32,625 bases of DNA from Candidatus Woesearchaeota archaeon (GTDB lineage: Archaea > Nanobdellota > Nanobdellia > Pacearchaeales > GW2011-AR1), in contig CAYXYT010000002.1 of assembly GCA_964469785.1 (NCBI GenBank), forward strand, positions 1 to 32,625, read 5' to 3'. The notes beneath the pieces are model-generated. The model had not been told where the DNA came from and did no database searches. It saw nothing but the letters and a program-made list of their open reading frames with translations. A program made the position numbers and the translations under genes. Shown here piece by piece: positions 1 to 32,625 of the stretch (position 1 is its first letter; each line of letters opens with the position of its first letter).

Positions 1-609
1 ATAATCGAGATAAATGAATTTGTTTTAGATTGTCTCAAAAGTAGTGCAGAGGAGGCTTTGGTTTTCATAGGACAACACGGTGGTTATGCAGTTACTCCTG
101 ACTTATCCAACGATATAAGCATTCCCCACTATTATTATAATGGTAGAAATCTCATGCCTTCAAAAGAGAAAATTGAAGAGGAAATAGGCAACTATATTGA
201 TCTTAGTCTGTTCTTTTGCATTCAGAGCTTCTCAGATTTTCCTGATTTTGAAATTAGAGAGGATGAAATTGAAATTAGAACAAATATTGAAGAGGAAATC
301 GTCAGCTTTGAGATAGATTACCCTTTAACTATTGTGAAAAATCAAACTATATATGGGTTGAAAGATTTTGAATTTAAAATTCCTATTAGATTAGATGCTG
401 TTTATAGTGTGGCCGGGTTTGTAGTTCAAAAGCAAATAGAAGATCCAGATAATATTTGTATAAGTTGTATTCTGGATACAGCTAATAAAAAAGAGGTCAA
501 AGTAGACATGATGGATTTTGAGGATGAAATAATTTTTACAATTACAGATGATAACTCTATCATTAATGATGTTCCTTTTGAATTTAAATTTGCAAATAAA
601 TATGGTTAA
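1..609 (+). CDS. Partial (5'-truncated at window edge) surface-cluster protein, paralog of the 10497..11252 product
   Basis: Frame 1 is open from base 1 (IIEINEFVLDCLKSSAEEALVFIGQHGGYA...), so the TTG at 58 in the ORF track is probably not the true start. By-eye alignment to the 251-aa product of 10497..11252 shows shared elements: C-x(2-3)-[acidic]-EE, GG, an aromatic patch (YYYNG vs YFTYNN), and P-x(2,5)-K-x(1,2)-IEEEI. Stop TAA 607-609 is directly followed by the ATG of the next gene. Confidence 0.6.
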   Translation: MIEINEFVLDCLKSSAEEALVFIGQHGGYAVTPDLSNDISIPHYYYNGRNLMPSKEKIEEEIGNYIDLSLFFCIQSFSDFPDFEIREDEIEIRTNIEEEIVSFEIDYPLTIVKNQTIYGLKDFEFKIPIRLDAVYSVAGFVVQKQIEDPDNICISCILDTANKKEVKVDMMDFEDEIIFTITDDNSIINDVPFEFKFANKYG

Positions 610-3600
610 ATGAAAAATATATTTGTTGCCTTGATTTTGGTGGTTTTATTAACAGGACTTGCAAGTGCGGGAATTGTTGCAACAATTGGGATGCAGGGGT
701 TGAGCTTTGTAAATCCCCAATTAGGAGGAATGATTAGCACTGCTGTAAGTGTATATAGTTGTGTGACTTCTGCTGGTTTGGTTGGGTGTGGTAGCTTGAT
801 TGTTCAAAATAAAGTAGTTGAAGCTATTTATGGAGAAGCTTTACAAGCAATAGCAGAGGTAAGCCCCGAAGCTGCCAAAGCCATCATTACATATAATCAG
901 GTTAAGAGTTATATTGACCAGGGAGCAGAAATAATAAAAGAGTTTAAACTTGATGAGAATGGAAATCCAACAGAGTGGGGCATGGATTTTAATGAAGAAG
1001 AATATGCTATTGGAAATTGGGTTGGAAACTTAAGTGCAGAGGATGTTATTACGTCAAATGCAAGGTATGATTCTGAAACTAGGAATCTAATCATAAAAGA
1101 AAATGGTTTTCTAAAAATTAAGATTAAAGACGAAGAAGGAAATGTCATTCAAGAACTAGTTTATAAAAACATTAGAAAAGGCGGAGTTTTCAAATTAGAC
1201 GAAAACGGCCAGGTAGAAGAAGCTAGCATTGTCTCGAGTGAAGATGGTTCTATTTATAAATTTGGAGATAATGATGCAATAAAGGTGGGTGCTGACACAA
1301 AAGTAGTGTATAAAGATGGTGTTGTGAAAATAATTGGCAGAGATAAAAATTTTCTTTATGGGAATTTAAATATAACCTTAAACAAAGATTATGTTGATTT
1401 ATTTAGAAATAAGGTAAATTGCGTTAACTGTGAAGTTGATGGGATTAAATTAAGTGGTGTAAGGGCGGGTGTTGCAAGTTTAAGTATTGAAAAAAAAGGT
1501 TACTTTCTAGAAAGGGGTGTTGCAGATTATAAAAAAATAAGATTAACTGCTGAAAACGAAAGAGGCAGTGTTTTGATTGGAAATTTAGACGAAGATTTAA
1601 GTAGTTATGATAAAAATTGGGTAAAAATAAAGGACGGCGGATTGGAGATTAATAGCGTCTTAAAAAAACAAATAAATTTAGAAGTATTGCCAGGTAATGA
1701 ACTTTTAAACACCTTTCAATTTCAAGTTAAAAGAGATGATGAAGGAGAATTTGTTCTCGATGAAAGTGGTGGGCTTATCCCAGAGATAGTTCCAGATAAT
1801 AGAGACAATCTTAAGTTTGAAATTTCTAATGGTGATGATTTGAAAATAATTGGTAGAGAGGACCAAAACAAAATCCCTTTGGTAATTCATAACCCTTCTG
1901 AGAGTGGATCAACAATTATAGAAAATGGCAGGCTTAGTTTCAGAATAGAAGGCGGTGAATTTAAGATTGGAGTTCCTAAGACAATAGAAGAATCTCTTTT
2001 AATAGAAGAGGCAAAGTTTGAAAGTGTGGCTTTCCAATTAAAAACTTCTTCATTAAAAGACCATGAATTAAGAATAAATTCTGGAAACATGTATGAGATT
2101 TTATCCCCCGACCAGGTTGAGAGCCCAATTACTTTTAATTCAAAAGGGTTTAGACTTAGTGATTCTATTGATGATAATCTTTACACTCAAACACTGGATT
2201 ATTTAAGAACAAAATATCCAGATATTGTCTTCTATGTTTCTTCTAAAGAAGGGGGTATATATAAAGAACCAAGTCCACAGGTGATACAATTACTAGACCA
2301 GTGGTTTGCAGAAGATCTCAAAAGGACAGAATTTTTTGAAGAAGTTGCCTTTACAGAAGTATTTAATTCAGCAGCAGGTTATAAATATTTGATGTTGGGT
2401 GAGGGAGCCTATGATTTATATGCAACCAAACAAATTAGAGATGTTAACAACCCCTTACAAATTTTAACACACGAGTTTGAGCATGAAATGGACTGGCATA
2501 TAACCTTTGATGAAGAAGAAAGACTTAAAGAATTTGAAAGAACTGACAAAACTGCAAGGGAGTTATCAAGAGCGACTAAGCAACAGAATAATCTTCAAAA
2601 TATCTACTATTCTGTGGAAAACTATCATAAGCCAAATCCTTCTGAAGGGCTTTTTTCAGGACTTGTTCCAGAAGAAAAAAGGGAAGAGTATGAGGAATAT
2701 ATGAAGTTGCCTTTAATAGAGAGAAATAAAGTAGATATATTAAAATACCAGAAAGAGATTGAGAAACTTAGAGGAGAACTTTATTCTTCATTATCTAAAT
2801 CTAGTGAAGTTGAGAATGTAAAGAGCAAACTTGAAAAAGTTGCCAGTATGGGTGAAAGAAGACAAGAATTATATGATCTTATTTTTAATCCTAACACAGA
2901 AAAATTAAGTTTCAAAGAAGCAGATCCTTATTTAGAAGAAATTGCTTCTTTAACAACAGAAATTGATACAGAGTTGGAATATATTAAATATGATCTAGAA
3001 AAGACAGGTTATGGGAAAGAGGTTACGAGTCCTATAATAGGTATGCAAAACCTTTATTTTTTCTTAGATAGAAAGCCGACTATGGGAATTGAAGCAAGAG
3101 TAGACTGGCATGGAGAGGATCTCTGGGTTCGTTCACATTATCAAAAGAAAAAGAACTCGTTACTTGATGAGGTGCCTTATCTGAAAGAACAATTTGAAAA
3201 ATATCTCGCAAGCAATCCAAAAACAAAAAAATTAGAGCACATATATAGTGAAATAAGCATCGATACTTCTTATGATATTATTCATGACGACAAGATGAAA
3301 CTCATTAGAAATAGGGCTGCTGGAGAGCTAAAACAAAAATTAGTGACTGATTATAATGTTGATTTTTGGGAGATAAGAGAGAAATACATAAATGAAAAAA
3401 GAAGAAATTATCCTATTCCAAAAGAAGAATTTTTAGCACTAAGTATGGAGGACCAAGAATTGATTTTAATACATGATGCCTCATTTGATCTTATGTTAGA
3501 TACTGAACACTATGAAGAGGGAAAAGGCCTTGTAGCTGATCCAGAACTTGATTTTTTGAGTGAATTAGCGTTCTCTTTATCAAGATTAAGAGATGACAAA

Positions 3601-4122
3601 GTGCAGAAATATACCAAAGAAGCTACTAAAGAAAGATTTTCTGATGAGGGAGGGATTCCCCCGTTAAGACAGATGTTTGAGTTAGAGTTTTTATTAAAAT
3701 CTGAAAGACTTGAAGACAACCCCTGGTTTGAACAACTTTCCACTGAGTTAAAAAACCTGTACGAGGTAGACCATGGTTTGCCTGCTTCTTATGGTTTCCA
3801 TAACTATGGAAATAGTGAAAAAAAATATTCTGGAAGATATTCAGAAATAGCTTCTACCTACAGAGAACAGCCTATTGAAGTAAGAAGATTTAAAATACAT
3901 CAGGGAACTCCCGGGCAGAAAAGCTTGTTCAAGAAACTAACACAAATAGCGTTTGATGCGGGAAAAATGGATGTAGAAGAGTATACACAATTAATGGGAC
4001 AAGACAATGACGGAGATGACATGGGGGATCTATTTTGCCAAAGTGAAGATTGCATAGAATACAGGTGTGTGGAATACAAATTCTTGTGTTGCTTACAACA
4101 TCCTAATTCACCTAATTGTTAA
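610..4122 (+). CDS. Very large (1170 aa) secreted protein with a single HExxH motif and a C-terminal Cys knot; function unknown (possible zincin-like domain)
   Basis: Uninterrupted 3.5-kb ORF. N-terminal signal-like segment MKNIFVALILVVLLTGLASA. HEFEH at nt 2468-2482. Long K/E-rich, probably helical, middle part. The last 30 aa carry 7 Cys (CQSEDCIEYRCVEYKFLCCLQHPNSPNC). The start codon abuts the upstream stop. Confidence 0.75.
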   Translation: MKNIFVALILVVLLTGLASAGIVATIGMQGLSFVNPQLGGMISTAVSVYSCVTSAGLVGCGSLIVQNKVVEAIYGEALQAIAEVSPEAAKAIITYNQVKSYIDQGAEIIKEFKLDENGNPTEWGMDFNEEEYAIGNWVGNLSAEDVITSNARYDSETRNLIIKENGFLKIKIKDEEGNVIQELVYKNIRKGGVFKLDENGQVEEASIVSSEDGSIYKFGDNDAIKVGADTKVVYKDGVVKIIGRDKNFLYGNLNITLNKDYVDLFRNKVNCVNCEVDGIKLSGVRAGVASLSIEKKGYFLERGVADYKKIRLTAENERGSVLIGNLDEDLSSYDKNWVKIKDGGLEINSVLKKQINLEVLPGNELLNTFQFQVKRDDEGEFVLDESGGLIPEIVPDNRDNLKFEISNGDDLKIIGREDQNKIPLVIHNPSESGSTIIENGRLSFRIEGGEFKIGVPKTIEESLLIEEAKFESVAFQLKTSSLKDHELRINSGNMYEILSPDQVESPITFNSKGFRLSDSIDDNLYTQTLDYLRTKYPDIVFYVSSKEGGIYKEPSPQVIQLLDQWFAEDLKRTEFFEEVAFTEVFNSAAGYKYLMLGEGAYDLYATKQIRDVNNPLQILTHEFEHEMDWHITFDEEERLKEFERTDKTARELSRATKQQNNLQNIYYSVENYHKPNPSEGLFSGLVPEEKREEYEEYMKLPLIERNKVDILKYQKEIEKLRGELYSSLSKSSEVENVKSKLEKVASMGERRQELYDLIFNPNTEKLSFKEADPYLEEIASLTTEIDTELEYIKYDLEKTGYGKEVTSPIIGMQNLYFFLDRKPTMGIEARVDWHGEDLWVRSHYQKKKNSLLDEVPYLKEQFEKYLASNPKTKKLEHIYSEISIDTSYDIIHDDKMKLIRNRAAGELKQKLVTDYNVDFWEIREKYINEKRRNYPIPKEEFLALSMEDQELILIHDASFDLMLDTEHYEEGKGLVADPELDFLSELAFSLSRLRDDKVQKYTKEATKERFSDEGGIPPLRQMFELEFLLKSERLEDNPWFEQLSTELKNLYEVDHGLPASYGFHNYGNSEKKYSGRYSEIASTYREQPIEVRRFKIHQGTPGQKSLFKKLTQIAFDAGKMDVEEYTQLMGQDNDGDDMGDLFCQSEDCIEYRCVEYKFLCCLQHPNSPNC

Positions 4123-5442
4123 TCACCTCTTCCTCCCCCTCGCAATTTTCAGCAAATCAACTCTTCTTCTTGTTCTCTTATATTTCACCTTTAAAAACCA
4201 TAATACTAAAATAATAATGACGATGATTATCACCCATCCAATTATTTTTCCTTTTGAACTTTCTTTAACTTCTTCACAAGTTCCCAGACAACAATTCCCG
4301 TCTATTGCAGGTTCTGTATCTTCACTACACTCCTCACCTTCTACACAGATAGTTCCCCCCATCTCCCCGCAAGTTTTCAGTATTGCTGGGTCTGGAACGG
4401 TCTGGTTTTCTTCTCCTGGCAAGGGTTCATAATCTTTTATAAAATTCAAAAATACTGCCAGATAAGCGTATAAACCAGAAGAGTTTGCTATTATCTCTCC
4501 CTCTAAAGCTCCCTCGTCTATATCTGAGAAAAAATCTATACTTATCCTAATGCTCTCATTAGCTTCTAACTCATCAATTTCCTCTATTGAAAGAGAGACA
4601 TAAGGTTCTAAAGTATCTGAAATATAAAAACCGATGTTTTCCAAATCAGCCTCTCCATCATTATAAAGATAAACTATTCTTGAGCTCTGAGAATCTGTTG
4701 CCATGGAAAAATTTAATACTACTGGTGAAAAAATAAAGCTTTTTTCTTTCTCTTCTGAAGGGGCTTCTCCCTCTATGAACACGTAAACAGGGACCTCGTA
4801 TTCTGAATTCTCTGTGCTAATTTCAATTAGCTTCAGGGTTGATTCTGTAATATTTGTTATGTTAAAATCCAGTTTTTTTGTTTCTCCTGTTCCTAGGGTC
4901 ACAAACCTGCCCTCTTCTCCGTTTTCTTCATCACCAAACAAGAAATCAAAAAATCCCCCCTCAGATTCATTCCCTGCATCACTCTTGTTTTCATTTATCT
5001 TAAGAGTAATGCTATGGTTCTGAAGATTTTGCGCTTCTATGAAAAAATCTGTTTCCGTAATAACAAATCCGGGCTCTATTGAAAAATCAACTGTTTTATT
5101 GCTTATTGAGAAATTTTTTATAATATCTTCATCAACAACCTGTCCTGCTCTCATGTACATTATATCTTTTATGTGTAGTGAATAATTATTTTCTGGTTTA
5201 CCTAAGAGTTGTGCATAAACATAATAATCACCGCTTATTTTTGCAATTTCAAGACCTAGCGGAATACCGATATGGCCCCTATATAAGAAAATATTCTCCT
5301 CAAAAATTGGGTTTATAAAATTTCCAGAGATTTTTGCCATTAGGGTTCCGCCCTGGTCAAATTCTGACTTCATATCAATACTTGCTGCAGAAACAAGTGG
5401 TAAAATTAAGATTAATAATAAAAAAAAGGGTATTTTTCTCAT
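4123..5442 (-). CDS. Type I membrane-anchored surface protein (signal peptide, beta-rich ectodomain, Cys-rich stalk, C-terminal TM helix plus basic tail)
   Basis: 439-aa ORF. N-terminus MRKIPFFLLLILILPLVSAAS. Stalk CGEMGGTICVEGEECSEDTEPAIDGNCCLGTC. TM helix IIGWVIIIVIIILVLWFL followed by KVKYKRTRRR...RGRKR. Several N-x-S/T sequons. Confidence 0.75.
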   Translation of the reverse strand: MRKIPFFLLLILILPLVSAASIDMKSEFDQGGTLMAKISGNFINPIFEENIFLYRGHIGIPLGLEIAKISGDYYVYAQLLGKPENNYSLHIKDIMYMRAGQVVDEDIIKNFSISNKTVDFSIEPGFVITETDFFIEAQNLQNHSITLKINENKSDAGNESEGGFFDFLFGDEENGEEGRFVTLGTGETKKLDFNITNITESTLKLIEISTENSEYEVPVYVFIEGEAPSEEKEKSFIFSPVVLNFSMATDSQSSRIVYLYNDGEADLENIGFYISDTLEPYVSLSIEEIDELEANESIRISIDFFSDIDEGALEGEIIANSSGLYAYLAVFLNFIKDYEPLPGEENQTVPDPAILKTCGEMGGTICVEGEECSEDTEPAIDGNCCLGTCEEVKESSKGKIIGWVIIIVIIILVLWFLKVKYKRTRRRVDLLKIARGRKR

Positions 5443-5474
5443 AATTTTTTAAAAGAAATCAGGTTAATAAAGTT

Positions 5475-5792
5475 TTATTTTTTGGAGATCTGTTTTTTAA
5501 TTGCTTTATTAATAAAACAAGCTAAGATATAAGGAATTACTAGTGTGAGAATTAACATTAACACTAATAACCCTCTATCAAATTTTAATCCAAAATACTG
5601 GTGGCCTACTCCTAGCATGCGGAGCGAGGGTGCAAGTGGATTTAATGGACAGAGAGTCCAGGTATGGGTTGGATTTGGAACAACTGGAAATCTTTGGCAA
5701 GGTATAATTGGAATATAACTAAAAAGAATTACTAAGATTATAAGAGAAATAATCGTTACACGAGTTGGTTTAAAGAAACTTCTCTTACTCAT
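5475..5792 (-). CDS. Small integral membrane protein (two hydrophobic helices), function unknown
   Basis: 105-aa ORF, same strand as and 11 nt downstream of the 5804.. gene. Hydrophobic segments VTIISLIILVILFSYIPII and LLVLMLILTLVIPYILACFI. Confidence 0.5.
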   Translation of the reverse strand: MSKRSFFKPTRVTIISLIILVILFSYIPIIPCQRFPVVPNPTHTWTLCPLNPLAPSLRMLGVGHQYFGLKFDRGLLVLMLILTLVIPYILACFINKAIKKQISKK

Positions 5793-5803
5793 TTTATCTA
5801 TAT

Positions 5804-7798
5804 CTATCTTCCCATGTCTTTTAGCTTCTTAAGAACATCGTCAAGCTCACCCCTGGGCTTTGGTCTTGGACCAGGTCTCCTTGAAAGTCTTTCTGGCATA
5901 GGCATTTTTCTTGGGTGTCCTGTCAAGGGTGCGGGATATTTTGGCGGCCTTAGTAGTCCTGGACCAGGAGGCCCTTTTCTGGTTCTTCCACCTGATTTCA
6001 ACCTAAATAAAAATCTTCTTAAGCTATCTTTAAAAACAATTCCTAATACAACTAAAACAATAAGTATTAATAATATCCAAATCCAGGCAGAGCCACCTTC
6101 ACCAGCCCCATCATCCTCTTCAACACAGCAGGCCTGGTCTGCTGAATCACAATTATAATAAGGAGATTCTTCTTCACCACTTAAACACTCGTAAGTTCTG
6201 CAAATTCCTCCTGCTGCCTCACACGCTGATTCTGCACCAGTATCAGTGTCCCATGAACATCCCGGAGTAGATATACATTCAGAATAACTCAATCCACCGC
6301 AACCAACAGGACCAGTGCAAAAACCTCCACCGTCGCCATCATATCCACCATTCCCATCACAAATTCCCCCAATACAACATATCTGGCCAAAATATAAGCC
6401 AAGCGTGCTCTCTTCCACTCCTCCAACACACTCTTCGCCACTATCACAAACCACACCACCAAGACTTTCGCAAACCTCTTCGCCAGGGGGTGGGCCAACA
6501 CTACAACAAACATACGGGTCTGCACAAGTATAATCACTTAAAACACTTCCAGCATCATTCTGGCAGGCAAGATTTGACCTGCAATAATAATTATTATCTA
6601 CACAATCAAGAGTTCCGTCACCATTTCCGTTGCCGTCACCATTTCCGTTGCCGTCTCCGTCTCCATCTCCATCTCTATCAAGTGGCCCAAGCTCTGGCCA
6701 AATAGAATACAAAATAAATGCAGTGTTTCTTATATTTCCCTGCCAACACCCGTCATCATCCTGAACACCCTCACTTAAAAGCCATTCTTTTGAGTTTATT
6801 TTTTCCTGGGGCTCTTCATACTGGAAAGGAAACAGGGCAAGAGCAGTATCATAAAATTTATCTGCAGATTCACGCCAGTAGTAGATTCCTCTTGATTGGA
6901 TAGCTACTTGTTTTGATAACAAGCTTGTTCTATACTCAATATCTTCTGTTAAAATATATATGAAAGCTTCTGGAAGATACTGCTCATTGTCTTCTGCCAT
7001 TGTAATTAAATAGGGTAAGAGAGAGGAGATATCATGGCCAAGGGAATCCAGAACAATTGCAGCCCACAAACTTCCCTCGTAATCACAGCTAAATCCTCTA
7101 GCAGAACAAAAAGAGTCTACTTTTTCTATTGTTGTTCCGTCCGGTGATGCTGTATGTACGTCTTTTGAAACATGGATTGTTGGAGAGCCGGATTTTGTAA
7201 ATAATAATGTTGTAAGAAAGCTTTCATTACAAGAGATTTCAAAGTCTTTTTCATAACACCCAAGCTGCTGAGAAGATGAAATTTCAAGCCAGTACTGGTT
7301 ATCAGATAAATCTAAGCACGGGCCTGCGCCCTGGTTTATCGTTTTATTCTCACCTATTAAAATAGGGGGATAAGAGTGGTTATTATAACTTATTGTGCAG
7401 GTTGCCGTCCCCTCATCTGTGTTCTCTATTTCCAGATACCAAATCATATCACTAGGAACTGATTTTTCTCCTAAAAGCCAGGTTTCTGCAGTATCTGTAT
7501 TTTGTCCTGCATTGTCAAGAGCTAAAATTGCCTGTGCTGTTGATTTTATTTTGCAGGCAGGGCGTGGCCAGCATTCATCATTTACAGAATCTGAAAGAAC
7601 TTCTTGCTCACACTCTCCCAGTGCAAGCAGAGAAAAAAATCTTTCTTCTGACAAAATTCTAGAACAATTTCTATCTTGTATTTTATCTTCAAGACAAGAG
7701 TATGCTTCACTTACTTTTGTCAGGTTCTCTGCACTTACAAGAGTAAAGCTTATCAAAAATATAAATAAAATAACGAACACCAAGTCTCTTTTTTTCAT
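5804..7798 (-). CDS. Large membrane-anchored surface protein: signal peptide, ectodomain with weak alpha/alpha-toroid (prenyltransferase/terpene-cyclase-like) repeat signatures, D/G/N repeat, Cys-rich stalk modules, TM helix, Pro/Arg-rich cytoplasmic tail
   Basis: The ORF track gives 5804..7816. I prefer the ATG at 7798 (MKKRDLVFVILFIFLISFTLVSA) because a TATA-like TTTTAAAA (7821-7828) lies 22 nt upstream, the same spacing seen at other genes here. Motifs seen: STAQAILALDNAG, SLWAAIVLDSLG, DRDGDGDGDGNGNGDGNGNGDG, CESLGGVVCDSGEEC...CCIGGIC, and TM helix AWIWILLILIVLVVLGIVF. The toroid assignment is weak. Confidence 0.7.
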   Translation of the reverse strand: MKKRDLVFVILFIFLISFTLVSAENLTKVSEAYSCLEDKIQDRNCSRILSEERFFSLLALGECEQEVLSDSVNDECWPRPACKIKSTAQAILALDNAGQNTDTAETWLLGEKSVPSDMIWYLEIENTDEGTATCTISYNNHSYPPILIGENKTINQGAGPCLDLSDNQYWLEISSSQQLGCYEKDFEISCNESFLTTLLFTKSGSPTIHVSKDVHTASPDGTTIEKVDSFCSARGFSCDYEGSLWAAIVLDSLGHDISSLLPYLITMAEDNEQYLPEAFIYILTEDIEYRTSLLSKQVAIQSRGIYYWRESADKFYDTALALFPFQYEEPQEKINSKEWLLSEGVQDDDGCWQGNIRNTAFILYSIWPELGPLDRDGDGDGDGNGNGDGNGNGDGTLDCVDNNYYCRSNLACQNDAGSVLSDYTCADPYVCCSVGPPPGEEVCESLGGVVCDSGEECVGGVEESTLGLYFGQICCIGGICDGNGGYDGDGGGFCTGPVGCGGLSYSECISTPGCSWDTDTGAESACEAAGGICRTYECLSGEEESPYYNCDSADQACCVEEDDGAGEGGSAWIWILLILIVLVVLGIVFKDSLRRFLFRLKSGGRTRKGPPGPGLLRPPKYPAPLTGHPRKMPMPERLSRRPGPRPKPRGELDDVLKKLKDMGR

Positions 7799-7820
7799 AA
7801 TATTTAGAATAAACACTTGT

Positions 7821-7828
7821 TTTTAAAA
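7821..7828 (-). promoter_or_regulatory. Candidate TATA box for the 5804..7798 gene, abutting the primase stop codon
   Basis: TTTTAAAA, 22 nt upstream of ATG 7798 on the minus strand. This matches the 19-22 nt TATA-to-ATG spacing seen at most of the other candidate promoters in this window. Confidence 0.35.
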
Positions 7829-9127
7829 TTATCTTTGTTTTTTTGTTTTTCTTTTCTTACTCTGTTTTTGGGCTCTCTGTTCTTGAAAGCTTTTTCTTAC
7901 AAAATAACTAATTGGATTTTTAGTGCGCAACTCTTGTTCTGTCGGGATTATTCCAATACCTTTATAATAATCTTTATCAAAGTTTGGCGGGGGAACAACC
8001 TTATTTCTATAACTCCAGGTGAGCTGGGATTTAATATATCCTTGTTTTAAAGCCACCTCGTTTTTTTTATTCCAGTATTCAATCCTCTGCTCCAGCTCTT
8101 TTCTCTCTATTCCTATTGAGCGGAAGAAATTTATTAAAATAAATAAAGCTCTTTTTCTTCCGTCCTGCATTCCTTGTAAAATCTTTTGTATTGACGGAGG
8201 AAAATTTTTGTCAGAAATTTTACTTAATTTAATTGGCTTAAAATCACCAGTATCTTTTGGGGTTTTTTCAATATCTCCATAATACTCTTTATACCAGTCA
8301 AGAGCCTGCATTAAAAGTTCACGAGCTTCTCCCTGTTCCACAGCTGGTAAAAAATCTCTAACCCTGGCTTTCATTGGGTCTGCGTCTGTCAGGTCAAATC
8401 CCGGAATCTCGTCTGGTTTTAAAACAACACTTGCCAGCGCTGTTTTCTCGTGGAGAGCATATGGCATTCTGAATAAGTGCCTTGAAGAAACAAGAATAAG
8501 GTCTGGCATAACTTGTTTTGGCGCTTCAAAATCCTTAATATACCTGCTTGGTTTTGTTAGGGCGGTAATCTTGTCTATAAGCTTTTCTTTAATTGCTTCT
8601 GTAATGTATTGTGTAATTATCCTCGGCCATTCTGGAAACATGTCTTTTGTTTTAACTTCTCCAATCCTCTCTGGAAAAGCTTTCCAAGGCACAATAATAT
8701 GAAATCCCTTGCTTCCAGAAAACTTTATCCCGATATTTTTTATCCCGTGAAATTTAAAGATTTTTATGATTTCTTGTGCCAGTATTTTACTATAATCTAT
8801 ATATTTGCTGTCAATGTCAAGTAAAAGGTCCCATCCTATTCTCAAATTATCAAGCTGCTTTTCATTCATATCAACAGAAACTTTCAGCACATCTTCCCAG
8901 AGTTCTTCTGAGCAGTGAAAAGAGGTCGCCCCTTTTTTTACTAATTCAAATATATCTCCTACATACTGAAAAGAATCAGGGCGCTTGCCAAAACCATCAA
9001 AATACCTTGGAACAATCTCTCTATTTTTTGAAAACTCAAAAAGAGCTTTTTGTATGTCTGGACGTGAGTAATAAAGTCTTGTTATTTTTCTGATTCTTTG
9101 CTCTCTAATACCTTGTTTTTCATTCAT
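7829..9127 (-). CDS. priS: Archaeo-eukaryotic DNA primase, single-chain PriS catalytic domain fused to a PriL-C-terminal-like helical domain
   Basis: AEP motifs are present: DLLLDIDSK (DxD), SGSKGFHIIVPW, LFRMPYALHEKT. The C-terminal part FPPSIQKILQGMQDGRKRALFILINFF...VVPPPNFDKDYY resembles the PriL-CTD 'FPPC...' region with the cysteines replaced. There is only one Cys in 432 aa. Confidence 0.85.
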   Translation of the reverse strand: MNEKQGIREQRIRKITRLYYSRPDIQKALFEFSKNREIVPRYFDGFGKRPDSFQYVGDIFELVKKGATSFHCSEELWEDVLKVSVDMNEKQLDNLRIGWDLLLDIDSKYIDYSKILAQEIIKIFKFHGIKNIGIKFSGSKGFHIIVPWKAFPERIGEVKTKDMFPEWPRIITQYITEAIKEKLIDKITALTKPSRYIKDFEAPKQVMPDLILVSSRHLFRMPYALHEKTALASVVLKPDEIPGFDLTDADPMKARVRDFLPAVEQGEARELLMQALDWYKEYYGDIEKTPKDTGDFKPIKLSKISDKNFPPSIQKILQGMQDGRKRALFILINFFRSIGIERKELEQRIEYWNKKNEVALKQGYIKSQLTWSYRNKVVPPPNFDKDYYKGIGIIPTEQELRTKNPISYFVRKSFQEQRAQKQSKKRKTKKQR

Positions 9128-9149
9128 ATCAAAAAGAAAACAGAAAGAG

Positions 9150-9157
9150 TTTATATG
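9150..9157 (-). promoter_or_regulatory. Candidate TATA box for the primase gene (leaderless-type spacing)
   Basis: Plus strand reads TTTATATG, giving CATATAAA on the coding strand, 22 nt upstream of ATG 9127. Confidence 0.3.
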
Positions 9158-9373
9158 ATTTGTTATGAAAAATTTTGCTGAAATCTTTTTTAGAAGAGGT
9201 GTTTAGCAATTAAAGAATTATAGGAAGATTTTGAGTCTAATTCATAAGGAACTCGCTGGCAGACTTGCTCCCTGGGTAATTAAATTATCCTATACTTTAT
9301 AATAACAATTTTTAAAAGGAAGATATGTCTGGTTATGTTCAACTAAAGACCAAAACTAAAAGTTAAAAATAAA

Positions 9374-10099
9374 ATGCTTGTTAAACTGGAAAACCCAGGT
9401 CTTCTTACAAAAGTAATTGAAATTATCTCTGATTTAGTTACAGAAGTTAGAATAAAAATCAGTGATATCGGCCTTAGCATAGTTGCAAGGGATCCTGCAA
9501 ATGTTTCTATGATTGGGTTTTGGCTGCCAAAAACAAGTTTCTCCCGGTTTGAAGCTGGCGAAGAGGTTTTGGGAGTTAATCTAGAAAATTTAAAAAGGAT
9601 TTTAAAAAGAGCTGGTCCTGGAAGCTCTCTGGTCTTGGAAAAAAAAGATAATTTGTTAGAAATTCAAATTCAAGACAGGATAAGAAGAAATTTCACTCTA
9701 AGTTTAATTGATATAGATACAGAGGAAAAAGATATGCCAGAGCTTGAGTTTAGTTCAAAAGTGGAGCTGAATTCAATTGACCTTGTTGCAGCTGTTGAAG
9801 ATTGTGCTGTTGTTGCAGATGCTTGCTCATTTATAATTCAGGAAGGCAGGTTTATAATTGAGGCTCGGGGCTTGAATTCAGCTATGTCTGAATTCTCAGG
9901 AGATGAAGCAAGAATACAAGCAGAAAACTGCAAAGCAAAATACAGCCTTGAGTATCTTCAGAAATTCGTAAAAGCTTCAAAGCTTTCTGAAAAAACAATT
10001 TTAAGGTTTGCAGAAGATCATCCTCTAAGAATAGATATTAAATCTCCTGAAATAGAGTTAAGTTTTATTCTCGCACCAAGAGTTGAGACCGAGGACTAG
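9374..10099 (+). CDS. pcn: DNA polymerase sliding clamp PCNA
   Basis: 241 aa. Typical archaeal PCNA length and pattern (MLVKLENPGLLTKVIEIISDLVTEV...GLSIVARDPANVSM...YSLEYLQKF...LSFILAPRVE). Divergent from the primase gene. Confidence 0.9.
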   Translation: MLVKLENPGLLTKVIEIISDLVTEVRIKISDIGLSIVARDPANVSMIGFWLPKTSFSRFEAGEEVLGVNLENLKRILKRAGPGSSLVLEKKDNLLEIQIQDRIRRNFTLSLIDIDTEEKDMPELEFSSKVELNSIDLVAAVEDCAVVADACSFIIQEGRFIIEARGLNSAMSEFSGDEARIQAENCKAKYSLEYLQKFVKASKLSEKTILRFAEDHPLRIDIKSPEIELSFILAPRVETED

Positions 10100-10375
10100 T
10101 GATTTAGTAATTAGAATGTATTAAGGGAAATCGCTGGTCTGAGTAGAGGATTAGCGCGAAGACAAAACTAGTAATTAATAACGAGCGCTGGTCTGAGTAG
10201 AGGACTAGTGATTTAGTAATTAGAATGTATTAAGGGAAATCACTGGTCTGAGTAGGGGATTAGCGCGAAGACAAAACTACTAATTAATAACGAGCGCTGG
10301 TCTGAGTAGAGGACTAGTGATTTAGTAACTGAGAGATATTAATAAAAATCACTGGTCTGAGTAGAGGGCTGGTGG
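10093..10375 (+). repeat. 109-bp tandem repeat, about 2.6 copies, starting inside the PCNA stop codon region. It holds five direct copies of the core CTGGTCTGAGTAG and three conserved hairpins
   Basis: Unit starts at 10093, 10202 and 10311. Copies 1 and 2 differ at 3 positions; copy 3 is degenerate. Cores start at 10134, 10188, 10243, 10297 and 10352 (54-55 bp spacing). Hairpins lie at 10093-10140, 10202-10249 and 10311-10358: a 13-bp stem GGACTAGTGATTT / AAATC[G/A]CTGGTCT with a 22-nt loop. Confidence 0.9.
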
Positions 10376-10467
10376 TTTATTAACACAGATTATCCAAATC
10401 TGATTATTTCTAAGCTATGTTTCATAAAAGCTAAGGACTAAATACAAAATTAATTATTCTAACAAAA

Positions 10468-10475
10468 TTTATAAA
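10468..10475 (+). promoter_or_regulatory. Candidate TATA box for the pilin-like gene cluster starting at 10497
   Basis: TTTATAAA, 21 nt upstream of ATG 10497. Confidence 0.4.
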
Positions 10476-10496
10476 CAAAAATATCGTATATAATTC

Positions 10497-11252
10497 ATGA
10501 TGAATAAAAGAGGTCAGGTGACTATTTTCATTATTATTGCAGTGATTGTTGTTGGTGCGGCAGCCTTATTTTATATGCTCTCTCCAAAACTTGGAATTGA
10601 TTTAACAGGTAGAGTAAAAAATCCGCAGGATTTTATTAGAACATGTGTTGAAGAAGATTTAGAAGAGATTGTAGAGAGTGTTTCTTTACAAGGGGGAAGT
10701 TTAAATCCAGAACATTATTTCACATATAACAATATTAGAATAGAATACTTATGCTATATAAATCAGTATTATGCTCCGTGCATAATTCAGCAACCATTAT
10801 TGAAACAACACATTGAAGAAGAAATAAATACCGGAATTGAAAATATAGTAGATAATTGCTTTAATGCTTTAAAAGAGAGTTACGAAGATAAAGGATATGA
10901 TGTGGTTATAAGACCTGATGGAAAAAGAACAGAGCTGCTTCCAAAAAGAATTATTTTAGAAATGGGTTACAGTGTTATTTTAACAAAAGATGAATCTGAA
11001 GAGTATACTAAGTTCAATATAATTCTGAACAATAATCTTTATGAATTAATAGCTATTGCTAATAGTATATTAGAATGGGAGACAACATATGGTGACGCAG
11101 ACCCAACAATTTACATGACTTATTATCCTGATTTAAAAGTTGAGAAAAACCTTCGTGATGATGGAACAACAATTTATATATTAACAGACAGGCCGAGTGG
11201 AGATAAATTCCAGTTTGCTTCAAGAAGTGTGGCATGGCCAGCTGGTTATTAA
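10497..11252 (+). CDS. Class III signal peptide (type IV pilin-like) protein, paralog of the 1..609 product
   Basis: N-terminus MMNKRGQVTIFIIIAVIVVGAAALFYM: a short basic stretch, then [KR]G followed by Q, then a hydrophobic helix, as in archaeal prepilins. 251 aa. Confidence 0.7.
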   Translation: MMNKRGQVTIFIIIAVIVVGAAALFYMLSPKLGIDLTGRVKNPQDFIRTCVEEDLEEIVESVSLQGGSLNPEHYFTYNNIRIEYLCYINQYYAPCIIQQPLLKQHIEEEINTGIENIVDNCFNALKESYEDKGYDVVIRPDGKRTELLPKRIILEMGYSVILTKDESEEYTKFNIILNNNLYELIAIANSILEWETTYGDADPTIYMTYYPDLKVEKNLRDDGTTIYILTDRPSGDKFQFASRSVAWPAGY

Positions 11253-11253
11253 A

Positions 11254-11646
11254 ATGAGAAGAAAAATAATCACAAAAATAGAAAATTTATATAAAATTGT
11301 AAGAGAAATTTCTAAAAGAGAAAATGTTGCAGGGGTTTATTTATTTGGAAGTCATGCTACTAGAAAAAACAATGCTCTTTCAGATATAGATTTATGCGTA
11401 ATTGGTAATTTAAAAAATAAGGAAAAAACAGATATCTTAGGCTATACAACAGATAATTTAGATATTTCTTTCTTTAATGATTTACCGATTTGGATTAAAA
11501 TAAGAGTCCTAAAACAGGGTAGAGCTTTAATTGTTAAAGATAAAGAGTTTATTGATAAAATTAAGATAAATATTGCAAGAAAATATTTAGACTTTAAATA
11601 TATACTTAATCGATATTGCCTGGAGGTTTTGGGATGTACGATATAG
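11254..11646 (+). CDS. mntA: Minimal nucleotidyltransferase (MNT / MntA-like antitoxin)
   Basis: GS-x(9)-SDIDL signature (LFGSHATRKNNALSDIDLCV, nt 11347-11393). About 130 aa. I use the in-frame ATG at 11254, 1 nt after the upstream stop, instead of 11197, which would overlap the previous gene by 56 nt. Confidence 0.8.
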   Translation: MRRKIITKIENLYKIVREISKRENVAGVYLFGSHATRKNNALSDIDLCVIGNLKNKEKTDILGYTTDNLDISFFNDLPIWIKIRVLKQGRALIVKDKEFIDKIKINIARKYLDFKYILNRYCLEVLGCTI

Positions 11647-12050
11647 AAAGAATTACAAAAATAATAAAAGACATTGAAAAATATCAACGAGAATTAAAAG
11701 AGGTTAATGTAAATTCTATAAAAGATTTGGAAGATGGCACTAAACTCCACGCATCTTCTATGTTATGCTTTTCAATACTTAACAGGGTAATTGATTTGGG
11801 GCAAGAAATTTTAGTCAAAGAAGATTATGGAATGCCCTCAAGATATTCAGAGATTTTTGATAATTTAGTAAAAGCCGGGTTGTTAAATAAAAAAGAAACA
11901 GAAGAACTAAATGAATTAATTGGTCTTAGAAATATAATTGCTCATACTTACTTTGAGATAAGTAAAAAAGATATTTTCAAAATAATTAAGAAATTATCTT
12001 TGATTAATAATTTTGTTGAAAAAATAAAAAAGAGGATTAAAAATGGCTAG
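11634..12050 (+). CDS. hepT: HEPN-domain (DUF86-type, HepT-like) putative RNase toxin
   Basis: Rx4H motif RNIIAH at nt 11928-11945. About 138 aa. ATG 11634 lies 6 nt downstream of GGAGGT (11622-11627) and overlaps the MNT gene's 3' end by 13 nt, the typical MNT-HEPN pair architecture. Confidence 0.8.
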   Translation: MYDIERITKIIKDIEKYQRELKEVNVNSIKDLEDGTKLHASSMLCFSILNRVIDLGQEILVKEDYGMPSRYSEIFDNLVKAGLLNKKETEELNELIGLRNIIAHTYFEISKKDIFKIIKKLSLINNFVEKIKKRIKNG

Positions 12051-12165
12051 ACAAACAACAAAATTGGGAGGAAAAAGAGATTGGGTATTTTGGATTTTAT
12101 TAGTAATCCTCGTACTTGGACTTATACTATTAATTAAAATTTTAATTGCTGGGGGATTAGGATGA
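12043..12165 (+). CDS. Possible 40-aa single-pass membrane micro-protein (below ORF-track cutoff)
   Basis: My translation: MARQTTKLGGKRDWVFWILLVILVLGLILLIKILIAGGLG. Its ATG overlaps the HEPN stop by 8 nt, and its TGA overlaps the ATG of the next gene (ATGA). A GAGGA lies 8 nt upstream. Confidence 0.4.
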   Translation: MARQTTKLGGKRDWVFWILLVILVLGLILLIKILIAGGLG

Positions 12166-13934
12166 TGAATAAAAAACTTTTGTTAATTATGTTTGGGGTT
12201 TTTCTAGCTGTGTTTTTAACAGGCATCGCAAGTGCTGTTTGTTGTGAAAAAACCGACGCTGGAGCATGGTGTCAGGATGTTATTGATGAAGCAAATTGTG
12301 ATGATGGTTTTAGAACTGAACCCACTGCTTGTTTGTCAACAACTTATTGCAGCGAAGGAACGTGTGTTAATCGTCATACAGGAGAGTGTCTACCAAGCCC
12401 ACAATCAACATGTGACCCGACAATGGGGGGTTATTGGTATGATAAGGATTCTGATGAGGTTGATGAGTGCCAGTTAGGGTGTTGTTTGGTTGGAGATGGT
12501 GCTGCTCTTGTCTCGAGAGTTAGGTGCGATAAGATGGCTTCTGATTATAATTTAGAAGTTCATGATTTTAGAGAAGATGTTCAAGAGTCATTCGAATGTT
12601 CAATGATGGCGAGTCCTGAAGCAAAAGGCGCCTGTGTTACTAGCATAGAAAGGAGAAGAGATTGTGACATGACAACAAGGCAGGAGTGCCAAGATGCAAC
12701 TGGTGAATTTCACGAGGGCTTTTTATGCACAGCTCCTGAACTAGGGACAATCTGCGCAATGACAAGGCAAACTACTTGTGCTGAAGGAGAAATTGAAGTT
12801 TATTTTAAAGATTCTTGTGGAAACAATGCAAATATTTATGATGCTAGTTTAGTTGATGATACTAATTACTGGACATATATTAAAGACCCATCAGATTCTG
12901 ATGAAACCTGTGGTGTTGGATACTCAAATGCAAATTCAAAAACATGTGGAAATTGTAATTATATTTTTGGAAGTATTTGTGGAGCTTATAGATTAGGAGT
13001 AGATGTAAAACCAGATCACGGTGATTTTGTGTGCAGAGATTTAAAATGTAAATCAGGAAATCTTGCTGAAAAATTTAAGCAAGATTACGAAAGGTGGCCA
13101 GAACATGGTGAAGCATGGTGCTCTTATTCAACAGGAAAACCTTATGACGATTTTGGAAATTTTGAAGATGCAAAGCCAGGACAACTATCTTCCCGACTTT
13201 ATTGCTACAATGGAGAGGTTCAGGGAAATTTGTGTGATAACTTTAGAAACACCCTTTGCATGAAAAATACAACAACAGGGGCTGCTGCCTGCGTTCCAAA
13301 TAGATGGCAAACATGTTTTGGTCAGAATAATACAGATGATTGTGAAAATGAAGATAAGAGAGACTGCAAAGTTGTAAATAACCCAAATTATAAAGTTAGT
13401 CTTAGAAGAGATTCTGAAACAGGATATGAGGAATTATATTTTGGAGATAGTGATACTGGAAAAAAAATAAGGGCGTTTTGTGTTCCAAAATATCCGCCAG
13501 CACTTAATTTCTGGGACCCTCAAGCAGATATCCCTGTCACTGAATTAGAAGAAAATGTAGATACTCAAGAAAAACTATGTAATCTTGCAAATACCTTTTG
13601 TCCTGCTATGTACACTAAAGAAGTCGCGAAGGAAAATTGGGATGCTTGGGAACCTAAATCTGGGGAACTTATTGATGGTGAATGGTATGATTTAGATGTA
13701 TATGGAGATTTATATGACGATGGGACGAGATCTTATTGTTTTAAAGGAAAAGATAATGTTGGAAAAAGCTTGCCTGAAAAAATGCCTGTAAAAGAAAACT
13801 GGATAAAAGGCGCTCAAAATTATTGCTTGCCTATAGGGGATTGTGGTGTAAAATCAAATTATTGGGGTTATGAAGGTTATAATAAATGGAAACATCTCTT
13901 TACCGGAGATTATAAGGAGAGTAGTCTGCCATAA
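12162..13934 (+). CDS. Secreted, extremely cysteine-rich 590-aa protein, function unknown
   Basis: Signal peptide MMNKKLLLIMFGVFLAVFLTGIASA. About 40 Cys by hand count, spread over the whole length (VCCEKTDAGAWCQD...CSEGTCVN...). No TM anchor at the C-terminus. Confidence 0.8.
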   Translation: MMNKKLLLIMFGVFLAVFLTGIASAVCCEKTDAGAWCQDVIDEANCDDGFRTEPTACLSTTYCSEGTCVNRHTGECLPSPQSTCDPTMGGYWYDKDSDEVDECQLGCCLVGDGAALVSRVRCDKMASDYNLEVHDFREDVQESFECSMMASPEAKGACVTSIERRRDCDMTTRQECQDATGEFHEGFLCTAPELGTICAMTRQTTCAEGEIEVYFKDSCGNNANIYDASLVDDTNYWTYIKDPSDSDETCGVGYSNANSKTCGNCNYIFGSICGAYRLGVDVKPDHGDFVCRDLKCKSGNLAEKFKQDYERWPEHGEAWCSYSTGKPYDDFGNFEDAKPGQLSSRLYCYNGEVQGNLCDNFRNTLCMKNTTTGAAACVPNRWQTCFGQNNTDDCENEDKRDCKVVNNPNYKVSLRRDSETGYEELYFGDSDTGKKIRAFCVPKYPPALNFWDPQADIPVTELEENVDTQEKLCNLANTFCPAMYTKEVAKENWDAWEPKSGELIDGEWYDLDVYGDLYDDGTRSYCFKGKDNVGKSLPEKMPVKENWIKGAQNYCLPIGDCGVKSNYWGYEGYNKWKHLFTGDYKESSLP

Positions 13935-13942
13935 TTTAGAAA

Positions 13943-14791
13943 ATGAAAACATTAGGAAATGCATTAAGAAAAATTGGAATGGGGGGGCTTGGAATAAGCT
14001 TAGCAGGACTTTTATCTCTCGGTTCTGAGTCATGCACTCCTGCCCAGCAAAAAGTAGTTGCAGGAGATGTGATAATGGAAGAAGCAAAAACACCAGAACA
14101 ATTGATGGCAGGATATCTTTTGAAAACTATCGGAACAATGGAGCATGATATAGAAGTTGCAGAAGCTGGAAAAGATGAGATTAATATTAATATTGAGAGA
14201 GCTATACCAGGAGAGAGAAGCACTAGATATGAAAATTTAATTTATCGTGGGAACAATCAGTATAGTCCTGCAAAAGGACATAAAGGGGTGACTAGCGATG
14301 CAAGAGATGTAGATGTTTGGCCAATTAAAAAAAGGGTGGATGAATATGATTTTGGTCAGAGAGTAATTGGAAAATGGATAGCCCTTCCGCTGAATTTTAC
14401 ATGTAAGGGTTTTAAAGATTATAATGGAGATGGATATATTGGTAAAGATGAACTAATTGGTTTAAAAAATTATTTTCCTTGCAAAGCTCTAGGAGATACA
14501 ACCAGGGTATTGTGTGGTTCTTCATGGACGAATGTAAAAGGTAAAAAAATTATTGGGAAACTTAGCAAGACAAATACCGGAGAAATATTAATGATAGATA
14601 ACAACGATGATGGGATGTGGCTGGAAGGAAGAGCAAGATGGATGCGTGCTAATTTTTATAAGGGAAAAGATATTCACGGAATAAAAAGTTATACTGTTGA
14701 ATGGTTTGTTGATGGAAGATTAATTCCCACTAGAACGATTAATTTTTTTGTAGATTATGGAGAAAAAATTGAAAATGAAAACCAAGAATAA
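13943..14791 (+). CDS. Secreted/lipoprotein-like protein with one canonical EF-hand Ca-binding loop
   Basis: N-terminus MKTLGNALRKIGMGGLGISLAGLLSLGSESC (lipobox-like Cys). DYNGDGYIGKDE at nt 14417-14452 fits DxNxDGxIxxxE. Confidence 0.7.
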   Translation: MKTLGNALRKIGMGGLGISLAGLLSLGSESCTPAQQKVVAGDVIMEEAKTPEQLMAGYLLKTIGTMEHDIEVAEAGKDEININIERAIPGERSTRYENLIYRGNNQYSPAKGHKGVTSDARDVDVWPIKKRVDEYDFGQRVIGKWIALPLNFTCKGFKDYNGDGYIGKDELIGLKNYFPCKALGDTTRVLCGSSWTNVKGKKIIGKLSKTNTGEILMIDNNDDGMWLEGRARWMRANFYKGKDIHGIKSYTVEWFVDGRLIPTRTINFFVDYGEKIENENQE

Positions 14792-16874
14792 AAAAGGTGC
14801 GCTTGCAATAAGCCAGATTCTGATTTTGATAATTGGAATTATAGCTATTGGTTATGCTTTTGGAAGTCAGGTTGGAGTTGTTAGTGGGCAGCTTGGAACC
14901 ACTCCTTTGTCGACAGGAACGCCCACTGCAACGTCAAGTTACTATATTAATCCTTTTGGTTCTCATCCGTTTCTCCCTGGAATTGGTACTATGATTCGGG
15001 ATTTGAAACAGAGGATAGCCAGTGAATTATCAATTGTAAACATGTTTTATCATGCAGTAGGTGCCTTTATTGCTGCTTTTGTTATTGCGGCATTAGTAAG
15101 TAGCGCTATGGGAGGGGGTGTTGACTGGGACTTTGCAACAAGATTTGGCGGGGCTGTTTCTACAACCTGGCTGTCTGCAGAAAGTGGATTTAAGGCAGGC
15201 GAATGGGCTGCTAGAAGTACAGGACTCGCAGACGCGGGAGGTGTTCTCGGAGGGATTGGAACCGCATTGCCTTGGCTTGTTGCCGGAATTGCAGCGTGGG
15301 TTGCATGGCAAAGTGTTAAAGGATGGTTGCAAAAAATAGATGAGAGAACCATATACTTCGAGTGCAAATACTGGCAACCTCAAACAGGTGGAAATAATTG
15401 CGAATCGTGTAATAACGGAGCATTTCCTTGCACAGAATATCAGTGCAAAAGCCTTGGTGTTGCTTGTGACATCATAAATAAAGATACAGATGATCAAGAG
15501 TGCTTTTGGAACAATTCTCAAGATATAACTCCCCCATATATAGAGGCATGGGAAGATGCATTATTGCCTGATTATGAATATAAACCAATTCCAGAGCTAA
15601 GAACAGGCCGCGGTGTTGAAATTAAATATACTGATGAAAATAACCAAGAACAAGAATGCTTACCCGCCTGGACAGTATTTACATATGGAATAACTCTAGA
15701 TAAAAGAGGGCATTGTAGAATTGAGAAGCATACAACAAATAGCTTCTCTGAGATGACTCGTGATTTTGGAGGCAGCCAGACTTGGAAAACAGAGCATAAA
15801 CAATGGATGATATTTCCAGACGTGGCTTATATAGAGGCAGAAGCAGAAGAATCAGGAATTGAAATTGATGTTGATAATAATTATGAATATTATGTGAGGT
15901 GTGAAAATGAAAACGGCTATCCAAATGTTAAAGAATTCTTATTTAAATTTTGCATTGAAGAAGGTCCTGATTATACAGAACCAGAAATTGTTGGATTTAG
16001 CGTGGCTGATAACACTCCAATTCCATTTTTTGCAGAAAATGCTTTACACGAATATCCTATAGAAGCTTATGTTAACAAACCAGCCCAGTGTAAATGGAGT
16101 CATAATGACCGAGATTACAAAGATATGGAAAACAGCATGAGTTGTGCAACAAGCTCCTCTAATATAAATGCTCAGCTCTTATATACTTGCACCACAACAC
16201 TAACAGGCCTGGAAAACAGACAAGAAAACAAATTCTACTTCAGATGCAACAGCAGTTATTTTGGAATTGTGAATGAACAATCCAGGGTTCTCACTCTAAT
16301 TGGAACACAACCACTTGTAATTAGTTCTGCAAGCCCTAATAACACAATAATAAGGGGGTCTTCAGACAGCATCAAAGTAAGTATAGAAGCAACAACGTCT
16401 GCAGGTTATCAAGACGGGACAGCAGCTTGTGCTTATAGTGATACAGGACATTATGATGATTATACAGTGTTTGACGAGACAAATTCACATCAACACTCCA
16501 CAGATATCTGGTTAGGTGAAGGAGATTATGGATTTTACATCCAGTGTTTTGACCTGGCTGGGAACTCAGATGTTGAGATAATAAACTTCACACTTGAGAT
16601 AGACGCTCAGGCTCCAATAGTTGTTAGGGCATTTAGAGAAGGCAGCTCTTTGAAAATAATCACAGATGAAGAAGCAGAGTGTGTTTATAATCCACAATCT
16701 ACGCTTGGGTGTGGCTATAACTTTGAAGATGGGTTGGCAATGACAAGTTATGATGATATAAGTCATACTGTGGCATGGGAAGAAGAGACATTTTATATTA
16801 AATGCAAAGATGAGTTTGGAAATCAGCCAGCATTTAACCAGTGCAGCATAATTGTGAGGCCGTTTGAAGTATAA
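14775..16874 (+). CDS. Chimeric surface protein: class III (pilin-like) signal, Gly/Ala-rich multi-helix hydrophobic region, Cys-rich linker, four tandem ~100-aa beta modules
   Basis: The ORF track starts at 14757. The internal ATG 14775 gives MKTKNKKGALAISQILILIIGIIAIGYAF. The hydrophobic G/A-rich region lies around nt 15040-15340. Four modules each hold C-x-[IWY]... and end in [YF]-[YF]-[VFI]-[RQK]-C-x-[NSD]-x(2,3)-G: HCRIE..YYVRCENENG, QCKWS..FYFRCNSSYFG, ACAYS..FYIQCFDLAGN, ECVYN..FYIKCKDEFGN. Confidence 0.75.
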   Translation: MKTKNKKGALAISQILILIIGIIAIGYAFGSQVGVVSGQLGTTPLSTGTPTATSSYYINPFGSHPFLPGIGTMIRDLKQRIASELSIVNMFYHAVGAFIAAFVIAALVSSAMGGGVDWDFATRFGGAVSTTWLSAESGFKAGEWAARSTGLADAGGVLGGIGTALPWLVAGIAAWVAWQSVKGWLQKIDERTIYFECKYWQPQTGGNNCESCNNGAFPCTEYQCKSLGVACDIINKDTDDQECFWNNSQDITPPYIEAWEDALLPDYEYKPIPELRTGRGVEIKYTDENNQEQECLPAWTVFTYGITLDKRGHCRIEKHTTNSFSEMTRDFGGSQTWKTEHKQWMIFPDVAYIEAEAEESGIEIDVDNNYEYYVRCENENGYPNVKEFLFKFCIEEGPDYTEPEIVGFSVADNTPIPFFAENALHEYPIEAYVNKPAQCKWSHNDRDYKDMENSMSCATSSSNINAQLLYTCTTTLTGLENRQENKFYFRCNSSYFGIVNEQSRVLTLIGTQPLVISSASPNNTIIRGSSDSIKVSIEATTSAGYQDGTAACAYSDTGHYDDYTVFDETNSHQHSTDIWLGEGDYGFYIQCFDLAGNSDVEIINFTLEIDAQAPIVVRAFREGSSLKIITDEEAECVYNPQSTLGCGYNFEDGLAMTSYDDISHTVAWEEETFYIKCKDEFGNQPAFNQCSIIVRPFEV

Positions 16875-16979
16875 AGGGAACCAAGGTTCCCCTTATCAAC
16901 CCTTCCTGATAAGATAATTAATCCAGCTGTGTTAAAAGACCTCTTATCAAACCCTCCTTTAAACTACCCGGGTTTTTTT
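16875..16979 (+). repeat. Intergenic element, locus A of a 3-locus family, starting 1 nt after the stop codon and ending in a T7 run
   Basis: Contains AGGGAACCAAGGTTCCCCTTATCAACCC...ATCCAGCTGTGTTAAAA...CTCTTATCAAACCCTCCTTTAAAC. Hairpin GGGAAC-CAAG-GTTCCC at 16876-16891. Inverted repeat CTTATCA (16892-98) / TGATAAG (16907-13). CCCGGG followed by T7 at 16973-16979. Confidence 0.85.
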
Positions 16980-17086
16980 ATTAAACTTTTTTTAAAAACT
17001 ATTTCGCAAATTCTACATTTTTTAAATTTTTAAATTATATTCTAAATCATAAATATACCCAATACAATCTGCTAATAATGTAATAA

Positions 17087-17094
17087 TTTTTAAA
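17087..17094 (+). promoter_or_regulatory. Candidate TATA box for the 17116 gene
   Basis: TTTTTAAA, 21 nt upstream of ATG 17116. Confidence 0.35.
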
Positions 17095-17115
17095 GACTAG
17101 TTCTTTTTTTTATCT

Positions 17116-17616
17116 ATGAAAAAAAGAGGACAGATGAAACTATCTTTCGGAATGATTTTTTCGATTATTTTAATAATTGTATTCCTTGCTTTTGCCTTTT
17201 TTGCTGTGAAAAAATTTATTGGCTGGGGGGACTCAGCGCAAATCACGCAGTTTAAAAATAATTTTCAGTCAGACATTGATAAATTATGGGCAGCTAGCCA
17301 GGGTTCACAACAAGAAGAATACTTCCTGCCGACAAAAATAACGTATTTGTGCTTTTTAGATTATTATGCAAATGTTCAAGGAATTAATCATCAGGATTTT
17401 TACAGCGAGTTAGAGTTATTTTACCATGGTTCTGAAAACCTGTTTTTTTATCCTCCTGAATCTGCAGATGGCTTAGAGTCTGCAGAGATAAAGCATATTG
17501 ACATTGGTGAGATTACAACTGAAGAAAATCCTTTTTGTATTAAAAATGATAAAGGGAAAATAAAACTTGTGCTTAAAAAAGATTTTGGAGAAAGCCTTGT
17601 CAGAGTCACAAGATAA
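17116..17616 (+). CDS. Class III signal peptide (type IV pilin-like) protein, 166 aa
   Basis: N-terminus MKKRGQMKLSFGMIFSIILIIVFLAFAFFAV: basic stretch, then RG followed by Q, then a hydrophobic helix. Confidence 0.7.
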   Translation: MKKRGQMKLSFGMIFSIILIIVFLAFAFFAVKKFIGWGDSAQITQFKNNFQSDIDKLWAASQGSQQEEYFLPTKITYLCFLDYYANVQGINHQDFYSELELFYHGSENLFFYPPESADGLESAEIKHIDIGEITTEENPFCIKNDKGKIKLVLKKDFGESLVRVTR

Positions 17617-17759
17617 GGATTATGTTATTATATTAATAAACAAACTCTTAGGAAACTAAACTGTGAAAAAGATAAACTGTAAAAAAGAGTCAGAAGAATT
17701 TGAATAAAAATTGTGTCTTAATAAAAATGCTGATAAAATCCAGACTAAAATTCAAATCC

Positions 17760-18680
17760 ATGAACAAAAAAGCTGCTTTGCAAATATCTTTTCAGTGGCT
17801 TTTTGCACTTATTGTCGGCGCTTTCATATTATTTATTGCAATCTATGCTGCCACAAAAGTCATACAAACAGACCAGACATCTGCAAGTGCTGAAGCCAGC
17901 AAAGAGCTTGGTATTTTGCTAAATCCTTTAGAGACTGGTTTTGAATCAGGTAAAACAAATTTGCTTTCAGTGCAAGTAGAAACCAGAATCTATAATACTT
18001 GCGATAATTTTGGAGAGTTTGGGCAACAAACAATTCAGGCGGCCCAAAAAACCTTTAACAAGTGGACAGAAACACCTATTGACGCTCGCTTTCAGAATAA
18101 GTATATTTTCTCTGAAAAGCCTGTTGAAGGAAAAAATTTTTATGTGTTTTCAAAACCGTTTGAATTTCCTTTTAAAATTACAGACCTGATTTATTTAACT
18201 TCTGCAAAAGAAAACTATTGCTTTGTTGAGCCTCCTGTTGAGATTGAAGAAGAGCTCAGAGATTTAAAACAAGGGAATTTGTTTGTTGAGGATTGTCCTG
18301 AGAACAGTATTCGGGTTTGCTTTAATAATGGAAATTGCGAGATTGATGTTGATTATTTTTCAGGATATGTTGAAAAAAATAATGAGCTGGTTTATTTTGA
18401 AACCCCTGCTTTAATGTATGCTGCTGTTTTTTCAGATAAGTATGTCTATAAATGTCAGGTTAAAAGAATTATGCAAAGGCTGGAAAATCTGGCATTGCTA
18501 TATAAAGATAAATCAGGGTTTATTGCCCAACAAGGATGCGTGGCAGAAATGGACCCTGACTTAATAGCTTTAAGCAATCTTGCAAATAGCTTTGAAGATA
18601 CAGGGGATCTTTCCCAAATGACAAATATCGTGAATGCTCTTGAAAATAAAAATGATTTCGCAGAATGTAGGCTGTGGTAG
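17760..18680 (+). CDS. Class III signal peptide (type IV pilin-like) protein, about 306 aa
   Basis: The ORF track starts at a TTG (17700). ATG 17760 gives MNKKAALQISFQWLFALIVGAFILFIAIYAA. ATG 17727 is an alternative start. Confidence 0.65.
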   Translation: MNKKAALQISFQWLFALIVGAFILFIAIYAATKVIQTDQTSASAEASKELGILLNPLETGFESGKTNLLSVQVETRIYNTCDNFGEFGQQTIQAAQKTFNKWTETPIDARFQNKYIFSEKPVEGKNFYVFSKPFEFPFKITDLIYLTSAKENYCFVEPPVEIEEELRDLKQGNLFVEDCPENSIRVCFNNGNCEIDVDYFSGYVEKNNELVYFETPALMYAAVFSDKYVYKCQVKRIMQRLENLALLYKDKSGFIAQQGCVAEMDPDLIALSNLANSFEDTGDLSQMTNIVNALENKNDFAECRLW

Positions 18681-18812
18681 TAAATTTTTCAAAAAAATTT
18701 AGAGTAAACCAGGACGAGATAAAGAGTAACCTTTTAGAAAAAGAGTTAACAAAAAATTAATTGGGCAAAAACCAGGAAAAAAAGATCAGACAAAAATTGA
18801 TATAAAAAAAAG

Positions 18813-19340
18813 ATGGAGCAAACAAACAAAACAAAAAAAGCACAGATGAAAATTCAGCAAATGGCATTTATGTTAATAGCTGTTATTTTGTTTTTCGGTC
18901 TTGTAGCTATGTTTGTTGTGAGTTTTAAGCTTTCTGGTTTAAGAGAAGCAGCTGCTATGCTTGAAGAGAAAAACGCATTATTGCTCGTGACAAAACTAGC
19001 AAACTCACCTGAGTTTTCGTGCGGGCGGGGTTTTGGAACAGAAAAAGTTAATTGTGTTGACCTTGATAAAGCCATGATGTTGAAACAAGATATAGCTAAA
19101 TACGTGAACTTTTGGGGTGTTGAGAACATAGAAATCAGGAGAATTTATCCAGAGCTAACCGGGGAGATTGTGTGTAGCCTGGAGAATTATCCTGACTGCA
19201 ATATAATCCGCTTGCTTTCAGAGTCTAGCGAAGGAACAGGTATTGCGAATTTTGTAGCTCTCTGCAGAAAACACTCTTTTGAAAGGCAGGCTTATAATAA
19301 ATGTGAGTTAGGAAAAATAATTGTGGCATATAGAAAATGA
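18813..19340 (+). CDS. Class III signal peptide (type IV pilin-like) protein, 175 aa
   Basis: N-terminus MEQTNKTKKAQMKIQQMAFMLIAVILFFGLVAMFVV: KKA followed by Q, then a hydrophobic helix. Confidence 0.65.
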   Translation: MEQTNKTKKAQMKIQQMAFMLIAVILFFGLVAMFVVSFKLSGLREAAAMLEEKNALLLVTKLANSPEFSCGRGFGTEKVNCVDLDKAMMLKQDIAKYVNFWGVENIEIRRIYPELTGEIVCSLENYPDCNIIRLLSESSEGTGIANFVALCRKHSFERQAYNKCELGKIIVAYRK

Positions 19341-19819
19341 GAAAAAATAAAAAAGCGCAAGAAGAGATGCTTGGGTTTGCATTAATTATAATTGTGGTTG
19401 CCGTAATCATGCTTGTTTTCCTTAGTCTTTCTTTAAGAAATCAGGAAAAAGAAGTTGTGGAAAGTTATGAAGCTGAGAGTTTTGTCCAGGCTTTTCTACA
19501 ATATCACACAACCTGCCAGGATTACTCTGGGTATATATCTCTAAAAGATTTAATATTTAGCTGCAATAATGAAGAATTGTGCCTAGATGAAAGAGATAGC
19601 TGCGAGGTTTTAAACACCACGCTTGAAGGAATTCTTGAACAGAGCTGGAGAGTTTCACCTGACAGCCCTGTAAAAGGATATGAATTAAGAATTGTTGCTG
19701 GTGGGCAAGAGCTCATAAATCTTGAAAAAGGTAATCTAACAAATAATTATAAAGGAAGTGTGCAGGATTTTATCAAAAGAGGGAATTTAATAGAAATCTT
19801 TTTCACAGCTTATTACTAA
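19337..19819 (+). CDS. Class III signal peptide (type IV pilin-like) protein, 160 aa
   Basis: N-terminus MRKNKKAQEEMLGFALIIIVVAVIMLVFLSL. ATGA overlap with the upstream gene suggests translational coupling. Confidence 0.65.
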   Translation: MRKNKKAQEEMLGFALIIIVVAVIMLVFLSLSLRNQEKEVVESYEAESFVQAFLQYHTTCQDYSGYISLKDLIFSCNNEELCLDERDSCEVLNTTLEGILEQSWRVSPDSPVKGYELRIVAGGQELINLEKGNLTNNYKGSVQDFIKRGNLIEIFFTAYY

Positions 19820-19890
19820 CCCCTCCTTTAAAATAGCACCAGGTTTCCCCTTATCAACCCCTCCTTTAAATTAATATCCAGCGCCCTTAA
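19820..19890 (+). repeat. Intergenic element, locus B of the same family
   Basis: CCCCTCCTTTAAAATAGCACCAGGTTTCCCCTTATCAACCCCTCCTTTAAATTAATATCCAGCGCCCTTAAAAAT starts right after stop 19817-19819. It shares GGTTYCCCYTTATCAAMCCCTCCTTTAAA and ATCCAGC..TTAAAA with loci A and C. Confidence 0.8.
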
Positions 19891-19901
19891 AAATATCGGC
19901 G

Positions 19902-20267
19902 TTACATTTTTAGATGAATTGTGATTTTATCCACCACAATCTTTGGAACATGCCTAATTCTCTTTTTTGTTCTTTCTTTTATAAGTTGAATAAAGCCAAA
20001 ACGTTCTAAAAGTTTAATATCATCATTCACAGCCTTAAAGTTTCTATCCAGCTTTTTGGCTAAATCGTAAATAGATGTGGGATTTTTGGTCTTTATTGTA
20101 TACAACATACGGGCTTTTTCATTGCTCAAAAGCTGTCTTAAAGCCAGAATTCCTGAAAAATCTAAATCTTTTTTTGAAGCCCCTGCCTTTTTAAAAATAG
20201 AAAAAGCTCCTTTAGATTGCTTTAAAGTTATTTCTCTTGTCTTTGTTTTTTGTTTTTTTCTTGCCAT
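19902..20267 (-). CDS. Small winged-helix (ArsR/MarR-like) DNA-binding protein, putative transcription regulator
   Basis: 121 aa. Basic N-terminus, then a pattern typical of wHTH proteins (RQLLSNEKARMLYTIKTKNPTSIYDLAKKLDRNFKAVNDDIKLLERFGFIQL). Divergent from the S-layer gene. The family assignment is by eye only. Confidence 0.5.
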   Translation of the reverse strand: MARKKQKTKTREITLKQSKGAFSIFKKAGASKKDLDFSGILALRQLLSNEKARMLYTIKTKNPTSIYDLAKKLDRNFKAVNDDIKLLERFGFIQLIKERTKKRIRHVPKIVVDKITIHLKM

Positions 20268-20434
20268 TTGCTCATAAAATGATATATGTAATTTCTATTT
20301 AGATATGTGTAATATATATATTTTAAATATATATTCTTTCTTAATATATATTATAGTTAACTACCCTATCTTAATAAATTTTTGGGTTTTGAGAAAAACC
20401 CAACCTGTATTAATACACTAGTGACAAAGAAAGC

Positions 20435-20442
20435 TTTATAAA
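20435..20442 (+). promoter_or_regulatory. Candidate BRE/TATA (GAAAGC-TTTATAAA) for the S-layer gene, implying a ~185-nt leader
   Basis: Best match in the 386-bp intergenic region to the AAATC/AAAGC-TTTATAAA consensus seen elsewhere in the window. An alternative weaker TATA, TTAATATA at 20619-20626, cannot be excluded. Confidence 0.3.
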
Positions 20443-20633
20443 TAAAACCATAAAAAATAGGGTGTTTTAAGCAGAAAGAGCGATTTTCAACAATAAGCTT
20501 TTTAAAGTAAATGACTTCCATAAATTAATAAAAATCTAACAGGGGATCATATTCATCTCAACGAAATGGCATACCCTGTGCTGTGGAGTTGAGAGGGAGG
20601 TTGTCTTAGACAACATGATTAATATAGGTGAAA

Positions 20634-20638
20634 GGAGG
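20634..20638 (+). promoter_or_regulatory. Shine-Dalgarno-like GGAGG upstream of the S-layer gene
   Basis: AAAGGAGGTT, 15 nt upstream of ATG 20654. Confidence 0.45.
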
Positions 20639-20653
20639 TTAAAAATATAAAAT

Positions 20654-23344
20654 ATGAAATTTAACTTTAAAAAAGTCTCAGCAATTGGAACGAGCATTCT
20701 ATTAGCAGGAATGAGTATGGGAGTTGCTGCTGCTGCAAACTATCCAAGCCCATTTGTGGTTGGAGGAACAGCAGATGTAGCAATTGTATATGGTACAGGT
20801 ACAGGAGTTTCTGCTTTAGACGTTGTTCAGTCAGGAAATATCCAGACAGACCTGCAATCTTTTATGGGTGCGAGTACTACTGGAGACGGTGACGTAACTA
20901 CTGAGGGAGAAATAGTATCCTTAGATACAGGTTCTGGTGGGAGAATATACTTAAATAACAGTATAAATAAAAGAGAAACTTTAACAAAAAGTAATCTTCC
21001 AACAGTGCTTGCAGATACTTCTTTCTCTGGAAATGTTGATGCAACAATTACCCAATCAATCGTTATTGGTGCTGGACACACTGCGAGTAGTGCATCTAAC
21101 CTAGTTGGTTCAAATACAGTTGTCTTTGCAAAACAGCCAAAAAGCGGAGATGAACCTGTTATTGGATTGAGCATGGGAAACAAAACATGGCCTATGTACA
21201 ATCTCTCTGCAACTTTCAAGGCAATTAACTTCTCGCATAGTGATTCTGAAGGAGAAACATTAACTCTTTTCGGAAAAGACTATGTGATTAGCACTGCAAC
21301 AACTCCGGGAGCTACAGGAGACCTGGTGCTTTTCTCTACTGCAGAAGAGGTCACTTTAACAAAATCTGGGGTTGAAAATCCTTCTGTTAGTGTAACAATC
21401 AGTGGAACAGATTACACTGTTACGTTACTAAACGGAGACAGTACAAGTGCAACTATCGATGTTGATGGAGAGAGTAAGGATATAACGGAAGGAAGTTCTA
21501 AGAAGATTGGTGGAATAGATATTGCAGTTAAGTCAGTTACATCCTCTGATGTAGCAGGTATTACAGCTACGCTGCTTGTAGGTGCTGAAAAAATAACTTT
21601 CAAAGATGGAAGTCGTGTTACAACAGGTTCAGAAGGAACCGCTATCAAGGGAACAGATGTAACTATTACAGGTGGTCCTGGTGCTGCAACAGAATTAAGA
21701 ATTACTGTTTACAGACCTAGTGCAAACGATGACGCTTTACTTGAAGGTGAAACATTTGTAGATCCTGTGTTTGGTAGTATCAAGCTAGAATTTGTCGGAC
21801 TAAGCGAATCTCTTGATGCTGATACAAGAGGTACTATTAGTGTTCAACACGAAGATAACGACCAAATGTCAATTACAATGACACATAAAGATGGTGATAC
21901 AGCAACTATAGCATGGGCACATAATGTAAGTAGTAGGTGGTGGTTAGCAGATGATTCTAACTACAGTATTTACCCTTATGAGCATGCTAATGTGACTGAA
22001 GATGAATACCTATTAGTCGGTAATGACGAATTTGGAACCCTTGTGAGAGTTTACAACATGTATAACAGTAGTGACGATGACCACACAAAGAACACTCTTG
22101 AGTTGGAGGATGTGTTCGATGGAGAAATTTATGATGCGACATTCACTTCTCACGTTGACGGATATGTTACAATTAAAAACAAGCAGTATGATGTAAACTT
22201 TAGTGCTGCTGGTGGTGGAACCCATAGGGCTCAGCTTAAGTATCCTTCATCTGACTCTCCATCAGGAGATGATTTTGTAGTTTATCCAACAATCCAGACT
22301 GATAGTAACGCAAGAATTGCATTTTATATGCCAATGAACATAACCATGACTAGTTTCGCTGGAACAGGAATTACACCAGCAAGATTGTATTTCCCTGACG
22401 GGGATGGCTATACCTCTATTACTATAGAATTTGGAAATGATGACGCTGATAGATGGAATATAACTCATGGAAGTACAACAGATGAGGTACTAACTCTGAA
22501 TGTTACTGCTTTTGATAGTGTCGACTTTACGATAGGAAGAGTTATATATAATCTTACATCTACGGCTACACAAAACGTAACAAGATTGTATATAAATGAC
22601 CTTGAGAGTGCTGGTAACGCAATCGACAACCCAGGAATACTTGTTTTTGAATCAGAAGATGACAACAATAATTACGAAGCAATCTTCGTAGACCTTGAAG
22701 ATGATCCTCCTGGAACATCCACGAATGGTGTTGGAGTAGATGATGTGTTGTTCTCGACAGTATACGGACATTATTCTGCTACCAAACAAGGAGTCAGTAT
22801 TACGCAAGATGTTGACTGGTTCGGAACACTTACAGAGAAAGATTCAGAGACAGATTCTGATCAAGCAACTCTTGAAATAAAGGTTCCTTCATCACAGGTA
22901 TATGCTCAACTATACGTGGGTGAAGAAACTGCTGCTATAACATCTGACACAACAACTACAACAGGCGCAACAACTCTTGGAGATGTCCTTGTTAAAGATA
23001 GCGAGGTAAGCTCTGTAGCTACAAAGAATCTGATTATTGTTGGTGGAAGCTGTATTAACTCAGCTGCTGCTAGCTTGGTCGGAGGAGCTCTCTGTGGCCC
23101 TAGCTGGACCGATACAACAGGTATTGGCTCAGGAGAGTTCTTAATTAAAGGCTATAGCGATTCAAGCCTTGCTGCTGGTAAGCTTGCATTACTTGTTGCT
23201 GGTTATGATGCTGCAGATACTGTAAATGCTGCTACATATCTACGAACACAGGTAGTGGATACTGATAAAGAATACAAAGGAACATCTGCAACAGAAGCTA
23301 CGCTTGTGACAGAAGAGACTACAGAGGAAACTACAGAAGAATAG
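20654..23344 (+). CDS. S-layer (surface layer) protein, 896 aa
   Basis: Signal peptide MKFNFKKVSAIGTSILLAGMSMGVAAAA. Mature N-terminus NYPSPFVVGGTADVAIVYGTGTGVSALDVV. C-terminal block NLIIVGGSCINSAAASLVGG...LLVAGYDAADTVNAATYL. Both ends match the conserved termini of euryarchaeal (Methanococcales-type) S-layer proteins. Thr/Ser/Gly-rich with many N-x-S/T sequons. Strong RBS and T-rich terminator. Confidence 0.8.
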   Translation: MKFNFKKVSAIGTSILLAGMSMGVAAAANYPSPFVVGGTADVAIVYGTGTGVSALDVVQSGNIQTDLQSFMGASTTGDGDVTTEGEIVSLDTGSGGRIYLNNSINKRETLTKSNLPTVLADTSFSGNVDATITQSIVIGAGHTASSASNLVGSNTVVFAKQPKSGDEPVIGLSMGNKTWPMYNLSATFKAINFSHSDSEGETLTLFGKDYVISTATTPGATGDLVLFSTAEEVTLTKSGVENPSVSVTISGTDYTVTLLNGDSTSATIDVDGESKDITEGSSKKIGGIDIAVKSVTSSDVAGITATLLVGAEKITFKDGSRVTTGSEGTAIKGTDVTITGGPGAATELRITVYRPSANDDALLEGETFVDPVFGSIKLEFVGLSESLDADTRGTISVQHEDNDQMSITMTHKDGDTATIAWAHNVSSRWWLADDSNYSIYPYEHANVTEDEYLLVGNDEFGTLVRVYNMYNSSDDDHTKNTLELEDVFDGEIYDATFTSHVDGYVTIKNKQYDVNFSAAGGGTHRAQLKYPSSDSPSGDDFVVYPTIQTDSNARIAFYMPMNITMTSFAGTGITPARLYFPDGDGYTSITIEFGNDDADRWNITHGSTTDEVLTLNVTAFDSVDFTIGRVIYNLTSTATQNVTRLYINDLESAGNAIDNPGILVFESEDDNNNYEAIFVDLEDDPPGTSTNGVGVDDVLFSTVYGHYSATKQGVSITQDVDWFGTLTEKDSETDSDQATLEIKVPSSQVYAQLYVGEETAAITSDTTTTTGATTLGDVLVKDSEVSSVATKNLIIVGGSCINSAAASLVGGALCGPSWTDTTGIGSGEFLIKGYSDSSLAAGKLALLVAGYDAADTVNAATYLRTQVVDTDKEYKGTSATEATLVTEETTEETTEE

Positions 23345-23355
23345 GCTTAACAAAA

Positions 23356-23388
23356 TTTTCTTTATTTTTTTCTTTTTTTTCTTTTTTT
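23356..23388 (+). terminator. Oligo-T transcription terminator after the S-layer gene
   Basis: TTTTCTTTATTTTTTTCTTTTTTTTCTTTTTTT, 12 nt after the stop. Archaeal RNAP terminates at oligo-T tracts. Confidence 0.6.
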
Positions 23389-23471
23389 AAGTTCTGGCGA
23401 AAGCCATGGAATGATTTTAAAGGATTTAGAAGCCACGTAAGGTTTTTATAATGTGAAAGAAATTATCATCT

Positions 23472-24050
23472 ATGAGAAAAATATTATCAAAATATGAACA
23501 AGAGAAAAAAAGAAAAAGAAGTCAATTAGTTGTTGGTTTGATTCTTATATTTGTTATGTTTTTCAGTGTCTTAGGATATAGTTTTGTTGGTAGGGGGGCT
23601 AGCCAAGATGATACAAATAAGATAATTTATAATGAGTATGAATTTGTAAATCAAAATGGGCTCTGGATATTAAATCTGGATAATGTTAATTTTGTTTTCC
23701 GATATAATCCAGAACAGGTCCCAAAAGTCTATTCTTGGGTAAGACCATTTGATAATTATTATCAAAAACCAGTTTATATTTCTTCAGAAAGCCCTGAAGC
23801 TGAAACAGAAATTTATGTTAATCTGAATCAAATTGCATTAAGAATGCAGCGTGCTTGTTTATCAGAAGAGGAGTGTGGAGATGAAAACCTTCCTATAAAA
23901 ACATGCTCTGATAATTTTATAATAATAGAGGAAAGCAATATTACAGACATAATTCAGCAAGAAAATTGTGTGTTTATACAGGGTCCGGAAGTTAATTTAA
24001 CGAGAATAGCAGACGAGTTTTTGTTTAAAATTCTCGGAATAGAACAATAA
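23472..24050 (+). CDS. N-terminally anchored extracellular protein, 192 aa, paralog of the 24293..24928 product
   Basis: KKRKRSQLVVGLILIFVMFFSVLGYSFVG anchor. Shared NF-[VY]-[FL]-R-[YN]-[ND]-P block (NFVFRYNPEQV vs NFYLRNDPRKL). TATA-like TTTATAAT at 23445-23452, 19 nt upstream. Confidence 0.65.
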   Translation: MRKILSKYEQEKKRKRSQLVVGLILIFVMFFSVLGYSFVGRGASQDDTNKIIYNEYEFVNQNGLWILNLDNVNFVFRYNPEQVPKVYSWVRPFDNYYQKPVYISSESPEAETEIYVNLNQIALRMQRACLSEEECGDENLPIKTCSDNFIIIEESNITDIIQQENCVFIQGPEVNLTRIADEFLFKILGIEQ

Positions 24051-24217
24051 AGGGAACCAAGTTTCCCCTTATCAACCCCTCCTTTAAACTAGCAAGGTTC
24101 CCTTTATCAAACCCTCCTTTAAACTAGCAAGGTTCCCTTTATCAAACCCTCCTTTAAACTAGCAAGGTTCCCTTTATCAAACTCCCAGTTATATACTTAA
24201 ATCCAGCTGTGTTAAAA
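24051..24217 (+). repeat. Intergenic element, locus C: 35-bp unit in about 3.8 tandem copies plus the ATCCAGCTGTGTTAAAA tail
   Basis: Units at 24051-24085 (variant AGGGAACCAAGTTTCCCCTTATCAACCCCTCCTTT), 24086-24120 and 24121-24155 (identical AAACTAGCAAGGTTCCCTTTATCAAACCCTCCTTT), and 24156-~24182 (truncated). ATCCAGCTGTGTTAAAA at 24201-24217 is identical to locus A (16921-16937). Confidence 0.9.
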
Positions 24218-24292
24218 ACCTTTTATAAAGCCCCTTTTTAAAGAAATCTTCCCTCTAACAAAATTTAAAAAGATAAAAAATAATTTATAAAA

Positions 24293-24928
24293 ATGGTTAA
24301 AGCTAAAAAAGGGAAAAACAAGAAAAAAAAGAGCAGAAAAACTAGCGGGAAAAAGCAAATTGAATATGAAAACAAATTATTAAGAAACCTTTTTATTGGG
24401 GTTGGAATTTTTATTTTAATAGTTTTAATATTATTCTGGGTTTTTAGTTTTGCGAGCAAGTTTGAATATGAAGGAGTAAAATTTAAAATTGTAAAAGAAG
24501 GGAACTTAATTTTGTATCAGACTTCTTTGCCTGTAATACATAATGGGCAAAAAGCCACCTATAATTTTTATTTAAGAAATGACCCTCGAAAACTAGCTGA
24601 CATTTATTTTGAGGGGGGGCTTTTTATGGATGATAATATGGTTATTAATTCTACAGAAGATTTTAATTGTGACGGGGATGGTGTTATTGCAATTGCAAAT
24701 TTAGTAAAACTTTATGAAATTATTGGGACAAAAGTGATAAAAGATGAAAATGCAACATGTGACCCCGAGCTAGGGTATGCATTTTTACAAATAACTTCTG
24801 CTAATCAGACAAATATAGAAAAGTTTGGTCCCATATGCTATCGTTTAAATATATATAACTGCGAAATCTTAAAAGCTACAGAAAGATTTATGCTTGAAAC
24901 TCTTGTAGAGGTAAATAAAATATTATAA
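24293..24928 (+). CDS. N-terminally anchored extracellular protein, 211 aa, Lys-rich N-terminus
   Basis: MVKAKKGKNKKKKSRKTSGKK... then TM helix LFIGVGIFILIVLILFWVFSFA. TATA-like ATTTAAAA at 24263-24270, 22 nt upstream. Confidence 0.65.
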   Translation: MVKAKKGKNKKKKSRKTSGKKQIEYENKLLRNLFIGVGIFILIVLILFWVFSFASKFEYEGVKFKIVKEGNLILYQTSLPVIHNGQKATYNFYLRNDPRKLADIYFEGGLFMDDNMVINSTEDFNCDGDGVIAIANLVKLYEIIGTKVIKDENATCDPELGYAFLQITSANQTNIEKFGPICYRLNIYNCEILKATERFMLETLVEVNKIL

Positions 24929-24929
24929 A

Positions 24930-25409
24930 ATGGACTTAAGAATGTTCTATGCCCTTATCCTCACACTAATGCCTATCACTGAATTAAGGGTGGGCTTACC
25001 AATTGCAATTACCTATGCCTTAGATCGCGGGGTTCCAATCATTCTTATTTTTCTATTAATAGTTTTATTAAATATCTTGGTGATCTTTTTTGTATTTTGG
25101 TTTCTGGATAATTTGCATCGCGCTCTTATGAACTTTAAAATCTACAATAAGGGATTTAATGTATTTTTGAAAAGATTTCAACGAAAAATCGATAAATTTG
25201 AAAAAAGATATGAGGCAATTGGATTTCTTGCTTTAATTCTGCTTGTTGCTATACCTCTTCCTGGAACCGGCGCGTGGACAGGGAGTTTGTTGGCCTGGCT
25301 TCTTGGATTAGAAAGAAAAAAGAGCATTTTATCTATAGCAATAGGGGTTATAATAGCTGGAATTCTAGTTTTGTTCGCAACACTGGGATTTATTAAACTG
25401 ATTTTTTAG
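24930..25409 (+). CDS. Small membrane protein of the 'putative small multi-drug export' (COG2426-like) family
   Basis: PITELRVGLPIAI near the N-terminus and IPLPGTGAWTGSLLAWLLGL in the C-terminal half are the two signature blocks of that family. 159 aa, about 4 TM helices. Confidence 0.6.
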   Translation: MDLRMFYALILTLMPITELRVGLPIAITYALDRGVPIILIFLLIVLLNILVIFFVFWFLDNLHRALMNFKIYNKGFNVFLKRFQRKIDKFEKRYEAIGFLALILLVAIPLPGTGAWTGSLLAWLLGLERKKSILSIAIGVIIAGILVLFATLGFIKLIF

Positions 25410-25417
25410 AATTCAAT

Positions 25418-25945
25418 CTATCTTGCCTTTTTATACAAAAATTTTATATCACTAATAAAAGGAATTTCTTTTATTTTAAAGAATTTGACCTCTGCAAACC
25501 AGACAAGTATAACCAAGATAATGCTTCCGAGATACCAGAATATTTTATGAGCAATATCAAACCAGGAAAATCGGAATATATATAAAATACTTAACAAAAA
25601 AATCCTCAAAATGTTTATTATTAAAAATGATAAAAATGCTAAGAAAATAAGATTTAATCTCTTTTGTAACTTTATTTTCTGAATTGAGAGATTTAAAATT
25701 AATAAGAGATAATATGCAGAACCTGCAACACATGCACTTATAATCTCTATTGAGAACTTATTCGCTATATTAATTACATTTCCTTTCAGAGAGGCATCAA
25801 AAAATAGATTAAGTAAAAAATAAATAGGATAGGTTGTAAGGGGGGTAAATATAAAATAAAAAATCCAGAGTCCTGGTAAAGCTATTAAAACAAGAATTGC
25901 GTATCTAATTAAAATATGTGAAAATTGTCTGGGCATTTTTTTCAT
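25418..25945 (-). CDS. Compact exosortase/archaeosortase-family protein (archaeosortase-like transpeptidase)
   Basis: 175 aa, polytopic. Ordered Cys/Arg/His signature: IEIISACVAGSAYY (Cys), INILRIFLLS (N-x-x-R), DIAHKIFWYLGS (His). Size and context fit the short DPANN-type archaeosortases. Confidence 0.6.
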   Translation of the reverse strand: MKKMPRQFSHILIRYAILVLIALPGLWIFYFIFTPLTTYPIYFLLNLFFDASLKGNVINIANKFSIEIISACVAGSAYYLLLILNLSIQKIKLQKRLNLIFLAFLSFLIINILRIFLLSILYIFRFSWFDIAHKIFWYLGSIILVILVWFAEVKFFKIKEIPFISDIKFLYKKAR

Positions 25946-25965
25946 GAAAATCAGAGTGGAAATGT

Positions 25966-25973
25966 ATTTAAAT
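25966..25973. promoter_or_regulatory. Palindromic TATA box ATTTAAAT, equidistant from two divergent start codons (candidate bidirectional promoter)
   Basis: The 48-bp intergenic region runs 25946-25993. ATTTAAAT is 20 nt from ATG 25945 (minus strand) and 20 nt from ATG 25994 (plus strand). Confidence 0.4.
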
Positions 25974-25993
25974 AATTTAATATTTATAAAACA

Positions 25994-26623
25994 ATGAAAA
26001 AGAGGGGAAAAATCACTGCATTTATATTTGTGTTATTAACAATTCTTATAAGTTTGTATTTTGACTCTTATATTATTAAGGCAATCTCTTTTATCAGAAC
26101 CGATGTTTTAAATGATCTTTTTTTAGGGATAACTTTTTCAGTCTTTGGAATAACTGTGTTTTTTATTTTAACGAGTTTATTTTTGTGGAGAGATAAGAAA
26201 GAAAATTGGATTTTGCCGTTGTGGGTTAGCTTAGCTGTTTCAGGATTAGTTAATTATTTATTAAAAATTATTGTGCAAAGACAAAGGCCCTTCCATCTAG
26301 GGATTGTCTCTACATTACCCACACTAGCTAAAAACAGTTATTTGGGCTGGAATTCGTCTTTTCCGTCATTTCAGGCAATGCTTGCTTTTTGTGCACTTCC
26401 TATTTTATCAAAAAACTTTCCTAAATTAAAGTATATCTGGATTATCCTTGCAGCACTAATTGCGTTCTCACGAGCTTATTTTGGATTGCACTTCCTCAGC
26501 GATGTAATTTCAGGGGCTTTAATAGGATATTTAATTGGCTGGATAATTGTAAGAACAGAAAAAAAGAACAAATTTTGGAGTAAAATCAATAAGAAAATTA
26601 AAAAACTCTTGAAGAAGATTTGA
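25994..26623 (+). CDS. PAP2-superfamily (type 2 phosphatidic acid / polyprenyl-diphosphate phosphatase-like) membrane protein with a degenerate middle motif
   Basis: C1 motif KIIVQRQRP (KxxxxxxRP). C3 motif SRAYFGLHFLSD (SRxxxxxHxxxD). C2 reads PSFQ instead of PSGH. Confidence 0.7.
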   Translation: MKKRGKITAFIFVLLTILISLYFDSYIIKAISFIRTDVLNDLFLGITFSVFGITVFFILTSLFLWRDKKENWILPLWVSLAVSGLVNYLLKIIVQRQRPFHLGIVSTLPTLAKNSYLGWNSSFPSFQAMLAFCALPILSKNFPKLKYIWIILAALIAFSRAYFGLHFLSDVISGALIGYLIGWIIVRTEKKNKFWSKINKKIKKLLKKI

Positions 26624-26638
26624 ACAAGGTCTCTAGTA

Positions 26639-26875
26639 TTAGTAGGAGGAAATTAAATTCTCGTAAGCATTATCTAGTTCTGTTAAATGCTGGTATCTCA
26701 CAGATTTAATTTTTACTTGCTTCTTTATTTGTTTTTTTAGAATCTTATAATATTTGCTTACTTGTTTTTCAGGAATATCTTCCATGTATTTAATCGCGTT
26801 TGAGAGACCCCTTTCGTTAATTAAGTTCTTCACAAACTTCTTATTAATTTTAAACTTGTCATCTAAGCTTGTCAT
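26639..26875 (-). CDS. Hypothetical small soluble protein, 78 aa
   Basis: ORF 24 nt downstream of, and co-oriented with, the 26900..28780 gene. No recognisable motif. Confidence 0.4.
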   Translation of the reverse strand: MTSLDDKFKINKKFVKNLINERGLSNAIKYMEDIPEKQVSKYYKILKKQIKKQVKIKSVRYQHLTELDNAYENLISSY

Positions 26876-26899
26876 TTTAATTCCACCTCAAAAAGAAAT

Positions 26900-28780
26900 T
26901 TATTTTCTTGCTACTCTGATTGCTACAATTATAATTATTATAATCAGAATTATATTAAGAATTCCAAGACCCCAGGTATACTTGTTTTCTCTAATAAATT
27001 CTCCTGTAATGCCCCCCCATCCAGCTTCTTCCTCAATGATAACTAAAACAGGTTGTGACAAGATAAATTGCCCTTCTGAAACAAGTTCTATATTAAATGT
27101 TTTCTCTCCTGAAACTCCGCTTTTAACATCAAATGTGAATAAAACTTCTTCTGACTCTCCCTGAGCAAGAGTAAAGCTGGTAGGGACTAGGGTAGCTGCA
27201 GATGCCCAGTCTGCGTATCCTGCTGCATTTGCCAAGTATGTTACTGTCTCATTCCCTGTATTTGTAATAATTGCTTTGACAATAAGCTCTTGCCCTGCTT
27301 TTGCTTCTGACTCCAGAGTTGCAGAAATAGAAGCTGTTACTTCTGTTATTTCCACACAATTACCCTCAACACTTAACAATACATGGAAAGTTTCTTCTGA
27401 CACCCTATCATAATCTATTTCATATTTTCCATCACCCTCGTCATAATCATAATATGATCTCATAAATAATATATGTGTTCCTTCTTCAGCATTCATTGGA
27501 ACATTAAATAAGAATGATACTTCTGTTTTATCTCCTTCATCTAAATCGCCAAGAACAACCTCTCTCAAATTAATTCCTAGCTCTGTATTATAAAGAGACA
27601 CCATAATTTGATCTTCATAATCTCTGTTACCAATATTCCAGACATCTAGAGAGAGAACAACCTGCTGACCACAAGCAGCTTCAAGTAATTCTATTGAATG
27701 CTCGTCAATAACAACCTGTTTGTCACGATCTGTTTCTTTTGTAATTTCTATTTCAGCGTAATATTCTGATGCACCAAATTCATCGTCCCCAATATCACTT
27801 GAATAATCAATACATGTTTCATCTTCCTCTCCTTGTGGGTAGGCTTTAACCATTAATAAATAATCTTCAGAATCAACCTCATTAGGATCTATTCTAAATT
27901 CAAATGTGTGTTTTCCATCATCATTTTCATCAATGTCTCCAAATTCAAATTCTTCATCTTCGTCACTAATCCAAATCATATCATCTATAATATTTGTATC
28001 AGAACCCTCTTCAAACAAACCTATTTCAAAGATAACGTCATCTAAATCAATGTTCTTATCATTTTCAAGCTCAACTTTTACCTCTATTGTATCAAGAGGA
28101 AGCCATTCATTATCTTCTCCCTCTCCTTTATTGTCAATATCTACTTTTAGTATTAAATCAGAATCATTAATAGTTCCTGAATCGCAGAATGAAAGCTCTT
28201 CTTCTGGAACTGGAACTTCTGTAAGTGTTCCTTCTACACTTAAAGCCTTAACTCTAAATGTGCCTTCGCTCTGATTAGCATTATAAGCAAACCACCTAAA
28301 ATATACTGTTTCGCTGTCATTAAGTGAAATACTTAGGCCTGTAACCTCGTCTTCCTGCTCTGTTACATTGTCTGGAAAGCCTGTTGAAATTGTGGTGGGT
28401 GAACTAAAATCAGAGTTCTTTGACCATTGTAATGTATAATTTAATGGCCCTGTATTTGATCTAGAATAATTAAAACTAATTGCAGAAAGAGTTAGATTAT
28501 ATCCGGATTTAGGAGCCAGAGTTACTTGGAAATAATCACTTGAATTTATGCTGGACCCGGTTGTCCAACCGCTAGAATAAGCTCCGCTTGTCCCAAAGGC
28601 AACTGCTGAAATGCCTGAGCTATTTGTAAAACCTCCGGCAGTAACATTTGCATTAACATTAGTTGCAGAACCGTCTGAAGTCAAAGGCCAGTCTGCTAGT
28701 GTTACAGCACTAACTCCACTAATAAATAATAGTGTCGCCAAAATGCTCAATCCAAACAATCCTAAAATCTTTGAACTCAT
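26900..28780 (-). CDS. Surface protein with signal peptide, acidic linkers, two CARDB/Ig-like beta domains and a C-terminal TM helix plus short basic tail (candidate sortase-type substrate)
   Basis: Signal MSSKILGLFGLSILATLLFISGVSA. CARDB-like stretches are CGQQVVLSLDVWNIGNRDYEDQIMVSLYN...GDKTEVSFLFNVP and AGQELIVKAIITNTGNETVTYL...GESEEVLFTFDV. The C-terminus reads TWGLGILNIILIIIIIIVAIRVARK. Confidence 0.75.
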   Translation of the reverse strand: MSSKILGLFGLSILATLLFISGVSAVTLADWPLTSDGSATNVNANVTAGGFTNSSGISAVAFGTSGAYSSGWTTGSSINSSDYFQVTLAPKSGYNLTLSAISFNYSRSNTGPLNYTLQWSKNSDFSSPTTISTGFPDNVTEQEDEVTGLSISLNDSETVYFRWFAYNANQSEGTFRVKALSVEGTLTEVPVPEEELSFCDSGTINDSDLILKVDIDNKGEGEDNEWLPLDTIEVKVELENDKNIDLDDVIFEIGLFEEGSDTNIIDDMIWISDEDEEFEFGDIDENDDGKHTFEFRIDPNEVDSEDYLLMVKAYPQGEEDETCIDYSSDIGDDEFGASEYYAEIEITKETDRDKQVVIDEHSIELLEAACGQQVVLSLDVWNIGNRDYEDQIMVSLYNTELGINLREVVLGDLDEGDKTEVSFLFNVPMNAEEGTHILFMRSYYDYDEGDGKYEIDYDRVSEETFHVLLSVEGNCVEITEVTASISATLESEAKAGQELIVKAIITNTGNETVTYLANAAGYADWASAATLVPTSFTLAQGESEEVLFTFDVKSGVSGEKTFNIELVSEGQFILSQPVLVIIEEEAGWGGITGEFIRENKYTWGLGILNIILIIIIIIVAIRVARK

Positions 28781-28809
28781 TTTCTGTAGTCATTTGAGAG
28801 TTATAATGG

Positions 28810-28817
28810 TTTATAAA
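28810..28817 (-). promoter_or_regulatory. Candidate BRE/TATA for the 26900..28780 gene
   Basis: The plus-strand 15-mer GTTTATAAAGATTTC (28809-28823) is identical to the one upstream of sepF (30062-30076). On the coding strand it reads GAAATC-TTTATAAA, 29 nt upstream of ATG 28780. Confidence 0.4.
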
Positions 28818-28932
28818 GATTTCTATCCTCGAGCATATAAATTGAAATACTTAATTTCCAGGTCCTTCAAAACATTTATATAACATTTTGAATTTGTTTT
28901 ATTAACGATAAAAAGAAAAATAAAGAGTTAAA

Positions 28933-29319
28933 ATGGTGATTAAAGCAAAAGAGAATTCTATTGGGGCATGGACCTTTTTAATAGGGGTTATTCTAGCACT
29001 CATTATTGGGGTATCAACAACATTATTTTCAATTCCTACACTAACAAAATATAGTGCAGAAATTTACGCTATTTTAGTTATCCTCGGAATTATAATTGGA
29101 TTCATGAATGTTGCAGGAAAAGACAGTCCGACATTCTTATTAGCAGGCGCTATCCTGGTTATTGTCAGTAGATTTGGGATGGAGAGTGTTATGGGGTCTT
29201 TAATTGGAATAGGAATAGGAGATCTTGTTGCATCTGTATTTGGTGCTTTGCTTGTATTATTTGTGCCTGCAACAATAATTGTGGCCCTAAAAACAGTTTT
29301 CTCAATAGCTAAGATATGA
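28933..29319 (+). CDS. Small polytopic membrane protein, 128 aa, function unknown
   Basis: Four hydrophobic helices (e.g. AWTFLIGVILALIIGV, IYAILVILGIIIGF, FLLAGAILVIV, VFGALLVLFVPATIIVAL). Confidence 0.6.
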   Translation: MVIKAKENSIGAWTFLIGVILALIIGVSTTLFSIPTLTKYSAEIYAILVILGIIIGFMNVAGKDSPTFLLAGAILVIVSRFGMESVMGSLIGIGIGDLVASVFGALLVLFVPATIIVALKTVFSIAKI

Positions 29320-29428
29320 TAAGGGGAACTTGTATTATTGACAAACATACTATAAAATAAGTAATGTCGTTAATATCCATTATCCTATTAATCTCGATGG
29401 GGGCGAGTATATTTAAGTATTAAAAGAA

Positions 29429-29644
29429 TTAATTAATATTTTTTAGTAAATCAAAATATTCTAAAATCTCCTCTAATCCAGTATATGTTGGACCGAGTGG
29501 ATTTAAAGAAATTAAGATGGGTCCTTTTTCTTCTGCATCAGAAGAATGTAAAAATTCGCAAGGAACATTATATCCCATACGTGTTTGACATACTTTTCTA
29601 CTCTCATCACTTGTAGAATATAGTAGATAATATTCTGGTTTCAT
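29429..29644 (-). CDS. Small 71-aa protein, possibly a degenerate glutaredoxin/thioredoxin-fold protein
   Basis: The ORF-track version (29429..29812) overlaps sepF by 164 nt. The internal ATG 29644 (MKPEYYLLYSTSDESRKVCQTRMGYNVPCEF...) starts 4 nt after the sepF stop. The fold suggestion is weak, since there is no CxxC. Confidence 0.4.
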   Translation of the reverse strand: MKPEYYLLYSTSDESRKVCQTRMGYNVPCEFLHSSDAEEKGPILISLNPLGPTYTGLEEILEYFDLLKNIN

Positions 29645-29648
29645 TTTT

Positions 29649-30041
29649 TCAATCAAACATATCTTTCTTTTTCTCTTTTGGCTTCCGGATTTGCTTGTGG
29701 ACTTTTGCAAAAGAAGGTGTTGCAATAACAAGATTTTCTCCAAAGCCGGCAATGCTTCCATCAAGAGCATCAATTGTTTTTTTAACTTTAGATATAGCTC
29801 TTTTAAGCTCAATTGAATCGCGCTGTCTTAAGGTTTTTATGTCAATCACTGCGATTGTAAATCCCTCGCGCAATGCAGCAAGAATCTCATTAACCTCCTC
29901 GTAATTTTTCAGAGAAAAAAGTTTCACAAGAACTTTTTGTTCTGGCTTTTCCTTTTCTAAATCAATTTCTATATACTCGCTCTCAATTGGTTCTCCTCTA
30001 ATTGAATCTGAAAAAGCTCTTTTTATTTTATCTATAACCAT
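29649..30041 (-). CDS. sepF: Cell division protein SepF (FtsZ-binding, DUF552 family)
   Basis: 130 aa. Core VLVKLFSLKNYEEVNEILAALREGFTIAVIDIKTL...DGSIAGFGENLVIATP matches the archaeal/bacterial SepF pattern. Confidence 0.7.
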   Translation of the reverse strand: MVIDKIKRAFSDSIRGEPIESEYIEIDLEKEKPEQKVLVKLFSLKNYEEVNEILAALREGFTIAVIDIKTLRQRDSIELKRAISKVKKTIDALDGSIAGFGENLVIATPSFAKVHKQIRKPKEKKKDMFD

Positions 30042-30062
30042 AATAAGTTTAACAGCAAGATG

Positions 30063-30070
30063 TTTATAAA
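30063..30070 (-). promoter_or_regulatory. Candidate BRE/TATA for sepF (leaderless spacing)
   Basis: GAAATC-TTTATAAA on the coding strand, 21 nt upstream of ATG 30041. Confidence 0.45.
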
Positions 30071-30096
30071 GATTTCGTCAGTTTTTTGCATATATT

Positions 30097-30411
30097 TTAT
30101 TTTTTGGGCGGGTTTTCTTTTTTTAGATTATCCAACCCCTCAAATAATAATTTTTCTTGTTTTTCTAGGGCTTGTAGACGAGAATCAAGGATTTTCTTTT
30201 TATCTGAAAGCTCTTTTTTTATTTTTGCTTTATCTGTCCTCAGCATCAAGTGACCAATTATCTTGAAGACCTCTTCGCCTGAATTTTCCAGTTCTTTTAA
30301 TGAGGCTTTTACCTCTGCTAATTCTATCCCAAAAGCTTGTTTCTGGAGAAGTAGATTCTGGATATTTTGTTCTATAATCTGACTTTGTTTGATTTGCTCT
30401 TCTTTTGCCAT
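30097..30411 (-). CDS. pfdB: Prefoldin beta subunit
   Basis: 104 aa, coiled-coil / beta-hairpin / coiled-coil pattern (QNLLLQKQAFGIELAEVKASLKELE...VFKIIGHLMLRTDKAKIKKEL...LEKQEKLL). Sits next to rpoP and rpl37ae, as in many archaea. Confidence 0.8.
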   Translation of the reverse strand: MAKEEQIKQSQIIEQNIQNLLLQKQAFGIELAEVKASLKELENSGEEVFKIIGHLMLRTDKAKIKKELSDKKKILDSRLQALEKQEKLLFEGLDNLKKENPPKK

Positions 30412-30416
30412 TTAAT

Positions 30417-30554
30417 TTATATTGCTTTTATTTTTTTAACTTTTGTTCTTGGTTTATAAAAAATCTTGCACCCGCACTTTGGACAAAGAAATCTTTTTTC
30501 AAGCGCTTTGCTAGTAACTTTTTTTCCGCACTTGAAACATTTATAGGTGGGCAT
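30417..30554 (-). CDS. rpoP: DNA-directed RNA polymerase subunit P (Rpo12); missed by the ORF track because it is only 45 aa
   Basis: My translation: MPTYKCFKCGKKVTSKALEKRFLCPKCGCKIFYKPRTKVKKIKAI. It has a CxxC...CxxC zinc ribbon, and the ...KPR....K.KAI end is typical of RpoP. Confidence 0.8.
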   Translation of the reverse strand: MPTYKCFKCGKKVTSKALEKRFLCPKCGCKIFYKPRTKVKKIKAI

Positions 30555-30556
30555 TT

Positions 30557-30772
30557 TCAGAATAAGCACTCGATATAATTTTTAATTTGTTCATAAATTT
30601 GTTGATGTTCAGTATAAAGCTTCTGTATCGCCGATAAGATAATTGTTCCTCCACCAACAACAAATGGTCCAGCCCTAAGGAACCTCTCTTCAGAAATTTC
30701 AAATCTTGATTTCTTTTCTATTTTTATTTCTTGTCCAGGTTCTCCTCTTAAATATTCTTCTAACGTTGCCAT
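30557..30772 (-). CDS. Hypothetical 71-aa protein between rpl37ae and rpoP
   Basis: ORF with tight spacing (2 nt to rpoP). No motif recognised. Confidence 0.45.
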   Translation of the reverse strand: MATLEEYLRGEPGQEIKIEKKSRFEISEERFLRAGPFVVGGGTIILSAIQKLYTEHQQIYEQIKNYIECLF

Positions 30773-30806
30773 GGTTATTCAATTTACAGCCCTTATTTAA
30801 ATTTTT

Positions 30807-31025
30807 TCATTTCAAATAATATGTATCAGAGGCAAATTTTTTATTGCATTTTTTACACTTCCATATTCCTTTTGAAAGTCTCTTGACGCCCTTTTTCTCG
30901 CAAAAAGGACATTTTTGTTTTTTTCTTTGTTTCTCTTCTACTTTAATTAATTTGCTTCTAACTCTTTTTCCGTATCTTGGACCAAATCTCCCTGCTGATT
31001 TTGTTTTTTTTAATTTTGTGGGCAT
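30807..31025 (-). CDS. rpl37ae: 50S ribosomal protein L37Ae (eL43)
   Basis: MPTKLKKTKSAGRFGPRYGKRVRSKL...CPFCEKKGVKRLSKGIWKCKKCNKKFA, a C4 zinc ribbon. The ORF-track start at 31088 is rejected because it runs through the tRNA gene. Confidence 0.9.
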   Translation of the reverse strand: MPTKLKKTKSAGRFGPRYGKRVRSKLIKVEEKQRKKQKCPFCEKKGVKRLSKGIWKCKKCNKKFASDTYYLK

Positions 31026-31036
31026 TTTAAATAAAA

Positions 31037-31110
31037 TGGGGTTACTGGGATTTGAACCCAGATCGCCGACTCCCAAAGCCGGAATCATCGCCAGATTAGA
31101 CCATAACCCC
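31037..31110 (-). tRNA. tRNA-Pro: tRNA-Pro (anticodon UGG), no encoded CCA
   Basis: Hand-folded 74-nt cloverleaf. Acceptor GGGGTTA/TAACCCC. D arm with GG. Anticodon stem CCGGC/GTCGG with loop TT-TGG-GA (G37). T arm CTGGG-TTCAAAT-CCCAG. Discriminator A. Followed by TTTTATTT. Confidence 0.85.
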
Positions 31111-31141
31111 CACTAAAAAAGAGCCGGAATGTTTTATAAAA

Positions 31142-31837
31142 CTATTTCTTTTCTGTTTCCTTTTCTTTCTTCTTCTCTTCTAATTTCTCCTCCTCAGCTT
31201 TCTCTTCTTTTGGTTTCTCTTCTTCTGGTTTCTCTTCTTCAACTTTCTCGGCCTCTGCTTCTTTCGCAGCCTCTTCTTTCTTAATTATTTCTTCCTGCTC
31301 AGCTTTCACCTCTTCAAAATACTTATCTAATTCTTCTCTTTTCTCTGCTGAAGTCTCTGTCTTTTCTCCATTTATCTCTTTATCATATTTCCCGTTGTCT
31401 ATCTCTTTCTCAATTTCCGTAGCTAACTTACTCTGAACCAGAATTCCCAAGGATGCGCAAGTTCCAACAATAGTTTTAACAGCTGATTTTAAATCTCTGG
31501 AAAGCAAGTTTGGGAGTTTTGTCCTTGCTATAGATATGATTTGTTCTATAGACATATTTCCCACATACAATTTCTTCTGGGTTCCAGAGCCTTTTTCAAT
31601 TCCAAGTTCTTTTTTTAATAATTCTGAAACAGGCGGAGAGAGAACACTAATCTCAAATTCTTTCGTCGAAGGACTAACCTCTAGCTCAACAGGGACTTTA
31701 AGTCCGTGAAAGTTTTTTGTTGATTCATTCACATTTTGTATTACCTTATTAATATTAATTCCCATTGGTCCTAGTTTCTGGCTTAAAGCTGGTCCGGGTT
31801 TCATATCTCCTCCTTCAACCAAAAGCTTAACTCTCAT
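31142..31837 (-). CDS. rpl11: 50S ribosomal protein L11 (uL11) with a ~70-aa Glu/Lys-rich C-terminal extension
   Basis: N-terminal ~160 aa match uL11 (VEGGDMKPGPALSQKLGPMGININKV...LKVPVELEV...). The tail reads ...EEKPEEEKPKEEKAEEEKLEEKKKEKETEKK. GGAGGT lies 7 nt upstream. Confidence 0.9.
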   Translation of the reverse strand: MRVKLLVEGGDMKPGPALSQKLGPMGININKVIQNVNESTKNFHGLKVPVELEVSPSTKEFEISVLSPPVSELLKKELGIEKGSGTQKKLYVGNMSIEQIISIARTKLPNLLSRDLKSAVKTIVGTCASLGILVQSKLATEIEKEIDNGKYDKEINGEKTETSAEKREELDKYFEEVKAEQEEIIKKEEAAKEAEAEKVEEEKPEEEKPKEEKAEEEKLEEKKKEKETEKK

Positions 31838-31844
31838 TCTACAA

Positions 31845-31850
31845 ACCTCC
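31845..31850 (-). promoter_or_regulatory. Shine-Dalgarno GGAGGT for rpl11 (internal operon gene)
   Basis: Plus strand ACCTCC at 31845-31850, 7 nt upstream of ATG 31837. Confidence 0.6.
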
Positions 31851-31883
31851 AGCGGGTTTCTAGTAGTTCCAGCAACCTATTAC

Positions 31884-32348
31884 TCATTCTTCTTCCTCCT
31901 CTCCTTCTTCTTCCTCACGTCTTATAACTCTAACATTATCTAATTTAAGTGTAACAGGCAAAGGCACAACAGCCCCCAATAAACTTACAACAACCTCTTC
32001 TTTTTGCTTGTCTATTCTTAAAACTTTTGCCTTTTCTTTCTTAAATGTATCTGAAATAATCTCAACTATGTCTCCCTTTTTTATAGAGATTGTACTTGCA
32101 GAAGGTTCAACCATATTTTTAATTTCTGCATACCCAATTGTTTTTCCAATAATTCCTTTGACATATGGCAGATTAAAAACAGCCTCTTCTGCAGAATCTC
32201 TATCTTCAGCTTCAAGCAAAATATATCCCCGTAATCCGTGTGGGCGTGAAACCGAGAAGACATTTAGCTCTTTTTTCTCGATGCGGTCAGCAATCATATC
32301 AACTGCTCTTTCTTCTTTATTCGTCGTGACTTTTATTATAAATATCAT
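31884..32348 (-). CDS. spt5: Transcription elongation factor Spt5 (archaeal NusG)
   Basis: NGN domain (IFIIKVTTNKEERAVDMI...LRGYILLEAED...LPYVKGII) followed by a KOW motif (KKGDIVEIISDTFKKEKAKVLRID). Immediately upstream of rpl11, as in the conserved archaeal cluster. Acidic tail EEEEGEEEEE. Confidence 0.9.
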   Translation of the reverse strand: MIFIIKVTTNKEERAVDMIADRIEKKELNVFSVSRPHGLRGYILLEAEDRDSAEEAVFNLPYVKGIIGKTIGYAEIKNMVEPSASTISIKKGDIVEIISDTFKKEKAKVLRIDKQKEEVVVSLLGAVVPLPVTLKLDNVRVIRREEEEGEEEEE

Positions 32349-32417
32349 TTAACTTTCCTTGTGTTTAATCTCCTTTTATTTAATTTCATCATCTTATTAA
32401 TTTTTGTCTAATCTCCT

Positions 32418-32466
32418 AGAGAATCAGAGATTCTCTGTGCCCCGAAAATCATAAAGATTTTCGCGG
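32418..32466. other. Two adjacent near-perfect hairpins in the region upstream of spt5
   Basis: Hairpin 1: AGAGAATC-AGA-GATTCTCT at 32418-32436, 8/8 bp. Hairpin 2: CCCCGAAAATC-ATAAA-GATTTTCGCGG at 32440-32466, 10/11 bp, followed on the plus strand by TTTTT. Confidence 0.6.
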
Positions 32467-32625
32467 TTTTTAAAAAGATTATTTAGCTCCGTCTACACCC
32501 TTAATTATTAAAGGAGTAGTAATAGTATTTAAAAATTGGGGTTTATAAATCTTCTCTTAAAAAAAGAATTTGTTGTATCCCGTTAATATTTCCTAACGAT
32601 ATATTAATTGGATTCTTCATTTTTT

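Follow-up and report, generated by a model that had tools for sequence, protein, structure and literature searches.

A conserved cluster of pilin-like genes and large cysteine-rich surface proteins in Pacearchaeota and Woesearchaeota as a candidate adhesion system

Five pilin-like genes and the genes for two large Cys-rich surface proteins lie together in the window, a 32,625-nucleotide stretch of DNA from a Candidatus Woesearchaeota archaeon (Table 1); their products most likely assemble into a short fibre on the cell surface or an adhesion complex. On balance, we lean towards reading the cluster as an unnamed set of pilins from the type IV filament (TFF) superfamily that, with its cargo, occurs throughout the Pacearchaeota/Woesearchaeota lineage. 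We infer its function, and the cluster is a good candidate for how these tiny uncultured archaea attach to other cells. The original prediction had called the system uncharacterised, which is correct because none of the products has a name in Pfam, NCBIfam, or the PDB. All the plus-strand ORFs that it had placed in the cluster exist at the coordinates it gave.

Table 1. Coordinates of the features discussed, counted from the first base of the window.
Feature	Length (aa)	Position	Strand	Description
g251-family paralog, 5'-truncated		1..609	+	frame 1 open from base 1
giant secreted protein	1170	610..4122	+	directly 3' of the g251-like paralog
g251	251	10497..11252	+	class III-type N-terminus KRG↓QVTIFIII, flexible linker, 210-residue alpha/beta head
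MNT/HepT toxin-antitoxin pair		11254..12050	+	PF18765 E = 1.5e-12, PF01934 E = 1e-20
g590	590	12162..13934	+	secreted, 41 Cys, Sec signal peptide (…GIASA↓V)
g282	282	13943..14791	+	secreted or lipoprotein-like, one EF-hand-type Ca loop
g705	705	14757..16874	+	membrane-anchored giant; Sec-like leader, then variable region
g166	166	17116..17616	+	small pilin-like, KRG↓QMKLSFGMIFS; first gene of its block
g306	306 (from ATG)	17760..18680	+	larger pilin-like, 8 Cys
g175	175	18813..19340	+	small pilin-like, KK[GA]↓Q[LM]KIQQMAF
g160	160	19337..19819	+	small pilin-like, KK[GA]↓QEE[MI]VGF; 4-nt overlap with g175
HVO_A0114-family winged-helix regulator		19902..20267	-	PF25212 E = 3e-16
S-layer protein		20654..23344	+	Methanococcus-type outer domain, PF05124 E = 6e-10
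g192 and g211		23472..24928	+	two conserved N-terminally anchored proteins, 3' of the S-layer gene

A short basic leader ending in [KR][GAS], with a hydrophobic stretch of roughly 20 residues directly behind it, was found in g251, g166, g306, g175, and g160; the analysis covered the window proteins and 46 orthologs of each of these families. The residue at −1 was G, A, or S in 100% of g251, g166, g175, and g160 (46 orthologs per family). A Gln directly after the [KR][GA] pair had been noticed in four of the six proteins first noted, and across orthologs it stood at +1 in g251 (46/46, 100%), g160 (46/46, 100%), g175 (45/46, 98%), and g166 (42/46, 91%). Judged from their sequences, these four N-termini are of the EppA-type class III pattern; the +1 Gln is inferred to be essential for EppA processing (PMC4390842). 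The whole g251 motif was kept in 46/46 orthologs, and Q8, E9, E10, and G13 of g160 were invariant in 46/46. The class III motif of g306 was looser, KK[GA]↓[YAGF]L[QE]ISFxWLFA, with Y, A, G, or F in place of Gln at +1, G or A at −1 in 34/46 orthologs, and Q or E at +3 in 46/46.

The six N-termini quoted in the original prediction are exact, and a FlaFind-like regular expression run over all six frames of the window recovered no others besides one spurious match at an internal Met of a polytopic membrane protein. Five of the six keep the class III motif across orthologs, while in the 705-aa protein it is not conserved. Judged by eye, the charged residues at +2/+3 do not conform to the strict FlaFind pattern. 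The curated pilin and archaellin models PF04021, PF07790, and TIGR02537 (Pfam, NCBIfam) gave no match at E ≤ 1–10, and the UniRef label ‘PilX N-terminal domain’ on homolog X0VXT6 was not reproduced.

The AF2 model of g175 (pLDDT 86.7, pTM 0.70) showed a single 58-residue helix (6–63), a loop, and an antiparallel sheet with strands at 105–112, 131–133, 143–156, and 159–172. The AlphaFold check asked of this protein returned a type IV pilin-like topology; g175 models as the pilin ‘lollipop’ and is the best-supported candidate for a pilin fold in the cluster. Foldseek matched no pilin to this model. The g175 family has 576 representatives at 50% identity. The g251 model (pLDDT 88.1, pTM 0.78) showed a helix at 5–31, a disordered segment at 30–39, and a globular part at 43–243. 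This head is a confident fold with no PDB fold match in Foldseek; both modelled heads are without a solved structural match. The g251 head, which is tethered to its helix by the disordered linker, is not recognisable as a pilin fold. The 1250 homologs of g251 include none with a name. We propose that g251 is an adaptor for the giant protein encoded alongside it.

A g251-type gene is always followed by the gene for a giant secreted protein. A third such pair of pilin-like gene and giant secreted protein occupies positions 1–4122 of the window. The product of 1..609 matched the g251 family profile in hhalign (probability 90.9%, E = 1e-6). Its class III N-terminus lies off the contig because the ORF runs past the contig start; locus L010 carries a full-length ortholog with the N-terminus MINKRGQVTIF. 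The 1170-aa partner has a Sec-type leader and a Cys-rich C-terminus, and no sequence relation to g590 or g705 was found. The same pair of a g251-like gene and a 1170-aa-type giant is also present in L010 and L065.

g590 had been described as a secreted protein with about 40 Cys, which agrees with the 41 counted behind an ordinary Sec-type leader. Among 39 orthologs, 27 Cys columns were invariant, and Pfam and the PDB gave no match. The 705-aa protein had been taken for a chimera with a pilin-like N-terminus, and this was rejected. Its [KR][GA] motif is peculiar to this strain, with G or A at −1 in 7/20 homologs; the family has a conserved …VSA↓Q/E signal-peptidase I-like site ending the h-region; and natural g590~g705 fusions drop the g705 leader segment. 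In sequence, the g705 N-terminus resembles a Sec signal peptide with two more hydrophobic segments after it, and hydropathy placed Gly/Ala-rich hydrophobic segments at about 100–118 and 162–180. Sec (class I) AxA-like leaders were assigned to the g590 and g705 families, as was the site above, from the alignments. g705 also has a conserved Cys-knot, CKxWQ…C..C…CTEYQC.SLG..C (alignment of 20 homologs), and four Ig-like beta modules; homologs of g705 gave Big_13 / Y_Y_Y / DUF4625 matches. In at least 19 genomes, g590-like and g705-like proteins are fused in an extra module, each preceded by a g251 paralog. Because of these fusions, we conclude that g590 and g705 work together.

Almost all of the roughly 80 related DPANN loci, at 35–55% identity, share the order PCNA, 251, 590, 705, 166, 306, 175, 160, HTH, S-layer. 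The predicted gene order is therefore kept, apart from the 282-aa gene, which is not in it. Conservation of gene order had been set beforehand as a refutation test, and the order proved exceptionally well conserved. The cluster falls into two compact units, g251-g590-g705 and g166-g306-g175-g160, and the second is tightly packed, with median gaps of 1, −3, and −4 nt.

Two insertions interrupt the first unit in this strain. The MNT (nucleotidyltransferase)/HepT (HEPN RNase) pair lies between g251 and g590 in none of the related loci; it is an insertion specific to this strain, which interrupts the g251-g590 operon and stands outside the system. The original prediction had omitted its two ORFs and had counted seven genes at most 8 nt apart between 10497 and 16874, where there are six ORFs and a 111-nt gap between 12050 and 12162. 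The other insertion is g282, described earlier as an EF-hand protein. It does have a canonical DxNxDG Ca-loop, with a weak Pfam EF-hand match (E = 0.075), but it is not a member of the conserved system: only L001 and L002, two near-identical contigs, were found to carry it, all other loci lack it, and it is likewise strain-specific.

Downstream of the cluster, the HVO_A0114-family gene, always divergent, lies between g160 and the S-layer gene, a position it holds in 58 loci, and its product possibly regulates g160 or the S-layer gene. The S-layer gene neighbours the cluster at a conserved position, and its product lacks a C-terminal membrane anchor (hydropathy: no C-terminal TM). This adjacency may be mere genome collinearity, as the synteny of PCNA and primase is just as strong. 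g192 and g211 were rejected as class III proteins, as their N-termini (KRKR↓NQ…) are signal anchors. The window also holds a pacearchaeosortase and its PACE-CTERM target.

Profile searches of the window found no ATPase, platform protein, or peptidase, in line with the earlier statement that it lacks a FlaI/PilB-type ATPase, a FlaJ/PilC platform, and a prepilin peptidase. Among 79 related loci, no Walker-A GxTGSGKT ORF and no A24-like ORF occurred within ±10 kb of the cluster. Many or most Woesearchaeota MAGs are reported to have homologs of flaI, flaJ, and flaK (PMC5994134, PMC11606122, PMC8407392); a groundwater study reported T4P components missing from DPANN genomes (bioRxiv 2020.05.14.094862).

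In the mechanism that we propose, a gene elsewhere in the genome would supply an EppA/FlaK-family aspartic peptidase that removes the leaders, and a FlaI-type ATPase with a FlaJ/TadC platform would bring the hydrophobic helices together in a short heteromeric fibre, perhaps a minor-pilin tip complex or pseudopilus. Conserved residues follow the cleavage site, namely Lys at +3 (g166, g175), Glu at +2/+3 (g160), and Gln/Glu at +3 (g306), and these charges may pair between subunits. g251, with its head on a flexible linker, would dock the disulfide-rich secreted g590, which would sit on the membrane-anchored, Ig-domain-bearing g705. The assembly would reach through the S-layer and serve cell–cell or surface adhesion.

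For the pilin set we counted motif conservation, the g175 topology, synteny, operon-like spacing, the Rosetta-stone g590~g705 fusions, the third pair at window 1–4122, the reported flaI/J/K genes, and the fact that minor pilins, large Cys-rich secreted proteins, and S-layer-like proteins often occur together in known archaeal T4P loci (PMC4858521). Against it we counted the missing machinery in the window and within ±10 kb, the lack of any pilin HMM or Foldseek pilin match, the non-pilin head of g251, the charged +2/+3 positions, the groundwater T4P report, an S-layer adjacency that may be collinearity, and the lack of an obvious major pilin. A bolder form of the pilin reading, which is possible but rather doubtful, is an undescribed lineage-defining surface organelle for episymbiont host attachment or penetration, whose heteromeric stalk of pilin-like proteins would bear a g590-g705 complex, locked by disulfides, across the S-layer. 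If true, at least seven protein families without named relatives would make up this organelle.

The absence of TFF machinery within 10 kb in every one of the 79 loci searched also fits an unlikely alternative, namely that the five small proteins are uncleaved N-terminal signal anchors (type II membrane proteins) rather than TFF substrates and form, with g705, g590, g192, and g211, a scaffold between membrane and S-layer, which would anchor or space the S-layer protein, itself anchor-less. The always adjoining gene of that protein, the envelope island with pacearchaeosortase and PACE-CTERM target, the linker-tethered non-pilin head of g251, the plain anchors of g192 and g211, and the unmatched pilin HMMs are consistent with such a scaffold. 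However, a plain anchor needs positive charge only, which leaves the invariant small residue and Gln in four unrelated families unexplained. The continuous 58-residue helix and sheet of g175 are a pilin design, and the S-layer adjacency is no stronger than that of PCNA and primase.

Less probable still is a bindosome-like or competence-like uptake device in place of an adhesin, in which a short pilin-like assembly would retain, in the pseudo-periplasm, proteins that capture substrate or DNA to feed an auxotrophic cell. The ectodomains match no substrate-binding protein, nuclease, or ComEC/ComEA, the cluster has no transporter gene, and the Ig-domain and Cys-knot proteins that make up the cargo are of a kind typical for adhesins or envelope proteins. 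A precedent does exist in the Sulfolobus Bas system, which combines small pilin-like proteins with class III-bearing binding proteins, and relatives carry a ComEA-like HHH_3 protein 6–9 kb upstream. We also counted in its favour a 2026 TFF survey arguing that SPIII binding proteins are widespread (bioRxiv 10.64898/2026.04.22.720090) and the pilus-mediated DNA import proposed for DPANN Undinarchaeota (PMC7414124). Finally, the idea that hydrophobic N-termini have clustered here by chance, or that the region is a mobile or viral island, is effectively refuted by synteny and motif conservation and is extremely improbable. Many Lys-rich N-termini are expected in AT-rich genomes and a toxin-antitoxin pair lies inside the cluster, but that pair is unique to this strain, the motifs are kept in hundreds of orthologs, and in every genome the cluster lies in a collinear chromosomal core beside PCNA and primase.

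The pilin set preferred here can be compared with four known systems. It resembles the bacterial T4P minor-pilin/PilY1 complex and the T2SS GspH-I-J-K tip in having four to five distinct pilin-like subunits of low abundance encoded by one operon, a large surface protein that is not a pilin, and an enlarged-head subunit (cf. GspK, PilX), and a shared tip or priming-complex working may be supposed. No sequence or Foldseek relation connects them, the leader is archaeal-type without the G↓F..E5 methylation motif, and the large partner is membrane-anchored and Cys-rich instead of a beta-propeller. In the Sulfolobus bindosome (BasABC and class III sugar-binding proteins), small pilin-like proteins are thought to form a non-filamentous envelope structure, which bears large globular proteins with class III signals close to the S-layer; g251 shares its ‘helix + linker + head’ design. 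Unlike the bindosome, the cluster has no adjoining BasEF-like ATPase/platform genes, and its heads lack the fold of substrate-binding proteins. Thermoproteales T4P loci (clades 4B/4E/4G, Makarova et al. 2016) combine diverse small putative minor pilins with a large signal-peptide protein (adhesin/minor pilin) and an S-layer-like protein, and they have numerous conserved cysteines (PMC4858521). The cluster is like them in this gene combination, but they are defined by ATPase/TadC genes absent here, the protein families are unrelated, and the present lineage is DPANN. Compared with the Epd pili, or TFF ‘system 1’, of Methanococcus maripaludis (EppA substrates EpdA-E), the locus lacks EppA, the ATPase, the two TadC genes, a PF04021/DUF361 match, and a short headless major pilin, and giant Cys-rich partners replace the Epd accessory set. 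The cluster nevertheless shares with the Epd system the basic leader, the [KR]G↓Q with +1 Gln, and several different minor pilin-like proteins encoded together, and TFF system 1 has been reported in some DPANN.

The cluster proteins at 10497–19819 are named here by their length in residues (g251, g590, g282, g705, g166, g306, g175, and g160). All six frames of the window were searched with a FlaFind-like pattern ([KR][GA][ALIFQMVEDS] within residues 1–25, with a hydrophobic stretch after it). Apart from a spurious match at an internal Met in a polytopic protein, only six cluster genes matched; the N-terminal strings given for these six in the original prediction were exact. Key-position residues were counted in alignments of 46 orthologs per family. 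The −1 position of the putative cleavage site was G/A/S in 46/46 orthologs of each of g251, g166, and g160, and G/A in 45/46 of g175; +1 was Gln in 46/46, 42/46, 46/46, and 45/46, respectively. In g251 the Gln was followed by VTIF, g175 had K at +3 in 45/46, and g160 had E at +2 and +3 (each 46/46). In g306, −1 was G/A in 34/46 and +1 was Y/A/G/F, with Q/E at +3 in 46/46. The +1 Gln was inferred to be essential for processing by EppA, the Methanococcus pilin peptidase (PMC4390842). Among the five small families, hhalign found similarity no further than the leader/helix region (probability 36–55%), and it found none between g251 and g306. By these counts, the proposed pilin-like N-terminus held for g251, g166, g175, and g160, held more loosely for g306, and failed for g705.

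In the g705 family, G/A occupied the position matching −1 in just 7/20 homologs, a conserved VSA|Q/E-type site followed the h-region, and the N-terminal segment was missing altogether from natural g590–g705 fusions. Because of these three features, the N-terminus of the 705-aa protein, previously described as pilin-like, is best read as a predicted Sec leader. Beyond this leader, hydropathy gave two more hydrophobic segments rich in Gly/Ala (about 100–118 and 162–180); these precede a conserved Cys-knot and a set of four Ig-like modules. Homologs of g705 (>150, 35–54% identity) were all unnamed and all came from Nanoarchaeota/Pace-/Woesearchaeota records; matches among homologs were to Big_13, Y_Y_Y, and DUF4625. 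At least 19 genomes had an extra module between PCNA and the standard cluster, consisting of a g251 paralog and then a 1137–1378-aa protein. The N-terminal half of this protein aligned with g590 residues about 1–500, and its C-terminal half with g705 from about residue 60–200 to the end. As g590-like and g705-like halves are naturally fused, the two proteins probably act together, and the fusion suggests that they form a physical complex.

The AlphaFold2 model of g251 (89 homologs; pLDDT 88.1, pTM 0.78) comprised a helix (5–31), a disordered linker (30–39), and a confident alpha/beta head (43–243). A Foldseek search of the head against the PDB gave no match at E < 1e-3, with all TM-scores < 0.2, so g251 is predicted to carry a pilin-like leader on a non-pilin head, as archaeal class III binding proteins do. 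An MltG/YceG assignment was rejected, as the YceG (Pfam E = 0.07) and MltG (TIGR00247 E = 0.05) matches were weak and far under the cut-offs, the matched motifs were spaced differently, and Foldseek did not return MltG. One JGI homolog of g251 bears the name 'YceG'. A 5′-truncated g251 paralog was found at the left end of the window, and its full-length ortholog starts MINKRGQVTIF. The secreted g1170 protein (1170 aa), encoded directly after it, forms the third pairing of a g251-type gene with a giant protein; no relation of g1170 to g590 or g705 was found. This recurring arrangement suggests that g251 is an adaptor for the giant protein.

For g175, AlphaFold2 (95 database homologs; pLDDT 86.7, pTM 0.70) gave one continuous helix (6–63), a short alpha–beta loop, and four antiparallel strands (105–112, 131–133, 143–156, and 159–172). 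The modelled topology is that of a type IV pilin lollipop; membership of the fold is not proven, as Foldseek gave no PDB match at E < 1e-3. Absence of a significant Foldseek match is not unusual for a pilin. Cys151 and Cys164 are invariant and fall within the final two strands, a placement comparable to the C-terminal disulfide of bacterial pilins. The representatives search gave 576 clusters for the g175 family, with no remote named relatives among the matches listed, all of which were family members. A 65% identical homolog is called 'PilX N-terminal domain-containing' in UniRef, a name that the family search did not reproduce. Six family members (P0369, P0449, P0451, P0453, P0472, and P0478) of 346–399 aa had two profile-matching stretches, which suggests that other genomes encode pilin-like proteins formed by tandem duplication or fusion.

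Scanning GTDB species representatives yielded 271 matching stretches; the loci retrieved numbered 79. Gene order was compared by running the window proteins in BLASTP against ORFs from 87 loci, with median identities of 36–56%. The order primase (−), PCNA, g251, g590, g705, g166, g306, g175, g160, HTH (−), S-layer, g192, and g211 (the last two N-terminally anchored proteins) was found in essentially every long-enough locus, as the original prediction required. Median intergenic gaps were 3 nt (g251–g590), 11.5 nt (g590–g705), 93 nt (g705–g166), 1 nt (g166–g306), −3 nt (g306–g175), and −4 nt (g175–g160). These gaps indicate two compact units, g251-g590-g705 and g166-g306-g175-g160. One of the loci (JAHYJW010000002.1, 147 kb), titled 'Patescibacteria group bacterium' in GTDB, carried the full archaeal primase, PCNA, pilin-like cluster, and S-layer block; the contig has probably been mislabelled or mis-binned and belongs to a DPANN archaeon. 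A ComEA-like HHH_3 protein and an MJ0538-family protein were present 6–9 kb upstream of the cluster in relatives (L005 575–1114, L007 330–878), a part of the neighbourhood that falls outside the window contig.

All ORFs of the original prediction were present at their coordinates, and the 590-aa protein, given about 40 Cys, has 41. The run of seven genes at most 8 nt apart over 10497–16874 proved to be six ORFs, interrupted by a gap of 111 nt (12050 to 12162); two of the six are an overlooked MNT/HepT toxin–antitoxin pair. This pair sits exactly between g251 and g590 and breaks an operon whose genes are contiguous in every relative. Among the 87 loci, the pair and g282 were confined to this strain and two near-identical short Logan contigs (SRR8146443 and SRR8146440), so they are insertions. 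The EF-hand protein g282, recently inserted between g590 and g705, is not the cluster member that had been proposed.

The window spans the full length of a 32,625-bp contig from a Pacearchaeota-type DPANN archaeon, with a G+C content of 27–42% per 1-kb window, mostly about 30–40%. PCNA and a Methanococcus-type S-layer protein are also encoded, and together with the PACE-CTERM protein this makes two different S-layer-type proteins. The two Cys-rich secreted proteins upstream of the primase had no family match and are kept there in many relatives; one of them has 34 Cys and a GDGN repeat.

Coordinates and properties of window features outside the conserved cluster families
Feature	Position	Strand	Properties
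5′-truncated g251 paralog	1–609	+	open from base 1; g251 profile hhalign probability 90.9%
g1170	610–4122		secreted, 1170 aa
Two further secreted proteins	4123–5442 and 5804–7816	−	Cys-rich 'C..GG..C..GEEC' modules; C-terminal TM helix and basic tail
Fused PriS-PriL primase	7829–9127	−	single 432-aa gene; matches small- and large-subunit Pfam domains
MNT nucleotidyltransferase/HepT (HEPN) toxin–antitoxin pair	11254–12050	+	Pfam E = 1.5e-12 and 1e-20
g282	13943–14791	+	282 aa; canonical DYNGDGYIGKDE Ca-binding loop
Pacearchaeosortase	25418–25945	−	NF033505, E = 3e-64
PACE-CTERM 'putative S-layer protein'	26900–28780	−	626 aa; NF033506, E = 2e-131; predicted substrate of nearby pacearchaeosortase

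Neither Pfam nor NCBIfam gave anything above threshold for any cluster protein or family alignment, the five pilin-like families included, and PDB profile searches with seven family alignments gave no significant match. The only pilin among the PDB profile matches listed was type IV pilin PilE1, for g166 (E = 1.5). The cluster families are all unnamed, and no earlier description of the cluster was found in the literature.

We lean, by a modest degree, towards reading the cluster as a detached type IV filament (TFF) pilin set, in which four small pilin-like subunits and the g251 adaptor form a fibre or tip complex presenting g590–g705. An EppA/FlaK-type peptidase would process the leaders of the five pilin-like proteins, and a FlaI/FlaJ pair would assemble the subunits; both would be encoded elsewhere. 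The product may be a short heteromeric fibre or tip complex, in which K(+3) could pair with E(+2/+3) between subunits and g590 could dock. The disulfide-rich g590–g705 complex would be displayed at the surface, possibly with an adhesive role. As predicted, the window contained no assembly ATPase, platform protein, or prepilin peptidase, and a motif scan of 79 loci found no ORF with a secretion-ATPase Walker A or A24-like motif within ±10 kb. The published record on such machinery is mixed, mostly favourable: flaI, flaJ, and flaK have been reported from genomes of Woesearchaeota (PMC5994134), from the majority of MAGs in a lake population (PMC11606122), and from Nanoarchaeota as well as Woesearchaeota (PMC8407392), and TFF system 1 (Epd-like) has been reported from some DPANN (bioRxiv 10.64898/2026.04.22.720090), whereas a groundwater study states that DPANN are missing T4P components (bioRxiv 2020.05.14.094862).

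In the main rival reading, which we consider unlikely, the proteins stay uncleaved and membrane-anchored and form an envelope scaffold tied to the S-layer protein, itself anchor-less. The S-layer gene does lie beside the cluster, and this adjacency by itself is not functional evidence, because PCNA and primase are equally syntenic. Positive charge is the sole requirement of a plain signal anchor, so the invariant small residue and invariant Gln across four otherwise unrelated families point to a probable peptidase recognition site. A bindosome-like or DNA-uptake role, a functional variant of the pilin-set reading, appears less likely still. The conservation rules out both a chance cluster and a mobile origin.

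Pacearchaeota and Woesearchaeota rank with the most abundant uncultured archaea. They are thought to be host-attached but, to our knowledge, still lack a defined attachment machinery. The cluster offers seven universally conserved, co-inherited gene families open to test (five encode pilin-like proteins and two encode giant, Cys-rich ones), and g251 and g175 provide two confidently modelled heads without a solved structural relative. If the proteins are uncleaved anchors, the cluster would still define the membrane-to-S-layer architecture of the lineage. ATPase-centred or arCOG-based surveys of archaeal TFF systems would probably miss detached pilin sets of this kind. The cluster follows the general plan of archaeal TFF pilin sets and is thus not categorically new. 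Known archaeal T4P loci, whose ATPases can also serve detached pilin sets, often bring together sets of minor pilins, S-layer-like proteins, and large, Cys-rich secreted proteins (PMC4858521).

Follow-up and report, generated by a model that had tools for sequence, protein, structure and literature searches.

A putative type VII HepT/MntA module as probable in-line cargo at a recurrently filled junction of a DPANN surface-protein operon

The gene pair described here lies on a 32,625-nt stretch of DNA (the window), which is contig C2 of the 639-kb, about 90% complete genome of a Candidatus Woesearchaeota archaeon (G000), a DPANN archaeon with a small genome. Between 10497 and 16874, every gene is on the + strand with nearly no spacing. 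The string opens with pil (10497..11252), which encodes a 251-aa “pilin-like” protein and whose stop codon TAA at 11250-11252 is separated by a single nucleotide from the ATG of mntA at 11254. mntA (11254..11646) encodes a minimal nucleotidyltransferase (MNT) of 130 aa, a candidate type VII antitoxin, and shares a 13-nt overlap with hepT (11634..12050, with its ATG at 11634), which encodes a candidate HEPN RNase toxin of 138 aa; a Shine-Dalgarno-like GGAGGT motif (11622..11627) is located inside the 3′ end of mntA, 6 nt before the hepT ATG. The hepT stop codon TAG (12048-12050) is overlapped by 8 nt by the gene for a 40-aa single-pass membrane micro-protein (12043..12165), the stop of which overlaps the start of cys (12162..13934) in an ATGA sequence. 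The product of cys is a Cys-rich secreted protein of 590 aa. After 8 nt follows a lipoprotein-like gene of 282 aa with an EF-hand loop (13943-14791), which overlaps the 705-aa gene p705 (14757-16874) that ends the operon; p705 orthologs come after cys in relatives as well. The coordinates and overlaps given in the first-pass annotation for the string from pil to cys are all correct. In the following, the interval between pil as left flank and cys as right flank is referred to as the slot.

To the left of pil is an archaeal PCNA gene (9374-10099). Between the two lies a tandem repeat array (10093-10380) with about six copies of units that contain ctggtctgagtagagga, positioned upstream of the candidate operon promoter. 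This putative promoter is a TATA-like box, TTTATAAA, at 10468..10475 on the + strand, and its location 28 nt before the pil ATG suggests that pil is a leaderless first gene. Signals for transcription start and stop were assessed as simple TATA-like strings and counts of T runs, and are suggestive only. One T5 run is present inside the pair, and dense T6–T8 runs appear only after 16874. Additional TATA-like strings occur within pil and mntA (at 11173, 11286, and 11593), and an internal promoter could conceivably be present there in DNA this rich in A and T. Intergenic room upstream of the pair for a promoter of its own is absent, with a 1-nt spacer on the pil side and overlaps on the other. Because the genes have no spacers between them, read-through transcription combined with translational coupling is the simplest reading of the arrangement.

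The mntA product matches the Pfam families Polbeta (PF18765; 1.1e-12) and NTP_transf_2 (PF01909; 2e-9), both beyond the cut-off, and scores 53.4 bits with the NCBIfam model MntA_antitoxin (NF047752), a near miss of the 60-bit equivalog cut-off. The hepT product matches PF01934 (DUF86; 8.9e-21) and passes the 60-bit cut-off of NCBIfam HepT_toxin with 69.8 bits. Type VII HepT/MntA was defined experimentally by the signature motifs GSx10DxD and Rx4HxY, where MntA oligo-AMPylates the Tyr of Rx4HxY in HepT and thereby blocks the RNase (PMC7641770). In mntA, GSx10DxD takes the form GS-HATRKNNALS-DID (G32-S33 ... D44-I-D46). The Rx4HxY of hepT, which combines RNase motif and acceptor Tyr, reads RNIIAHTY and aligns with GLRNIAVHDY of the solved Shewanella oneidensis HepT (PDB codes 5yep/6m6u). 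Both motifs are kept in all orthologs examined, and the two genes are adjacent, co-directional, and overlapping, with the MNT gene upstream, as in the type VII gene arrangement. By each of these sequence criteria, save the one near miss of a curated score, type VII HepT/MntA gains a new member in this pair, which is probably a genuine and active module. The domain matches, the two motifs, and the 13-nt overlap also bear out the earlier proposal of an overlapping MntA/HepT-like pair inside a string of surface-protein genes.

A second MNT/HEPN pair of G000 (C25:3214-4133; L001 938-1815) is free-standing and of a different subtype. Its MNT protein has 176 aa with an N-terminal extension, and its HEPN protein has 116 aa with the sequence RDLLIHRY and is 47–57% identical to slot HEPNs of L088 and G134.

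The label “pilin-like” for the left flank refers to the N-terminus only. The protein begins with MMNKRGQ/VTIFIIIAVIVVGAAALFYML, which resembles a class III signal (KRGQ/VTIFIIIAVIVV) and is followed by a hydrophobic helix; Q7, T9, and F11 are invariant in 30 orthologs. An AF2 model (pLDDT 87) has a helix at residues 4–27 and an alpha/beta domain. No match was found to the pil product in Pfam or NCBIfam, nor to the model among PDB folds at E≤0.001. Throughout the family, the C-terminal motif KFQFASRSxAWPPGY hardly varies.

At the left edge of the window, the genes at 1-609 and 610-4122 had been taken as a paralogous arrangement in which the pair is missing. Paralogy stands weakly for 1-609, which is 25% identical to pil (E 0.006) and at best a very distant paralog. 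The 610-4122 protein shares nothing with the 590-aa cys protein but a signal peptide, and in L137 a module of the left-edge type is simply the unit that precedes pil. As a control for an empty site, the left-edge arrangement was rejected on these grounds.

The state of the junction in relatives was surveyed in 80 loci (601 kb) fetched with a pil profile, 79 of which gave a pil–cys gap; the related contigs in this sample carry the names of Candidatus Pacearchaeota, Woesearchaeota, or Nanoarchaeota MAGs. pil itself is present in 372 of 401 sampled family genomes. The pil–cys gap is at most 100 nt in 52 of the 79 loci, with a median of 34 nt, and in the same-genus genome G001, where the order is PCNA, pil, cys, the true spacer is 7 nt. 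Since pil and cys abut in most relatives, G001 included, the approximately 910 nt with mntA, hepT, and the micro-ORF are cargo rather than core. The G001 assembly (C13; L016 2250-2420) has a 100-N scaffold gap exactly at the pil/cys junction, bordered left and right by one and the same stretch of ~55 nt, which may be a scaffolding artefact or else may reflect filled and empty slot alleles that coexist in the sample.

A homolog at E≤1e-10 is present in 25 of the 401 family genomes. The nearest HepT homologs in a large protein collection, 75% and 69% identical, are both located at the same pil/cys junction, on groundwater metagenome contigs (L027/L028 and L031) with pil orthologs that are 57–60% identical. 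An orthologous pair occupies this junction in about 9 of the 401 family genomes and in these two metagenome contigs. The G000 lineage of the pair recurs here in about 10 genera and lies between pil and cys in G120, G156, G045, G209, G047, G128, G134, and G073. In G205, the pair is placed directly upstream of pil instead. Identity to the G000 proteins at this junction is 42–75% for HepT and 51–62% for MNT, and goes down to 38% for the flanking pil. The 13-nt MNT/HepT overlap is present in all slot orthologs, and a 4-nt overlap between HepT and cys also recurs. Free-standing relatives, in housekeeping neighbourhoods, have an 8-nt MNT/HepT overlap and upstream gaps of 30–320 nt. The hepT gene of G047 was considered as a pseudogene; its apparent stops fall on an N-run of the assembly, and this assignment was discarded.

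The same position also receives other genes. The slot exceeds 250 nt in 20 of the 79 loci, and 11 of those 20 (11 of 79 overall) carry genes of the toxin–antitoxin (TA) type. These comprise G000-type MntA/HepT pairs (L061, L102, and L132), shorter MNT/HepT-like pairs that match PF01909 and PF01934 (L071, L088, L097, L114, and L126), solo MNT genes (L060, L074, and L087), and a ParE-like toxin with a small partner (L071); in G134, two different MNT/HEPN pairs are found within one slot. The HepT-like proteins of the slot form at least four sub-lineages that are less than 45% identical or not alignable by BLAST, and all of them have Rx4HxY. Cargo other than TA genes includes families of single-pass (33–40 aa), two-TM (85–126 aa), and approximately 100-aa membrane proteins, as well as a lipoprotein related to the 282-aa gene of the window. 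The latter is a 225-aa lipoprotein-like protein in the pil/cys slot of L131 (3908-4585), a relation seen by visual inspection of shared motifs only. The 282-aa gene of G000 is itself placed at the cys/p705 junction, where TA pairs are found elsewhere, and it looks like movable cargo too. Two further slots hold a 68-aa soluble ORF that overlaps both neighbours (L019 2271-2477, in G006) and a 92-aa ORF with two CxxC pairs and a zinc-ribbon-like look (L068 4735-5013).

An HMM scan for MNT- and HepT-like ORFs around pil, covering all 80 loci (601 kb), returned 11 HepT-like and 21 MNT-like ORFs, all 32 of which are on the operon strand. Of these, 8 HepT-like and 11 MNT-like ORFs fall in the pil/cys slot; those outside it come directly after cys or before pil, with junctions of −35 to +2 nt, and L088 has three in-line TA-like pairs in one operon. 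Against a background of about 0.76 HepT-like genes per family genome (G000 has two), the enrichment of HepT-like genes around pil is approximately 17-fold per Mb, a rough figure that combines two genome samples and treats related, non-independent genomes as separate. Based on this distribution, the pil/cys junction is, at the level of gene content, a recurring landing place for TA modules and small membrane-protein genes. The operon-embedded modules include five solo MNTs, while a HepT never stands alone, which is the outcome that a toxic HEPN partner would predict. Pairs with the HEPN gene first are seen at other junctions of the operon (L088 7147-8450, L059 61-734, and L072 7773-8455), and consist of a classical HEPN of about 125 aa followed by an MNT of about 105 aa. 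The solo MNT of L087 retains an N-terminal stub similar to a HEPN start, which suggests a decayed pair of this HEPN-first type.

The micro-ORF does not belong to the pair. Its product is identical in 23 of 40 positions, and in 21 of 28 over the membrane helix, to that of a 40-aa ORF in the slot of L058, where TA genes are absent, and the two ORFs have eight synonymous codon differences. Similar ORFs of 33–37 aa are found in L115 and L125, and a weak match connects the micro-ORF product to two-TM proteins of 85/88 aa (E 3e-4, obtained with a tiny database and no composition correction). The homolog in the TA-less L058 slot rules out both that the micro-ORF is part of the TA module and that it is a chance ORF. 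Judged from this conservation, the ORF is a true gene for a micro-protein and fills the slot independently of the pair.

In a tree of MNT proteins, the slot copies form one clade together with four “escaped” copies, with support of 100/99; the HepT tree is consistent with this clade at weaker support. The pil and cys trees, on the other hand, have pair-bearing and empty loci intermixed: the empty G003 and the pair-bearing G209 are sisters at 99/99, and G000 (pair) groups with the empty G001, G005, and G008 at 99/97. The starred branches on these trees require at least three changes. Resolution of the pil and cys trees is poor, which leaves the count of gains and losses uncertain. The concatenated data for the pair reject a clade of the cys tree (AU p ~1e-7); the group in question was picked post hoc, which makes this conflict weak support. 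Read from these trees, a TA lineage tied to the slot has repeatedly been gained, lost, or exchanged.

The GC content of the pair is 0.25, compared with 0.32–0.38 in the flanks and 0.33 in the genome, and GC3 is 0.17–0.22 in the pair and 0.21 in pil. A comparison of composition over 11254-12050 had been proposed at the outset; a total GC below that of the flanks was found, with a GC3 that is not distinct from pil. Recent foreign origin was dismissed as a deduction from composition, since total GC is lower yet GC3 is like that of pil, which makes the measure uninformative.

The first-pass annotation had left two alternatives, precise insertion of the pair into an operon junction or functional wiring of the pair to the locus, and had suggested a comparison of orthologous loci. 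This comparison finds a pair of the same lineage at the exact pil/cys junction again and again, with most loci empty. Precise insertion agrees with the empty junction in G001 and most other relatives, but not as a unique event, given the recurrence of the lineage in about 10 genera and the presence of other TA lineages. Wiring holds in a limited sense, as regards the recurrent, same-strand, and spacer-less association; the patchy presence of the pair, in less than 20% of loci, argues against a role that the operon itself needs.

The explanation that we favour, with a probability of about 0.72, is that a genuine and probably active type VII module sits here as in-line cargo, in a slot of variable content within a conserved surface-protein operon of a DPANN archaeon. 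By analogy with the family, the GSx10DxD site of MntA would oligo-AMPylate the Tyr in Rx4HxY of HepT, and this modification would keep the HEPN RNase silent. Should the supply of MntA fail, HepT would be expected to cleave RNA, and the cell would arrest. As the module leaves no space for a separate promoter or terminator, its transcription most likely starts at the promoter before pil, and translation is most likely coupled through the 1-nt spacer and the subsequent overlaps of 13, 8, and 4 nt. In such a coupled arrangement, the order of mntA and hepT means that antitoxin would be made before toxin whenever the operon is on.

With regard to how the slot is filled, the pil/cys junction, and to a lesser extent the junctions before pil and after cys, appear to hold promoter-less small genes repeatedly. 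Cargo may enter, or move between lineages, by recombination through the conserved flanks, for which the KFQFASRSxAWPPGY motif that closes pil and the signal/CCEKT segment that opens cys are candidates. TA modules would then accumulate in the slot since they are presumably hard to lose once in. As to benefit, the leading candidates are stabilisation of a recombination-prone surface locus and abortive-infection defence.

A stronger version of this interpretation, which we regard as doubtful, is that the operon junctions constitute a dedicated and selected docking system for promoter-less MNT/HEPN modules of several lineages, by which survival or RNA turnover is coupled to expression of the surface apparatus. 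If true, this would amount to more than TA modules merely piling up at a permissive site: the modules would be an addiction device that locks in the host-attachment locus, or an infection-triggered suicide switch wired to a virus receptor.

Closely related, and improbable in our judgement as an account of its own, is the proposal that positive selection acts on the slot as a small island of defence or “anti-deletion” genes. It refines the reading as in-line cargo rather than excluding it, and comes in two versions. In the first, TA modules are kept because they guard a surface locus with tandem paralogs, prone to recombination, against deletion. In the second, they cut short infections by viruses that exploit the surface structure encoded there. 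In favour of the proposal are the tandem pil and cys-like paralogs of relatives, which are in direct orientation with about 4.6 kb between them, weak PADLOC matches to candidate defence HEPN/MNT systems, and the approximately 17-fold TA enrichment near pil, with several junctions of one operon involved. Against it, further recognisable defence genes were not seen in the slots, and the enrichment could come from permissiveness and the difficulty of losing TA modules.

The pair could alternatively be an integral regulator of the operon, where for example processing of the polycistronic mRNA by HepT, tuned by MntA, would determine how much pilin-like protein is made relative to the large downstream proteins. 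Such a function would fit the strictly in-line, spacer-less, same-strand position between the first gene and the large genes, as well as the persistence of the association over the deep divergence of the flanks, and MNT/HEPN proteins are known from “housekeeping” contexts in DPANN (PMC6393860). We nevertheless consider this very unlikely: only ~10–20% of loci have the pair, with an empty junction elsewhere, the slot also takes in several TA types that are unrelated to each other, ParE-like among them, as well as unrelated membrane micro-proteins, and the solo MNT remnants indicate decay. Finally, a one-off, recent, and neutral insertion of a mobile TA cassette in G000, with the choice of junction incidental, would account for the lack of cargo at this junction in G001 and the closest pil relatives and for the AT-richness of the pair, but is largely refuted by the same-lineage pairs at the same junction in about 10 genera with HepT identities of 42–75%, by the other TA lineages in the slot, and by a GC3 like that of pil.

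In-line cargo of this kind can be compared with several known systems. Defence hotspots of P2/P4-like phages and satellites, and the TA cassettes of chromosomal integrons, have conserved flanks and interchangeable small cargo, with TA or defence genes over-represented and the cargo oriented with the surrounding transcription unit. The slot resembles them in its conserved flanks, its TA-rich interchangeable cargo, and its operon orientation, but it is situated in a cellular archaeal surface-protein operon, lacks an integrase, attC-like sites, and spacers, and takes up its cargo seamlessly and apparently promoter-less. CreTA addiction modules are embedded in CRISPR-cas operons, are RNA-based, and depend mechanistically on Cascade. 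As for CreTA, the pair is a TA element inside a functional gene cluster and could make loss of the cluster costly; unlike CreTA, it is a protein type VII module that is not known to depend on the flanking genes. With type VII HepT/MntA as described in PMC7641770, the pair shares the two small genes, the upstream MNT, the overlapping HEPN, and both motifs, but it is no free-standing operon with an intergenic promoter region, being joined to the genes of a host operon through overlapping stops and starts. The slot lineage is further set apart by its 13-nt overlap and an MNT C-terminal tail ending in ...CTI, compared with 8 nt in the free-standing relatives. The DPANN-conserved MNT-HEPN fusion cls.004259 (NEQ050) is widely conserved and found in housekeeping neighbourhoods (Makarova et al. 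2019, PMC6393860). It likewise combines MNT and HEPN in DPANN in a non-canonical context outside islands, whereas the pair described here consists of two separate genes, is patchy, and lies in a slot of a surface operon. A description of TA modules inside DPANN pilin-like operons was not found in the literature searched, the coverage of which is incomplete.

As judged from its genes, the pair itself is an ordinary-looking type VII module, and what is new is the context, a spacer-less in-line embedding in a recurrent slot that is used by several TA lineages. A single translationally coupled junction, in an operon that a large family of ultra-small archaea carries in over 90% of its genomes, repeatedly hosts at least four MNT/HepT lineages together with ParE-like genes and micro-proteins, always in-line, and a 40-aa ORF is rescued as a real conserved micro-protein gene. 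The slot thereby offers an example of TA genes that most likely rely on the promoter of their host operon, and a comparative system for why TA modules settle where they do, be it a permissive site, locus stabilisation, or defence. It is also a marker of rapid cargo turnover in a surface locus that probably mediates contact with hosts and viruses in DPANN archaea.
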